From contig OY760937.1 in NCBI GenBank assembly GCA_963664225.1, positions 4,960,001-5,024,000 of the forward strand: a DNA stretch of 64,000 nucleotides, read 5' to 3'. Both the position numbers and the translations under genes were made by a program. This document shows, one piece after another, positions 1 through 64,000 of the stretch. Under the pieces are notes generated by a model that made no database searches, had not been told where the DNA came from, and saw only the letters and a program-made list of their open reading frames with translations. This DNA is from Verrucomicrobiia bacterium. GTDB taxonomy: Bacteria; Verrucomicrobiota; Verrucomicrobiia; Limisphaerales; UBA1319. How positions within the stretch are numbered: the stretch's first letter is position 1; each line of letters opens with the position of its first letter.

Positions 1-1
1 A

Positions 2-3000
2 CTGCGGCTTGGACATCGGGTCAGTGGCGTGGTGATGGGGATTTACAATCCGCAGCGAAAAGAACGGCGCTGGATCAAGATCGACGCGGTGCCGGTATCG
101 CGGCAGGCCAGGACGGCACCCATGGAAGTTTACTCGGTGTTTGAGGATATTACGGAACGCAGGAAGGTGGAGCAGGCTCTTCGGGAAAGCGAACAGCGGG
201 TGCTATCGGTACTCCAATCGGCCTCGATTGGCACTTTCGAGGTCGATCTTCAAACCGGTGAAGAGCGATGGAACTCCATCGAATACGGTCTATTGGGTTT
301 GAACCCGGACAAGGTTGCTGCGAAGCCTGAAAGCCTCTTTCGCCACGTTCATCCCGACGATATTGATTCGCTCAAATCCAGATGGGCGAAAGCATTGAAT
401 ACCGGGGAGTTGGATGTGGAGTTTCGAATATTGCACGCTGACGGCCGGGAACGCTGGCTGGCGGGAAAGGGAAGATTCGTTGTCAACAACGAAGGAAAAC
501 CGACTCACTTTCTGGGAATCAATTTTGATATTACCGGGCGCCGGCAGGTTGAAGAATTTCTGCGACGCAGCGAAGCGCTCTACCGCTCGATAGGCGAGAG
601 CATGGATTTTGGCACGTGGACCAGCGATCCGAATGGACGGAATACATACGCCAGCAACAGTTTTCTAGCGCTCACTGGACTTTCGCAGGAGCAGTTGTCT
701 GAATTGGACTGGAGCGGTATCGTGGAGCCGGTGGATGCGGAACGCGCCAAAGCGCAATGGGAGGAATGTGTCCGGACTGGCGGTAATTGGGATTTCGAGT
801 ATCGGATTCACGGCGCTGACGATCAATGGCACTATATCCTCGCTCGTGGCACGCCGGTGAAGGACGAGCGGGGGCGCATTCTTTGCTGGGCGGGCATTAA
901 TCTCGATATCAGCCGGCTGATGCGTGCGGAGGAGGCATTGCGCCAGAGCGAGCAGCAATGGAAGGTCATGGCCAACGCCATGCCGCAACTTGCGTGGATC
1001 GCCCAGGCCGATGGTTACATGACCTGGTATAACCAGCGTTGGTACGATTACACAGGTACGACACCGGTGCAAATGGCAGGATGGGGTTGGGAGGGGGTGC
1101 ATCATCCCGCAGTGCTTCCGCAAGTGCTGGTTGAGTGGAAGAAATCGCTGGAAACCGGTCAATCCTTTGAGATGGAGTTTCCTCTGAAGGGTGCCGACGG
1201 CGTTTATCGTCCGTTTTTGACTCGGGCGTTCCCAATGAAGGATGACGCCGGGCATGTATTGCAGTGGCTGGGCACCAACACGGACATCACCGGACGAAAG
1301 CAGGCGGAAGGCAAACTGCGCGATTCCACGTTGCGATTGCAATCCGCCAACAACGCCCTAAAGGACTCCCGTCGCGCCGCGTTGAATCTGATGGATGACG
1401 CATTGCACGCGCGCCAGCAGGCCGAAAATCTCAACGTGGAACTGCGCCGCGAAGTTGACGAGCGCAAACGGACTGAAGAGAGACTGCACCGACTCAACCG
1501 CATACTAAACGCGTGCAGCCGCAGCGATCAGGCCATGATGCGCGTCCAGGCGGAATCGGAATACCTGGAGGAAGTCTGCCAGATCGTGGTGCAGGACTGC
1601 GGATATCCGATAGCCTGGATCGGTATTGCCGAGCAGGACGAGGCCAAAACCGTGCGGCCTGTGGCTTGGGCGGGCTTTGAGGACGGATATCTGGAAAAGT
1701 TGCGTATCACCTGGTCAGACTCGGAACGAGGGATGGGTCCAACCGGGACGGCGATTCGGACGGGAAAATTAAGTCTTTGCCGGAACATGCTCACCGATCC
1801 TCAATTCATGCCGTGGCGTGAGGAGGCCTACAAGCGCGGATATGCCGCCTCCATCGCCCTGCCATTAAGGGCCGAAGGTGTGGTGCTTGGCGCTCTTACG
1901 ATTTATTCGCGGGATCTGAATCCGTTTACAGAAGAGGATGTCGGATTGCTGGGTAAATTGGCCGAAGACCTGGCCTACGGCATCACCGCGCTCCGTTTGC
2001 GAGAGGCTCATCGAAAAGCCGAGCTGGCGCTCCGGGAAAGCGAGGCGCGCTACCGGAACCTATTCAGCTCAATGAGTGAGGGTTTTGTCCTGCACGAGCT
2101 AATCTGCGACGCCGAGGGCCGCCCTTGCGACTGTCGGATTCTGGAAGTCAATCCGGCGTATGAGCGCCTGACGGGCCTGCGCGGCGCCGATCTGATAGGC
2201 AGGACCATGCTTGAAGTCATGCCCGAGACCGAGCCGATGTGGATCGAACGCTTTGGCCGTGTGGCGCTGACAGGCGAACCGGATCACTTCGATGGGGAGA
2301 ATCGGGTTTTGGGACGGTGGTATGAAGTCTATGTCTCGCGGACTGAGACGGGGCGGTTTGCCGTGGTGTTTTTGAATGTGACCGAGCGCAAAAAGGCCGA
2401 GGAAGCGTTGCGACGAAGCAATGGACGGATCAATCTGCTGGCCGAGACGGCGAGCGAATTATTAAAAAGCGATTCGCCGCTTACCATTATAAATTCGCTA
2501 TGCCAGAGGGTGCTCGCCTTTTTGGACTGCCAGGCATTTTTCAACTTCCTCGTCGATGAAAATAAAGGCCGACTGCACTTGAACGCGTGCGGCGGCATTT
2601 CCGAGGAGGATGCGCGCAAAATCGAATGGCTTGATTACGGCATGGCCGTATGCGGATGCGTGGCTCGCGACGGCTGCCGCATCGTGGTGGAGGATATTGC
2701 GGCTTCGCAGGATCCACGCGTGGACCTGGTGAAAGGTTTTGGGATGGCGGCTTACGCCTGCCATCCACTGATGGTTGGCAAGCGATTGCTGGGGACACTC
2801 TCCTTTGGCACGCGGACGCGCGCCCATTTCGAGGAGGAGGAATTGTCCCTGATGATGGCGGTGACTGACCAGGTGGCCATTGCGATAGAAAGCCAGCGGG
2901 CCGAGGAGGCGCTGAGACTTGCAGCGGAAGATCTGGCGCGTTCGAACCGGGACCTGGAGCAGTTCGCCTACGTGGCCTCGCACGATTTGCAGGAACCACT

Positions 3001-3619
3001 CCGGGCCGTGTCCGGTTACACTCAACTGCTCCAGAATCGCTACCCGGACCAACTGGACGAAAAGGGGCGGCAATATATTGCCGGGGCGGCGGATGGCGCC
3101 ATCCGGATGCAAACGCTCATCCACGATCTGTTGGCATTTTCTCGGGTGAGCACTCAGGGCAAGTCCTTTGAACCGACAGATCTCAATGTGGTCCTAACAA
3201 AGGCGCTTGAGAATCTTGCGGTGACCCTGCGAGAGGCCTCCCCGAAAGTTACTTCCGGCCTGTTGCCCACAGTCCGGGTGGATCCAACACAGATCGCTCA
3301 GTTGTTCCAGAACCTGATCGGCAATGCGATCAAGTTCAGGAACAATCGACCGTTGGAAATCGATATCAGCGCGCGCCGGGAGACGGCTCAATGGGTTCTG
3401 TCCGTGCGCGATAATGGGATTGGCATCGAGCCACAGTATTTTGAGCGCATTTTCCAGATTTTCCAGCGCTTGCACACCCGATTGGCCTACCCTGGCACAG
3501 GGATTGGCCTGGCGGTCTGCAAAAGGATTGTGGAACGCCACGGAGGCAAAATCTGGGTGGAGTCGCAGCCTGGCGCGGGATCCACTTTCCACTTTACGAT
3601 CAGCGACAATCCATCATGA
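2..3619 (+). CDS. Multi-PAS/GAF sensor histidine kinase (Cph1/Rcp1-partner type), 5'-truncated by the window edge
   Basis: Frame is open back to position 2. Several PAS/PAC repeats and two GAF domains. H-box DLEQFAYVASHDLQEPLR; HATPase motifs NLIGNAIKF, DNGIGI, GTGIGLA. Confidence 0.93.
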   Translation: MRLGHRVSGVVMGIYNPQRKERRWIKIDAVPVSRQARTAPMEVYSVFEDITERRKVEQALRESEQRVLSVLQSASIGTFEVDLQTGEERWNSIEYGLLGLNPDKVAAKPESLFRHVHPDDIDSLKSRWAKALNTGELDVEFRILHADGRERWLAGKGRFVVNNEGKPTHFLGINFDITGRRQVEEFLRRSEALYRSIGESMDFGTWTSDPNGRNTYASNSFLALTGLSQEQLSELDWSGIVEPVDAERAKAQWEECVRTGGNWDFEYRIHGADDQWHYILARGTPVKDERGRILCWAGINLDISRLMRAEEALRQSEQQWKVMANAMPQLAWIAQADGYMTWYNQRWYDYTGTTPVQMAGWGWEGVHHPAVLPQVLVEWKKSLETGQSFEMEFPLKGADGVYRPFLTRAFPMKDDAGHVLQWLGTNTDITGRKQAEGKLRDSTLRLQSANNALKDSRRAALNLMDDALHARQQAENLNVELRREVDERKRTEERLHRLNRILNACSRSDQAMMRVQAESEYLEEVCQIVVQDCGYPIAWIGIAEQDEAKTVRPVAWAGFEDGYLEKLRITWSDSERGMGPTGTAIRTGKLSLCRNMLTDPQFMPWREEAYKRGYAASIALPLRAEGVVLGALTIYSRDLNPFTEEDVGLLGKLAEDLAYGITALRLREAHRKAELALRESEARYRNLFSSMSEGFVLHELICDAEGRPCDCRILEVNPAYERLTGLRGADLIGRTMLEVMPETEPMWIERFGRVALTGEPDHFDGENRVLGRWYEVYVSRTETGRFAVVFLNVTERKKAEEALRRSNGRINLLAETASELLKSDSPLTIINSLCQRVLAFLDCQAFFNFLVDENKGRLHLNACGGISEEDARKIEWLDYGMAVCGCVARDGCRIVVEDIAASQDPRVDLVKGFGMAAYACHPLMVGKRLLGTLSFGTRTRAHFEEEELSLMMAVTDQVAIAIESQRAEEALRLAAEDLARSNRDLEQFAYVASHDLQEPLRAVSGYTQLLQNRYPDQLDEKGRQYIAGAADGAIRMQTLIHDLLAFSRVSTQGKSFEPTDLNVVLTKALENLAVTLREASPKVTSGLLPTVRVDPTQIAQLFQNLIGNAIKFRNNRPLEIDISARRETAQWVLSVRDNGIGIEPQYFERIFQIFQRLHTRLAYPGTGIGLAVCKRIVERHGGKIWVESQPGAGSTFHFTISDNPS

Positions 3620-3746
3620 TAAACATTTTAAGCATGAGCCACAGCAATATTAGGAGTCGGGCAATGGGGCAGGTTGCAGGAAGCAGCCGGTTGTCAGGCT
3701 TGCGCTTCCGATGCGTGTCTGGCCGAACGAATATCCACGCCTGGAA

Positions 3747-4199
3747 ATGATGACGACAATGAATCCTGACAAACCGATAGAAATTCTACTGGTGGATGAC
3801 AGCCCCAGCGATACGGATTTGACTGTCGAAGCCTTGCAGGAAGGCAAAATCCGCAACCATCTCAGCACGGTGGAGGACGGTGTCCGTGCGATGCAATTTC
3901 TCCGGCGCGAGGGGGAATACGCGCAGGCGCCCCGACCGGATTTGATTCTGCTGGACTTGAATCTGCCGCGCAAGGACGGGCGCGAAGTCCTGGCGGAAAT
4001 CAAGGCGGATCCGGATCTGAAGACCATACCGGTGGTGATAATGACCACTTCGCAGGCCGAAAAGGATGTGGACCAGGCCTATCAATTGAATGCGAATTGT
4101 TATGTCACCAAACCGCTGGACTTTTTGCAATTTGTGGCCCTGGTCAGAAGCATCGAGAATTTCTGGCTCACCATCGTCACGCTGCCACGGAGGGATTAG
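3747..4199 (+). CDS. Single-domain response regulator, Rcp1-like
   Basis: EILLVDD...[15 protein letters not shown]...ANCYVTKP...IENFWL. Start is uncertain (3711/3747/3759). Confidence 0.92.
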
Positions 4200-4327
4200 G
4201 TGGATGAGCGAGGTTAAACGGATCATTCGAGTGTGGACGATTTCATGATTCCGGATTGATCGTCCGAGTCGAGAGTCGGAGTCCCGGTTACGGCTTATAA
4301 CCTGGTTCCAGAAATGGCAAAATAAGA

Positions 4328-6286
4328 ATGTCGGAATTTGAAAGCAAGAAACGGGCGGGTATGGTATATTTGCCTTATGATGGCCAACCCGTCATGAAAG
4401 CCGCGCCAATCAGAGTGCTGTTGGTGGAAGACAGCCCTTCAGACGCCCAATTGCTGCAGGACCACCTTGAGTCCACGGCGGAAAATCATTTTGGTTTCAC
4501 TCATTGCGAGAACTTGCGGGAAGCTTTGGAGCATCTGAACAAGGGGTTGTTCGATGTGTTGCTTCTGGATCTCTCCCTCCCTGATAGCTCCGGCAGAGAA
4601 ACGTTCCTTCAGGCGCGCGCGGCCGCTCCAATGGTTCCCATTATACTACTGACCGGTTTGGATGATGAGGCGCTCGGCATCGAGGCCGTTCGACACGACA
4701 TTCAGGACTATATCGTCAAGGGGCAGGCGGATGGCCGTCAAATCGCCCGGTCTATTCGTTATGCCATCGAAAGGAAGCGGGCGCAGGAGCAGTTGCGTCT
4801 GCAAGCGGCGGCATTGCAGTCCGCGGCCAATGCCATCCTGATTACAAACTATGAAGGAATCATCATGTGGGTGAATGCCGCCTTCACTCGTTTGACCGGC
4901 TATAATGTTCAGGAAATTGTGGGGCAGAATCCGCGCCTGCTCAAGTCCGGACTGCAGGATGCGGCGTTTTATCAAGGGCTCTGGGGTCCGATCCAGGCAG
5001 GTCAACCTTGGCATGGGGAATTGATCAACAAACGCAAGGATGGCACGCTGTATATCGACGAAACGACGATCACCCCATTGACCGATCCCCGCGGGAAGAT
5101 CACCCACTTTATCGCCGTCAAACAGGATGTAACCGACCGAAAACAGGCGGAAAACAGTCTTAGATTTCAGGCCCGGATGCTGGACACTGTGGGGCAGGCA
5201 GTTATTGCCACGGATCTGGATCGGCGTATTACTTATTGGAATGAGGCCGCCGCGCAACTTTTTGGCTGGTCCAAGGAAGAGGTGCTGGGAAAAGTGCTGG
5301 CGGAAGTGTTGCCTCCGCAGGCGAGCTGCGAGACGCTCAGTGAAATCACCGCCGCGTTAACCAGCGGTAATGGCTGGTCGGGGGAGTTCGCAGTCCGCAA
5401 TCGGGAAGGCGGGCTTGTGGAACTGCACACGACCAATACCCCGATGTGCGATGAGAAGGGCACTCTCATTGGTTACATAAGTATTGGATTGGATCTGACG
5501 GAGCGCAAACGGATGGAGGATGCCCTGCGCCGGGCGCATGACGAGTTGGAGGAAAGGGTCCGGGAGCGAACTTCCGAACTGGTGACGGCCAACGCCGCCC
5601 TGCAAAGAGAAATTGCCCAGCGTCATTCTCTCGAGGCGCAGCTTGTTGAGATTGCTGAAGCCGAGCAGCGCCGGATAGGCCGGGATCTGCACGACGGCCT
5701 GTGCCAGCAACTGGCTGGAATTGCCTACTTGTGCAGTGTCACCCAGGAGCGCCTGGCCCGGAATGCTCCCGCTGAAGCCGGGGCGATGGCTCAAATCACC
5801 CGGCTCATTCAGGAGTCGAATTCTCAGGCCCACGGTCTGACGCTCGGTCTCAATCCAGTCAACCTTGCTGCAGATGGATTGATGGTGGCGCTGCAGAACC
5901 TTGTGGCAAACCTCCACAAGCTTTATGCCATCCCCACGCACTTTGATTGCAGCGAGCCGGTCCTCCTTCGCGACCACACAGCGGCCACCCATCTTTACCG
6001 AATCGCGCAGGAAGCCCTGAGCAACGCCGCCAAGCATGCCAGGGCCACGCAAATTATCCTGCGGCTGACCTCCACGGCAGAACTGCTCTCTTTGGTGGTC
6101 AAAGACAACGGCGTGGGTATTATTTCTGCGCACACGCGCGGAACCGGCATGGGTTTGGAAACCATGCGGTTTCGGGCCCGTTCCATCGGGGCTACTTTGA
6201 GTATTGAGAACAATGCCAGACAAGGGACGGTGGTGAATTGCACGCTGCCCTTGAAAACCCTTTCTCGCAGCCAAACCAACGCATGA
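4328..6286 (+). CDS. Hybrid REC-PAS-PAS sensor histidine kinase (HisKA_3/NarX type)
   Basis: N-terminal receiver (VLLVED, LLDLSLPD), two PAS domains, EQRRIGRDLHDGLCQ H-box, RIAQEALSNAAKHA. Start may be 4394. Confidence 0.92.
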   Translation: MSEFESKKRAGMVYLPYDGQPVMKAAPIRVLLVEDSPSDAQLLQDHLESTAENHFGFTHCENLREALEHLNKGLFDVLLLDLSLPDSSGRETFLQARAAAPMVPIILLTGLDDEALGIEAVRHDIQDYIVKGQADGRQIARSIRYAIERKRAQEQLRLQAAALQSAANAILITNYEGIIMWVNAAFTRLTGYNVQEIVGQNPRLLKSGLQDAAFYQGLWGPIQAGQPWHGELINKRKDGTLYIDETTITPLTDPRGKITHFIAVKQDVTDRKQAENSLRFQARMLDTVGQAVIATDLDRRITYWNEAAAQLFGWSKEEVLGKVLAEVLPPQASCETLSEITAALTSGNGWSGEFAVRNREGGLVELHTTNTPMCDEKGTLIGYISIGLDLTERKRMEDALRRAHDELEERVRERTSELVTANAALQREIAQRHSLEAQLVEIAEAEQRRIGRDLHDGLCQQLAGIAYLCSVTQERLARNAPAEAGAMAQITRLIQESNSQAHGLTLGLNPVNLAADGLMVALQNLVANLHKLYAIPTHFDCSEPVLLRDHTAATHLYRIAQEALSNAAKHARATQIILRLTSTAELLSLVVKDNGVGIISAHTRGTGMGLETMRFRARSIGATLSIENNARQGTVVNCTLPLKTLSRSQTNA

Positions 6287-6996
6287 ACAGCTCGCTTTCA
6301 ACCTCTGCGGAGCACGGAACCGCTTCACATTCAGCAGCCCGCAAGGCCCGTCTTTTGCTTGTGGACGATCATCCCATCTTCCTGCAGGGCGTGACCGCAG
6401 TGCTCGAACCGCAACCTGATTTGAGTGTGTGCGGTCATGCGACCAACACCCGGGACGCCTTGCGCTCCGTTGAGAGCTTAAAACCGGACCTGATGCTGCT
6501 CGATGTGTCCCTGGATGGCTCGCACGGCATTGACTTGCTCAAGGATCTCAAAGTCTATCATCCCGACCTGCCGGTGATTGTGCTTTCAATGCACGATGAA
6601 ACCCTTTACGCGGAGAGTGCTTTGAGGGCCGGCGCCAAAGGTTATGTCATGAAAAGGCAACCCTCCCAGCATCTTCTGGAGGCGATTCGGAAGGTTTTGC
6701 GGGGCGGCATGGCCTTCAGCGAGGAGATTACCGCCCGGATGTTGAACGGTGCTTCCGGCAGAGCCGATGGACGAAATCCGCTCCCTACGGATCGATTGAG
6801 CGATCGCGAACGGCAGATATTGGAATTGATCGGGCAGGGCCTGTCCACACGTAAGATCTCGGAAGCCCTGCATATCAGCATCAAGACGGTGCAAGCCCAT
6901 CGCGAGAACCTGAAGGTCAAACTGGAAATGCTGGATGGTCTTGCGTTGAATCGTTTCGCGGTGCATTGGGTGGAGACCGACCGCCGTTCAATTTAG
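6283..6996 (+). CDS. NarL/LuxR-family DNA-binding response regulator
   Basis: LLVDDHP receiver and LSDRERQIL...ISIKTVQAHR HTH. ATGA overlap with the upstream kinase stop. Confidence 0.93.
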   Translation: MNSSLSTSAEHGTASHSAARKARLLLVDDHPIFLQGVTAVLEPQPDLSVCGHATNTRDALRSVESLKPDLMLLDVSLDGSHGIDLLKDLKVYHPDLPVIVLSMHDETLYAESALRAGAKGYVMKRQPSQHLLEAIRKVLRGGMAFSEEITARMLNGASGRADGRNPLPTDRLSDRERQILELIGQGLSTRKISEALHISIKTVQAHRENLKVKLEMLDGLALNRFAVHWVETDRRSI

Positions 6997-7265
6997 AACA
7001 CGGTTCGTCGTGTTTGCGCCGCAGAGAACGAGGGGGATTCATTGAATACTCGAGGGGTATCTTTATCTCATACGTCCTGGGTCGGAAAATGCGATCGATT
7101 GACTGTCAGAAAAAATTAGTTTTCTAAAATTTGACGGAATCAGGAGCAAGAAGAACATTGTGCTGGCTGGCGAGTGAAGTAATCAAGGAACGGCAATCCG
7201 CCCGGGCGGGCGGAGGTTCTAAACGAAAAGGCGCGTTCGTGATGTGATTGCAGGGCCAGTTAATA

Positions 7266-8429
7266 ATGTCGAATGTCATGGATCAACACCGGTGCATGTC
7301 CTTTGGGGTGTGCCGAATTCGTGAAACAATACTTGGATATTTATTCGTCCACACACTGGATGCAGTGTTGATTTGCACGGTGGAAGGCACGATTGTGGAT
7401 GCCAATCCTTCGGCCTGCGCGATGCTGGGGTGCGAACGGGACAAGATTCTCCGGATGCAGCCATGGGAAATCATTGCGGAAGCACCGAGAAATGAACTGC
7501 TGAGTCAGTGGCGGCAGCTCGATTACGGAGTGTCGGCTGAAAAAGAGCGGATTTATAGACGTAAGTCCGGGAATTTTGCGGTGGCCGAAAGGGTGATCAG
7601 GCTGTCTCCGCCGCAGCAGGAATTGATCCTCCTCTTTTGCAAAGAAAAACCGCCAGGCAAGGGGAATGGGATCAATCTGGTAAACTCAGCGCGCAATGAT
7701 TGCGGTGGACAGGAAGTCACCCTTCCATCCCGTTCCCCGGCGTTTGAAGTCATTCCAACAGATCCAAGATTGGGCAATCCGCAAGTCTCTCGCCACGAGG
7801 CGGCATCGGCAGCCAAAATACGCATTCTAATATCAGATCAACAAGCCCTTGTTCGTGAGGGTTTGGCGTCCATGATTGCGGGACAGGAGGACATGGTTGT
7901 TGTGGCAGAGGCCAGGAACGGTGATGAAACCGTGGAGTTGTGGAAACGTCATGCCCCTGACGTGACCCTGGTTGATTTGCACCTGCCGCAGTTGGACGGA
8001 ATGGGAGTGATCAAGGAAATTCACGCATATAATGCCTCCGCGCGAATCATTGTCCTGACGGCATTCGATGGTGCGGGCACGATTTATCGGACAATTCGAG
8101 CCGGCGCCAAGGCCTATATTCTCAAAGACACCTGCCGTGAAGAACTCATGTCCTGCATTCGTAACGTGCATAAGGGGGAAACCTTTGTTCCCCAAGCCAT
8201 CGCGGCCAAGTTGGCGGAGTACATGACCGCCGAGGAATTGACCAATAGAGAGGCTGAGGTGTTGTGTTCGATCGCTGCTGGCACGAGCAACAAGGAGATT
8301 GCGAGGAAGCTTTACATCAGCCAGACCACGGTCAAGACTCATGTGAGAAATATCTTCGGAAAGCTCCATGTGAAGAGCCGCACCGAAGCAGCCGCAGTGG
8401 CCACCCGCAGTGGCCTCCTCCAATCCTGA
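7266..8429 (+). CDS. PAS-domain-fused NarL/LuxR-family response regulator
   Basis: N-terminal PAS-like segment (DAVLICTVEGTIVDANPSACAMLG), receiver (VTLVDLHLP), LuxR HTH (LTNREAEVL...SQTTVKTHVRNIFGKL). Start uncertain. Confidence 0.85.
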   Translation: MSNVMDQHRCMSFGVCRIRETILGYLFVHTLDAVLICTVEGTIVDANPSACAMLGCERDKILRMQPWEIIAEAPRNELLSQWRQLDYGVSAEKERIYRRKSGNFAVAERVIRLSPPQQELILLFCKEKPPGKGNGINLVNSARNDCGGQEVTLPSRSPAFEVIPTDPRLGNPQVSRHEAASAAKIRILISDQQALVREGLASMIAGQEDMVVVAEARNGDETVELWKRHAPDVTLVDLHLPQLDGMGVIKEIHAYNASARIIVLTAFDGAGTIYRTIRAGAKAYILKDTCREELMSCIRNVHKGETFVPQAIAAKLAEYMTAEELTNREAEVLCSIAAGTSNKEIARKLYISQTTVKTHVRNIFGKLHVKSRTEAAAVATRSGLLQS

Positions 8430-8461
8430 TTCCTCGCGCTGACCGCATGGTATCCATTTTC

Positions 8462-8477
8462 TCATCCAAAAGGATGA
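8462..8477. promoter_or_regulatory. Perfect 6-4-6 palindrome TCATCC-AAAA-GGATGA, candidate regulator box
   Basis: Lies about 50 bp upstream of a sigma70-like promoter (TTGATT 8527, 16 bp, TATTAT 8549) that precedes the 8750 gene. Confidence 0.5.
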
Positions 8478-8749
8478 CATTAGAGAGCCTCTTATGGAGT
8501 AAATTAATAAAAATACTCGCAAGATATTGATTTATTGTTTTTTTGGGCTATTATGTGGTCTGATAGCGCATATTAACAATACTCAATGGTCGATAATTCG
8601 ATATGCGAGCCTCATTTGATTGGGATCAGTCCATCCCGGGGGTTGGCGCCCATGGAATGCGCAGGGTTTCCCGTTGGGGAATCAAGTCATGCCAGCGTGG
8701 CGTAAGGCCTGTGGACCTTAAATAAATAAAACTGGTTCAGATACTCTGT

Positions 8750-10363
8750 ATGAAAGTAAAAATTCGTTCCGTCATTATTGGCTTGGCGCTCCTTGTTGGT
8801 GTTCAAAACACTTTTGCCCTAAGCTCGTTTAGAAGCCGCGTTCCCAATGGCAATCTCAATAGCTGCGACACCTGCCATGATTTGGCGGCTGGTCCGCCGG
8901 CATTGAATCCTTTTGGCACCGCCTTTCTTGGCGCAGGCACCTCATGGACTCCAGCCCTGGCTACCGTGGATTCAGATGGTGATGGTTTTACCAACGGTCA
9001 GGAATTGGGAGATCCGGCTGGAACATGGACTCCCGGAAGCCCCAATCCAACAGGAAACATTACTAATCCAGGAGATCCGACTTCGCACCCAACGGCCACC
9101 GCCCCTGCGATCACGACGGAACCGGCCAGCCAGACGGTGACTGTTGGAGCCAATGTGACCTTTACGGTTGCGGCTACCGGCACGGCACCGCTGGCGTATC
9201 AATGGCAAAAGAACACGGTGAATATTACCGGTGCCACCAATGACACACTTGCATTGAATGCGGTCACCGCCGGTGACGCGGGCAGTTACGTGGTGGTGGT
9301 GAGCAACGGGGCGGGATCGGTGCCCAGCACGGCCGCGACGCTGACGGTTAATCCCGCGGCGGTCGCCCCTGCGATCACGACGGAACCGGCCAGCCAGACG
9401 GTGACTGTTGGAGCCAATGTGACCTTTACGGTTGCGGCTACCGGCACGGCACCGCTGGCGTATCAATGGCAAAAGAACACGGTGAATATTACCGGTGCCA
9501 CCAATGACACACTTGCATTGAATGCGGTCACCGCCGGTGACGCGGGCAGTTACGTGGTGGTGGTGAGCAACGCGGCGGGATCGGTGCCCAGCACGGCCGC
9601 GACGCTGACGGTTAATCCCGCGGCGGTCGCCCCTGCGATCACGACGGAACCGGCCAGCCAGACGGTGACTGTTGGAGCCAATGTGACCTTTACGGTTGCG
9701 GCTACCGGCACGGCACCGCTGACGTATCAATGGCAAAAGAACACGGTGAATATTACCGGTGCCACCAATGACACACTTACATTGAATGCGGTCACCGCCG
9801 GTGACGCGGGCAGTTACGTGGTGGTGGTGAGCAACGCGGCGGGATCGGTGCCCAGCACGGCCGCGACGCTGACGGTTAATCCCGCGGCGGTCGCCCCTGC
9901 GATCACGACGGAACCGGCCAGCCAGACGGTGACTGTTGGAGCCAATGTGACCTTTACGGTTGCGGCTACCGGCACGGCACCGCTGACGTATCAATGGCAA
10001 AAGAACACGGTGAATATTACCGGTGCCACCAATGACACACTTACATTGAATGCGGTCACCGCCGGTGACGCGGGCAGTTACGTGGTGGTGGTGAGCAACG
10101 CGGTGGGATCGGTGCCCAGCACGGCCGCGACATTGACGATCAACGCAACCCCCATCACTCTTTTGGTCTCCCGGACCGATGTGAATACCACACTGATTTC
10201 CTGGGACGTTTCGTTGGCTGGGTTCGTGCTCCAAGAAAACTCAGATCTTAATACCACCAATTGGCTGGCTGTAACAAACACCGTTGTGGTGGCAAATGGC
10301 ACGAATCAGGTAAGCGTTACCCCCTTGATCAACAACCGGTTCTATCGGTTGTTTCATCCGTGA
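8750..10363 (+). CDS. Secreted protein: temptin-like domain with CxxCH heme motif, 4 Ig-like repeats and a C-terminal FYRL module
   Basis: Sec signal ending TFA. Domain VPNG..SCDTCH..LNPFG..WT..DSDGDGFTNGQELGDP. Four 88-aa Ig repeats (PAITTEP..LxYQWQK..DAGSY). Tail NSDLNTTNW...RFYRL. Confidence 0.85.
   Translation: MKVKIRSVIIGLALLVGVQNTFALSSFRSRVPNGNLNSCDTCHDLAAGPPALNPFGTAFLGAGTSWTPALATVDSDGDGFTNGQELGDPAGTWTPGSPNPTGNITNPGDPTSHPTATAPAITTEPASQTVTVGANVTFTVAATGTAPLAYQWQKNTVNITGATNDTLALNAVTAGDAGSYVVVVSNGAGSVPSTAATLTVNPAAVAPAITTEPASQTVTVGANVTFTVAATGTAPLAYQWQKNTVNITGATNDTLALNAVTAGDAGSYVVVVSNAAGSVPSTAATLTVNPAAVAPAITTEPASQTVTVGANVTFTVAATGTAPLTYQWQKNTVNITGATNDTLTLNAVTAGDAGSYVVVVSNAAGSVPSTAATLTVNPAAVAPAITTEPASQTVTVGANVTFTVAATGTAPLTYQWQKNTVNITGATNDTLTLNAVTAGDAGSYVVVVSNAVGSVPSTAATLTINATPITLLVSRTDVNTTLISWDVSLAGFVLQENSDLNTTNWLAVTNTVVVANGTNQVSVTPLINNRFYRLFHP
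9101..10140 (+). repeat. Intragenic tandem repeat, 4 x 264 bp, near-identical (Ig domains)
   Basis: Units start at 9101, 9365, 9629 and 9893, with only a few substitutions between them. Confidence 0.97.
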
Positions 10364-10932
10364 TGATGACGGTCCTGCTCGTAACACACAGAATTGAAGA
10401 CTGTTATCGGACTCAAATTCAGAATTGAAGAAGTAACTGGTACTTAAAACGGACGAAATGGGGCGCCCTTAAAAAAGGCGCTCCCGGTTGTTCATGCATT
10501 TAAAGTTGGCTCGCCAACTTTATTCGATCATGTCGGCTTGGTTCAATTGCGAGCAAACCAGTCAGACACCCACTGACAAAATAGAGTCATACTTTAATCA
10601 ATGCGTTCCAAAAATAAACGAAAGCTGAGACGAGGAGATACGTTGATCTCGTTCAGCCCATGTTGAAGGTTTGACGCAGAAAGCGAAGAATGCCTCACCG
10701 CCCTCCATTCGAGGAGGGCCGAGCATCCTTAAGTTTGGAAACAAACCGGTTGATTTCCCGTGAGAAATACAATAAGAAAACATAAACAACAAAAACAGAA
10801 AAACTAATGCGGCTGCAACCTTTAAAATTGTAACAGCATTTCAATACATAGACTGCCCATAAATGCCGGCGATCAATTACACAAGTGAAAGCTGGTGGTT
10901 TAAGAAACAATCAAAAAGATCGGAAAAGATAT

Positions 10933-13065
10933 ATGAAACTTAAATATCTATTATCGTTATTAGGTCTGTCATTCCTTCTGGCTGTGCCAGATGCCTCCGC
11001 CCTGAGCTCCTATCAGAGCCGTGTGCCCAATGGCACAGTGTCTAGTTGCGACACATGCCATAACCTGGTTTCAGGCCCCCCAAACCTGAATCCATTTGGG
11101 AGCGCCTTTCGTGACGCAGGCCTCCGGTGGACTCCCGCACTTGCCGTTTTGGATTCAGATGGCGACGGTTTCTCCAATGGCCGGGAACTAGGCGACCCGG
11201 CTGGTTCATGGACTGCTGGAACACCTAATCCCACGGGCACCATTACCAATCCTGGAGATCCCGCATCCCATCCAGCGACCGCAACGGCGCCTGCGATCAC
11301 AACGCAACCCGTCAGTCAAACGGTCACGGCTGGAGCCAATGTGACCTTTACGGTTGCGGCCACCGGCACGGCGCCCCTGACGTATCAATGGCAGAAGGAC
11401 ACGGTGAATATCACCGGGGCCACGAGCGCCTCATTGATGTTAACCGGTGTTATTGCCGGTGACGCGGGCAGTTATCGAGCCGTTGTCAGCAATGCGGCCG
11501 GAACAGCCACCAGCGATGCGGCCACCCTCACGGTGAATCCCGCGCCTGCCGCTCCTTCGATCACTATGCAACCTACAAGTCAGGCAGTCATGGCTGGAGC
11601 CGATGTGACCTTTACGGTTGCGGCTACCGGCACGGCGCCCCTGACGTATCAATGGCAGAAGAACACGGTGAATATCACCGGGGCTACGAGTGCCTCATTG
11701 ATGTTAACCAGTGTTACTGCCGGTGATGCGGGCAGTTATCGAGCCGTTGTCAGCAACACGGCCGGAACAGCCACCAGCGATGCGGCCACCCTCACCGTGA
11801 ATCCCGCGCCGGTCGCCCCTGCGATCACGACACAGCCCGCCAGCCAGACTGTAATGGTTGGAGCAAACGTTACCCTGAGCGTTGTCGCCACAGGAACAGC
11901 GCCTTTGAGTTATCAATGGCAGAAAGACACGGTCAACATTCCCGCAGCGACCAATGACACGCTGGTGTTAAACAGCGTGCTCGTCCTTGATGCGGGCAGT
12001 TATCGAGTCATTGTCACCAACATTGTCGGCTCCGCCACCAGTGACGAGGCAACGATTACGGTCAACACTGCGCCTGTGGCACCGGAGATCACGACGCAAC
12101 CCGCCAGTCAGGACGTGCCGGCTGGAGGCAATGCAACCTTCACGGTTGTTGCGACTGGAACAGCACCATTGGCCTACCAATGGCAGAAGGACACAGCCAA
12201 TATTACCGGGGCGACCAGCGCCACGCTCACATTGACTGGCGTTACCGCTGGCGATGCGGGCAGTTACCGCGTGGTGGTCACCAACAGTGTTGGCTCCGCC
12301 ACCAGTGAGGCGGCGATCCTTACAGTCAACACCGGGCCCGTGGCTCCCGTCATCACAACTCAACCGACCAGCCAGACCGTACTGGTTGGAGCCGACGTCT
12401 CGTTCAAGGTGGTTGCGACAGGCACCGCGCCGTTGAGTTATCAATGGCAGAAGGACACAGTCAACATTGCCGGGGCGACCGGCGATACTCTCGCGTTAAC
12501 AGGAGTTGTCTCCGGAGATGCGGGCAGTTATCGGGTCGTTGTCAGCAATGCAGCCGGCTCGGCCACGAGCGACGCGGCGACACTCACGGTCAATACGCAG
12601 CAGGAGAATGTTCCTCCTGCGGTACAGATCATTCAACCCAGGGAGGGCAGAAAATATTTCAGTGGCAGAGAAATACGTCTGCTCGCCCTCGCCAGCGATT
12701 CCGACGGGACTGTGACAGAAGTTGAGTTCTTCGATGGCGAGACAAGTCTGGGTGTTGCAAAATCATTAGGACGGCGCCACGAGGGTGAAGACGGGGAGAA
12801 TCATCCTGCTGCCACGTCAGACGACGATTCCAGCGAGAGAACTCAGTCGAGTCTCAATGGCGTCAGCGCCCTTTATTCGATCAAATGGGACAATGCATCG
12901 GTTGGCGATCATACGATTACAGCCAAAGCGACTGACAACTTGGGCGCAAGCACTGTTTCCGCCCCCGTAAAAATCACCGTAACTTCCAAGAAACCGCGTG
13001 GTTCAGACCACCGGGAAAGCGATACCGAAGTGACAGAATCCAGATTGGAAGAAATAAGCCGTTAG
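10933..13065 (+). CDS. Secreted paralog: temptin-like CxxCH domain, 5 Ig-like repeats and a C-terminal bacterial Ig (Big_7-like) domain
   Basis: Signal MKLKYLL...ASA. Domain YQSRVPNG..SCDTCH..LNPFGSAF..DSDGDGFSNGRELGDP. Five Ig repeats. NVPPAVQI..ASDSDGTVTEVEFF..TAKATDNLGA. Confidence 0.85.
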   Translation: MKLKYLLSLLGLSFLLAVPDASALSSYQSRVPNGTVSSCDTCHNLVSGPPNLNPFGSAFRDAGLRWTPALAVLDSDGDGFSNGRELGDPAGSWTAGTPNPTGTITNPGDPASHPATATAPAITTQPVSQTVTAGANVTFTVAATGTAPLTYQWQKDTVNITGATSASLMLTGVIAGDAGSYRAVVSNAAGTATSDAATLTVNPAPAAPSITMQPTSQAVMAGADVTFTVAATGTAPLTYQWQKNTVNITGATSASLMLTSVTAGDAGSYRAVVSNTAGTATSDAATLTVNPAPVAPAITTQPASQTVMVGANVTLSVVATGTAPLSYQWQKDTVNIPAATNDTLVLNSVLVLDAGSYRVIVTNIVGSATSDEATITVNTAPVAPEITTQPASQDVPAGGNATFTVVATGTAPLAYQWQKDTANITGATSATLTLTGVTAGDAGSYRVVVTNSVGSATSEAAILTVNTGPVAPVITTQPTSQTVLVGADVSFKVVATGTAPLSYQWQKDTVNIAGATGDTLALTGVVSGDAGSYRVVVSNAAGSATSDAATLTVNTQQENVPPAVQIIQPREGRKYFSGREIRLLALASDSDGTVTEVEFFDGETSLGVAKSLGRRHEGEDGENHPAATSDDDSSERTQSSLNGVSALYSIKWDNASVGDHTITAKATDNLGASTVSAPVKITVTSKKPRGSDHRESDTEVTESRLEEISR
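11287..12595 (+). repeat. Intragenic tandem repeat, 5 x 264 bp, diverged (Ig domains)
   Basis: Units start at about 11287, 11551, 11815, 12079 and 12343; units 1 and 2 are the most similar. Confidence 0.9.
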
Positions 13066-13201
13066 TTGGACAAATAATAGCGCACCGACGTTTGAGTGCG
13101 CGAATACACCAATAACCCATGCGGAAATTCTAATGAGCTCTTGAAGTTATCACATTAAGTTCATGTGAAGAACGGCGCGAGTTGGAAACGCCGCATTAAC
13201 G

Positions 13202-13240
13202 AGCGAAGCCCAAGAATCAGTCTTGGGCTTCGCTGTTTTA
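13202..13240 (+). terminator. Intrinsic terminator-like hairpin
   Basis: Perfect 14-bp stem AGCGAAGCCCAAGA-atcag-TCTTGGGCTTCGCT followed by GTTTT. Confidence 0.7.
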
Positions 13241-13244
13241 AGTT

Positions 13245-13533
13245 TACTGGCACATGAGGCAACGAATGCAGCCGCTCTTTGAAAAGGATGGCAAAGGAAA
13301 GGAACGTCAATGGACCATGGAAAATGTGATTGAGAATTTGCGAGGCATTCGCAAACAGCAAGTCAGCGTGGGCGGCGTGCGCTTTGAGCAAATCTCACAG
13401 CCCACCGAACAACAGCAGGAAATCATGAATTTGCTCGGAATCAAGGTTTAGCCATTCTGTTGAAACTCAAGAAGGTTCATAGCCTTGATTCTATGGGGGT
13501 ATTCTTGTTTTCAACCGGTGTAAAGCGCGGTTA
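13245..13533 (+). pseudogene. C-terminal remnant of an IS1634-like transposase with possible right end
   Basis: YWHMRQRMQPLF...WTMENVIENLRGIR...ISQPTEQQQEIMNLLGIKV* (stop 13451) resembles IS1634-family C-termini. No N-terminal portion is present. Confidence 0.6.
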
Positions 13534-13701
13534 GCCCGTTTTTTGAATTAATTTACGGGAATCTGATGGCATTGCCAAATTTCCATTGGGATGGGAGTGA
13601 AAAATTTCATCAAGGATATATTGCATCCACGACGGAAAATATATACATCTATTGCCCGAAACGGCAAAAAGCTGAGCCTGCTTCGTTTTTGTAGTGGTTA
13701 T

Positions 13702-13776
<75 letters not shown>

Positions 13777-13894
13777 TTCCTTTCCCATCGTATTTCTTCA
13801 AAAACTTTCATTTTTGGGGTGGAAGTGTACCGCTCTTGGCCACCTGACCAAAATTGTTTGGTCAACCGGGTGAAAAGCATGGCATAATTGAGTC

Positions 13895-14290
13895 ATGTTC
13901 GTGACTTTGAATCCGATTCATTTGGATTTGCTGCACACTCTCTATGCAGGCGGGCTTCCGCCGTTGATGTGGGCGGCGGTGGATGACGCGCGGGCCTACC
14001 GGCGCACCATCAATGGAGTGACGCATACCGTGGTTCTTGCGTATATCACTGAGTATCATCCAATTGAAGCGTCGAAGGCATCGCCCCGTTCCAAAAAACA
14101 TTACCATAAAGAGGGGAAATCCAAGCTGGTCTGGGAGCCGCACTCGTTGACTTTTGTTTATCTGTGCAATCCGGCAACGCGTTATGTGAGAGGTTATCCC
14201 GGAATACGGACCGTAAAAGGGCTGCGTTTTGCAGCGCGGGCATTGAAAAATGCTGCCAAGGGGCAGAGTTTTGTCCGCGGTCAGGAATAG
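13895..14290 (+). CDS. Hypothetical basic protein
   Basis: 131-aa ATG ORF filling the gap after the tRNA. No recognisable motif. Confidence 0.45.
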   Translation: MFVTLNPIHLDLLHTLYAGGLPPLMWAAVDDARAYRRTINGVTHTVVLAYITEYHPIEASKASPRSKKHYHKEGKSKLVWEPHSLTFVYLCNPATRYVRGYPGIRTVKGLRFAARALKNAAKGQSFVRGQE

Positions 14291-14455
14291 CAGGAAAATT
14301 TGGTGATGGGGCGATTTAGCCTGTTGTTGGATGGAAACTGACGGGCTGCAAGATGTTAACGAGGGGTGGCCTTTGCCGTTTTTTCGCGGCGGAATGATTT
14401 CACGATTGACCATGGAACGCCATTTGCTCCATTAATGGCGCGAATCACTAGACCC

Positions 14456-17400
14456 ATGACCTTTCTTAAAAAATCGTTCCGCACCGAGTTTGCGGGGTTG
14501 GAAGTTTGTACCCGCTGGATGCTCATTTTGCTTTTGGTGGGCGTTGCATCTTCAAATGGAGCGGTCATTATCAACGAGATACATTACAATCCCGATGTTA
14601 AAACCGAGCCAGCGAAGTTTGTCGAGATATATAATACGGACACCAACGCGGTCGATCTATCGGCATGGTCCTTTACCAGCGGCATCAATTATACATTTCC
14701 GCAGGGTGCCACGCTGGGTGGCCTGCAATTTGCTCTCGTTGGATCAAACCCGGCTTTTTTGAAAACCAAGTATGGCGCGCAGGCGTATGGGCCGTTCACG
14801 GGCACGCTTTCGGCGCAGGGGGATAAGCTCGTTCTGAGGGATGCGGCGGGGACTATTCAGAACCAGGTCGCCTTCCAACTCGGTTTTCCGTGGCCTACGG
14901 TGGGTGATCCGCCGGGGTATTCGATCGAGCTGATTAATCCCAGCCTGGATAACACATTGGGCGGCAGTTGGAGGGCGTCGCACCGGGAGGCGGATACCAA
15001 TTCGACGGCGCAACCGCAGACGTTCATCACGGACCATTCGGAGTGGCGCTATCATAAGGGCACGAATGAGGCGTCGATTCCAACGGATGCGTGGCGCATG
15101 CCGGGTTTCGACGATGCAAGCTGGCCTGCGGGAACGACACCGATTGGTTATGATCCCATCGAGGTGATGGGGACGCCTTTGGACGACATGCGGGGCAATT
15201 ATGTGACGATTTTTGCCCGGAAAACCTTTGTAATTTCGAACCCGGCAGAGATCGGCGCCTTGCTGGCGGACGTCGAATATGATGACGGATTCAACCTGTG
15301 GATCAACGGTCGTCATGTTCAGCGGCAGGCTCTGGATCGGGATGAGATGGCCTACAATGAATTAGCCAATACCACCCGTGAAAACGCGGGTTTTGACACG
15401 TTCGCGCTGCCCATACCGCTGGATTATTTGCAGGCGGGCACAAACGTTATCGCCATCCAGGTGCATAACATATTGCTGTCCGCGAGTTCCGATGCCTTTT
15501 TCGATCTGCGATTGCGCACACAACCGGTGTCCGTGGTGGCAGTGAGCGGTCCGACGCCCGGCCGGATCAACAGCGTCTATTCGACCAACGCGCCCCCGCA
15601 GATTCGACAGGTCGATCATACGCCCAGGCAGCCGATGTCCAATCAAGAGGTGAAAATTACCGCCAAAATCACCGATCCGGATGGTGTTCGCAGCGTGAAA
15701 CTGGAGTATCAATTGGTTGATCCCGGTCAATATATTGCGATTAGCGACGTGGCATACCAGACCAACTGGGTGGAGCTGGCGATGCTCGATGACGGTGCGG
15801 CTGGGGATGCGGCGGCTGGAGACGATGTGTTTACCGCGGTGATGCCCGCGAGCCTGCAGACCAATCGCCGGTTGGTGCGTTATCGGATCACGGCTGTGGA
15901 TAACACAGGGCTATCCGTTACCGTGCCTTATGGGGACGATGCGCAGCCGAATTTCGCCTATTTTGTGTATGATGGCGTTCCCGCCTGGAGCGGCGCAGCC
16001 CGACCGGGCACCACTGTGGTTCAGCAGTTTGGGACCAACATCATGCGCAGCCTGCCCACCTATCATCTGATTTCGAAACAGACTGCGGTTGAGGGATCCA
16101 CATGGCGGGATCAGTATCAAGGAAACCTTTACCCGTATCAAGGAACGGTGGTCATCGACGGCGAGGTGCTGGATCATATCCGCTTCAGGGCCCGCGGAGG
16201 CGTGTGGCGGTATGCGATGGGCAAAAACATGTGGAAGTTCGATCTCAACCGGGGTCATGATTTCCTGCCGGTCGATAATTACGGTCAGGGGTATAACGCG
16301 CGCTGGAAGAAGATCAATCTCGGGTCTTGCATCCAACAGGGCGACTACGGCCATCGGGGCGAACAGGGGATGTTCGAGTCGATCGGTTTCAAATTGTTCA
16401 ACCTGGCGGGGATCGAAGCGCCGCGAACGCATTTTGTGCAGTTTCGGGTGATCGACAAGGCATTGGAAACGAATCCGGCGAACCAATATGACGGGGATTT
16501 CTGGGGGCTTTACATGGCGGTGGAGCAGGAGGACGGACGGTTCCTTGATGAGCACGGATTGCCGGATGGAAACTTCTACAAGATGGATGGGGGCTTCGGC
16601 ACGTTGAACAACCAGGGTCCCACAGCTGTGAGCGATCGCTCGGACCTTTCGAAATTCATGTCCACCTATCAAGGCTCGCCCTCAGAGTCATGGTGGCGGA
16701 CGAATTTCGATTTGGGCCGATATTACGACTACAGGACCATTGTTGAGGCGATTCATCATTACGATATCGATGAGGGCGCCGGGAAAAACTACATGTATTA
16801 TCTGAATCCGGTGACTGGATTGTGGTCGGAACATCCGTGGGATCTGGACCTCACATGGGCCGATAACATGTATGGGGGCGGGGGATCGCCTTTTAAGAAC
16901 CGGGTGCTTCCGCAGCCGGCATTTGCATTGGAATACCGCAATCGGATTCGGGAAATTCGCGATTTGCTGTTTAACTCCGAGCAGACGGGCCTCTTGATTG
17001 ATGAATACGCGGCTATTATCCACGACCCGAAAGGCGGTTTGTCCTTCACGGATGCGGACCGGGCGCAATGGGATTACAACCCAATCATGGCATCGGGCTA
17101 TGTCAATTCGAGCAAATCGGGTCAGGGGCGCTATTATCAATGGCCCTTTGAGCCCACTGTGACGAAGAGCTTCGTCGGCACGATCCAGCTCATGAAGAAC
17201 TATGTGAAAACACGTGGGGCCTTTCTGGATGCGCTGGCGGCGGATATGTACACCCCCAACACTCCCGTGGTCACGTATGCGGGGCCCACGAATTACCCGA
17301 TCAATCAGCTTGTTTTTCGCAGCAGCGCTTTCGAGAGGACCAACGGGACGTTTGCCGGCATGAAGTGGCGTCTGGCCGAGGTAAGCCCGGCGAATGCGCC

Positions 17401-19336
17401 GATCTTCGATCCGGCGCATCCTCGCAAATACGAAATAACAGCCACATGGGAGAGCGGGGAATTGCCGGATTTTGCAGAGACCATCACAGTTCCCGCATCG
17501 TCCGTAAAGATTGGCCATACCTATCGCGTTCGTGTGCGAATGAAAGACTTTTCGGGGCGTTGGAGTCATTGGTCCGCGCCGGTTGAATTTGTGGCGGGCG
17601 AGCGGGATCAAGTGCAGGTATTGCGGGAAAATCTGGGGGTCACGGAGTTGATGTATGATCCGCAAGGCGGTTCGGAATATGAGTATATCGAACTGCACAA
17701 TGCCAATGCAACCGAGACGCTGGATCTGGCCGGGGTCACCTTTACGCAAGGGATCAATTACACCTTTGACGCGAATACGCTCCTCGGACCCAACGAGTAT
17801 CTGCTGCTGACAAAAGCGTTCTCAACCAATAATTACGCCGATTTCCGCGCGCATTATCATTTGGATGCAACGGTCCGCATTGTCGGGCCCTATTCGGGCA
17901 GTTTCGATAACAATGGCGAAACAGTGACGATCAAGAGCGGTGCAGCGGGAACGGATATTATTTCCTTTACCTATGGCGATGGCTCGGGTTGGCCGGCGAG
18001 CGCGGATGGCGCGGGGCATTCCCTGGTTCCGCTGAATTATACGTTCACAGGGAGAGCTTACGATTACGCCAGGGGTTGGCGGGCGAGCGCTTTTACCGGG
18101 GGTTCTCCTGGAAAAGAAGATCCCACGCCGCAAGTGTCCGTGGTGCTCAATGAAATCGCGGCCTATACGGTGTATTCGGATCCGTTAAAGCCCGAATACG
18201 TTTCCAACGACTGGATAGAACTTTTTAATACGACCGATGCGCCGGTTCTGATGGAGCATTGGTTTTTAAGCGACGATCCAACCGTATTGACCAAGTGGGC
18301 CATTCCCACACAGACCCTTGCTGGGCATGAACGCGTGGTCTTTGACGAGGTGAGCGGATTCCACAATCCCATCACGAACGGTTTTGGACTGAGCAGTTTA
18401 GGAGAATCCCTATACCTGTCCTGCCTGCCCGGCGATGGAACGGACCGCGTTATGGATGCCATCCAATACAAAGCTCAGGAGACAGCGATATCCTGGGGAC
18501 GGTATCCGGACGGAGGCGAATACTGGATGGGATTGGAGCCGACGCGGGGGGCGTCCAACGGGCCGCCGGTGGGGCATTTGATCATCAGCGAAATCATGTA
18601 TCACCCGGCTGCCTTTGATACGAACGACAACACGCGGGACGAATACATCGAGATATTCAATCCCACGACAAACACGGTTTCCCTGTCCGATACCAATGGC
18701 GCCTGGCGCATCGATGGCAGTGTTAAATACGCATTTCCAACCAATACAGTGCTGTTGCCCGGTCAATGCCTTTTGGTGGCGGCAGTGGCGCAAACAAACA
18801 CTGTGCAATGGGACGCGTTTATTCAAAAATACAATCTGACCAACGATGCCTTGGTTATTGTGAGGCCGTTCGATGGCAAACTTCCCAACGATGCCGGACG
18901 GGTCGCATTGGAAAAACCGATGGCAACGGGCATTGTTGGAAACTCGACTGCATGGATCGTTCAGGATGAGGTCATTTATTCGGATTCATTGCCATGGTAT
19001 CCTGCTGCGGACGGCGTAGGGTCATCGCTGGAAAGAACAGGTTTTCAGATCATTGGCAACGATCCAATGCAGTGGACCGCCGCAGATCCGACTCCGGGAT
19101 TTGTGCCAGTGGAAAGGGCGATCACCTTGAGCATGCCTGTTGTTCTTGGGGAGGGAAAGTTCAGCATTCAAGTCCAGTGCCCGACATTTGGAACGATGGT
19201 CGTCGATTCCTCGACCGACCTGCGCCAGTGGCAGCCAGTCTATACCAACACGGCGCACACCGGGAGCTTTGAGTTTGGCGACACCAATGTGCTGGCGGGC
19301 ACAAACCAATTCTACCGTGTCCGCAAGGTGCAATAG
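14456..19336 (+). CDS. Secreted CotH-kinase-family protein with lamin-tail domains
   Basis: Repeated LTD starts (VIINEIHYNP, VTELMYDP, VVLNEI, IISEIMYHP). CotH motifs FRARGG, KNYMYY..WDLDLTW. C-terminal STDLRQW...FYRV module. ORF-track start is 14366. Confidence 0.88.
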   Translation: MTFLKKSFRTEFAGLEVCTRWMLILLLVGVASSNGAVIINEIHYNPDVKTEPAKFVEIYNTDTNAVDLSAWSFTSGINYTFPQGATLGGLQFALVGSNPAFLKTKYGAQAYGPFTGTLSAQGDKLVLRDAAGTIQNQVAFQLGFPWPTVGDPPGYSIELINPSLDNTLGGSWRASHREADTNSTAQPQTFITDHSEWRYHKGTNEASIPTDAWRMPGFDDASWPAGTTPIGYDPIEVMGTPLDDMRGNYVTIFARKTFVISNPAEIGALLADVEYDDGFNLWINGRHVQRQALDRDEMAYNELANTTRENAGFDTFALPIPLDYLQAGTNVIAIQVHNILLSASSDAFFDLRLRTQPVSVVAVSGPTPGRINSVYSTNAPPQIRQVDHTPRQPMSNQEVKITAKITDPDGVRSVKLEYQLVDPGQYIAISDVAYQTNWVELAMLDDGAAGDAAAGDDVFTAVMPASLQTNRRLVRYRITAVDNTGLSVTVPYGDDAQPNFAYFVYDGVPAWSGAARPGTTVVQQFGTNIMRSLPTYHLISKQTAVEGSTWRDQYQGNLYPYQGTVVIDGEVLDHIRFRARGGVWRYAMGKNMWKFDLNRGHDFLPVDNYGQGYNARWKKINLGSCIQQGDYGHRGEQGMFESIGFKLFNLAGIEAPRTHFVQFRVIDKALETNPANQYDGDFWGLYMAVEQEDGRFLDEHGLPDGNFYKMDGGFGTLNNQGPTAVSDRSDLSKFMSTYQGSPSESWWRTNFDLGRYYDYRTIVEAIHHYDIDEGAGKNYMYYLNPVTGLWSEHPWDLDLTWADNMYGGGGSPFKNRVLPQPAFALEYRNRIREIRDLLFNSEQTGLLIDEYAAIIHDPKGGLSFTDADRAQWDYNPIMASGYVNSSKSGQGRYYQWPFEPTVTKSFVGTIQLMKNYVKTRGAFLDALAADMYTPNTPVVTYAGPTNYPINQLVFRSSAFERTNGTFAGMKWRLAEVSPANAPIFDPAHPRKYEITATWESGELPDFAETITVPASSVKIGHTYRVRVRMKDFSGRWSHWSAPVEFVAGERDQVQVLRENLGVTELMYDPQGGSEYEYIELHNANATETLDLAGVTFTQGINYTFDANTLLGPNEYLLLTKAFSTNNYADFRAHYHLDATVRIVGPYSGSFDNNGETVTIKSGAAGTDIISFTYGDGSGWPASADGAGHSLVPLNYTFTGRAYDYARGWRASAFTGGSPGKEDPTPQVSVVLNEIAAYTVYSDPLKPEYVSNDWIELFNTTDAPVLMEHWFLSDDPTVLTKWAIPTQTLAGHERVVFDEVSGFHNPITNGFGLSSLGESLYLSCLPGDGTDRVMDAIQYKAQETAISWGRYPDGGEYWMGLEPTRGASNGPPVGHLIISEIMYHPAAFDTNDNTRDEYIEIFNPTTNTVSLSDTNGAWRIDGSVKYAFPTNTVLLPGQCLLVAAVAQTNTVQWDAFIQKYNLTNDALVIVRPFDGKLPNDAGRVALEKPMATGIVGNSTAWIVQDEVIYSDSLPWYPAADGVGSSLERTGFQIIGNDPMQWTAADPTPGFVPVERAITLSMPVVLGEGKFSIQVQCPTFGTMVVDSSTDLRQWQPVYTNTAHTGSFEFGDTNVLAGTNQFYRVRKVQ

Positions 19337-19374
19337 GCCAATAGGCGAAACCGAAAGGCGAATGCTTTAAAACG

Positions 19375-19415
19375 AAAAGGCCTGCGTGGATGATCAAATC
19401 CCGCAGGCCTTTTTT
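19375..19415. terminator. Bidirectional intrinsic terminator
   Basis: AAAAGGCCTGCG...CGCAGGCCTTTTTT between the convergent CotH gene and galE. Confidence 0.75.
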
Positions 19416-19433
19416 GCGTTCGTTTGAAATGGT

Positions 19434-20405
<972 letters not shown>

Positions 20406-20571
20406 GGGACCGACTTTAGTCAGGCGACCGGAGGTGTGGAAGTGAATTGTCTGGGACTAAGGTGTAAATGCGGCTTTGCAGCGCCTTAATAAATTAGTTG
20501 CTTCCTCTGCAGAACAAGCCTAACACTTGTAAAGTCATCATAAAAGGTCGGTCAAATTTTCGGGCTATTAT

Positions 20572-21747
20572 ATGAGAAAATTCATCATTAGAACCTTTGG
20601 CAAATCACTCTCGCGTTCCATCCTTGGCTACACACTGGCTGTTACCATTGTTGGCAGCGCGATTGCGGCCACACAGTTGGATATTCAAACGGTGCCCATG
20701 CTGAAGCTGACGGGTGAGGTGGGGACTACCAATCAAATCCAATACGTGACGGAATTGGGTCAGACTAACGCGTGGAATGTCCTGACGAATGTTGTGCTGA
20801 CCAACAGCACGGAGTATTACGTTGATACCAGCGCGACGGGTTCGGTCAAGCGATATTACCAGACGGTGGTTTTAAGCGGAACAAATGCGAGTGTTCCTGA
20901 TGGCATGGCGTTGATCCCTGCCGGGGAGTTTACCATGGGCGACACGTTCAACGATGCCTTCTTTGGAAATTCAGCGCTTCCCCTCCATACAGTATTTGTG
21001 AGCCCATTTTATATGGACAAAAACCTGGTGACAAAGGCCCTTTGGGACGATGTCTATAAATGGGCTATCACGCATGGCTATACTTTCGACAATGCAGGCA
21101 TGGGGAAGGCACCTAATCACCCGGTCCACACCGTCAATTGGTGTGATGCGGCGAAGTGGTGCAATGCGAGGAGTGAGAAGGAAGGGCGGGTTCAGGCTTA
21201 TTATACAAGTGCAGACCAGACAACAGTCTATCGTGCAGGACAGCTATCACTGCAAAACGACTGGGTGAAATGGAACAGCGGTTATCGGCTGCCAACGGAG
21301 GCGGAATGGGAGAAGGCGGCTCGAGGTGGATTGAGCAATAACCGATTTCCATGGGGCAAAACCATCACGCACAGCCAGGCGAATTATTACAGTGACAGCA
21401 ATATCGGATTTAATTTCGATGTCAGCCCTACGAGAGGATATCATCCCGATTACAGCACAGGTTCGGCACCCTACACCAGTCCGGTGGGTTCGTTTGCCCC
21501 CAATGGGTATGGTCTTTACGACATGGCTGGGAATGTGTGCGAGTGGTGCTGGGACACGTACGGGCCCTATGACAGTGCCTCACAATCAAACCCGCGTGGG
21601 CTTGCTTCAGGCTCGGATCGTGTAAATCGAGGCGGTTGTTGGGGGCTCAAGGCCCTCTCTTGCCGGGTTGCTGGCCGCGACTACAACTCAATGGACCGCG
21701 CAGAAACGATTTACGGATTTCGATCAACCCTGCCCGTAGGTCAGTAA
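20572..21747 (+). CDS. Secreted FGE-sulfatase (SUMF1/EgtB/PvdO, CLec-fold) domain protein
   Basis: IPAGEFTMG, HPVHTVNW, RLPTEAEWEKAARGG, NGYGLYDMAGNVCEW, RGGCW...GFR; signal peptide. Confidence 0.92.
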   Translation: MRKFIIRTFGKSLSRSILGYTLAVTIVGSAIAATQLDIQTVPMLKLTGEVGTTNQIQYVTELGQTNAWNVLTNVVLTNSTEYYVDTSATGSVKRYYQTVVLSGTNASVPDGMALIPAGEFTMGDTFNDAFFGNSALPLHTVFVSPFYMDKNLVTKALWDDVYKWAITHGYTFDNAGMGKAPNHPVHTVNWCDAAKWCNARSEKEGRVQAYYTSADQTTVYRAGQLSLQNDWVKWNSGYRLPTEAEWEKAARGGLSNNRFPWGKTITHSQANYYSDSNIGFNFDVSPTRGYHPDYSTGSAPYTSPVGSFAPNGYGLYDMAGNVCEWCWDTYGPYDSASQSNPRGLASGSDRVNRGGCWGLKALSCRVAGRDYNSMDRAETIYGFRSTLPVGQ

Positions 21748-21825
21748 ACCATGAACATCTTTAGGGATTTTATGACCTTAAAAATTCACTTGCCTACCCG
21801 GTCACTCAAATTTGTGGGATATCAA

Positions 21826-23016
21826 ATGGAAAACATAATCCGTGAGAACAGTGGGAATGCACTCATTCGCGCTGTGCTTGGCTGCGCTTTGTCTGGAACC
21901 ATCGTTTCCACGGCTTTCGCCGGCACTCAGTTGGAAACTCAACCCGTACCCATGCTCAAGTTAAGCGGGGAGATCGGCACCACAAACCAGGTACAATACG
22001 TGACGGAGCTGGGCCAGACCAACGCGTGGAATGTCCTGACCAATATCGTGCTGACCAGCAGCGCCCAATATTATGTTGATACCGGCGCAACCGGTGCTGT
22101 GAAACGCTTTTATCAGGTGGTAATCCTGGGCAATTCACCAACCAATGTTCCTTCTGGTATGGTTCTGATTCCGGCAGGTGTGTTCACGATTGGGGACACG
22201 CTGGGTGATTGGCCTAATTGGGTCGGAAGCAGCGATGCGACTCCTACGCATAACGTTAATGTAAGTGCATTTTACATGGATAAGACATTGGTAACAAAGA
22301 CATTGTGGGATGATGTCTTTGTTTGGGCGGGGGGGCATGGTTACATTTTCGATAATCCGGGTTATGGCAAAGGGACCAATCATCCGGTCCATTCGATCAG
22401 TTGGTATGATATGGTGAAGTGGTGCAATGCACGTAGCGAGAAAATGGGATTGATTCCTGCTTATTACACCAGTGCAGAGAAAACAACCGTGTATCGTTCC
22501 GGCCAGTTGGAACCCCAAAACGATTGGGTGAACTGGAATGCGGGGTATCGCCTGCCGACCGAGGCAGAATGGGAGAAGGCGGCGCGGGGAGGGTTGAGCA
22601 ATAATCGGTTTCCGTGGGGAGACACAATCACGCATAGCAAGGCGAATTATAATAGCGTCACCAACGAAGGTTTGGTTTTAAGTTACGATATCAGCCCGAC
22701 GGCAGGGTATCATCCCGATTACGATGTCGATCCGCAACCCTACACCAGTCCGGTGGCGTCGTTTGCTCCCAATGGGTATGGTCTTTACGACATGGCTGGG
22801 AATGTTTGTGAGCGTTGCTGGGATTGGTATGGACCTTATGGCAGCGCCTATCAATCAGACCCGCGTGGTCCAGATTCAGGCTTAATGCGTGTCTGGCGCG
22901 GTGGTGATTGGAGTGACAACGCTGATAGCTGCAGAGTGGCGCGCCGCAACAGCTACTCTGCGACCTACAAGAACGCCGGGTTAGGATTCCGCACTATTCT
23001 GCCCCTGAATCAATGA
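21826..23016 (+). CDS. Secreted FGE-sulfatase-domain protein, tandem paralog
   Basis: Same motifs as the upstream gene. ORF-track start is 21751; MENII at 21826 matches the paralog's length. Confidence 0.92.
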   Translation: MENIIRENSGNALIRAVLGCALSGTIVSTAFAGTQLETQPVPMLKLSGEIGTTNQVQYVTELGQTNAWNVLTNIVLTSSAQYYVDTGATGAVKRFYQVVILGNSPTNVPSGMVLIPAGVFTIGDTLGDWPNWVGSSDATPTHNVNVSAFYMDKTLVTKTLWDDVFVWAGGHGYIFDNPGYGKGTNHPVHSISWYDMVKWCNARSEKMGLIPAYYTSAEKTTVYRSGQLEPQNDWVNWNAGYRLPTEAEWEKAARGGLSNNRFPWGDTITHSKANYNSVTNEGLVLSYDISPTAGYHPDYDVDPQPYTSPVASFAPNGYGLYDMAGNVCERCWDWYGPYGSAYQSDPRGPDSGLMRVWRGGDWSDNADSCRVARRNSYSATYKNAGLGFRTILPLNQ

Positions 23017-23215
23017 GTCAGAAGCTGGAAGAGTGCGTCTTTGAATCGGAACTGCCATTGCATCAGTCAAGACGCGCTCCTTCGGAGCGTTCCTCTGTCA
23101 CTGATTCCTGATACATCCATATTTGACTCAACTGTAGCGATTTCGTGATGATCATCACCGGGCTGTCACCAGACTTGCCCGCCGTCGCGCTTTTCGGCAG
23201 CATGGGTGGGTTGAT

Positions 23216-23656
23216 ATGGAAAAATCGTTGGTGTTAATCAAACCAGACGCGCTGCATGGTGGGAAGGCAGGCGCGGTTTTGTCGCGTCTGGAATCGGCGG
23301 GACTGCGTGTCGAGAATGCCCGTTATGTCGATACGACGCTGGAGCAATGGCAGCGGCATTATGCGGATCTGAAGTCGCGCAATGCGCGCGCCTTCGAGCG
23401 CACCACGAAGGATCTGGCGGGCAAGCCGGTTCTTGCGATGATTCTGGCCGGGACAGACGCGGTGAAGAAGATTCGCGCGCTGGCGGGTCCCACGGATCCG
23501 AGCGTGGCGCCACCGGGAACGATCCGGGGCGACCTCGGGGCGGATTCCATGGTGGCGGCGAATGCGGAAAATCGGTCCACGCGCAATCTGCTGCACGCGG
23601 CGGATTCGCATGAAGCGGCGGTTCGGGAGACGGCCATCTGGTTTGGAAACGAGTGA
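23216..23656 (+). CDS. ndk: Nucleoside-diphosphate kinase
   Basis: SLVLIKPDA, GPTDP..APPGTIRGD, NLLHAADS. Confidence 0.93.
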   Translation: MEKSLVLIKPDALHGGKAGAVLSRLESAGLRVENARYVDTTLEQWQRHYADLKSRNARAFERTTKDLAGKPVLAMILAGTDAVKKIRALAGPTDPSVAPPGTIRGDLGADSMVAANAENRSTRNLLHAADSHEAAVRETAIWFGNE

Positions 23657-23713
23657 CACAATCGCTCATGCGTCTAACAATTAAAGGGATTTCCCGCCCG
23701 ACCAAGGGCTGCG

Positions 23714-24853
23714 ATGTTTAAATTGCTCAAAACGGACGGTCACACCAAGGCGCGACTGGGTCAGTTGCGCACGGTGCATGGGGTGATCGATACACCAATC
23801 TTCATGCCTGTGGGAACGCAGGCGGCGGTCAAAACGCTGGATCCACGGGAGCTGCGTGAGCTGGGGGCGCAGATCATATTAAGCAACACGTATCATTTGT
23901 GCATCCGTCCGGGCATGGAGGTCATGGAGAAGATGGGTGGGCTGCACCAATTCATGAGCTGGCCGTATCCCATACTGACGGATAGCGGCGGCTACCAGGT
24001 GTTCAGCCTCGCCAAGATCCGCAAAATCAAACCCGAGGGAGTTTCCTTTCGATCGCATTTGGACGGCACCGCGCTGTTTCTTGGTCCCAAGGAAGCGATG
24101 CACATGCAGAAGGTGCTCGGATCGGATATTGCGATGGTGCTGGACGAGTGCCCGCCGCATACCGGGACGCAACGCCAATTGCATGAGGCTGTGGAACGCA
24201 CGATTCGATGGGCGGAACACTGCCGACAGCAGCCCCGGGCGGAGGGCCAGTTGGTGTTTGGAATTGTGCAGGGGGCCGGTCGGCCGGAATTGCGCGAGCA
24301 GTGCGCCAAGGCGCTGGTGTCGATTGGATTTGACGGTTACGCCATCGGGGGGGTCAGTGTGGGGGAAACGGAGGCTGAGATGATGAAGGCGGTGGAATAC
24401 ACCGAGCCGTTTCTGCCCGCAGACCAGGCGCGTTACGCCATGGGCCTGGGCACTCCAGCGCAGATTGTGGAGTTGGTGGCGCGGGGGGTGGACATGTTTG
24501 ACTGCGTGCTGCCGACCCGCATCGCCCGCAACGGGGCGGCCTTCACGCGCAAGGGGACTGTGAATATCAAGGCCGCCTATTGCAAAACGGATCCCGGTCC
24601 GATCGAGGAAGGATGCACCTGTTTTGCGTGCCGTAATTTTTCACGGGCCTATCTGCGCCATCTGATCAACGTGGAGGAGATTCTCGCACTGCGCATGATC
24701 AGCGTGCATAACTGCCACATGTATGTGCAACTGATGACGGACATCCGGCGGCACATTGCGCAGGAGACGTTTGCGGAGTTCCGTGCGGAGTTCGCGCGGA
24801 CGTATATTCCGTCCAAGAATTTACGAGCCTGCAAAGTCGATGCGGCGGAATAG
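23714..24853 (+). CDS. tgt: Queuine tRNA-guanine transglycosylase
   Basis: TPIFMPVGT, ILTDSGGYQVFSL, DMFDCVLPTR, CxCxxC...H zinc site. Confidence 0.97.
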   Translation: MFKLLKTDGHTKARLGQLRTVHGVIDTPIFMPVGTQAAVKTLDPRELRELGAQIILSNTYHLCIRPGMEVMEKMGGLHQFMSWPYPILTDSGGYQVFSLAKIRKIKPEGVSFRSHLDGTALFLGPKEAMHMQKVLGSDIAMVLDECPPHTGTQRQLHEAVERTIRWAEHCRQQPRAEGQLVFGIVQGAGRPELREQCAKALVSIGFDGYAIGGVSVGETEAEMMKAVEYTEPFLPADQARYAMGLGTPAQIVELVARGVDMFDCVLPTRIARNGAAFTRKGTVNIKAAYCKTDPGPIEEGCTCFACRNFSRAYLRHLINVEEILALRMISVHNCHMYVQLMTDIRRHIAQETFAEFRAEFARTYIPSKNLRACKVDAAE

Positions 24854-26017
24854 CGAGGCGACGGCCTGAGCGGCGCGATGCGAGGCGTCCGGAGGGCCGA
24901 GGCTGGCAATGACTTTGGCCAGGGTGGCTTTGATTTCCGCCATGCGGGCGGGATTTTCGAGAATCGCGAGGGCTTCGGCTGCGATGGCCTCCGGGGTGGC
25001 AGCGTCCTGAATGAACTCCGGGTAAACCACACCATCGTTCAGCAGATTGGCCATGGCCAGGTACTTCACCTTGACAACTCGTTTTCCAAACTGATAGGTG
25101 CCCCAGGAGGTTTTGTAAAAAATGATCGAGGGAACGCCAAAGTAGGCGCATTCCATGGTCACGGTTCCCGAACAGGCGAGGGCAAAAGTGGCGGAACGCA
25201 GGGAATCCGCCAGACCGCCGATCTGAACTTCCACAGAACTGTCCGTTGCGATCGCGGGGATTAATTGTCGCGCGGTTTTAGCGAGTTCTTGGTTGGGCGC
25301 AATGAGGCGGAAGTGAGCCTGGAACTTGCGCTGGATGATTTGGGCGGCCTGGGCCAGAACGGGGACATGTTTTTGGAGTTCGCGCGCGCGGCTGCCGGGC
25401 AGCAAAAGGATGAGCGGTTTGCCAGGATGGTCGGTGGGTGACAATGGAGCAGGATGGACCGCTGGTGTGGAGGCGAACCGATCCACGAGGGGATGGCCGA
25501 CGAATTCGACGCGCAAGTGGGGCGCGCGGGCGGCATACCACTTCTTCTCAAACGGAAAAATACTCAGCAACAGATCGACGTCGCGGTCGATTTTATGCAC
25601 GCGGGATTCGTGCCAGGCCCAAATCTGGGGCGAGACGTAATAGACGATTTTTGGGTTCCAGTTTTTGAAAGGGCCGACTCGGGAGCGGACCAATTTTTTA
25701 ATGGCAGCCACATAGCGGAGGTTAAAGCCGGGGTAATCGACGAGGATAATGACGTCCGGGAGTTCCCGCAGGGCCAGGTCGATGAGCTGGTTAAAGAGTT
25801 GGCGCAATTCGGGGTAGTGCTTGAGGACTTCCCAAATGCCCACGACGGCGTGCGCGGTCAGATCGAGGGAGAGATCGACGCCCGCCGCCTGCATTTTGGG
25901 GCCACCGGCGCCGATGAATCGCCAGTCTGTAATGCGCCGGAGGGCTTGAACCAGTTCGGCGGCGAGGGTGTCGCCACTGGCCTCGCCGGCAATGATCAGG
26001 CAGGTCCTGGAATTCAT
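24821..26017 (-). CDS. lpxB: Lipid-A-disaccharide synthase
   Basis: IAGEASGD, VDYPGFN, YYVSPQIWAW, FVGHPL, LLPGSR, SGTVTME. Confidence 0.96.
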   Translation of the reverse strand: MNSRTCLIIAGEASGDTLAAELVQALRRITDWRFIGAGGPKMQAAGVDLSLDLTAHAVVGIWEVLKHYPELRQLFNQLIDLALRELPDVIILVDYPGFNLRYVAAIKKLVRSRVGPFKNWNPKIVYYVSPQIWAWHESRVHKIDRDVDLLLSIFPFEKKWYAARAPHLRVEFVGHPLVDRFASTPAVHPAPLSPTDHPGKPLILLLPGSRARELQKHVPVLAQAAQIIQRKFQAHFRLIAPNQELAKTARQLIPAIATDSSVEVQIGGLADSLRSATFALACSGTVTMECAYFGVPSIIFYKTSWGTYQFGKRVVKVKYLAMANLLNDGVVYPEFIQDAATPEAIAAEALAILENPARMAEIKATLAKVIASLGPPDASHRAAQAVASLFRRIDFAGS

Positions 26018-26022
26018 GCCCT

Positions 26023-27066
26023 TTATGCCAATGGGGAGGGCAGGCCCGCGATGCCGGTCTGGATCAGGGCGGTGATTTCAAAGGCCAGGTCCAAGGCCCG
26101 CTTGGCGGATTCGCCGCTGACAATCGGGGTGTGGTGCTTGCGCACGCATTCGATGAAACTCTGCAATTCGAGCTTGAGCGGCTCGTCTTTTTCGATGGGC
26201 ACCGGTTCGCGCACGATGCGTTTGCCGCCAAATTCGCTGACAATGGCGCTGTCTTTTGCGGCGAGCAATTTTTTGAAAATGGAGGATTCCTTTTCGTCCT
26301 CGCGCGCGATTCTGTAAATGAAACCCTCCTGGGCGCGGTAGTCCAGGGAGACGTAACTGGTGCGCGCGCCGCCGCTGAATACGCGGATTTTTCGCATGCG
26401 CTCTGGGCTGACACGGCTGGCGGTGAGGTTGGCGACGCAGCCATTGGCAAAGCGCAGGCGGGCGTTGGCAATGTCCTCGGAGGCGCTCAGGACGGGAATG
26501 CCCACGGCGTCCACACTGACGACCGGGGATTTCACGAAGGCCAGAACGACATCCAGATCGTGGATCATGAGGTCGAGCACGACGCCGATGTCCGTGCTGC
26601 GGGCGGGAAATGGCGAGAGACGATGGGCCTCGATGAAGCGGGGTTCGGTGGCCACGGATTCCATGTAGTGGAAGATGGGATTGAAACGCTCCACGTGGCC
26701 GACCTGAAGGACGCAATTGTTCGCGCGCGCGAGTTGGATCAGGTCTGTGGCCTGGGCGGCGAGGCTGGTCATGGGCTTTTCCACGAGGACATGTTTTCCC
26801 TGAACGAGAAGGACTTTGGCCAGCTCGTGGTGTGTCACGGTGGGGGTGACCACGCTGAAGGCGTCGCTGCGCGCGGCGGCTTCCTCAATGGAGGCAAAGG
26901 CGGGGACACCGCATTTCTCGGCGATCTTCCGCGCCGTTTCCGCACTGGCGTCATACACACCAGTGAATTCGACAAGACCTGCGCGCGCCAGTTCGGCGTA
27001 AATCCGCGCGTGCTCTTTGCCCAGGGAACCCGTTCCCAGAACCGCCACTTTAATCGGCTTTGACAT
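26023..27066 (-). CDS. Gfo/Idh/MocA oxidoreductase, GnnA-like (UDP-GlcNAc 3-dehydrogenase)
   Basis: GTGSLG, HVLVEKP, VGHVERFNP, DLMIHDLD, ANLTASRVS; lies directly upstream of lpxB. Confidence 0.85.
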   Translation of the reverse strand: MSKPIKVAVLGTGSLGKEHARIYAELARAGLVEFTGVYDASAETARKIAEKCGVPAFASIEEAAARSDAFSVVTPTVTHHELAKVLLVQGKHVLVEKPMTSLAAQATDLIQLARANNCVLQVGHVERFNPIFHYMESVATEPRFIEAHRLSPFPARSTDIGVVLDLMIHDLDVVLAFVKSPVVSVDAVGIPVLSASEDIANARLRFANGCVANLTASRVSPERMRKIRVFSGGARTSYVSLDYRAQEGFIYRIAREDEKESSIFKKLLAAKDSAIVSEFGGKRIVREPVPIEKDEPLKLELQSFIECVRKHHTPIVSGESAKRALDLAFEITALIQTGIAGLPSPLA

Positions 27067-27164
27067 GCCAGAGTTTTACAGCGGGCCGGTCGCGTTCGCG
27101 AGAAAAATGCGCCGGGAGGATGCGACTTGTGAATCAAAGACTTGTTCGTGGACGGGAAATTCCC

Positions 27165-29405
27165 TCAATTCACTGACATTGGAACGGTAGGGGTGCTTTC
27201 GCCAGGCCTAGGTCCCATCATCATTTTGAAATGCGCAATTTGCCCTGTTTTCTGAAAAATCATTTTAAAAACCTCAAGATAAGTTTCCACCATGCCATCA
27301 TCAATCGAAACAAAGAGATCATCGAAAGCGAAGTGCGAACCAGCATTTACCCAAGAAAACAGAGACCTACAAATCAATTTCTCATTACCCTCAAAATTCT
27401 CGCATATTTCATCCGTGTTTATGTTGCCAATGATCTTAAAATAATTCTCCAATATTCTCCTCAAAGTGTTCTGAATCGTAAGATTTGATCTATTAGGATT
27501 TCGTATTTCTGCCCACAAAAGATCATATGATGTTTTAATGGGATTAGACGGGTGCCGTTCCACCGTTGAATAGTTACTGGATTTTTTTACAATCCAAAAC
27601 GTCACTTCCTTCATCGAAAATTCACGCAAATCTGGATTAAATGTGACCTCTTTGTGGAAAAAGACATTATGTGTCAAAATAAACACCTGTTTGATGTGCC
27701 CAATGCCGTTCCGAACTTCATTAAAAAGCCCCTTGATCAAGCTGCTGACGATAAATAAAACATCGCTGTCGAGACTGGACACCGGGTCGTCAAAAACAAC
27801 AACGCGGTCCGTTGTCATGCCGGTCTCGGTTTCACTCCCTTTCAGCAGGTGGAAGAAGTAAAGGAATGTAATAAACGACTTTTCTCCTTCGCTAAGTGTT
27901 TCTTTCGCAGCACTTCCGTCTTCACGCACAATTTTATAGTGGCTTGGTTTCCCCGATTTTGCCAATGAGAATCCACGGAAGCCGAATGATATTAGCAGCA
28001 TGTTAATTGCGTCAATCGTAGGCTGGATGCTTGTCGTGTTTTTCTCAAGCGCACGAATTTCGGAAATTTTGTTCAGTCTATCCTTATTTGCCTGGTTTAA
28101 CTTCGCAGTCAAAGCCTCGATTGCCTTTTTGGTGGCATCTCTTTTGGAAGAGTACGCTGCAAGTTGGCCTTTGATTTCATTTTCCAGCAGATACTTCCAT
28201 ACTTCGTTTGTTAAATCGCGCCGTTCACGGGCCAGATTTGAAACCATTATGTTGTGCTTGTTGATCGCTTCGTTTGCGGTGGTAACAGAGATCTTTGCTG
28301 CCTCAAGAACAGTGTACAGCGATTCCAGCTCAATACTTAGACTTGCCTCACGTTGCTTCTTTTCGATTAGCTGGATGTTCATGCGGATTTTAGAATCCAG
28401 AAGTTCTTTCTCAGACTTTAGTTTTATGACATCAATGAATTTTGACGGTTCGTCTAGTATAAACTGAATGCTTTGCTTCAAGCGTTGACTCTCAGTCTTG
28501 TAATCAGTCAATAATTGCGTGATAGCGTTGGTGTCCCTTTCAAACTGCTCATCAAAATATTCATCTAAACTCTTGGAAAGTGATTTCGGTGTAGGTTGCT
28601 GGCAAAACGGGCAAAATCCATCATTGCCAGCATAAAATGCTCGCCCCTCCTTTACCCAGTCGCTGTTGCTGAGTTTTTGAATCATTGCGGCAATATCCAC
28701 ATCCGTTTTGCCGATGACTCTTTTTTTGAGGATTGGATTGGATTCGTAGCTGTGTAATTTATCGAACACTAATTCAGTAATCAGAGGCGCCTTTTCCGGT
28801 GTTTCACCAAAAACGCTTTCCGCCCTTCTTTTCAAGTCTGCAAGTGGTTTCAGAGCGGCAGTGTTAGTTTTTGATTCCTTGAGAATTCGTTCTTTGAAAT
28901 CTTTTTTTCTCGCCCGAACACCGGCAAATGCTCCTTGCATTTCCGTGTCATGCCTTTGCTTTAGTACCCAGCACTGCTCTTCAAATTCGACTTCCAATGT
29001 TTTTAGCTCGCCTTTTTTTCCACCTTCGCCATCTTCACCATCAAGAGTTTCTGTAAACTTCTTGATCTGGTCCACAAAACCATCCAGTTCAGCTTTGGCG
29101 ATCGTAATCTTGTCCAGCGTCGTTTTGTCCTTTTCTCCAAGAGTGAAAATCCCCTTCAAGTCCGGCGATTGACCGAAGTTGCTGTCGATGAAATCACGAT
29201 TGTAAACGAGGGTTTCAAGTTTGATTCCTCCTTGCCATGTCAATTTGCAATTTGCATTACGCGTTTCATCGGCAATAACTCTTGATACAGTGGTTTTTCC
29301 CGTCCCGTTCGCGCCGTAGATGAAATTGAATTTCGATAATTGTACGAAATTCTCTGGTGCGTCTCCAAAACTCGCCGTTTTTTGAATTTGTATGCTCTCA
29401 ATCAT
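27165..29405 (-). CDS. AAA_13/RloC-like ABC ATPase with zinc hook and C-terminal HEPN-like domain
   Basis: Walker A GANGTGKT, coiled coil with CPFCQQ, signature LSEGEK, VVVFDDPVSSLD, LTHN, C-terminal RRILENYF...WVNAGSH. Visibly AT-richer than its flanks. Confidence 0.85.
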   Translation of the reverse strand: MIESIQIQKTASFGDAPENFVQLSKFNFIYGANGTGKTTVSRVIADETRNANCKLTWQGGIKLETLVYNRDFIDSNFGQSPDLKGIFTLGEKDKTTLDKITIAKAELDGFVDQIKKFTETLDGEDGEGGKKGELKTLEVEFEEQCWVLKQRHDTEMQGAFAGVRARKKDFKERILKESKTNTAALKPLADLKRRAESVFGETPEKAPLITELVFDKLHSYESNPILKKRVIGKTDVDIAAMIQKLSNSDWVKEGRAFYAGNDGFCPFCQQPTPKSLSKSLDEYFDEQFERDTNAITQLLTDYKTESQRLKQSIQFILDEPSKFIDVIKLKSEKELLDSKIRMNIQLIEKKQREASLSIELESLYTVLEAAKISVTTANEAINKHNIMVSNLARERRDLTNEVWKYLLENEIKGQLAAYSSKRDATKKAIEALTAKLNQANKDRLNKISEIRALEKNTTSIQPTIDAINMLLISFGFRGFSLAKSGKPSHYKIVREDGSAAKETLSEGEKSFITFLYFFHLLKGSETETGMTTDRVVVFDDPVSSLDSDVLFIVSSLIKGLFNEVRNGIGHIKQVFILTHNVFFHKEVTFNPDLREFSMKEVTFWIVKKSSNYSTVERHPSNPIKTSYDLLWAEIRNPNRSNLTIQNTLRRILENYFKIIGNINTDEICENFEGNEKLICRSLFSWVNAGSHFAFDDLFVSIDDGMVETYLEVFKMIFQKTGQIAHFKMMMGPRPGESTPTVPMSVN

Positions 29406-29627
29406 CGTTAGAGTTCTCCTGCGAGGCACCTTGGCACAGCAGCATTTGTACTGTTTCAGTCGCCCCTCTGATTGGACTGGCCATGCTCAAAAATGTCCGA
29501 GCAACGTGGCACCGGGTTGCGGTTGTCGTCATGGATTATGGCGGTATAAACATGCAATAAATCGTTAAAGGCAAGATCATTCTGCGAAAATGAATAAATA
29601 TTTTGGGATATGCGGCGGCTGGACTGA

Positions 29628-29738
29628 GAAGCAAAGGGCGCTGAGATGGAGGAGACGCGCGAGATTGACGATCAGGAATATGCGCTTTACGGTCTGAGGC
29701 CGGATCAGATCGAAAATGTGGAAGGCACGGCCAAATGA
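29628..29738 (+). pseudogene. C-terminal remnant of a type IIG (Eco57I/TaqI-like) restriction-modification protein
   Basis: Reads ...ETREIDDQEYALYGLRPDQIENVEGTAK*, like the typical 'EIDxxVYxLYGLTxEEIxIVE' terminus. In-frame TGA at 29625 upstream; its stop overlaps the next ATG. Confidence 0.6.
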
Positions 29739-30073
29739 AATTGCCCAATCCAGAAAAGCTGGTGATCGAGCGCGAAAAGATCGTGGATTACCTGCTCAAC
29801 CCTGCGCATCCTGATAACGGTGGCAAGGCGGAGTTTTTCGGGAAGCTGGGTTACACGCGTCAGGAATGGGAGAATTTGGCGGCGGTGCTGTGGAGATTGG
29901 CGCAGTCAACAGCGGTGACCAGCCATGCGGAGTCGCCGCACGGAGGAAAATATGTTATTATTGGGCCAATAGGATCGCTGGCGGGAAAGTCGGCGAAGGT
30001 GAAAACGATTTGGATTGTGGACAAGGGATTGGATGTGGCCAGATTGGTCACGGCTTATCCATGCACGACATGA
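29735..30073 (+). CDS. DUF6883-like protein (putative toxin-type partner)
   Basis: MKLPN..IEREKIVDYLLNPAHPDNGGKAEFF..GY...TIWIVD..RLVTAYP. Confidence 0.8.
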   Translation: MKLPNPEKLVIEREKIVDYLLNPAHPDNGGKAEFFGKLGYTRQEWENLAAVLWRLAQSTAVTSHAESPHGGKYVIIGPIGSLAGKSAKVKTIWIVDKGLDVARLVTAYPCTT

Positions 30074-30312
30074 GTGGCATTATGATCAAAGAACATGACC
30101 GTGTGGTGTTAAAGTCGGACGTTGCCGCCGAAGGATTGGAAGCGGGCGACGTGGGAACGGTTGTGCATATTTACAGCGATGGCCTCGCCTACGAAGTCGA
30201 GTTCACGACGTTGGAAGGAGATACCGCCGCATTGGTGACGGTGGAGGTCGGACAAGTTCGCCCGGTTCACAAAAGGGAAATCACCCACGCGCGCGAGTTG
30301 CAAGCGGTCTGA
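30070..30312 (+). CDS. DUF4926-domain protein
   Basis: EHDRVVL..GLEAGDVGTVVHIY..AYEVEF. ATGA-coupled to the upstream gene (alternative start 30082). Confidence 0.85.
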   Translation: MSGIMIKEHDRVVLKSDVAAEGLEAGDVGTVVHIYSDGLAYEVEFTTLEGDTAALVTVEVGQVRPVHKREITHARELQAV

Positions 30313-30596
30313 CACAGCGCCTCAAATTGATGGCATAGATCGGGAGGGTTTAAATCATCAAGTGTGCGGGTAAATAAACTGGCACAGCCGTTCCAGCCAA
30401 AGAGCCCCGAAAACCTTCGAATTGGTTTGGTGACTTAGTCCTTGCCAATCGATGGGAGGGGCCTAGTGTCGGCATACAGCATGCAACCGCCAAATCATCC
30501 GACTGGCGAATCATTGCGCAATGGCTCATTTTGCGCGGATGATCATATTGAGCCAGATGTTGCACTGGAATTACTTCCGACCAGGAAGGGGATGTC

Positions 30597-32327
30597 ATGA
30601 AATCCCGGGGCAAGGCTGTGCTTTGGGCGTTATTGCCGCTGTTGCTCCTGACTCCGCCGCTGCTCTGGCAGGGGAAGCGTTTCGAGAGCCAACTTGCCAA
30701 CGAACAGCGGACCCGCACGCAAAGCATGCTGGATCAGTATGCAGTCGGAGTGCAGAAGGCCTTTAATCGCATTGAGGACAAGCTGGCAAGCCTGGAGGTG
30801 TTTGTGGCCGCACAGACCGCCGGAGGCAAGGCCGTGGACGATGGACAATACAACCTGTTCGCCGCGGGACTTCATGCCAGCGCAAATTGGATCAGAAGTT
30901 TTCAGATCGTTTCCAATGGCATTGTCACCCACACCTATCCGCTGATTGGAAACGAAGCGGTGCTTGGTTACAACCTGTTGACGGACCCGCGTTCCGTGAT
31001 CGGAGGCGATGTGTTGCGTGCCAGCGAACAGAGGCAGTTCACCATTACCGGTCCCATAAACTTGCTGCAGGGCGGGTTGGGCCTCATCATCCGCAAACCG
31101 TTGACGCACACCAATGACGGGCACAAGCGGCTGGTGGCGATCGTTTTGAACACGGCCCCATTACTGGCCGAGGCGGGGATCGTGGAGAAGAGCAATAGCG
31201 ATATCGACACCGCGATCCGGCGAAAAGGGGGTGAGGTGTTTTTTGGTTCAGCGGCGGTGTTCGAGCAACATCCCGTCCTGCACTCATTATTACTTCCGGA
31301 TGGCGCGTGGGAGATGGGAGCCCTCCCTTCGAATGGCTGGTCCACGTCCATCAGCGATTCGGGCCGACTTATCTACCTTGCGGGTGCCACCATTATTTTT
31401 CTCATTTGTCTGTTGGTATTCACGCTGGCCCGGCGCGAGGCGGACACGGCGGATACTGTGCGGGAACGAACTCAAGCGCTGCACAAGGAATTGGTTGATC
31501 GCAAGCAGGCGGAGGACCTGATCCGCGCCCTCGACAAGGATTTGAAGCGCCATAATGAGGAACTTGAGAAGCGCGTCGCAGAGCGCACCGCGGAGTTGGA
31601 AGTGGCCAAAGAGCGGGCCGAATCGGCGGACCAGGTCAAATCCGCGTTTCTGGCAACCATGTCGCACGAGTTGCGGACCCCGCTGAATTCGATCATCGGC
31701 TTTACCGGGATCATCCTGCAAGGACTGGCCGGGCCGTTGAATGACGAACAGGCCAGGCAACTGGGCATGGTGCAAAGCAGCGCGCGGCATCTGCTGGCGC
31801 TGATCAATGACGTGCTCGATATCTCGAAGATCGAGGCGAGGGAATTGAAGGTGGCCATTGCGCCGTTCGACCTGCGCGCCACGATCGAGCGATCCGTTGC
31901 CGTTGTCCGCCACTTCGCGGAAACCAAGGGTCTTGCCTTGAGGATGGAGATTTCACCGGAGATCGGCGAACTGGCCAGTGATGCCCGGCGCGTTGAGCAA
32001 ATCCTGCTCAACCTGTTGAACAACGCGGTAAAATTCACCGAGGGCGGCGGGGTCACATTGGTGGCGGACGCGGACCGTGGGATGGTGCGTGTGCGAATCA
32101 CGGACACGGGCATCGGCATCAAGGCCGGGGATCTGGCCAATTTATTCAGGCCCTTTCAGCAGGTTGCCAATGGATTGTCGCGCAGTCACGAAGGCACGGG
32201 GCTTGGGCTGGTCATTTGCCGACGGTTATCCGAACTGCTTGGTGGTGAAATTCGCGTGCAGAGTGAGCCGGGCCGGGGCAGCACCTTTACCATGCTTTTG
32301 CCCATGAAAGGGCCTCAGTCGATATGA
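30597..32327 (+). CDS. Membrane sensor histidine kinase with CHASE-like domain
   Basis: Two TM segments around a periplasmic domain ([16 protein letters not shown]); [17 protein letters not shown]; HATPase. Confidence 0.92.
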
Positions 32328-32710
32328 AAAAGACGATTTTAATGATCGAAGACAATGAGCAGAACCGTTATCTGGCCACTTTTCTATTGGAGAAAAGCGG
32401 CCATGCGGTGGTGCATGCGGCCAACGGCCCTGCGGGACTCGATCTGGCCGTCCGGGTATCCTTCGACCTCATACTGCTCGACATTCAGCTCCCTGGCATG
32501 GATGGCTACGACGTGGCGCGGGCGTTGCGGGATATTCCCGTCCTGAACAGCGTGCCGATCATCGCCGTCACGTCCTACGCGATGGCCGGCGACCGCGAAA
32601 AAGCGCTGGCTGCGGGCTGTAATCACTATATAGAGAAACCCATCAACCCCGAAACGTTTGTGGCGGAGGTCACCCGGCACATGCGTACCTCCAGGGAGGC
32701 AAGATCATGA
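32324..32710 (+). CDS. Single-domain response regulator (DivK-like)
   Basis: [35 protein letters not shown] overlaps at both ends. Confidence 0.93.
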
Positions 32711-35334
32711 TTCGAATTCTGATCGCGGATGACAAGGAGGAGGCCCTTTATTACCTCCAGAAGTTGCTTGGTGGCAACGGTTACACGGTGGAGGGCGCCC
32801 ATCACGGCGCCGAGGCGCTTGTCAAAGCGCGCCAATCCCCGCCGCAATTGATTATCTCGGACCTGCTCATGCCGGTCATGGATGGCTACACGTTATTGCG
32901 TCACTGGAAATCCGACGCGCGATTGAAGCAGATTCCCTTTATTGTCTATACGGCCACCTACACCGATCCCAAGGATGAACAACTGGCGCTGGACCTTGGT
33001 GCAGACGCCTTCATCCTGAAACCCGCCGAACCGGAGGCGTTGCTGGCGCGCGTTCGCTCAGTGCTGGCTGCGGGTCAGGCCGACCATCTGACGCTGCCGC
33101 AGCGAACGGAGGGTGAGGATAAGGTTCTGCTCAAGACATACAGCGAAGTGCTCGTCCATAAACTCGAGGAAAAGGCGCTCGAATTGGAGCAGACCAACCG
33201 CGCCCTTGAAGCGGACATCGCCGAGCGCGGGAGGGCGGAGCAAGACATTCAGAGGCTCAATCGGGTCTATGCGGTGTTGAGCGGCATCAACCAGGCCATC
33301 GTGCGCGAGAAAGATCCGCAGGTGATGATGGAGGCCGTTTGTCGCATTGCCGTGGAAGATGGGAAGTTTCGAATGGCGTGGATTGGAAAGCTGGACCCGG
33401 AAGGCCAAGAGTTGAAACCCACCGCCTCCTGTGGCGTGGTGGAAGGATATACGGACGTGGTGAGGATCGATTTAAGGGACAACGCAACCTCCCCGGGTCC
33501 GGGGGTGCGGTGTCTTCTTACCGGCGAGCACGCCGTCTGCAATGACATCGCACATGATCCCTCCTACCAGCCGTGGCGGGACGAGGCGCTAAAACGGGGA
33601 TACCAGTCATCAGGAGGTTTTCCGCTCAAGGTCGATGGCCAGGTTGTCGGTGTCTTTAGCCTCTACGCCGAGGAGCCAGGCTTTTTCAGCGACGAAGAGT
33701 TGCGTCTGCTCGATGAATTGGCGATGGATATTTCCTTTGCCCTGGAAGTCAGTCGGCGCGAGAAGGAACGCGAAAAGACGGAATTGGAGTTGCGCTGGCG
33801 GACGGCTTTCTTTGAAGCGCAAGTAGAATCCGCTCTGGATGGCATATTGGTCGTGGACGGCCAGGGAAATAAGATTCTCCAAAACCAACGGCTGAACGAT
33901 CTTTGGAAGATTCCCCCGCATATTGCCGAGAGCAAGGATGACGCCATGCAAATCAGGTTCGTCACCAGCCAGACGAAGAATCCAAAACAGTTTGGCGAGA
34001 AAATCGTGCATTTGAATTCGCACCCGGACCAGGTGAGCAGAGATGAAATTGAAATGATGGATGGAACGATCCTGGACCGATACTCCTCACCTGTGCGGGA
34101 CAAGGCCGGGCAATATTACGGACGAATCTGGACTTTTCGCGACATCACTGAAAAGCGGCAATTGGAGCAACAATTCCGCCAATCGCAGAAAATGGAGGCC
34201 ATCGGCCAATTGGCCGGCGGGGTGGCGCACGACTTTAATAATATCCTCGCTTCGATCATGATGGAGGCCGAACTCGCTGTCACGGAGACGAATGTTTCGG
34301 CGGAAACACGGGTGGCTCTGAACGATATCAGGGCCGCTGCTGAACGGGCCGCCAATCTCACGCGCCAGTTGCTCGCCTTCAGCCGGCGTCAGGTCATGCA
34401 AACGCGGCTGCTTGATTTGAATGAAATCGTCACCAGCCTTTCGAAAATGCTGCAACGCATCCTGGGAGCGGACGTGAGCCTGCAACTCAACCTGCACCCG
34501 AGCCATTTAATGGCGCGCGCCGATGCCGGGATGCTGGACCAGGTGCTGCTCAACCTGGTTGTCAACGCCCGGGATGCCATGCCCAAAGGAGGAAAGCTCA
34601 CCATCGAAACCGCGGAGAAGTTTCTTGGGAAAGGGGAGGCCGGGTTATTCCCTGACACCGTAGCTGGACGATACGTCTGTTTGTCCGTCACCGACACAGG
34701 TTGTGGCATGTCCCCGGAGATCAGGGCACACCTTTTCGAGCCGTTCTTTACGACCAAGGAACCCGGCAAGGGCACAGGCCTCGGCCTGGCCACCGTCTTC
34801 GGCATCGTCAAACAGCACGGCGGCAAGATCACGGTTTCGAGCAATGTCGGCGCGGGGACGACGTTTCATGTTTTTCTCCCGGCCGAGGAAACCGCCGACC
34901 ATGGCGGCATCCAGGAAAATCCGATGTCCAAACCGCGCGGCGGCACGGAAACCATCCTATTGGTCGAAGACGAGCCGTCCGTGCGCAGATTGACCCGCAT
35001 CGTGCTGGAGCGGGCAGGCTACCATGTGTTGGAAGCCCATAATGGCGTTGAGGCGATGCAGCTTTGGGAATCGCACCAGGATACGATTCAGCTTTTATTC
35101 ACCGACATCATGATGCCGGAAGGCGTGAGCGGACACGATCTGGCGGCTCAATTGCTGGCGCGCAATCCCAGGCTAAGCGTCATCTTCACCAGCGGTTACA
35201 GCGCTGAAATTGCGGGACGAGAGCTCTCATTGAAAGCGGGACAGAACTTCATCCAAAAGCCAGCCTTGCCCTCCCAACTGTTGGAAATTGTCCGCCAGTG
35301 TTTGGATGGCATGGTTCAGGCCAGCAACGCATAG
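32707..35334 (+). CDS. Hybrid kinase REC-GAF-PAS-HisKA-HATPase-REC (CckA-like kinase core)
   Basis: [37 protein letters not shown], receivers at both termini. Confidence 0.93.
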
Positions 35335-35419
35335 AGTGCGAGATACGCCCGCATGTTGGAACTGTTTGACCGGCTGGTGAAGCCGGACGGGGCCTGGTAG
35401 AAAAAGCCGCACACAAATA

Positions 35420-35450
35420 AAGAACCGCACCCTTGCGGGATGCGGTTCTT
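35420..35450. terminator. Hairpin between convergent genes
   Basis: AAGAACCGCA-ccc-ttgc-ggga-TGCGGTTCTT. Confidence 0.55.
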
Positions 35451-35475
35451 GAATCGGAAAGTTGGAGCAGGCTTT

Positions 35476-36804
35476 TTAGCGGAGCTTGTAGGGGGCCCGG
35501 TAAGGACGGGTGAGAAGCTTGGAGGCTTCCTTGTCCCCGATGATGACTTCCTTCTTCGCGTCCCACTTGATTTTGCGGCCGGTCATCATGGCGATGAGGC
35601 TCAGGTGCCCCGGGATGGCGGAATGATGCGCGGTTTCCACAGGGGTGATGGTCGGTTTCCGGGATTTGATGGAATCGAGGAAATTGCGATGGTGGTTGTT
35701 GGACTTGATCAGCTTCACCTTGCGCACGCTTTCGGGAAGTTTGGAGATATCCTTGTACTCGGGATTCGAGCAATCGAAACCGCCGCGATCCACCCAGACC
35801 CAGCCGTCCGTGCCGATCCACTTGGTGCCGCTGCGAATGTCGCCATATCCACCCGCGATGATCATGGTGATATCCTGCGGGTATTTGAGCGTGGCGCGGT
35901 ACTTGGTGGCGGTGTTCCAGATTGCATCAGGCGCCGGGAATTCGCCCGTGCCCTCGATTTCCATGGGCCCTTCGTTGTCGAAGTCCAGACCCCAATGGGC
36001 GATGTCGCCGTGGTGACCGATCCAGTCCATAAGCTGGCCGCCGCCGGTGTTGTAGTTCCAGCGCCAGTTCATGTGCACGCGGCATTCGATGTAGGGTTCC
36101 ATCTTCGACGGCCCGATCCAGGTCTCGTAATCGAGTTGGGGAGGGGGAGCGGTGATGCTGCGCTTGGAGCGGGTGCCGGCAAAATCCGCGTGGCCGCTGG
36201 GCAGGCCGACTTCGACGCGTGTGACCTTGCCGATGAGGCCGTTGCGGACCATTTCGGCGCCTTTGTGGAAATTCTCGACCGAACGCTGCCAGGAACCGGT
36301 CTGCCAGATGCACTTGTTTTTCTGAACGGCTTTAACGATGGACTGCTGTTCGGCAATGGTGCGGGCGAGGGGTTTTTCGCTGTAAATATCCTTCTTGCGG
36401 CGGGCGGCCTCGGTGGCGACCAGGTTGTGCCAGTGGTCAGGAACGGCGAGCATGACCGCGTCAATGTCCTTGCGCTCCATCATTTCGCGATAGTCGTGAT
36501 ACGATTTGCAATCCTGGTTCTTGTAGGTGCCGTTGATCTTATCAAGGGCCTGCTGCAAATGGTTTTTGTCCAGATCGCAGGCGGCGATGACCTGGCAGTC
36601 CTTTTGGGCGAGGAATGCATCGGTGTTGCCCGGACCCATCATGCCCCAGCCGACCACGCCCATGGTGATGCGCTCAGAGGGGGCGGTATGCCCATCCCGG
36701 CCCAATGCGCTGGCGGGGATGATTGTGGGCGCTGCAATGACGGTTGCGGCCGCGGCGATAAAACGCCTCCGGCTCATATTGAAATTTTGTGTTTTGGAAC
36801 TCAT
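35476..36804 (-). CDS. Tat-exported Gfo/Idh/MocA oxidoreductase
   Basis: SRRRFIAAA Tat signal, DIDAV..PDHWH, YSEKP, GGGQLMDWIGHH. Confidence 0.92.
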   Translation of the reverse strand: MSSKTQNFNMSRRRFIAAAATVIAAPTIIPASALGRDGHTAPSERITMGVVGWGMMGPGNTDAFLAQKDCQVIAACDLDKNHLQQALDKINGTYKNQDCKSYHDYREMMERKDIDAVMLAVPDHWHNLVATEAARRKKDIYSEKPLARTIAEQQSIVKAVQKNKCIWQTGSWQRSVENFHKGAEMVRNGLIGKVTRVEVGLPSGHADFAGTRSKRSITAPPPQLDYETWIGPSKMEPYIECRVHMNWRWNYNTGGGQLMDWIGHHGDIAHWGLDFDNEGPMEIEGTGEFPAPDAIWNTATKYRATLKYPQDITMIIAGGYGDIRSGTKWIGTDGWVWVDRGGFDCSNPEYKDISKLPESVRKVKLIKSNNHHRNFLDSIKSRKPTITPVETAHHSAIPGHLSLIAMMTGRKIKWDAKKEVIIGDKEASKLLTRPYRAPYKLR

Positions 36805-37044
36805 GTTGAACGCCACCCTGCCTGTTTCCTTGGCGGCTTTCCACGAAAAAATGACGTTTTGTCATCACCGATTTCGGGGAGGGGCATAATGGAGGTACAG
36901 GATGGAAGAAAGAACGGAGGCCACCGTTTCACCAAAATCATCTTTTGCCCGGAAATTGGACTCCGCGGTTGTGAAATGCATTGCTTTCCTCTGTAATGCG
37001 TATCACAATTTATCAACAAATCCCGCTATGGAGCCCATAATGTT

Positions 37045-38538
37045 ATGAACCGTCGAAATTTCTTAAAAACAGCCGGTGTATCGGCAACCATGCTCACCAT
37101 CGTTCCAAACCAGGTGATCCGCGCCTCGGGGCAGACCCCGCCCAGCGAAAAATTGACGGTGGCCCTGATCGGCTGTGGCACGCAGGGCTTGCGCGAGATG
37201 ATCGACATGCTGGCGATTCAAAACGTCCAGGTGGTGGCGGTTTGCGATCCCAACAAGGACAGCGATAATTACGTCGATTGGTCGAAGGACGGCTTGCGGT
37301 CGGGCATTGCCAGCGCGATTGGGAAACCCGACTGGCGGGCCGGAACACGCGGTATTCCCGGCGGGCGGGTTGTGGCCAAGGAAATGGTGGAGATTTATTA
37401 CGCCAACAAGCGCGGTTCCGAGAAATACAACGGCTGCGCCATGTATTCGGATTATCGCGAATTGCTGGACAAGGAAAAGGGTTTGGACGCGGTGAAGATC
37501 ATGACGCCGGACCATCTGCACGCCACGATTGCCATTGCGGCGATGAAGAAGGGGAAGGCTGTGATGGTGCATAAGCCGCTGGCAAACCGGATTCATGAGG
37601 GCCGACTGGTGATCGAAACGGCGCGACAGACCAAGGTGCCGACGCATTTTATCCCGGCGTCCTCCAGCGAAAGCATTCATGCGGTGGCCCAGTGGATTCA
37701 GGAAGGTCATCTGGGCGCGCTGAGGGAAATTCATAACTGGTCGTATCGCCCGGTCTGGCCGCAATACTCGGTCATACCCAAGGAAACGCCGCCCGTGCCC
37801 GAGGGATTCGATTGGGACCTATGGCTCGGGCCGTCGCAGCCGCGGCCCTATCATCCGCACTACACGCATGCGGTGTTCCGGGGATGGTATGAATTTGGGG
37901 GCGGCGCAGTGGCCGACATGGGACATTACAGCCTCTGGCCGGTTTTCTCGGAATTCGGGCTGGATGCGCCGATCTGGGTGGAATCCACCCCCAGCCATCT
38001 GTGCACCATCGAAGACCATGTGAGTGTGAAAATTCACAACGATTATGCGTTTCCCGCCGCGTCCACGATCCGATTCCGGTTCGCGGCCAAGGGTGCGCGT
38101 CCAGGGCTGGATATTTTCTGGTATGACGGAGGAATTCGGCCTCCGACACCCGACGAACTGGAGGAGGACCATCGGGAGATGCCTGCAGAAGGCATGATGT
38201 TTGTCTGTGAGAAGGGGAAGATTCTGGCTGGGTTCCTCGGAGAAGAGCCGATGGTGATTCCGAAGAGTAAAAACGGCGAGTTCGAGGCATCGGTGGGGAA
38301 CCTCAAACGCTCAACGCGAAAATCGACCGCATGGGTCGAGGCCTTCAAGGGCGGGGAGCCGACGGTTGGGAACTTCCTGCTGGCGGGACCGATTACGGAC
38401 GCGTTTAACCTGGGCGCCATTTCGCTGCGGCTGGGCGGCAAACGACTGGCCTGGGACGCGGCCAACATGAAGATCACGAATGTTGCGGAGGCCAATAAGT
38501 ATTTGACCCGGGAATACCGGAAGGGATGGGAACTTTAA
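37045..38538 (+). CDS. Tat-exported Gfo/Idh/MocA oxidoreductase
   Basis: MNRRNFLK Tat signal, IGCGTQG, TPDHLHA, HKP, GAVADMGHY, LTREYRKGW. Confidence 0.92.
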   Translation: MNRRNFLKTAGVSATMLTIVPNQVIRASGQTPPSEKLTVALIGCGTQGLREMIDMLAIQNVQVVAVCDPNKDSDNYVDWSKDGLRSGIASAIGKPDWRAGTRGIPGGRVVAKEMVEIYYANKRGSEKYNGCAMYSDYRELLDKEKGLDAVKIMTPDHLHATIAIAAMKKGKAVMVHKPLANRIHEGRLVIETARQTKVPTHFIPASSSESIHAVAQWIQEGHLGALREIHNWSYRPVWPQYSVIPKETPPVPEGFDWDLWLGPSQPRPYHPHYTHAVFRGWYEFGGGAVADMGHYSLWPVFSEFGLDAPIWVESTPSHLCTIEDHVSVKIHNDYAFPAASTIRFRFAAKGARPGLDIFWYDGGIRPPTPDELEEDHREMPAEGMMFVCEKGKILAGFLGEEPMVIPKSKNGEFEASVGNLKRSTRKSTAWVEAFKGGEPTVGNFLLAGPITDAFNLGAISLRLGGKRLAWDAANMKITNVAEANKYLTREYRKGWEL

Positions 38539-38567
38539 AATGTGAGTAAGTTGAAAGGGACAACAAT

Positions 38568-39413
38568 ATGACACGAAGAGAGTTTGTTGGAAAAACCGCG
38601 CTGGCGGCTGGAGCTTTAACCATGGGACCGATGATAACTGCCAACGCGGCGCCGTTGAGAATGCCGATTGGATTCCAAACCTTTCCAATCCGCGAAATGC
38701 TGGCGAAGGATTTCGAAGGCACCCTGCGCAAGATGGCGGGGCTCGGATATCAGACTGTGGAGATGTGCTCGCCGCCGGGATACGTGAGCAGCGGGTTTGG
38801 ACCGCTGGTCTCGATGAAGGCGCCGGAGATGCGGAGGATCATCAAATCCGCGGGGCTGAAGTGCGAGAGCTGCCATTACTCATTTTTGGAACTCCGGCAG
38901 AACCTCGACGAACGCATTGCGTTTGCGAAGGAACTGGGGCTCAAGCAAATGATCGCCTCGGGTTTCTGGCTCAAAGAAGACGCCAGGCTCGTCGATTGGC
39001 TCAACGCGTGCGACGAGATCAACGCGATCGGTGAGAAGACCAAGAAAGCGGGCATCCAGCTCGGATTTCACAACCACCACTTCGAGTTCAAGGAACTTGA
39101 AGGGAAACTGATCTATGACGCGATCATGGGTCAGCTCGATCCGAAGTTGATCAAAATGCAATTCCAGGTGGCCGTGGTGAATATCGGCTATGAAGCGGCG
39201 ACGTATTTCACCAAATACCCAGGACGGTTTATATCGATCCACCTGTCCGACTGGTCCGCCGGCAAGAAAAACACGGTGCCGATCGGGCAGGGGATTGTGG
39301 ACTGGAAGAAGCTGTTCGCGGCGGCCAAAATTGGTGGCGTGAAGAATTACTTCGTGGAAATGGACTTCGATACGCTAAAGCCCAGCGCGGAATATTTGCG
39401 CAAACTCAAATGA
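38568..39413 (+). CDS. Tat-exported sugar phosphate isomerase/epimerase (xylose-isomerase-like TIM barrel)
   Basis: MTRREFV Tat signal, GFHNHHFEF, IHLSD, GQGIVDW, YFVE. Confidence 0.88.
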   Translation: MTRREFVGKTALAAGALTMGPMITANAAPLRMPIGFQTFPIREMLAKDFEGTLRKMAGLGYQTVEMCSPPGYVSSGFGPLVSMKAPEMRRIIKSAGLKCESCHYSFLELRQNLDERIAFAKELGLKQMIASGFWLKEDARLVDWLNACDEINAIGEKTKKAGIQLGFHNHHFEFKELEGKLIYDAIMGQLDPKLIKMQFQVAVVNIGYEAATYFTKYPGRFISIHLSDWSAGKKNTVPIGQGIVDWKKLFAAAKIGGVKNYFVEMDFDTLKPSAEYLRKLK

Positions 39414-39697
39414 CGGAACGGAACCTGAGTGCGTTATCCCCTCTTCAATGAATTGTGGAGTTCTATGATTTGTCGGGGAGGGGATGGGTGTCTTCTGGTT
39501 CGCTCGTGAGTTGCTGAAAGCCAGAAGCGAGGTGACGCGGGCGGATGGGCTGTCAATTCTCGCACAAGGTCAGCATCTGACGAATTGTTTTTGCAAGTAA
39601 CATTGCGGTCAATGTACAACAATCTTTTCGATGCTTTTAGCCATTGCAAACGTCGAGTGACCAAAAAACTCATGCCCGTGGTCTGAAACAGTTCTCA

Positions 39698-41158
39698 TTA
39701 TGAGCGCCGGAATTCACCAAGCGTCAGCCAGCCTGGCTTGTCCTGATCCTGGGTGCGATTGGCCCAGCGAAGGGGATTGCCATTGGGCAGGGGATTCATT
39801 GCGCGCAGGAGGAGCCTGTAAGAGCCGGGCGGAAGCAAGGTGGTATCGATTTCATACGCCCATTGGGTGGATGGATCGCCAGGAAGAATGCCCGTGAGCT
39901 TCCAATTGGTGCGCCAGGTTTGGGTGATTTTGCCCTGAGCGTCGAGTGCGGCCAGTTCGACCGGCCAATCGTAATAAAATGGCGCCACGCCTGCGTTGGT
40001 CAGTGTGAGAGAGACCGGAACGCAACCATTGGTCGCAGCGACGGGGATGGAGACATTGGAGACATACAACTCGTAACCAAGTCGGCGCGCGGCCTCAAGT
40101 GCCCGTTGACGCGCGGCCCCTTGGAGCGAAGCGGAGAACACCCCTTCGTTGGAGAGCCACGAGGCGTGAGTGGCGGTCAGACTGCGGTCAAATTCCTGTC
40201 CATGGGGCGCCGAGGTGGGTTCATCAAACAAGCCCTTCCAAACTTCCGGCCGGACTTCGCCGCCGATGGGTTGCGTGCGCCATTTTTCCTGGGCTCCAGC
40301 GCGGCGGAGCAACGTCTCGAAAAACCAGGCATCCGATGGCTTTCCGGTATGCACGGTGGCCCATGCGAAGGAGTCGTCGTGGTAACCGATGGCCCGGTGG
40401 CTGTTATCCGCTTGATGTGGATCGTTTGCGCCACGCGGATAACGCGCGACAAGCCGCGTGCGTTTGAAGGCGGACTCGAAGGCATCCATCACCTCCGCCT
40501 GGACCGTTTTACTCGCGAACCACTCGTCGTGCGGATAATTGTGCCATTCACCCCAGGTGCCGAGGAGGCCCAGGCCAATGAAGCCAATGCGCGGGTCGCC
40601 ATCGTATTTCGCGCCCAGGGCGCGGATGAAACTTACCAGAGCTGTGCGCAAACGCGGGTCTTCATAATCCGGTGTGTCGCTCAGTTGACGAGGAAAAGGC
40701 TGGGTGTTGGAATTGGTCCAGCGATGCATTATCAGACCGTCATCGATGAGATAGCGCGGCACGCCGGTGGGTTTGCCGGGATATTCGAGATAAAATCGGG
40801 CGTAGAATTGATGACCGCGTGCGGCGGAGGCGTTGAGGCGGGTCTCAAAAGGCGTCCAATCAAAACGTCCTTCACCGGTCATCACCGAGGCTACTGATGT
40901 GTAGTCCCACTCCATGCTGTGGGGAAAACTGGTTTTCGAACCCAGATACGGAATAAACCCCTTGAGCGGATTGTCCGGCGGACTGGGCGCGTAGTCCAAC
41001 GCGACGGGTTTGGTTTGCGCGGCATCAGCGGAAATCGTGGGATTATCCGAATGAGCAACGACAGTGCCCCAAAGGAGCACGCCACTCAGGAGAAGCAGCG
41101 CGCCCCAAAGGATCAGGCTCCGTTTACGGATGGGAGCATGGGCAGCGGCGATATTCAC
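39698..41158 (-). CDS. Secreted DUF4832-domain glycoside-hydrolase-like protein
   Basis: DNPLKGF, YDGDPRIGFI..G.WGEWH, IGGE, RLGY, N.GVAPFYYDW; GTGA-coupled to the upstream gene. Confidence 0.75.
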   Translation of the reverse strand: MNIAAAHAPIRKRSLILWGALLLLSGVLLWGTVVAHSDNPTISADAAQTKPVALDYAPSPPDNPLKGFIPYLGSKTSFPHSMEWDYTSVASVMTGEGRFDWTPFETRLNASAARGHQFYARFYLEYPGKPTGVPRYLIDDGLIMHRWTNSNTQPFPRQLSDTPDYEDPRLRTALVSFIRALGAKYDGDPRIGFIGLGLLGTWGEWHNYPHDEWFASKTVQAEVMDAFESAFKRTRLVARYPRGANDPHQADNSHRAIGYHDDSFAWATVHTGKPSDAWFFETLLRRAGAQEKWRTQPIGGEVRPEVWKGLFDEPTSAPHGQEFDRSLTATHASWLSNEGVFSASLQGAARQRALEAARRLGYELYVSNVSIPVAATNGCVPVSLTLTNAGVAPFYYDWPVELAALDAQGKITQTWRTNWKLTGILPGDPSTQWAYEIDTTLLPPGSYRLLLRAMNPLPNGNPLRWANRTQDQDKPGWLTLGEFRRS

Positions 41159-44100
41159 GGTTCGAATCCAAACTCAAGTTCGTTGGCCCAATGGGTCTGC
41201 CAGTCGTTATGGAACGTGAGGCAATTCTCCTTGGAAACACTCCGCTGCGCGGCCAATTCCTGGGCCGGTCCGCGATTGTCGTTCACGCGGAAGGTGAATT
41301 TGACGGTCTGATGTTGATCGACCCGGCGCTTTACGTCGGGAATGGACGACCAGGGCAGGGCGGCCTCGATGATTCTAAGGTTGCCTTCGTGGCGCATGAC
41401 GAGCTTGCCGTCCTTGACCGGTCCGCCGTCGATGGGAGCCTTGGGTTGGCGTGGGTAGAAATGTTTGCGAGGCATTCCGGGCTTGAGCAGACACCAGATT
41501 TCTTCGCCGCCGCCAAACTTTGGAGCCACGGAGTTGAAGACAAATTCGTAATCCGTGTCGGGATAAGCCATATAACGAGGCATGGTGCCCTTGGGATGTG
41601 AATACATGCTTTTCTGCGAAGCGGGAAGGACGTTGAATGCCAGTTGAACATTGTCCGAATTACCGCTGCCCGAGGGAATCTCAAAGTCGCGCCGGTAGGT
41701 AAAGCGCCTCACTCCTGCGGGCCAGACCAATTCCTTGCGTCCGTCCTTGGGTTTCGAAAAGCTTTTTTCGGGATAGAAATAACTATCGTCATCGCGTGTT
41801 TCAAAGCGGGGCCCGCCTTCGTAAGGGGTGTTATCGACCACCTTGGCCGCGAAATAGAAATAGCGGTCGTCATACGCGGTGTAACCGATGGCTAAGCCGT
41901 TTTTGGCATTGGCATCGACCTTCATGAAAGGGAGCCAGGCGGTTTCGGTGAGATTGGCGCGAATACCCTCACCGCCCACGGGCTGGGGCAAAACATCCTT
42001 CCAATCCTCCAGCTTGCCATCGACCTCGATGGTGCGATGGGCAACGACGTTCGCGTGGACTGTTTCCTGGTGCTCGCAGGAGCCATCGCTTCCGGCATCG
42101 AACGCGACCCGGGCGACGTAGCAGTTATCCTCGCGGACCTTGCTGGCCAAAAGAGCCGGTGAATAGATGCGGGTTTCGTGTGGCGCGAGCCTTACCTCCA
42201 TTTTTTGCGGAGCCAGCTCACAGCCATCCACGGAGAAACTCAGTATCCCTTTGACGGGGCGGTTGAGGATGTTCGTGACCTTGACCTTGAGCGTGGGCTT
42301 GCGAGTCACGGGAACGGTGAAATCGCTGACCTCAAACGCCACGGGTTCGTAGCCCTGGATTTTTGCCTTGCGCACTGCGGCGACCAGTTGCTTGAAGGAA
42401 CCTTTGGCGCCTGTGGTGCGCAGGAAATAGCCGAGGCCATTCAGTGGAACCACAATCTGGCCTTGCTGCGATGGCTGGGGATTTCCATAGAAATCGTAGA
42501 GAACGAACCGTCCATTTTGATCCGGGAAGGAGAGCGTGGCATTCTCAATGAGCGGTGTGGCGGCAAGTTTGTTTTCGCCATCGTCACTTTTTGCAGTGGT
42601 GGGCTTTGCATTGTGCGTGAGACTGCCCACGCCACGGAACAAAGTGCGGTCGCGATTATAGACAGCGCCCAGATCGCCCAGCACAACAAGCGTGCCGTCG
42701 TCGTCCGATTTTAAACCATCGAACGCATAAATCCATGGCAGACCGTTCGTAAAGAGAATTCCCTTGAACGCGCGTTGTCCGATGAATTGCTGGACGGCGG
42801 CCACGGCGACGGCTGGCGACCAGGTATGCACCACGGAAACCTGTTTGTTCTCAAGGTCGCGATTCCAGTGCATTTCATAAACGTTTCCGCCGTAAATGCC
42901 CGCAGTGCGGCTTTGGCCCTGCGAGCGCATGGAGGCGATCACTCCGGCCACGCGGTCCTCGGAATTGGCAATCCAGCTTTCGGTGTCCCAGACGCGCACC
43001 GGTCCATAGGGCGATTTGCGATTCATCCAATTGGGCTCGAGCGCTGGGTCCGCTGCGAGTGGCTGGTAGTGAATGCTCACAAAATCAAGCCACTGTAAAA
43101 ACTTGTCCGAACCGTCGGGAAAAAGCTTGTCGCGGGTATTCGTGGAGGAACAGGCCCCGCCAATGAGCACCTGGGTGTGGCCTTCGGTGCGTCCGGCTTC
43201 GGTGCCGCGGGCCATGTGTTCGTAAATCTCCCGAAATCGCAGGCAATCCGCACCCCAGCCTGAGATGGAGACGCCTTCCCACGGCTCGTTCCACAATTCA
43301 ACGGCGTTAACCGGCCCCTTGGGCCAGCCAAATTCGGCTGCAACCATCGTGCACCATTTCTCAAAATCGGCGTCGTATTCGGGCATCCAGGCGTAGTCCT
43401 CTTTGATGTTCTCCATCATTGTGCCGTCCTCCTTGAGCCAGGGCCGGGGCTGTCCCAATGGTTGCGGAGCGCCACCTTCGCCTATGGTCATCAGGACGGT
43501 GATGTTGTGATCCTGCATTTCGCGCAGTTCCTTGCGCAGGCGCGCCCAGCGTCCAGCGAAATCAGGTGCGGTCGTGGGGAAATAGCCGACTCCATAGCGG
43601 CACCCCTTGATACCGAGGCGTTGGAAAAGTTTGTAAGTCTGAACGCTGATTTCGTGAGGCCAGGGCATGTCCATGGCGTAGGTGGGATATTGGACACGGT
43701 CCGGGTCTGCTTTCGGGGCGCGCACCAGGGTGGTCGCCATGGTTCGACCGTGACTCCCAAGGTCCAGGATCAGTGCGTATCCGCCGAAGGCTTCGGGCAG
43801 CGGCGGACGGGCGATCACTTCCGTGTTGGTGCCTGCGGGGATGTTGATGGTGACCGGAATTTTGACGGTTGTGCCGATCTGAAACAAATCCGGTTCCCAC
43901 ACATCGTTGGGTTTACTCTTCGTGCCGTATTGAATAAGTTCCCAATGCCCCTCGCATTGCAGGGGTTCTTTGTTTTTGTTGGTGAGTTTAAAGACCAGTT
44001 CGGATTGTTCGCCCGGCCAGACGACATTGGCGGGAGGGGTGGAACGAATTTCCTCCAGCGTGAATTCTGCCGCCCGGCTTTCCCCGCCAAGGCCGAAGAC

Positions 44101-44229
44101 TTGTTTGTAGCCAGGAATCCGCTCGCCAGTGACCATTTGCGCGCTCGTTTTTACAACCGCGCAAAAGCCTGTTATGGCGGCAAGCAATCCAGCAAGGCCG
44201 CATCGCATCCAATGTTTGGGCATGTGCAT
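41155..44229 (-). CDS. Large secreted glycoside-hydrolase-like protein (clan GH-A-like core plus CBM9-like C-terminus)
   Basis: Signal peptide; ELWNEP acid/base-like motif; VSIHY; VWDTES nucleophile-like motif; IEVDGKLEDW...YDDRYFYFAAKV. Confidence 0.65.
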   Translation of the reverse strand: MHMPKHWMRCGLAGLLAAITGFCAVVKTSAQMVTGERIPGYKQVFGLGGESRAAEFTLEEIRSTPPANVVWPGEQSELVFKLTNKNKEPLQCEGHWELIQYGTKSKPNDVWEPDLFQIGTTVKIPVTINIPAGTNTEVIARPPLPEAFGGYALILDLGSHGRTMATTLVRAPKADPDRVQYPTYAMDMPWPHEISVQTYKLFQRLGIKGCRYGVGYFPTTAPDFAGRWARLRKELREMQDHNITVLMTIGEGGAPQPLGQPRPWLKEDGTMMENIKEDYAWMPEYDADFEKWCTMVAAEFGWPKGPVNAVELWNEPWEGVSISGWGADCLRFREIYEHMARGTEAGRTEGHTQVLIGGACSSTNTRDKLFPDGSDKFLQWLDFVSIHYQPLAADPALEPNWMNRKSPYGPVRVWDTESWIANSEDRVAGVIASMRSQGQSRTAGIYGGNVYEMHWNRDLENKQVSVVHTWSPAVAVAAVQQFIGQRAFKGILFTNGLPWIYAFDGLKSDDDGTLVVLGDLGAVYNRDRTLFRGVGSLTHNAKPTTAKSDDGENKLAATPLIENATLSFPDQNGRFVLYDFYGNPQPSQQGQIVVPLNGLGYFLRTTGAKGSFKQLVAAVRKAKIQGYEPVAFEVSDFTVPVTRKPTLKVKVTNILNRPVKGILSFSVDGCELAPQKMEVRLAPHETRIYSPALLASKVREDNCYVARVAFDAGSDGSCEHQETVHANVVAHRTIEVDGKLEDWKDVLPQPVGGEGIRANLTETAWLPFMKVDANAKNGLAIGYTAYDDRYFYFAAKVVDNTPYEGGPRFETRDDDSYFYPEKSFSKPKDGRKELVWPAGVRRFTYRRDFEIPSGSGNSDNVQLAFNVLPASQKSMYSHPKGTMPRYMAYPDTDYEFVFNSVAPKFGGGEEIWCLLKPGMPRKHFYPRQPKAPIDGGPVKDGKLVMRHEGNLRIIEAALPWSSIPDVKRRVDQHQTVKFTFRVNDNRGPAQELAAQRSVSKENCLTFHNDWQTHWANELEFGFEP

Positions 44230-44307
44230 GATCAATATTGATTGATCATATTGACTTGCTATTCAAGAAAACAGAACGGATGCGACTTTTTTGTATATGG
44301 AGTCCGG

Positions 44308-45768
44308 TCAACGTTTGCCCGGAGGCGCGAATTTACGCGAGACATCGTCCAGCACCAGGATCCAATCCAGAGCTTCTCCCGGCGTTGGAGAGATGAATTC
44401 CTTTTCGCCGGTCGTGGCGAATTCGCCGATTTCAGTCGCTTCGCCATTGCGTGGGTTAAACCACCATGCCTTGACCTTCCCGCCGCTGAGTTTGTCCAAC
44501 CGCACAGAAAACTTGCGGCCAATTGGGGCGTAAATCATGGCATACGAACCTGAGGCGTCGCGTGTGGCGACAAAGCGGTTGCGGCCTGCGCCGGGAACGG
44601 CCGTCGGCACCCTGGCCGTAACTATCAGGGAATCATCGGGAATGCGGCTGAGAATGGGGCGTGATTCCATCAGTTGTCGGGCGTATTTGACCTGTTCGGC
44701 GCCGGGTTGATCCAGTGCTTCAAACCAGGGCATGAGCGGATTGTTGATGGGCGGCCGGCCTTCCTGCCACATTTGCCAGACGGAATGGTGTCCGTAAGTG
44801 TGGCCACAGGCGCCGCTGAACAAATCCCAGTATATCGGGCGGCGAATGTCCGCGGCGATCGAATGTCCGAAACGTTGCGCATCAAAGGAGACCGGGTGAT
44901 CCTCATAGATCGGTTCGCCGTCAATCACCGGTTTGACCGGCGTGCGGTCGTAGTCCACGCGCGTTTTGGTGTAAGTGCCTGTAAATTCGGCCTGATGGCC
45001 GTTTTGGCGCATGTTAAAATCCAGCCATGGGGCGTCTTGAAACCACTGGGAGGAACCTGCGGCTCCCGGGGGATGGAACGTGATCAGGTGGTTGCCGCCA
45101 TCTCCGTTGCGCAAACCGCGCGCCATGGCTTCGAGCACCTTTTTCTGAGCGTCGTTTTCCACAGGGCGATCGCCGCCAAGAATCCAGATGATCGACTTGT
45201 CCTTGTAACGAGCGCCGAGCCATTGTCCGTATTTTTCAGCGTTGTCCTCATTGAACAATGGTTTGCCATCCCTGACCTGATCGTGCCAGTAACGGCCCCA
45301 TGTGGGCAAGAAGCCGATGCACAGTCCAAGGGATTCCGCCTTATTCACGATGAAATCGACATGATCCCAATAGTCGTTATCCGGGCCATTGATTACGGCG
45401 GGGCGTGCAGGGTCCATATCCGTCAGTGGCAAGTAGCCATATGCATTGGCTCCCGCATGACCGTCCAATTCGCCAATGGCCACAGCCTGAATAACTGTAA
45501 AACCCTGATTGGCACGCTTTTCCAAATATTTTTGGGCTTCTTCGCGGTTGAGCCGGTGAAAAAGTTCCCACGCCGTGTCTCCAAGGTAAAAGAAAGGGTG
45601 GCCATCCTGATACACCAGGAAATGGTGATTATCGGAAACTTTAAGGCGTTGGGTTGGTTGCGCGGCGCATCCAAGTGCGGTTAAGGTGATCAAGGCGGCA
45701 ACAGCCGCCTGCAACGGACGGAGCCACACTCCATGCGCGCGTCTGGTGATGAATGTCTGAGTTTTCAT
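44308..45768 (-). CDS. GH140-family glycosidase (DUF4038 plus collagen-binding-like domain; apiosidase-like)
   Basis: [56 protein letters not shown]. Confidence 0.88.
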
Positions 45769-46052
45769 GAGTCAATGGTTGCTGTCCAATAATTGTCAGA
45801 CAGCGGTGTTCATGGGGCCCGACTTTAACAATTCGGCTTCCGCAATTCTATAAGTAGATTATATTTCTTTTGGAGGATTTTACCCTTTAGGAAGTTGGAC
45901 AAGTCCGTTGGAATCAGGATGTTTATAATTATTAATGTTGCATTGATCAGCGGCGATCACGTACTTTTTAGCCAGACTATGGCCGGGTTATCATCCAACG
46001 CACATAATTGGCGTAGGGCGGGCGGCACACGCTCAAATGAACCATCACAGTC

Positions 46053-48374
46053 ATGCTCACTTTTATGAACACCCCATTGCGCATCCTCCACTTGGAAGAC
46101 AACTCCAGTGATGCCTTGCTGGCTCGAAAGACATTGGAGGAAAGTGGCGTGCAAGCGAATATTCAGACTGTGACCGGCGAAGAGGAGTTCGTTAAAGCCT
46201 TATCCAGCAATTCTTTCGATCTGGTGCTTGCAGATTATAATCTACCCGGTTATGGCGGTGTGGCGGCACTCGAGCATGTACAGGCAAATTACTCCGAGTT
46301 GCCCTTTATTTTTGTATCGGGCTGCATTGGCGAGGATGTTGCGATTGAGTTATTGAAGAAGGGGGCGACCGATTTTGTTTTAAAGGATCGATTGGGGCGG
46401 CTGGGGCTGGCCGTGAACCGGGCGATCGACCAAGTCCTTCAGCGGGTGGAACGTCAGAAGGCTCAGGAGGAGGTGCGCAAGTCCCGGGATTATTATCTGA
46501 CGCTTTTCGACAAGTTTCCCGCGTTGATCTGGAGAGCGAATGGTAGTGGGGAGTGTGACTATTTCAACAGCACATGGCTCGCTTTTACCGGCCGGTCGTT
46601 GGAGCAGGAATTACACGGTGGATGGTCCGAAGGAATTCATCCTGAAGACTTTGCGCAATGCCTCAAAGTTTATTCGGAGTCCATGGCCCGCCGGGAGGCT
46701 TTCGTCACGGAGTATCGGTTGAGGCGTTCTGACGGACAATACCGCTGGGTGACCGATCACGGGCGGCCTTTTTTCTGGCTGGATGGGGAGTTTATCGGAT
46801 ATGTGGGTGTGTGCATGGACATTCACGACCGCTGGTTAATGGCGGAGGCGTTGCGTGAAAGCCGGAATCGTTTTGAACAGGTGTCTGACCATGTAGGCGA
46901 GTGGATTTGGGAGGTGGACGCCCATGGTCTCTATACCTATTCAAATAATGTCGTATCACGCATTCTGGGCTACCAGGCGGAGGAACTGGTTGGCAAACTC
47001 CATTTTTACGATCTTTTTCCGGTTGAACAACGGCAAGCTCTCAAGACCGCCGTTTTCGAGCATTTCAACAAAGGAATACCGTTCGTCAAACATCTGAATG
47101 CCTGTCAGCACAAGAATGGCGAGGTCCTGGTCATTGAAACCAGCGGGACGCCGATTTTCGATAACGACCATAAGTTATTGGGTTATCGCGGTGTGGATAC
47201 GAACATGACAGAGCGCAAGCGTATCGAGGCCGAAATATTCCGCTCGCAACGTCTGGAAAGCATCGGTCGCCTGGCGGGTGGCATTGCGCACGATCTTAAT
47301 AATGTGCTCGCTCCAATCATCATGGCTGTTCCTTTGTTGCGTGACGAGATTACCGGTGAAACGAGTCAGCCTCTGCTTGAAATCATCGAGTCCAACGCCC
47401 GGCGAGGAGCGGCGATTGTCCGGCAGGTGCTGGCGTTTGCCAAGGGAGCTGAAATTCAGCAAACTGCAGTGCAACCGGCATTTTTATTGGAGGAAATGGC
47501 CAAGATCATTTCTGAGACCTTTCCAAAATCGATCGAATTGCGGACGAAGATTGCCCCAAACCTGATTCAAATCAACGGCGATCCCACTCAATTGCATCAG
47601 GTTCTGATGAATCTGTGTGTCAACGCCCGGGATGCCATGCCGGAAGGGGGAGTGCTGACCCTGACTGCAGAGAATGTGGAGCTGGACGATTTTGCCCTTT
47701 CCACCGCGCCACAGGCCCAAAAATCGGCCTCTTATGTGCTTATTACAGTTGCTGATACGGGAATGGGGATTTCGCAGGATAATCTGCCCAAGATTTTCGA
47801 TCCCTTTTTCTCGACCAAGGGTCCCCATTCAGGGACGGGTTTGGGATTGTCCAGTGTAATGGGCATTATCAAAAGCCACTCTGGATTTATCCAGGTTCAC
47901 AGCCAGCCGGGCCAGGGAACCCAATTTAAGATTTATTTGCCGGTGGATACCTCTTCAGCCATGGCCTTTCCCAAAGAGGAATTCAAGTCACTTCCTGTGG
48001 CCAACGGCGAAACAATCCTGGTCGTCGATGACGAACCGAATGTGGTGGATGTGCTGCGCCAGATCCTCGAACGCCAGGGGTACCGCGTTTTATGTGCTTC
48101 CGATGGCACCGAGGCGGTCACGCTTTATGCCCGGCATGGCACCGATATCAAGGTGGTTATTACGGACATGCTGATGCCCTTCATGGACGGCACGGCCACG
48201 ATTCGAGCCCTCTTGAAGATGAATCCGGCTGTAAAGATCATCGCTGCCAGCGGAATGGTGCCCCAGCCCGGACTCGGGGACGTTTTGACTCTCGGTGTAA
48301 AAACATTTCTACGCAAACCGTTTACAAACGACACTCTGTTGCAGGTCGTGCGGGATGTGATGACCCAGTCCTGA
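46053..48374 (+). CDS. Hybrid kinase REC-PAS-PAS-HisKA-HATPase-REC
   Basis: LRILHLED, RSQRLESIGRLAGGIAHDLNN, C-terminal receiver. Confidence 0.93.
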   Translation: MLTFMNTPLRILHLEDNSSDALLARKTLEESGVQANIQTVTGEEEFVKALSSNSFDLVLADYNLPGYGGVAALEHVQANYSELPFIFVSGCIGEDVAIELLKKGATDFVLKDRLGRLGLAVNRAIDQVLQRVERQKAQEEVRKSRDYYLTLFDKFPALIWRANGSGECDYFNSTWLAFTGRSLEQELHGGWSEGIHPEDFAQCLKVYSESMARREAFVTEYRLRRSDGQYRWVTDHGRPFFWLDGEFIGYVGVCMDIHDRWLMAEALRESRNRFEQVSDHVGEWIWEVDAHGLYTYSNNVVSRILGYQAEELVGKLHFYDLFPVEQRQALKTAVFEHFNKGIPFVKHLNACQHKNGEVLVIETSGTPIFDNDHKLLGYRGVDTNMTERKRIEAEIFRSQRLESIGRLAGGIAHDLNNVLAPIIMAVPLLRDEITGETSQPLLEIIESNARRGAAIVRQVLAFAKGAEIQQTAVQPAFLLEEMAKIISETFPKSIELRTKIAPNLIQINGDPTQLHQVLMNLCVNARDAMPEGGVLTLTAENVELDDFALSTAPQAQKSASYVLITVADTGMGISQDNLPKIFDPFFSTKGPHSGTGLGLSSVMGIIKSHSGFIQVHSQPGQGTQFKIYLPVDTSSAMAFPKEEFKSLPVANGETILVVDDEPNVVDVLRQILERQGYRVLCASDGTEAVTLYARHGTDIKVVITDMLMPFMDGTATIRALLKMNPAVKIIAASGMVPQPGLGDVLTLGVKTFLRKPFTNDTLLQVVRDVMTQS

Positions 48375-48518
48375 TCGCTTAATATACGCAGTCATGGGGC
48401 TTGTGACGATCCCCTTTCGGTCCAATCGTTTGTGGTAAATCAGGTAAACTGTGCCAATCTGGCGCAAATCACGATAACGGTTTGACTTGGCATGGGTGTA
48501 AACGTAACTTGACGTGTC

Positions 48519-49568
48519 ATGTTTGTCGCTGAAACGAAACAGGCTGCAACGACTGTAACGGGCCTCTGCAAAGGTGTAAAAGTATCCTGGAAGGATATTG
48601 CTGCGCCTGCACAACCATTTTTGGAGAAGGTTGCCTCCCAACTAGCCTCCCAGATCAGCGGGTTTGAGCCTGAAATAGCCGGTTACGCCCAGTATGCCCT
48701 GGCCAGTCAGGGCAAACAAATGCGTCCGGCATTGGTCGCGTTGAGCGGCACGGCGTCTGGACGGGCCAACGACAGTCTTGTAACTGTTGCGGTGATCATC
48801 GAGATGGTTCATTTGGCAACGCTGGTGCATGACGACGTCATGGACTCGGCTCAAATGCGTCGTCGGCGTCCCACACTGGCGGCCAACTGGGGCAATGAAA
48901 TATCCGTTTTATTGGGGGATTGCCTGTTTGCCCAAGCGGTGAAATTGGCGGCTGGTTTTCCGACCACGGAAATATGTCGCGCGGTGGCTACCGCAACCAA
49001 GACGGTATGTTCGGGGGAGATTATTCAGGCCCAGCAGCGTGGGAATTTGCAACTGACGGATTCGGAATATTTTCGAATTCTCGCCATGAAAACGGCGGAA
49101 CTCTTTGCCTTATCGTGCGATCTGGGTGCGAGCCAGACCAAGGCACCGGTCCCGATTCGAACGGCGTTGCGTCATTACGGGATGGCGTTGGGAACGGCCT
49201 ATCAGGTGTATGACGATTGCCTGGACCTTTTTGGGCGCGAGTCCGAGGCGGGCAAGTCGTTGGGGACGGATTTGGCCAATGGCAAGTTTACTTTACCGAT
49301 ACTGGTGGCCTGGAAACGCGCGGATGACGGGCAGCGGGGACGTCTGCGCGACTTGATCATGCCATGGGATCGGAAAGCCCTGTCGGAGGTTATCGGAATA
49401 CTCGATCATCTGGATGCCTTGGGAGAATGCCGCCGGGTCATTCATCAATACCTGGATGCCGCGCACCAGCACCTGTCGATTCTTGAAAACAGCGAAAGTC
49501 GTGATGCACTGCATGCATTTTGCGCCTTTTTGGCGCAACAAACGGACCAACTGGGTGTTAATCTGTAG
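48519..49568 (+). CDS. Polyprenyl-diphosphate synthase (IspB/HepT-like)
   Basis: GKQMRP, HLATLVHDDVMD, KTAELF, YQVYDDCLD, GKSLGTDL. Confidence 0.93.
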   Translation: MFVAETKQAATTVTGLCKGVKVSWKDIAAPAQPFLEKVASQLASQISGFEPEIAGYAQYALASQGKQMRPALVALSGTASGRANDSLVTVAVIIEMVHLATLVHDDVMDSAQMRRRRPTLAANWGNEISVLLGDCLFAQAVKLAAGFPTTEICRAVATATKTVCSGEIIQAQQRGNLQLTDSEYFRILAMKTAELFALSCDLGASQTKAPVPIRTALRHYGMALGTAYQVYDDCLDLFGRESEAGKSLGTDLANGKFTLPILVAWKRADDGQRGRLRDLIMPWDRKALSEVIGILDHLDALGECRRVIHQYLDAAHQHLSILENSESRDALHAFCAFLAQQTDQLGVNL

Positions 49569-49609
49569 CAGGCAGATAAGCAAGCGGACAACTTTTTGTT
49601 GAAGGAATT

Positions 49610-50242
49610 GTGTCAGGCGCCAGCGGCGATACGGCCACGAAACCCGTACCAATAAAGCCAGATGCATCCGGGGTTTCTGACGAGATGGAATTCGTCAAAA
49701 AGGCCCGGGAGGGTGAACTTTCGGCATTCGACGAGTTGGTTCGTCGCTATCAGGAACGGATCTACGCGACGGTTTTCCATATGACGTCCAACCACGAGGA
49801 CGCCAATGATTTAACTCAGGAAACCTTCATCAAGGCGCATCAGGCGCTCAAATCCTTCAAGGGGGATTCGAGCTTTTTCACCTGGATTTACCGGATTGCG
49901 GTCAATAAAACGATCAATTTGCTCAAGCAGCGGAAGAACCGTATTCATATCAGCCTCAACGATATGGATTTCAACGCGGAAAACGATCCGGAACTCGTTT
50001 CGCTTGTTTCGAATAAGACCCCGAGGCGGGATCTGAACCTTTCCGAATTGCAGGAGAAATTGAACACGGCCATGCTGACGTTGTCAGAGGATCATAGACT
50101 GGTGGTCACCCTGCATGATATTCAGGGGTTGTCGCACGAGGAAATCGGCAAGATTATGGATTGCAATGTGGGAACGGTGCGTTCCCGATTGTTTTATGCG
50201 CGGCAGCAGTTGCAGGCGCAGTTGTCCGATTATATGAAATGA
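49610..50242 (+). CDS. ECF RNA polymerase sigma factor (RpoE-like)
   Basis: AFDELVRRYQ, DLTQETFIKA, FFTWIYRIAVN, GTVRSRLFYAR. Confidence 0.93.
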   Translation: MSGASGDTATKPVPIKPDASGVSDEMEFVKKAREGELSAFDELVRRYQERIYATVFHMTSNHEDANDLTQETFIKAHQALKSFKGDSSFFTWIYRIAVNKTINLLKQRKNRIHISLNDMDFNAENDPELVSLVSNKTPRRDLNLSELQEKLNTAMLTLSEDHRLVVTLHDIQGLSHEEIGKIMDCNVGTVRSRLFYARQQLQAQLSDYMK

Positions 50243-50248
50243 ATTGGC

Positions 50249-50737
50249 ATGCAGTCATCGAACGATCAATTTGACAGTTTACGCAAGTTGTTGACTTGTA
50301 AGAATGTGGAGCAGCCCGCGCCGGATTATTTTGAGGAGTTGCCTACGCTGGTGCGCGAGCGCATTGAGTCGATGCCGCCTCCTCCGCCGCCCAATGCGAT
50401 TGAGCGGGTGATGGCGATTTTTGAGTTTCGGCCTGTGTTAGCGGTTGCGTATGGGGTGGTGATCTGCGGCGGGGTTTTTGTTGGGCTACGGTTTTCCGAG
50501 ACGTTGCGGCGGTATCCTTTGCCCAGGCCCGAGGCTCGGGATTGGGTTGAGCCGCTGCCACTTGCATTGCAGACGCAAGTTTGGACTGGGGATGATAGTC
50601 AGGCTCGAGGGATGACGGCGCCTGCCGTCACCAGGTCCACTTTTCATGAATCGGGCATGGGGGTAATGGCAAGTGGTCCGTTATTCGTCGCTCATGGGTC
50701 GAATTCGGACTTTCAAAAGGTTAGTTTTCAACGTTAA
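50249..50737 (+). CDS. Putative membrane anti-sigma factor
   Basis: Lies immediately after the ECF sigma gene; one hydrophobic segment after a Pro-rich linker. Confidence 0.6.
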   Translation: MQSSNDQFDSLRKLLTCKNVEQPAPDYFEELPTLVRERIESMPPPPPPNAIERVMAIFEFRPVLAVAYGVVICGGVFVGLRFSETLRRYPLPRPEARDWVEPLPLALQTQVWTGDDSQARGMTAPAVTRSTFHESGMGVMASGPLFVAHGSNSDFQKVSFQR

Positions 50738-50885
50738 GGGTTGGCTGCCAGAGGCATCCGATGTTTCCGGCGGGGAGTCCCAACACGGGTTTCGATTTTC
50801 GCAACCGCTTCAAGTCATCGACCGGGAGGGTGTGTCTTTTTGCGTTCAACCGGTTGACTTTGGGTTGCCACGGTTGACTGCGATT

Positions 50886-51929
50886 TTATTTTTTCACGAA
50901 GACGATTCCGGCGTCGTCGCGGAGTTTTTTGAGGTAGTCGGGAAGTTTTTTCTGGGCTTCCTGGGTGGACAAATAGGATTCGATATCTTTTTTGGCTTCA
51001 TCGAAGGGAGTTTTGCGGGCCGGTAATTTTTCCGTCACCTTGATGATGTGAAAGCCAAATTTGGTGGAGACGAGGTCGCTGATTTTATTGGGTTCGAGGG
51101 AGAAGGCGGCGGCGTCGAATTCAGGAACCATGCGACCGCGGGCGAAGGTGCCCAGGTCCCCGCCTTGATCGCGTGAATTGGGATCGTCTGAGAATTCTTT
51201 GGCCAGGGCGGCGAAGTCTTCGCCTGCCTTGGCGCGGGTGAGCACTTTGTCGGCTTGTTTGCGTTTTTCGTCCAATTGTTTGTCGGTATAGGGCTGCTGG
51301 GTGAGCGCATCGCGGGTGAGGAGGAGGATGTGGCTGGCTTTGATGCGTTCGGGCAGGTCGAACTGGGCGGTGTGGTCGTCGTAGAATTTTTTTATGTCTT
51401 CGTCCGGGATTTTTATGGTGGATTTGACTTCGCGGTCGATGACTTCGCGAAACAGGTTTTCCTCTTCCATGCGGGCGCGGAATTCTGCGGGGGCCATTCC
51501 CAGGGCAACGAGTTGACGGTTGAAGGCGTCTTCGGAGGGCCAGCGTTTGCGATATTCGTCAAATGATTTCGCGGCGGCCTCTTTGGCTTTGGCTTTGTCG
51601 TCCGCAGTGGCTTTGGCTGAGAGGAGTTTGACGTTGACGAGGCGTTCGAGGACCTGGCGTTCGACTTCGTCGCGTTTGGCTTCGGGTATGCCCTGGCCCT
51701 GGGCGGCGAGGCTGGCTTTCAATTCGGTGAAGGCTTTTTCGACCTGGCTGCTCTTGATTTGAAAGTCCTTCCCCCTGGCGAGGATTTCGTCCGCAAATAA
51801 TTCGACGCTGCTCACGGCGGTGGATTTGCCCGCCACTGTGGGGGTTTCCGCCGCTTGAAGAACGGTTCCGGCAACTGCAAGTTCCAAAATCAATCCGCAC
51901 ATGGCGGCTCTGCGCATACTCATGATCAT
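50886..51929 (-). CDS. Parvulin-type peptidyl-prolyl isomerase (PrsA/SurA-like)
   Basis: ASHILL, DFAALAKEFSDD..GGDLG, MVPEFD, TKFGFHII. The signal peptide suggests a start near 51929-51917 rather than 52184. Confidence 0.92.
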   Translation of the reverse strand: MIMSMRRAAMCGLILELAVAGTVLQAAETPTVAGKSTAVSSVELFADEILARGKDFQIKSSQVEKAFTELKASLAAQGQGIPEAKRDEVERQVLERLVNVKLLSAKATADDKAKAKEAAAKSFDEYRKRWPSEDAFNRQLVALGMAPAEFRARMEEENLFREVIDREVKSTIKIPDEDIKKFYDDHTAQFDLPERIKASHILLLTRDALTQQPYTDKQLDEKRKQADKVLTRAKAGEDFAALAKEFSDDPNSRDQGGDLGTFARGRMVPEFDAAAFSLEPNKISDLVSTKFGFHIIKVTEKLPARKTPFDEAKKDIESYLSTQEAQKKLPDYLKKLRDDAGIVFVKK

Positions 51930-52037
51930 AATCAGGGAAACATTAAGAGTCCGAGGCAATCGGCTGTCCAGCGCAATCCTGCCGCAAGGCAGGACAAGAA
52001 GGCAAACGAACATGGATGGATGAGCAGGATGGGGGCT

Positions 52038-52066
52038 GGATAATTGATAATTAACAATGGACAATG
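52038..52066. repeat. Degenerate 7-mer tandem repeat (consensus about TGACAAT)
   Basis: ggataat tgataat taacaat ggacaat g. Confidence 0.6.
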
Positions 52067-52098
52067 CGCCGGAGTTAAGGAGCGAGACAATAATGGCA

Positions 52099-52404
52099 TT
52101 GAAACACATAATGAAAACATACATGGATGGACAGGATGAACGGGATGGGGAGTGGATAAGGAGGGGAGAACCGCTAATTGGCACTGATAAACGCTAATAC
52201 GGATGGGAAAACAGGAACTTCAGTGCTTCGGTGCCAAGGAGGGAGACAAAGTTGTCTTTGAAACACATAATGAAAACATACATGGATGGACAGGATGAAC
52301 GGGATGGGGAGTGGATAAGGAGGGGAGAACCGCTAATTGGCACTGATAAACGCTAATACGGATGGGAAAACAGGAACTTCAGTGCTTCGGTGTCAAGGAG
52401 CGAG
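52099..52404. repeat. 159-bp intergenic tandem repeat (two near-identical copies); a third partial copy continues at 53685-53742 beyond the IS
   Basis: TTGAAACACATAATGAAAACATACATGGATGGACAGGATGAAC... at 52099 and 52258, and again near 53700. Confidence 0.93.
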
Positions 52405-52446
52405 TGGGCTTGCTTCGATAAATCGGACACAGAAGACACATATAGG

Positions 52447-53289
52447 TTATTTGGATATATTTTCAAAGTCAACAGGAGACATGTAATTGAGTGTGCTGTG
52501 TAAACGCTGTCGATTATAGAAGGTCTCGATGTAATCAAAGATGGCCTGTCGGGCCTGGGCTCGGGTCGCAAAGACCCGGCGATAAACCAGTTCTTGTTTA
52601 AGGGTGCTCCAAAAGGATTCCATGGCCGCGTTGTCATAGCAGTTGCCACTGCGGCTCATGCTCGCCAGGGCACCGGAGGTTTCCATCGCCCGGCGATAAT
52701 CCTGACTGGCATACTGGACTCCCCGATCTGAATGAAAGAGCAATCCGGGTTCGGGTTGTCGCTGAATGCAGGCCATGTTCCAGGCCGCCAGAACCAGTTC
52801 GGCGTCAATATGTTCGCTCATGCTCCAACCCACGATGCGGCGGCTGTAGAGGTCTTCAATTCCCGCCAGATAGAGCCAGCCTTCATCGGTGGCAATGTAG
52901 GTGATGTCCCCGACCCAAGTCTGATTGCGTTGGTCCGGTGGCGCGGCTTGAGCCAGCCGGTTGGGGGCAATGGGCTGATCATGATTGCTGTCGGTGGTTC
53001 GGACCTTGAAACGCTTTTTAGAACGCGCCTGCAGGCCTTCCTGGCGCATTAAACGGGCGATGTGGTTGCGACCATGGCAGTGCCCCTGGTGCTTCAAGGC
53101 GATCTGGATGCGCGGGCTGCCATAGGTTTTGCGGCTGCCATTGAAAATCGTTGTGATGGTCCCTTTCAATACGGCGTCCTGACGGGCACGCAACGAAGGC
53201 TGGATTTGCCGTCGGCACCAATCATAGTAGCCGCTAAAAGACACATCAAAGGCCTCACAGAGCAGGCGGATGGGATGATCGACTTTCAT
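52447..53289 (-). CDS. IS3 transposase OrfB (rve/DDE integrase core)
   Basis: WVGDITYI, FHSDRGVQY, NCYDNAAMESF, YNRQRLHSTL. Confidence 0.96.
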   Translation of the reverse strand: MKVDHPIRLLCEAFDVSFSGYYDWCRRQIQPSLRARQDAVLKGTITTIFNGSRKTYGSPRIQIALKHQGHCHGRNHIARLMRQEGLQARSKKRFKVRTTDSNHDQPIAPNRLAQAAPPDQRNQTWVGDITYIATDEGWLYLAGIEDLYSRRIVGWSMSEHIDAELVLAAWNMACIQRQPEPGLLFHSDRGVQYASQDYRRAMETSGALASMSRSGNCYDNAAMESFWSTLKQELVYRRVFATRAQARQAIFDYIETFYNRQRLHSTLNYMSPVDFENISK

Positions 53290-53639
53290 CGCTTCAACCC
53301 GTTGATAGCGTTGCTCTGGGGGTCCGAAAGAATTCCCAACGTTTTTTTTAGAATCTCCCGCTGCTGGCGCACATAGTCCAGTTCGCGCAACAAAGCGGCA
53401 TTGTCGGCCAGCAACTGCTCACGGGTCTTTGTTTCGGCTCCTTCCCCTGTTGGCAGCGGCACATATTTTGCGCGCCAGGCATAGAGCCGCTCCATTTTTA
53501 TCCCCAACTCAGCCGCCACCGTGGCTGCCGATTTCCCGCTGGATTTCCAGAGGTTCACGGCTTCCTGCTTAAATGCAGAATCATACTTCGGATGAGTCTT
53601 GGAATCGGGAATCACAGATTGCTTCATACGGTTTTTCAT
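53286..53639 (-). CDS. IS3 transposase OrfA (HTH)
   Basis: KYDSAFKQEAV..VAAELGI..QREILKKT. A8C slippery site at 53341-53349 (minus strand). Confidence 0.93.
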   Translation of the reverse strand: MKNRMKQSVIPDSKTHPKYDSAFKQEAVNLWKSSGKSAATVAAELGIKMERLYAWRAKYVPLPTGEGAETKTREQLLADNAALLRELDYVRQQREILKKTLGILSDPQSNAINGLKR

Positions 53640-53824
53640 TAAGTTTCGCTCCGCTCCTGTGTCCGTCAAATCGGGGCAACCTCAGAGATAAAGTTGTCGT
53701 TGAAACACATAATGAAAATATACATGGATGGATAGGATGAACAGAATAATGTGAGGCAATAATCCCCTCATTGTTCCATTGCGTCACGGCGTGGCATTGC
53801 CCAGCAATTGCTTTCGTGCCAGAA

Positions 53825-53888
53825 GCATGTGAAATAATCACACATTTATGTTGACGTGAAAATCGATATGTGTGAATATATCACACAT
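53825..53888 (+). promoter_or_regulatory. blaI-like promoter with two palindromic operator candidates
   Basis: Perfect ATGTGTGA-atata-TCACACAT (53868-53888) and imperfect GCATGTGA-aataa-TCACACAT (53825-53845) flanking -35 TTGACG (53851). Confidence 0.7.
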
Positions 53889-54258
53889 GCGAACGAATTC
53901 TCTCAATCAAAACGAGCTGGAGGCGTTGAGAATCCTTTGGGAGGGGGGCGATTTGAAACCGGCTGAAGTCCAGAGCCGTTTTTCGTGGCCGATTGAAAAT
54001 GCTACCCTGCGATCGGTTCTTGTCAACCTGGTGGAAAAAGGCCACATTACCCGGAAGCTCCAGGGAAAGGCATTTTTTTATGGCGCGTGCGTCAAAAAGA
54101 AGACTCTGCTCCAAGACATGATCCAGACGATGGCACGGGTTTTTGCCGGAGGTTCGAGCCAGGAACTGGTGGCGCAATTGGTGGAGACCGGGGACATCAA
54201 GCCGGAGGATCTGGAGTTGATCCGACGCACCGCATCGCAAAAGGGGAAAAGGAAATAA
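53887..54258 (+). CDS. BlaI/MecI/CopY-family transcriptional repressor
   Basis: LNQNELEALRILW..TLRSVLVNLVEKG..R...GKAFFY, FAGGS..LVAQLV; directly upstream of an M56 gene. Confidence 0.9.
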   Translation: MRTNSLNQNELEALRILWEGGDLKPAEVQSRFSWPIENATLRSVLVNLVEKGHITRKLQGKAFFYGACVKKKTLLQDMIQTMARVFAGGSSQELVAQLVETGDIKPEDLELIRRTASQKGKRK

Positions 54259-54260
54259 TT

Positions 54261-57200
54261 ATGAAAGTATTGTTCGAACTTACCCAATCGCCGGTTCTTG
54301 AGATTCTCCTGAAGTGGACGGTGCTGCTCGCGCTGGGATGGGCGGCGCATGGGCTGCTTCTATCCAAAGATGCCCGCTGGCGACTGATTCTGTGGCGCGG
54401 CATTTTCTGCTTCGGGCTTGCGCTGCCCATCGTGCAGTTGTTTCCGGTGTCCGTGGTCCAAATCCCCATTCATGATTATGCGGATAATGCCCCGGTAACA
54501 TCGGCGGCAGGTTCGAGGGGTGCGGCGCGTGACACGATGGAGGTTGGGAAAGAGCGACCGATTATGGCGACAGTTTCTACAAAAGTTGGAACGACTCTGG
54601 ATACTGAGGTCCGTCCAGTTGCCAAAGTTGCCGCAACGATTCCATGGCGGACCATTCTTATCACGATTTGGGCCGTGGGCGGCATTTGCGGGGCGATTCG
54701 GCTGGTGCGATGGATGGTCCAGCTTTCTGTGTTGAAGAGGAATGCCAGGCCGGCTGGCGCGGTAATTACAGAGCTGGCGAGTGAAATATTGCAGCGGTTG
54801 CGGGTCAGGCGAGCCGCCCAGGTGTTGGTATCCGATTCAGCCGTGTCACCGTTTGTTTTCGGAGTGTTCAAGCCCACAATCATGCTTCCCGGCAAACTGG
54901 TGGAGAGCCTTTCTCAAGCAGAGGCAGCAGCTTTATTGGGCCACGAAATCGCGCATCTGAGGCAGAACGATTTATTCTGGTGTGTCGGTTGGCGGTGGAT
55001 GAAGGCTGTGTTTTGGTTTCACCCGTTGGTTTGGAAGATTCCAGCCGCCCACAATCTCGCGTGCGAAGAGGAGGCGGACCGCATGGCGTCCTGCCAGATG
55101 GGAGAACTCGCTTCGTATCCGCGCATACTGGCCCAACTCGCGCTGCGCGTGCTGGACATTCCCAAGGTGGAAACGCAACTCACTGCGAACGGCACTGCAC
55201 AGATCACGCAGCGGCTGCGCCACCTGGGGTTGAATTTGGGCACATGGAAACGAAACCACACCTATGCGGCGTGCGGCATGGTGCTGGCCTTGGTCCTAGT
55301 TTCAGCGGGGTGCAAGTTTACCCAAAACAAGGACGGGGAAAAGGCTGGGAAAAATGTTGCAACCATTGTGCCGGTTACGGGCGCAAACGGGAATACATTC
55401 AAATGGTCTGGCAAGATTATTGACGCAACTGGTAAGCCCGTGGCGGGAGCCACGGTTGAGCATTGGCGCCATGAGGGAGCTTTGTACCTGCCGCACGATC
55501 CGGAATTGAAAAAGCAAACAATGACCGGTGCCGATGGCACGTTTGAATTTCAAGTGTCACACGAATATGGATTTCTGTTGGCTCGAAAGACTGGCATGGC
55601 TCCAGCGTGGCAACTGTTGAGCTACAAGAAGGATTCGGTTCCTGCGACGAAACAAACAATGGTTATGACTCTGCCGGGGACCTTGGCTGGCACGGTGGTA
55701 GACGAATCAAATAAACCAGTCACGAATACCGAAGTTTTCGTGGAGGCGGCTTTTCCTGATACTGCCGGGGTGGATGACAATCGACCTGACAATTATCTCG
55801 AGGGGAAACTGGCACATGATTGCTTTTCCGCTCTCACTGATGCCGCCGGGCGTTTCCGCATCGAGAATTTTCCGACCAACGCCATCGCTGGTTTAGCGAT
55901 CAAGCTCCCTGGCAAAGCTCTGCACCCTGGACCGTTCGAGTTTGCCAATCCCAACACGGCGCGCTACCGCGCAGGTCAAAAAGACATTCAACTGAGAGTG
56001 GAAGAGGTCAGCAGTATCGAAGGCAAAGTCATCTGGGGGGAAACCAATCAAACGTTGCCATTAGTTCTGCTTCAATTACAAGCTGTTGCCTCGCATTATT
56101 TCGCTACAGACGGGCTTCTGCCAGTGCAAGCCAATTCGGACAACACGTTTCGCATTAACGATGTATCTGCCGGTGCTTACCACCTTCAGGCAACGTTTGG
56201 CACCAACGCGACTTCGGATTGGGTCGCGGAACAAGTTACAGTTTCAGTAAAGGCGGGGCAGACAAATCGCGGGTTGGAGGTGATCGCAACACATGGGGGT
56301 ATGCTGGAAGTGGTGGTGCTGGGAAAGAAGGACCACAAACCGCAGTCAGAATTCCACGTCAACGCTTACAAACACAGTTACCAATCCGATGCCACGACCG
56401 ACAGCAACGGTATCGCACGGTTGCGATTAAGTCCGGGTGATTATCAGGTCAGCGCAAACCATCAAACCAACGCAGGGTATCAGCGTTCCGCCAAAGTGGA
56501 GACTGGCAGGACGAATCGCATCGAGATTGAAGTCACGCATCCGAACAAAATCAGCGGAATCGTTCGAATGCCGGACGGCAAACCTGCGGCTGGTGTGGCG
56601 GTGAGAATTATAGGTGGCGAGAATCCCGGGGCACGCGATTTAAAAACGGACGCAAACGGCAAGTTTGAACAGGTCATGAACAAACGAAAGTTTGGATTAA
56701 GTGAAGTCAAGATGTACCTGTTTGTCCGGGACGTGGAGCACAATCTGGCTGTGGCGCAGGAAATTGAGGAGGACAGTGGTCCGTTTGACCTGAAATTGGC
56801 TCCGGCGATGACGTTGGCAGGCCGTGCTGAATCTGGTGGCAGCCTCATACCCAACGTGACCGCCAAGCTAGTGTTTTGGACAGATCAAAACGGTGTGTTT
56901 TTGGAGGGCGTGGCACGGACTAATACTCCAGGGCGATATGAAATCCCCGCGCTTCCACCCGGTGGAAAATACGGCGTGGTGGTCGCGGCACCGGGATATG
57001 GAGAAAAGCATGTTCCCGAGTTTAAGGCGGCCACAAAGGCCATTCGCCAAGAATTGGAAACAGTAGAACTAAAGCCAGCCAATTTAAGACTCGCCGGCCA
57101 GGTTCTCGATGCGGACGACAAGCCGGTTGCGAACTTTTCTGTGAACCTTTCTGGAAGAGAACAACCCTTTACCAGAGTGCGCACAGATCGTGAAGGACGA

Positions 57201-57326
57201 TTCAACTTTGAACATACCTGCGAAGGATTTGCTCTGCTCACAGCTTATTTCAATAACTCCGGTGGCTCTATTGAGGCCAAAGGGGGCGAAACGAAAGTGG
57301 TTTTAAGGGTGAAACCCATGCCTTGA
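54261..57326 (+). CDS. BlaR1-like M56 metallopeptidase fused to repeated carboxypeptidase-regulatory-like beta-sandwich domains
   Basis: TM segments, SPFVFGVFKP, HEIAH, FWFHPLVW..ACEEEAD; repeated G.V.D..GKPV..A / TD..G.F units. Confidence 0.9.
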   Translation: MKVLFELTQSPVLEILLKWTVLLALGWAAHGLLLSKDARWRLILWRGIFCFGLALPIVQLFPVSVVQIPIHDYADNAPVTSAAGSRGAARDTMEVGKERPIMATVSTKVGTTLDTEVRPVAKVAATIPWRTILITIWAVGGICGAIRLVRWMVQLSVLKRNARPAGAVITELASEILQRLRVRRAAQVLVSDSAVSPFVFGVFKPTIMLPGKLVESLSQAEAAALLGHEIAHLRQNDLFWCVGWRWMKAVFWFHPLVWKIPAAHNLACEEEADRMASCQMGELASYPRILAQLALRVLDIPKVETQLTANGTAQITQRLRHLGLNLGTWKRNHTYAACGMVLALVLVSAGCKFTQNKDGEKAGKNVATIVPVTGANGNTFKWSGKIIDATGKPVAGATVEHWRHEGALYLPHDPELKKQTMTGADGTFEFQVSHEYGFLLARKTGMAPAWQLLSYKKDSVPATKQTMVMTLPGTLAGTVVDESNKPVTNTEVFVEAAFPDTAGVDDNRPDNYLEGKLAHDCFSALTDAAGRFRIENFPTNAIAGLAIKLPGKALHPGPFEFANPNTARYRAGQKDIQLRVEEVSSIEGKVIWGETNQTLPLVLLQLQAVASHYFATDGLLPVQANSDNTFRINDVSAGAYHLQATFGTNATSDWVAEQVTVSVKAGQTNRGLEVIATHGGMLEVVVLGKKDHKPQSEFHVNAYKHSYQSDATTDSNGIARLRLSPGDYQVSANHQTNAGYQRSAKVETGRTNRIEIEVTHPNKISGIVRMPDGKPAAGVAVRIIGGENPGARDLKTDANGKFEQVMNKRKFGLSEVKMYLFVRDVEHNLAVAQEIEEDSGPFDLKLAPAMTLAGRAESGGSLIPNVTAKLVFWTDQNGVFLEGVARTNTPGRYEIPALPPGGKYGVVVAAPGYGEKHVPEFKAATKAIRQELETVELKPANLRLAGQVLDADDKPVANFSVNLSGREQPFTRVRTDREGRFNFEHTCEGFALLTAYFNNSGGSIEAKGGETKVVLRVKPMP

Positions 57327-57468
57327 TATTGTGTTGATCGACTGAACGGTTCGCCCGTTCAGGGGGTGCTGGCTCCAATCACTGAAGCGGGCAGCAGGGG
57401 TTTGCCAAAGAACGGTTCGGTTATGGGCTCATGTGTACCATTAAAAGGTGAGGGGAATGCGGCAGGAT

Positions 57469-57500
57469 GGATAATGGACAATTGACAATTGACAATTGAC
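57469..57500. repeat. 7-mer tandem repeat (TGACAAT)n
   Basis: ggataat ggacaat tgacaat tgacaat tgac. Confidence 0.75.
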
Positions 57501-57533
57501 CGACTGGTCCCGTCCTAAAATAGGTTGTCACTA

Positions 57534-57911
57534 ATGAGACAACAAAACAGTGTTCGAAGGGTGGGGATAAGGTACAGTGAGTCGTTTAAAATGGCTGTGG
57601 TTCGGGAGCTGGAAGAGGGCGAAATGTCCTTTGAGGCGATGCGGCGAAAGTACGGCATAAAGGGCACGGGCACCGTCCAAAAGTGGACTCGCAAGTACGG
57701 CAGGGGCGATTTAGGAAAGGTCATACGCGTGGAAACACCTAAAGAATTCAATGAACGGGATCAAATGAAGAAGCGAATCAAGGCTTTGGAGAAAGCGTTG
57801 GCCGATGCGCACATCGATCTGGCGATCGAGCGTGCCACCATCCAAGTGGCCTGCGAACGGGCGGGGATTAAGGATGTGGCGGAGTTCAAAAAAAAAGTGG
57901 CTGGGAAATAG
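57534..57911 (+). CDS. IS3 transposase OrfA
   Basis: RYSESFKMAVVRE..YGIKG..TVQKW.RKYG HTH; ends FKKK at the slippery site. Confidence 0.9.
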   Translation: MRQQNSVRRVGIRYSESFKMAVVRELEEGEMSFEAMRRKYGIKGTGTVQKWTRKYGRGDLGKVIRVETPKEFNERDQMKKRIKALEKALADAHIDLAIERATIQVACERAGIKDVAEFKKKVAGK

Positions 57912-57949
57912 CCCATTGTGCGGTCAGGGGAGGTTCGGCGGATCAGGAG

Positions 57950-58786
57950 GTGCCGGTCAAAGGGGTGTGTCGCCGACTGGGGATGAGCCGCCAGAACTTC
58001 TATGCGGGGCGCACGCGGCGGATGCGCAAGAAAGTGGAGGGCGACCTTGTGGCGGATTTAGTGCGTCAGGAGCGCAGGAAGCATCCACGGATCGGGGCGC
58101 GAAAGCTCCACAGGACGATCAAGCCAGCCCTGGAAAAGGCCGGAGTAAAAATGGGGCGGGACCGCCTGTTTGAAGAGTTGCGAGAGCGGGATTTGCTGGT
58201 GCCGCCGCTGCCCCGGCAATGGCCCCAGACAACCCATTACAATCCCAGTTTGCCGGTGTTTCACAATGAGATCAAGGAACGGGAGGTGAAGCGGGCCAAT
58301 GAGGTTTGGGTGGCGGATATGACCTATGTGCGGACCGACGAGGGTTTTTTATATGTGTCGCTGATCACGGATAAGTATTCGCGCAAGATCGTGGGTTTCC
58401 ATGCCGATGAGACGCTGGAAACCAGGGGGACGCTTGAGGCGTTGGAGATGGCGCTGGCGGCACTGCCCAGGGGATTCAATCCGATCCATCATTCGGATCG
58501 TGGCTGTCAGTATGCCAGTCATGAGTATGTGGATCGGTTGAAGTTGGGCGGCCTGTCCATCAGCATGACGGAGGAGGATCATTGCGCGGAGAATGCGATG
58601 GCCGAACGGGTCAACGGCATCCTAAAGCAGGAGTATGGCATAGGGTATGGATTTAAGACCAAGGCGCTGGCGCGCAAAGTAATCAGTCAGGCTGTCAATC
58701 TCTACAATACGCGCCGATTGCATACGGCATTGAATTACCAGGTGCCCGAGGCCGTTCACATCCGGGGAACCGTCGAGTATAACTAA
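57950..58786 (+). CDS. IS3 transposase OrfB (in the -1 frame to OrfA, open from the slippery site)
   Basis: WVADMTY, HHSDRGCQY, ENAMAERVNGILKQE, YNTRRLHTAL. Confidence 0.95.
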   Translation: MPVKGVCRRLGMSRQNFYAGRTRRMRKKVEGDLVADLVRQERRKHPRIGARKLHRTIKPALEKAGVKMGRDRLFEELRERDLLVPPLPRQWPQTTHYNPSLPVFHNEIKEREVKRANEVWVADMTYVRTDEGFLYVSLITDKYSRKIVGFHADETLETRGTLEALEMALAALPRGFNPIHHSDRGCQYASHEYVDRLKLGGLSISMTEEDHCAENAMAERVNGILKQEYGIGYGFKTKALARKVISQAVNLYNTRRLHTALNYQVPEAVHIRGTVEYN

Positions 58787-59218
58787 GAAGCCATACCGGC
58801 CTGAGAGGGGAGGGTCCGCGCCACAGTGCCCCTTCGGGTCCACTACGGCATTGGCACTTCGTGCCAAAGCCTCCGTTCCCCCGAAGGGGCACTGCTCTCC
58901 TCCTGAAGGTGTGGGACAGGAGGAAGATTCCCTCCGACCGGAAACCGAAAGAAATAAGACTCAGGAAAAAGTGACAAATTTAAACCAGGACTTGACCGGT
59001 GGTTTGAGTGGTGCCGCCGCGTGGGGTTGGTTCAGGAGGAATATATCAGTTGGAAGGAAAAAAAGGCACGCCCTCATTGGGAGCTGCCACCGCGTCGGAC
59101 TTGATGGCGCACACAGCGGACGGGCGTCCTGGCTGGGTTCGTGCGGTTTTGGCTTTTGCCAGCTTCCTGAATTTTGTCGCGCATCCGGTTTATCCCGGAT
59201 GATCCGGCGGGCGGCGCT

Positions 59219-60379
59219 TCATTGATCCGACTGCGGAACCTTGCCATGGTTTGCCTCCACGGCGCGGGTCATTGTCATGCGATCCTGCACTTCCTTAATC
59301 ATGTAACCAGGCTCCATCCAGAGACCGAAATGAGCGCCGGTGGCGGCTTGTTTCACGTTTGGCTGGGCGATGTTGAAGTTCACGATGCTGTAGAAGACCA
59401 GCAAAGCGGTGAGTGCCACGAGCAATTGTGTTTTTTGTTCCAATAATATTCCGGCGGCCATGAGCGCAAACGGAAGCATTGGGAGCAAATAGGGAATCTC
59501 TGCCGGGGCGACCATGAACATGGCTTCGCAGGGCAGGATTACGCCGACGCACAAGGCGAGAATCGGGAACCAGCGGGAGCGATTATTTGCATTTCGCAGA
59601 AATCCGCAGGCATACCATGCCATCAGGAGCAGGAAAAAGATCGTTGGCAGTCCCCAAAAGTAAATATTTCGGTAACCCCATTTCACCAGTTTCAGGAAGG
59701 GGGTCCATGCCTCCGGATGGATATAGCCGGGCTTCATGAATTTGAGGGTCCAACCAGCAAGAGCGAACGAGGGGAGATAAAAGACGGTGGCGATGGCGAC
59801 TGTGATGAGTCCACATACGATGAACTTGATGCGCGTGCTTTTGTTCACGTAATAAAAATATGCGAGGACGGGAATGACCGTAAGCACGCTGGTGCATCTT
59901 GTGCCGATGGCCAAGGCAAAGAGGACCGCTGCGGTTTTGTGCATTTCCTTAAAGAGCAATGCGGTGCCCCCCAGCAAAAAGCCCAAGGCCCAGACGTAGT
60001 CCATGGTGCAGGCGGCCTGGGACCAAAAAACGGGGTGGAGGATGAGAATGGTGGCGAGCAGGCGGCGATTCTGGATTTCAAATCGATGGCAGATGTAAAT
60101 GAAACTGGCGACGCACAGCAAAGCCATGGCAAGCGTGCCCAGATTGCAGAGCAGGCTTCCCCCCAATTGGTCGAGAAGGAGGGTGACGGCCTCATAGACA
60201 ATGAAACCGGGATTTCTGGAGGGGAGGTATTGGCCGGTTTTGAGAAAGCCACGGCCCGTTTCAAGAACGAGGAAACTGTCGCTGTCGGCCCCATACCCAA
60301 GGAATATGAAAGGGATGTATAGCAAGAAAGCGACCGAACACATTATTAATATATCCGACCTCAATTGCGATTGTTTCAT
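59219..60379 (-). CDS. Polytopic membrane protein, GT-C-like glycosyltransferase candidate
   Basis: About 10 hydrophobic segments with an early acidic loop (GYGADSDS). ORF-track start is 60418. Confidence 0.65.
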   Translation of the reverse strand: MKQSQLRSDILIMCSVAFLLYIPFIFLGYGADSDSFLVLETGRGFLKTGQYLPSRNPGFIVYEAVTLLLDQLGGSLLCNLGTLAMALLCVASFIYICHRFEIQNRRLLATILILHPVFWSQAACTMDYVWALGFLLGGTALLFKEMHKTAAVLFALAIGTRCTSVLTVIPVLAYFYYVNKSTRIKFIVCGLITVAIATVFYLPSFALAGWTLKFMKPGYIHPEAWTPFLKLVKWGYRNIYFWGLPTIFFLLLMAWYACGFLRNANNRSRWFPILALCVGVILPCEAMFMVAPAEIPYLLPMLPFALMAAGILLEQKTQLLVALTALLVFYSIVNFNIAQPNVKQAATGAHFGLWMEPGYMIKEVQDRMTMTRAVEANHGKVPQSDQ

Positions 60380-60611
60380 ATTTGGGAGTCCATCCGACAA
60401 AGGCATTCCCGCGCCCATGTTGAATTAGTGGGGAAGGATTAACCGGCCGCCATGCTGGATTCAAGCAAATAGGACTTTAAAAAGCATCTGAGAATTTGAA
60501 CGAACGGTCCATGACCATTGTGGGGAAATCAGACGGCGGCAGAGTTTGAACAAAGAAACGGGCGGCTTGAGGCCGCCCGTGGTCGCGAGAGATTAATGGA
60601 AAAATTGCCGG

Positions 60612-61184
60612 TTACACGCGTTGCGCCAGCGCGGCGGAGCTTCTGGCCAGAATTTCCTTGTGGAGCGAATTGCCGTGGGAATCCATGGTCACAACGACCG
60701 GAAAGTCCTCGACAACGAGTTCCCAGATGGCTTCCGGTGAACCGAATTCCTTTTCGAAATAGACGTTGCGGACTTTCTTGATGCATTCGGCGAGCACCTG
60801 GGCGGCTCCGCCAATGGCGTGCAAATAAACACAGCCATTTTCCTTGCAGGCCGCGAGGGTGCGGTCACCCATGCCGCCCTTGCCGATGATGCCGCGCAGG
60901 CCGAAATCCTTGATGATCTGGCCCTGGTAGGGTTCTTCGCGGGCGGAAGTGGTCGGCCCGGCGGCGACGACCTTCCAATTACCATTGCCACCCAGAACGA
61001 CAGGGCCGCAATGATAAACAATGGCGTCTTGAAAAGTGACTCCGGCCGGCAATTTGCCACCGTCGTGCAAATATTTGTGCGCGGCATCGCGTCCGGTGAA
61101 GAGGGTGCCGGAAATGAGCACTTCATCGCCCACTTTGAGGGCGCGGATTTTGTCTTCGGTAAATGGAGCGGTAAGATGAATCAT
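60612..61184 (-). CDS. Class I fumarate hydratase/tartrate dehydratase, beta (C-terminal) subunit
   Basis: TGRDAAH, YHCGPV, GPTTSAR, IGKGGM, MDSHGNSLH. Confidence 0.93.
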   Translation of the reverse strand: MIHLTAPFTEDKIRALKVGDEVLISGTLFTGRDAAHKYLHDGGKLPAGVTFQDAIVYHCGPVVLGGNGNWKVVAAGPTTSAREEPYQGQIIKDFGLRGIIGKGGMGDRTLAACKENGCVYLHAIGGAAQVLAECIKKVRNVYFEKEFGSPEAIWELVVEDFPVVVTMDSHGNSLHKEILARSSAALAQRV

Positions 61185-61191
61185 AAGCCTT

Positions 61192-62070
61192 TTAGTATAA
61201 CCATGTTTGGATCTGGCTCTTGGTGTCGAGCGTGATGCCCTGGCGACGGAAGGCCCAACACATATAGCTGATGCTCACAAAATAGGAGGCGGGCACGCGG
61301 TTTATGGCGCAGATTTTCACGCCCAGGAGCGTGGTCCTGCCGCCAAATCCCATCGGGCCGATGCCCAGTTCGTTGCCGGTTTTCAGGATGTCCTGCTCCA
61401 ATTTGTCCAGGTCAGGATTGGCATTGCGATCATCGAGTTTGCGAAGCAACTGCTCCTTGGAAGAGGCAAAGCCGGTTGCCCGGTCTCCGCCGATGCAAAC
61501 GCCCAGAACACCGGGTCCGCAGCCTTTGCCTTGAGCCTGCAAGACGGCGTCCAGAATCGCTTTGCGGCATCCGTCCAGATCGCGGTTGGCCTTGAGTTTT
61601 TCAATGGGCAGGGAGTATTGCCCCCCGACGTTCTCGCAACCGCCGCCTTTGAGGACCAGACGCACCTGGACTTCCGGGGAACGATGCTGGTGAAAGTGAA
61701 ATGTGGGGGCTCCAGGACCCACGTTGGTCCCGTCGTTCTTTCCGGTGAGGGAGTCCACGGAGTTTTGCCGCAAGTAGCCGAGTTTTGTGGCTTCGCTGAC
61801 GGCTGCGCGAGCGGTTTCCTCAAAGAGGATTTGATCGTAATCCTTTGGAACATCGACAAAGAACAACACGCTGCCGGTGTCCTGGCAAATCGGTTGCGAC
61901 TTCGATTTAGCCATTTCAATGTTTTTTTGAATGATGTTTAGCGCAGAACTGGCAATGGTTCCCTTGGTTTCGTTTTCAAGGGATTGCAGCAGCACGCGCT
62001 GAACATCGTCGGGGATTTCCGCCGAAGTGCGCCGGATAAGTTCAATCAATGAGTCTTTCAGGACCGTCAT
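61192..62070 (-). CDS. Class I fumarate hydratase/tartrate dehydratase, alpha (N-terminal) subunit
   Basis: PICQDTG, LRQNSVD, KGGGCEN, GIGPMGFGG, CWAFRR. Confidence 0.93.
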   Translation of the reverse strand: MTVLKDSLIELIRRTSAEIPDDVQRVLLQSLENETKGTIASSALNIIQKNIEMAKSKSQPICQDTGSVLFFVDVPKDYDQILFEETARAAVSEATKLGYLRQNSVDSLTGKNDGTNVGPGAPTFHFHQHRSPEVQVRLVLKGGGCENVGGQYSLPIEKLKANRDLDGCRKAILDAVLQAQGKGCGPGVLGVCIGGDRATGFASSKEQLLRKLDDRNANPDLDKLEQDILKTGNELGIGPMGFGGRTTLLGVKICAINRVPASYFVSISYMCWAFRRQGITLDTKSQIQTWLY

Positions 62071-62202
62071 AAGGCGCGACAAAATAATCGCTTAACGAAC
62101 GGGTGTCAACGCTTTGAGAACAACGATTGATTGGCCCATTGCACAGGGTGAATCAGCGGGGCAGGGTTATCCCTCAGGCGGGGAAGGGGATGGGTCCGGC
62201 GC

Positions 62203-63225
62203 TCAGGCTGCGGCGCGTTTAAGGCGGTCATGGATCGCGCGCCAGGGAGGGGTTTCGGGGGGGATTTCCATGAGGATAAGACTGGCGCCCTGGGTATCGC
62301 AGCGATGCAGTTCGGAATAAAGGCACCGGGCAAAGGCGAGCGGTTCGCGCGGCATGACGCCGATCCGATGCACAGGAATGTTCGGGGGGACGGCGTTGAG
62401 CGCCAGCACATGGATATTGGAGTAAGTGGGTTTGAAACTATCGATGATTTTTTCCAATTCCGGTCCATCGTGCCATTGCGCAATGATCAGCTTTGCCTTG
62501 GGCGCGTAATGCTTCTTTAGCATGCCAGGGCTGCGGAGTTGTCCGGCGGCGGGATGGGAGTCGAGATTTAACTGGCCAATGACCGCAGCGATGGCTTCGG
62601 CATGGATCATGCCCGGACGCAACAATCGCGGCGGGGATTGGGACAGGTCCAAAACGGTGGATTCAATGCCGATCTGGCAGGGGCCGCCGTCGAGAATGAG
62701 TGGAATTTTATCACCCAGGTCCTCCCATACATGCTGGGCCGTGGTAGGGGAAATGCGGTTGGAGGTGTTGGCGCTGGGGGCGGCCAGCGGAAAATCGCAG
62801 GCTTGGATGACGGCTTGCATGACGGGGTGGCCGGGCCAGCGTATGCCGACCGTTGGACCCTGCGCGGTAACGATGTCTGGAATGATGGCTGTTTTGGGCA
62901 AAACGAGGGTTAACGGGCCGGGCCAAAACGCTTTGGCCATTTTTTCAGCCAGCGGAGGCCATGTTGCGACGCATTGGCGGGCCATTTCCAGACTGGCGAC
63001 ATGGACGATGATCGGATTGTGGGTTGGGCGTCCCTTGACTTCGAAGATATGGGCCACCGCCTGCGGATCCAAGGCGTTTGCAGCGAGGCCATAGACCGTT
63101 TCCGTGGGCAAAGCGACGACGTGGCCAGTTTTAAGCAACTGCGAAGCCCGCGCCACAGCGATCCGGAATAAATCCGGTGTTGCGGTGTGGAGCACATTCG
63201 TCATTTTTTGCGATACACTATCCAT
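62203..63225 (-). CDS. sua5: L-threonylcarbamoyladenylate synthase, Sua5 type (YrdC plus SUA5 domains)
   Basis: PTETVYGLAA, KGRP..NP, FWPGPLT, AAPSAN, GIESTV, SPGMLKKHYAP. Start 63225 or 63204. Confidence 0.94.
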   Translation of the reverse strand: MDSVSQKMTNVLHTATPDLFRIAVARASQLLKTGHVVALPTETVYGLAANALDPQAVAHIFEVKGRPTHNPIIVHVASLEMARQCVATWPPLAEKMAKAFWPGPLTLVLPKTAIIPDIVTAQGPTVGIRWPGHPVMQAVIQACDFPLAAPSANTSNRISPTTAQHVWEDLGDKIPLILDGGPCQIGIESTVLDLSQSPPRLLRPGMIHAEAIAAVIGQLNLDSHPAAGQLRSPGMLKKHYAPKAKLIIAQWHDGPELEKIIDSFKPTYSNIHVLALNAVPPNIPVHRIGVMPREPLAFARCLYSELHRCDTQGASLILMEIPPETPPWRAIHDRLKRAAA

Positions 63226-63343
63226 TCGGGCGATTCTTAGCGTTCTGATGCCATCAGTGCAAGGTTTCCACAAAGCCTGCAAAGCGTCGATTTTAGCTAA
63301 ATCAAACTTTTCAGACCGTTGGTATTGGCTTAGTAATGGTTCT

Positions 63344-64000
63344 GTGATTGGGACATTAACGCAGATCGTTTCATCCGGTCGGGAACTGAGCTTCGATCAA
63401 ATTAAGATGGCGGTCCATGATTTGATTCAGGAGGAATTGCCCGTTGAGCCCAAGGCGGATTTTTTGGCCGCATTGGCGGGCAAGGGTGAGACGATTGGGG
63501 AGATTGCCGGGTTCGCCAGGGCGATGCGAAGCATGTCCGTGGAGCCGCCGTTGGATGCGGTGACTCGCGAAGGAGACATCATGGACGTGTGCGGAACCGG
63601 CGGGGATCGGCTGAATACGTTCAATATTTCGACCATCGTGGCGTTTATTGTGGCGGCGACTGGGATTGCGGTGGCCAAGCATGGGAACCGGGCGGTGACG
63701 TCGCAATCCGGCAGCGCCGATGTGCTGGAAGCCCTGGGGATTCGGACGGAATTGAGTCCTGAGGAGGCGGCGCGCTGGATGCGCGAGCACCGGTTTGCGT
63801 TCTTTTTTGCGCCCCGGTTTCATCCCGCGTTCAAAGGTATTGCTCCGGCACGGAAACTTTGCGCCCAACGCGGTCAAAGGACGGTGTTCAACATTCTGGG
63901 GCCGCTTCTGAATCCCGCGCGACCGACATGCCAGATTGTGGGGGTTCCTTCGCCACAGTGGTGCGAGACACTGGCCCGAGTGCTGCAAGAGCTCGGATTG
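63344..64000 (+). CDS. trpD: Anthranilate phosphoribosyltransferase, 3'-truncated by the window edge (absent from the ORF track)
   Basis: GTG start; DVCGTGGD..TFNIST, VAKHGNRAVTSQSGSADVLEALG, RTVFNILGPLLNPA. Confidence 0.95.
   Translation, partial: MIGTLTQIVSSGRELSFDQIKMAVHDLIQEELPVEPKADFLAALAGKGETIGEIAGFARAMRSMSVEPPLDAVTREGDIMDVCGTGGDRLNTFNISTIVAFIVAATGIAVAKHGNRAVTSQSGSADVLEALGIRTELSPEEAARWMREHRFAFFFAPRFHPAFKGIAPARKLCAQRGQRTVFNILGPLLNPARPTCQIVGVPSPQWCETLARVLQELGL

Follow-up and report, generated by a model that had tools for sequence, protein, structure and literature searches.

Bacterial Temptin_C heads with a conserved CxxCH motif beside a calcium loop, a probable and unrecognized kind of small cytochrome on Ig spacers

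The window analyzed here, a 64,000-nucleotide stretch of a Verrucomicrobiia genome, contains two open reading frames that encode modular proteins; these and the parts of them located below by position lie on the forward strand. ORF A (positions 8750 to 10363; 537 amino acids [aa]) comprises a signal peptide, a Temptin_C head, four I-set Ig repeats, and an unnamed C-terminal module. ORF B (10933 to 13065; 710 aa) comprises a signal peptide, a Temptin_C head, five I-set Ig repeats, a Big_7 domain, and a charged tail. Translation of ORF B from ATG 10933 gives 710 aa and from GTG 10885 gives 726 aa; its residues are numbered here from the ATG, and its protein library representative (P0002) is the 710-aa form. 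The two proteins are 69% identical across 474 aa, and a third paralog is encoded elsewhere in the genome, away from both. Read from the translations, the predicted signal sequences have an n-h-c pattern in both proteins and end at TFA-LSS in ORF A (residues 1 to 23; positions 8750 to 8818) and at ASA-LSS in ORF B. The head follows directly (8819 to 9109 in ORF A; 11002 to 11295 in ORF B) and is ~90 to 95 aa long. A sequence-only reading of this stretch had described two secreted paralogs in which a ~95-aa head behind the signal peptide is followed by four or five Ig repeats, and Pfam agrees.

The Ig repeats extend from 9100 to 10138 in ORF A and from 11290 to 12596 in ORF B. I-set (PF07679) was detected above its cutoff in four stretches of ORF A (142 bits) and five of ORF B (170.7 bits), and Ig_3 was also matched in the post-head repeats of each protein (four and five, respectively). 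At the DNA level, both arrays have a 264-bp period, with 3.9 copies and 99% matches in ORF A and 5.0 copies and 76% matches in ORF B (Tandem Repeats Finder). The 99% identity of the 264-bp repeats in ORF A points to very recent amplification of its Ig spacer. ORF A closes with a module of ~70 aa (10145 to 10360; ending in FYRLFHP) that matched no Pfam family at E ≤ 10, chance-level rows aside. The same module is found in the third paralog and the neighboring CotH/LTD giant and closes about 91 long frames genome-wide; recurrence on this scale is suggestive of a shared sorting signal. In ORF B, the C-terminal region (12589 to 13062; Pfam) consists of a Big_7 Ig-like domain and an acidic, charged tail.

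Each protein contains one CxxCH motif, located in the head. Direct reading of the DNA places it exactly where it had been reported, at 8864 to 8878 in ORF A (TGC GAC ACC TGC CAT) and at 11047 to 11061 in ORF B (TGC GAC ACA TGC CAT), corresponding in both to C39, C42, and H43. The same reading identified a 12-residue EF-hand-type loop in ORF A (DSDGDGFTNGQE; 8969 to 9004) and in ORF B (DSDGDGFSNGRE; 11152 to 11187), with the pattern DSDGDGF(T/S)NG(Q/R)E. In all three head copies of the genome, CxxCH lies 35 residues ahead of DxDxDG. The DxDxDG loop noted earlier is canonical for the EF-hand type: across the homolog alignment, columns D1, D3, D5, G6, N9, and E12 are near-invariant, as is the G that follows N9. 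Bacterial thrombospondin type 3 and EF-hand loops have the same 12-residue pattern, and EF-hand models match one relative, P0004. In contrast to those loops, the head carries a single loop inside a larger conserved domain, and its matches to TSP3_bac (PF18884; 19.6 and 19.3 bits, best E = 8e-4) are weak, falling under the cutoff of 25.

The earlier reading had proposed to survey bacterial homologs for the CxxCH motif. Of the 150 library relatives that ranked best, 144 carried it, as did 18 of 19 loci in related genomes and 89 of 90 domain instances from 80 named genomes of many phyla. Among 293 proteins fetched, 268 of 302 domain instances covering the motif carried it (the count excludes another 13 matches truncated at the N terminus), and it was invariant across an 82-row alignment from which P0021 and P0076, which lack it, had been removed beforehand. 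These frequencies indicate conservation of the motif in the head domain beyond chance. Every homolog set was fetched with a CxxCH-type query, and eukaryote-type copies are therefore under-sampled in these counts. In 135 of the 144 CxxCH-bearing relatives, the motif falls within the first 62 residues, directly behind the signal peptide. The domain family as a whole comprises 2,780 representative clusters at E ≤ 0.001, drawn from many phyla, and in public records its members are named only for the rest of their architecture ("Ig-like domain repeat protein," "CHRD domain-containing protein," "T9SS type A sorting domain-containing protein").

The heads belong to the Temptin_C family (PF24784), which bears out the temptin link drawn from the letters alone. 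The head pieces by themselves scored 72.6 bits (ORF A) and 70.8 bits (ORF B), and the whole proteins scored 69.2 bits (E = 4e-19) and 67.7 bits (E = 1e-18), against a cutoff of 27; the profile match spans 95 of 98 positions. The UniRef name for this family is "Temptin Cys/Cys disulfide domain," and its namesake is Aplysia temptin, a small free secreted protein of a pheromone complex. The pheromone role of temptin is cited in PMC2762978. The heads and temptin have in common the order PNG ... H ... NxFG ... W ... DSDGDGxTNGxELGDP ... W ... PG, and a mollusc relative (P0282, Tegillarca) was retrieved directly at E = 1e-6. The bacterial form differs in that it has CxxCH where eukaryotes have x-x-G-H, has Ala and Gly in place of the Cys47/Cys67 pair, has mostly Asn at column 84 where eukaryotes have a second His, and serves as the head of multidomain proteins (537 and 710 aa here) rather than as a small free protein. 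With Ala and Gly at columns 47 and 67, ORF A and ORF B fail as temptins in the strict sense, that is, of the Aplysia "Cys/Cys disulfide" type.

These differences covary by class across 269 full-length instances, of which 247 are of the CxxCH type and 22 are not. Column 47 is Ala in 224 and column 67 is Gly in 241 of the CxxCH-type copies. The 22 remaining copies are eukaryote-like, with the second Cys of the motif replaced by Gly: all 22 have Gly18 and His19, all 22 have Cys47 and Cys67, and 18 have a second His at column 84. The motif His is retained in 269 of 269, so the proposed alignment of the temptin His with that of CxxCH stands, as does the noted loss of the later temptin Cys pair, which is Ala/Gly in both proteins here, as it is in most bacterial copies. 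Cytochrome b561 and DOMON occur as fusion partners of eukaryotic Temptin_C copies. In lophotrochozoan DBH-like monooxygenases, a temptin region occupies the place of DOMON, according to PMC2762978. We found no stated role, in the literature searched, for the conserved His of animal temptins or of the temptin heads of copper monooxygenases.

Because a conserved heme attachment motif lies beside a calcium loop, the head is probably an unrecognized kind of small cytochrome. The host genome encodes PF01578 (88 bits) and ResB (PF05140; 45 bits) ~1.3 kb apart on one strand, with PF01578 at two places, and a profile search of the genome did not find CcmE; of the Ccm or Res/Ccs genes that the earlier reading had looked to the host for, the latter are thus present, and predicted cytochrome c maturation is by System II (ResB plus CcsA). 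PF01578 was found in 49 of 50 domain-carrying genomes and in 60 of 61 relatives, a test of low power, since the maturation genes are almost universal among the relatives, domain-carrying or not. The AlphaFold2 model of the ORF A head (pLDDT 94.3) is mostly loops with five short helices. No solved structure resembled it (Foldseek, 0 rows at E ≤ 10; VIA-align, 0 of 48,161 chains at Z ≥ 2), the best PDB sequence match of the head had an E value of 0.021, and no Pfam cytochrome family matched the head at E ≤ 1. Among the 247 bacterial copies, no distal His or Met is conserved besides the motif His, which is unusual for an electron transfer cytochrome. Column 84 is Asn in 160, His in 25, and Leu in 21; column 91 is Lys in 65, His in 40, and Phe in 39, and is His in both ORF A and ORF B. 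We regard heme binding by the head as likely, a strong inference rather than a demonstration because no solved structure matches and no distal ligand is conserved.

Proteins that combine the head with other modules point to redox work. P0020 repeats the layout of a Temptin domain and five Ig repeats and adds a cytochrome c7/c3 module that contains another nine CxxCH motifs; P0225 carries a plastocyanin/azurin domain; and P0036 includes a PQQ-dehydrogenase-like part (E = 1.6e-22, under the family cutoff). P0004 consists of seven tandem CxxCH/Ca-loop units and, at 434.6 bits, clears the cutoff of 300 for NCBIfam NF041762, "GEGP motif-containing diheme protein." NF041762 is the only curated model that treats the CxxCH/Ca-loop unit as heme binding; its positions ~47 to 132 align with the stretch of the head that runs from CxxCH to the Ca loop, and of the 150 relatives, 70 reach E ≤ 1e-4 against it. 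ORF A and ORF B were rejected as members (32.3 and 33.1 bits), having one CxxCH, not two, and lacking the rest of the 359-position model. Novelty is therefore partial: we found no paper on bacterial Temptin_C members, which is consistent with the earlier label of a candidate undescribed cytochrome system, but the domain is already catalogued in Pfam and the related unit in NCBIfam. Like small c-type cytochromes (class I; c7/c3 units), the heads carry a single CxxCH near the N terminus of a small, loop-rich, exported domain in a System II host, and P0020 joins such a head to a c7/c3 module. The heads differ from them in that neither a profile nor a fold matches, no distal Met or His is conserved, and an EF-hand-type Ca loop is built into the domain.

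We modestly favor a reading in which these are Sec-exported modular proteins whose heme c head acts as a one-electron redox module on an Ig spacer. ORF A, ORF B, and the third paralog would be exported by Sec, each with an N-terminal head of ~90 residues of the bacterial Temptin_C form. In the periplasm, ResB/CcsA would join one heme by covalent bonds to C39 and C42, H43 would supply the proximal ligand of the iron, and the adjacent 12-residue loop would bind Ca2+. Calcium and heme together would stabilize the small loop-rich fold, which in eukaryotes is braced by a disulfide instead. The four or five I-set domains would separate the head from the C-terminal end as a rigid spacer, and the head would swap electrons with extracytoplasmic partners or substrates. 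Family membership, conservation of the motif, its covariation with the eukaryotic Cys pair, and the maturation genes are established by the analysis; we infer the heme attachment, calcium binding, electron transfer, and location of the mature proteins in this scheme. The earlier designation of the locus as a "system" is not supported, given that no partner gene recurs across 10 Verrucomicrobiota loci and that ORF A and ORF B are surrounded by signaling genes, a tRNA, and the CotH/LTD protein. No redox gene was found adjoining either one.

Other readings account for part of the same evidence. Covalently bound heme with five-coordinate or weakly ligated iron could make the head at the end of the stalk behave like cytochrome c', as a binder of small ligands, a sensor, or a catalyst of the peroxidase type, rather than as an electron carrier. 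The variability of columns 84 and 91 and the 73 of 247 bacterial copies with no other His or Met anywhere in the domain suit this idea, as do the PAS/GAF kinases and LuxR regulators upstream and the lack of a catalytic or redox partner domain in ORF A and ORF B themselves. We nevertheless think it unlikely: the cytochrome c7, cupredoxin, PQQ-dehydrogenase-like, cytochrome b561, and DOMON fusions fit electron transfer better, no signaling output domain was fused in the 150 proteins scanned, and the sixth ligand could be specific to a subfamily (the column 91 His of ORF A and ORF B) or be the mature N terminus. We consider it equally improbable that the head carries no heme and is an Ig-stalked module for Ca-dependent adhesion or docking, similar to thrombospondin type 3 or dockerin, with the Cys pair and His forming a disulfide or a Cu/Zn site. 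That the loop weakly matches TSP3_bac, that EF-hand models match P0004, and that no known cytochrome fold or family matches would fit such a module, and most of the domains found with it are adhesin-like (Ig, Big_7, PKD, cadherin-like, Calx-beta, He_PIG). Some partners are linked to copper (the PF11617 MopE-type motif, cupredoxin, and an SCO1/CusF gene beside L023, the closest named homolog), and eukaryotic forms work without CxxC. Yet 247 of 269 full-length copies preserve the C-x-x-C-H spacing exactly, the sole exceptions being of the eukaryotic type, from organisms whose secretory pathway is not known to have c-type heme attachment machinery; a classical Zn site would need more than two Cys and one His; and NCBIfam curators gave the related unit a name that makes it a diheme protein. 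Cytochrome c maturation systems recognize an exported, accessible CxxCH as their substrate, which also counts against a heme-less head.

A periplasmic location of the mature proteins or their free release into the medium, rather than display on the cell surface, is possible but somewhat doubtful. No anchor was recognized in ORF A or ORF B (no lipobox, PEP-CTERM, T9SS, or MYXO-CTERM match), and ORF B ends in its charged tail; against this, the C-terminal module shared by about 91 long frames resembles a sorting signal, and homologs of other phyla have C-terminal surface-sorting domains (T9SS in 20 of 150 relatives and MYXO-CTERM in 3 of 150). A broader view, which we hold to be rather unlikely, is that Temptin_C is an ancient extracytoplasmic heme/redox module, with covalent heme c in bacteria and heme b or a metal in eukaryotes. 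If this broader view is true, bacteria would bind heme c covalently by way of a CxxCH next to a Ca loop, within a fold that no solved cytochrome shares, and eukaryotes, whose secretory pathway is not known to make c-type heme, would have kept the axial His (22 of 22) and gained the column 84 His (18 of 22) and a bracing disulfide. It would follow that temptin, the temptin heads of DBH-like monooxygenases in lophotrochozoans, and the temptin-DOMON-cytochrome b561 fusions of protists are all redox proteins, and stalk-mounted heme heads would let PVC-type bacteria reach extracellular electron partners.

If the head binds heme, it would define a widespread family of monoheme c-type domains with a built-in calcium loop and no likeness to a solved fold. 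Heme binding would also suggest what to test biochemically in animal temptins and in the temptin heads of copper monooxygenases. The organism itself would have three heme heads, mounted on Ig spacers of differing length.

Two neighboring exported paralogs lie on the forward strand of the window: ORF A (8750-10363, 537 aa) and ORF B (10933-13065, 710 aa counted from the ATG, or 726 aa from an alternative GTG upstream at 10885). The two are separated by ~570 bp of noncoding DNA and share 69% identity across 474 aa. In both translations, an n-h-c type signal sequence (ending TFA/LSS in ORF A and ASA/LSS in ORF B) precedes a head domain of ~95 aa. Direct reading of the DNA placed the CxxCH codons of the head at 8864-8878 (ORF A) and 11047-11061 (ORF B) and its 12-residue loop, DSDGDGF(T/S)NG(Q/R)E, at 8969-9004 and 11152-11187, respectively. 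Behind the head, Pfam recognized four Ig_3/I-set stretches in ORF A and five in ORF B. The sequence-only reading had described these ORFs, motif coordinates, loop, and Ig counts, and it was right in every detail. The Ig arrays are 264-bp tandem repeats, with 99% matches in the four-Ig array of ORF A (9100-10138) compared with 76% in ORF B. The near-identity of the ORF A repeats points to amplification in the very recent past or to concerted evolution, so stalk length may differ among strains.

The proposed kinship with temptin was confirmed by profile search. Both heads matched Pfam family PF24784 (Temptin_C) clearly (ORF A, E = 4.4e-19, 69.2 bits; ORF B, E = 1.3e-18, 67.7 bits; cutoff, 27 bits), from profile position 2 or 3 to position 97 of 98. 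A phmmer search with the 97-aa head against 1.84 billion representative proteins returned 2,780 matches at E ≤ 0.001 and 731 at E ≤ 1e-10, and Temptin_C was present in all of the best 150 of the 2,780. Among the named matches were oomycete proteins labeled "Temptin Cys/Cys disulfide domain-containing protein" by UniRef, together with one protein each from a clam (Tegillarca, E = 1e-6) and a green alga. The family is already catalogued by Pfam, including precomputed annotation on these proteins, and public records label them by their other domains. In a literature search with thin coverage of subscription journals, no title among the temptin papers listed dealt with bacteria or heme, and PF24784, Temptin_C, temptin-like, and IPR055313 led to molluscs only. 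The combinations of "GEGP" with "diheme," Stygiobacter with cytochrome, and CXXCH with "thrombospondin type 3" returned nothing there.

The CxxCH motif is conserved among bacterial homologs, all sets of which were drawn with a CxxCH-type query. It was present in 144 of the best 150 of the 2,780 matches, and the six proteins without it look eukaryotic. A hidden Markov model built from an alignment of the head and run over 293 fetched proteins yielded 315 domain instances; after 13 N-terminally truncated instances were set aside, 268 of the remaining 302 carried CxxCH, and the other 34 were eukaryote type or fragmentary. Within the host's order (61 genomes, the host included), the motif followed directly behind the signal peptide at 18 of 19 matched loci, the one exception being the only match below the cutoff. 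Across 80 loci in genomes of named species, CxxCH was found in 89 of the 90 instances that cover the motif (search with six peptide patterns, two of which contain it); the exception, locus L095, appears decayed. These loci come from Verrucomicrobiota, Bacteroidota/Ignavibacteriota, Calditrichota, Myxococcota, Desulfobulbaceae, Latescibacterota, Gemmatimonadota, and others, and cultured carriers among them include Melioribacter and Stygiobacter (Bacteroidota/Ignavibacteriota), whose isolates have T9SS-tagged forms of the protein. The head is patchily distributed in the host's own phylum: 15 of 61 same-order genomes carry it (the host counted), and 300 further genomes drawn evenly from across the phylum, each at least 90% complete, yielded no match.

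We compared 269 full-length instances, 247 of the CxxCH type and 22 of the non-CxxCH type, by match columns of the domain alignment. The motif His (column 19) was invariant in both classes (247/247 and 22/22; 269/269 overall). The preceding column 18 was Cys in 247/247 CxxCH-type copies, whereas it was Gly in 22/22 of the others. Conversely, columns 47 and 67 were both Cys in 22/22 non-CxxCH copies but chiefly Ala (224/247) and Gly (241/247), respectively, in the CxxCH type. The earlier alignment, in which the temptin His coincides with the His of CxxCH and the bacterial form lacks the temptin Cys pair, is therefore borne out. Such a pattern would be expected if the fold were braced by covalent heme in bacteria and by a disulfide in eukaryotes. 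The eukaryotic secretory pathway is not known to possess machinery for c-type heme attachment. Eukaryote-type copies also tend to carry a second conserved His in an S-H-P-G motif (column 84; 18/22), where bacterial copies mostly have Asn (Asn 160, His 25, and Leu 21 of 247). Together with the invariant His19, this residue could form a two-His metal or heme b site in the eukaryote-type copies.

The host is equipped for c-type cytochrome maturation. Its genome (a single contig of 5.78 Mb, 96% complete) encodes a CcsA-family gene (PF01578, 88 bits) and a ResB match (PF05140, 45 bits) ~1.3 kb apart on the same strand, as well as another PF01578 gene; CcmE was not found in it. The proposed check for Ccm or Res/Ccs genes thus identified the maturation set as System II. 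PF01578 was also present in 49 of 50 other domain-carrying genomes (50 of the 80 loci sampled). However, since it is nearly universal in the order (60 of 61 relatives, domain carriers or not), this co-occurrence, although consistent with heme attachment, is a weak test.

Several results speak against a classical cytochrome. No Pfam cytochrome family matched the head. ORF A and ORF B scored 32 to 33 bits against NCBIfam NF041762 ("GEGP motif-containing diheme protein"; cutoff, 300), a model matched at E ≤ 1e-4 by 70 of the 150 best relatives and exceeded by P0004, a relative with seven units (434.6 bits). Members of NF041762 are tandem-repeat proteins, and none occurred among 25 mid-length relatives; the existence of the model indicates that curators already regard the unit as heme binding. 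Modeling the ORF A head with AlphaFold2 from an 82-row alignment gave a confident structure (pLDDT 94.3, pTM 0.85) that consists chiefly of loops with five short helices. This model retrieved no PDB entry with Foldseek at E ≤ 10 and none of 48,161 chains at Z ≥ 2 with VIA-align wide. The best PDB-sequence profile match was marginal (cytochrome c-554 8ydm_C, E = 0.021, 34 residues around its CxxCH) and is a hint only. An ESM Atlas feature search without PF24784 returned scores of 0.81 to 0.86 (cytochrome c7 cluster, 0.81), all below 0.9, the score from which a match is taken as more than a lead. Also against a classical cytochrome, no His or Met besides the motif His was conserved among the 247 bacterial copies, and 73 of them have no further His or Met in match columns 1 to 92; ORF A and ORF B share a His at column 91 (..SHP..) with 40 of the 247 in total. 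Accordingly, a five-coordinate iron is possible, as is ligation that varies among subfamilies.

Neither ORF A nor ORF B carries a recognized anchor. A third paralog of 385 aa at ~2.47 Mb (2468654-2469811 of the host contig; 1426-2583 of locus L003) combines a CxxCH head with one Ig, a cadherin-like/Big_9 domain, and an FYR-type C-terminal module. Upstream of it lies a prepilin-type N-terminal methylation protein, and downstream is a frame with a PEP-CTERM-like tail. The C-terminal module, ~70 aa long, is common to ORF A (10145-10360), the third paralog (L003 2341-2580), and a giant CotH/LTD protein in the window (19094-19333), in all of which it closes with [FY]YR[LV]. A pattern search (Trp 25 to 60 residues ahead of a terminal [FY][FYW]R[LVIA] plus 0 to 8 residues) found ~91 long frames (at least 150 aa) of the host genome closing in such a module, for which Pfam has no family. 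It may be a lineage-specific sorting or anchoring domain. If it does anchor the C terminus, the head would be distal, as in homologs tagged with T9SS or MYXO-CTERM signals. Such surface display is a candidate arrangement; the proteins may instead be periplasmic or released.

The gene neighborhood does not point to a larger assembly. Upstream of ORF A is a signaling run (2-8429) of a PAS/GAF histidine kinase, a hybrid REC-PAS-HisKA_3 kinase, and two response regulators, one LuxR type and one PAS-REC-LuxR. Downstream are tRNA-Met (13702-13776), the 1,656-aa secreted LTD/CotH protein, in which a CotH kinase-like domain accompanies three lamin-tail domains (14366-19336), two adjacent FGE-sulfatase-like paralogs (20572-23016), and tgt. 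In P0062, a relative from the library, the head is joined to an EgtB/FGE-like C-terminal part; the resemblance of this part to the FGE-like genes at 20572-23016 is probably coincidence. No cytochrome or redox gene adjoins ORF A or ORF B, and no neighbor recurred in 10 Verrucomicrobiota loci, 3 of which have a redox or metal neighbor. In these three, each a single genome, the head-bearing gene lies beside a PSCyt1 cytochrome gene with overlapping ends (L096 319-3938), divergently beside NiFe hydrogenase subunits (L053 3-3846), and beside an SCO1/CusF fusion gene (L023 1607-3774). In the cultured isolate Stygiobacter electus (L042 1892-3609), the gene for a 223-aa protein with a head and a T9SS tail, annotated by NCBI simply as "T9SS type A sorting domain-containing protein," directly follows a MarR-like gene and a YceI-looking gene, both recognized by eye from translations. 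Given the lack of an adjacent redox gene and of a recurrent neighbor, we found no evidence of a multi-gene surface cytochrome "system." That part of the earlier interpretation is unsupported, whereas the temptin link, CxxCH conservation, and host maturation genes stand.

Fusion partners were counted among the best 150 of the 2,780 matches. I-set Ig (24/150), Big_7 (20/150), the T9SS sorting domain (20/150), CHRD (4/150), and MYXO-CTERM (3/150) were detected, and PKD, Calx-beta, and He_PIG were also seen. Redox-linked partners included a cytochrome c7/c3 module joined to the Temptin-plus-five-Ig layout seen here (P0020), a plastocyanin/azurin domain (P0225), one-off matches to halocyanin and amicyanin models, and a PQQ-dehydrogenase-like part under the family cutoff (P0036). 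Eukaryotic Temptin_C copies are joined to cytochrome b561 and DOMON, and in lophotrochozoan DBH-like monooxygenases the temptin region occupies the usual position of DOMON (PMC2762978). Taken together, ORF A and ORF B are exported proteins whose bacterial Temptin_C head, on Ig spacers, is probably monoheme and Ca binding. The case for heme draws on the conserved motif, the covariation between the two classes, the fusion partners, and the host's maturation genes, all comparative rather than experimental evidence. Mainly because of the redox-linked fusions, we prefer the reading in which this head would serve in electron transfer.
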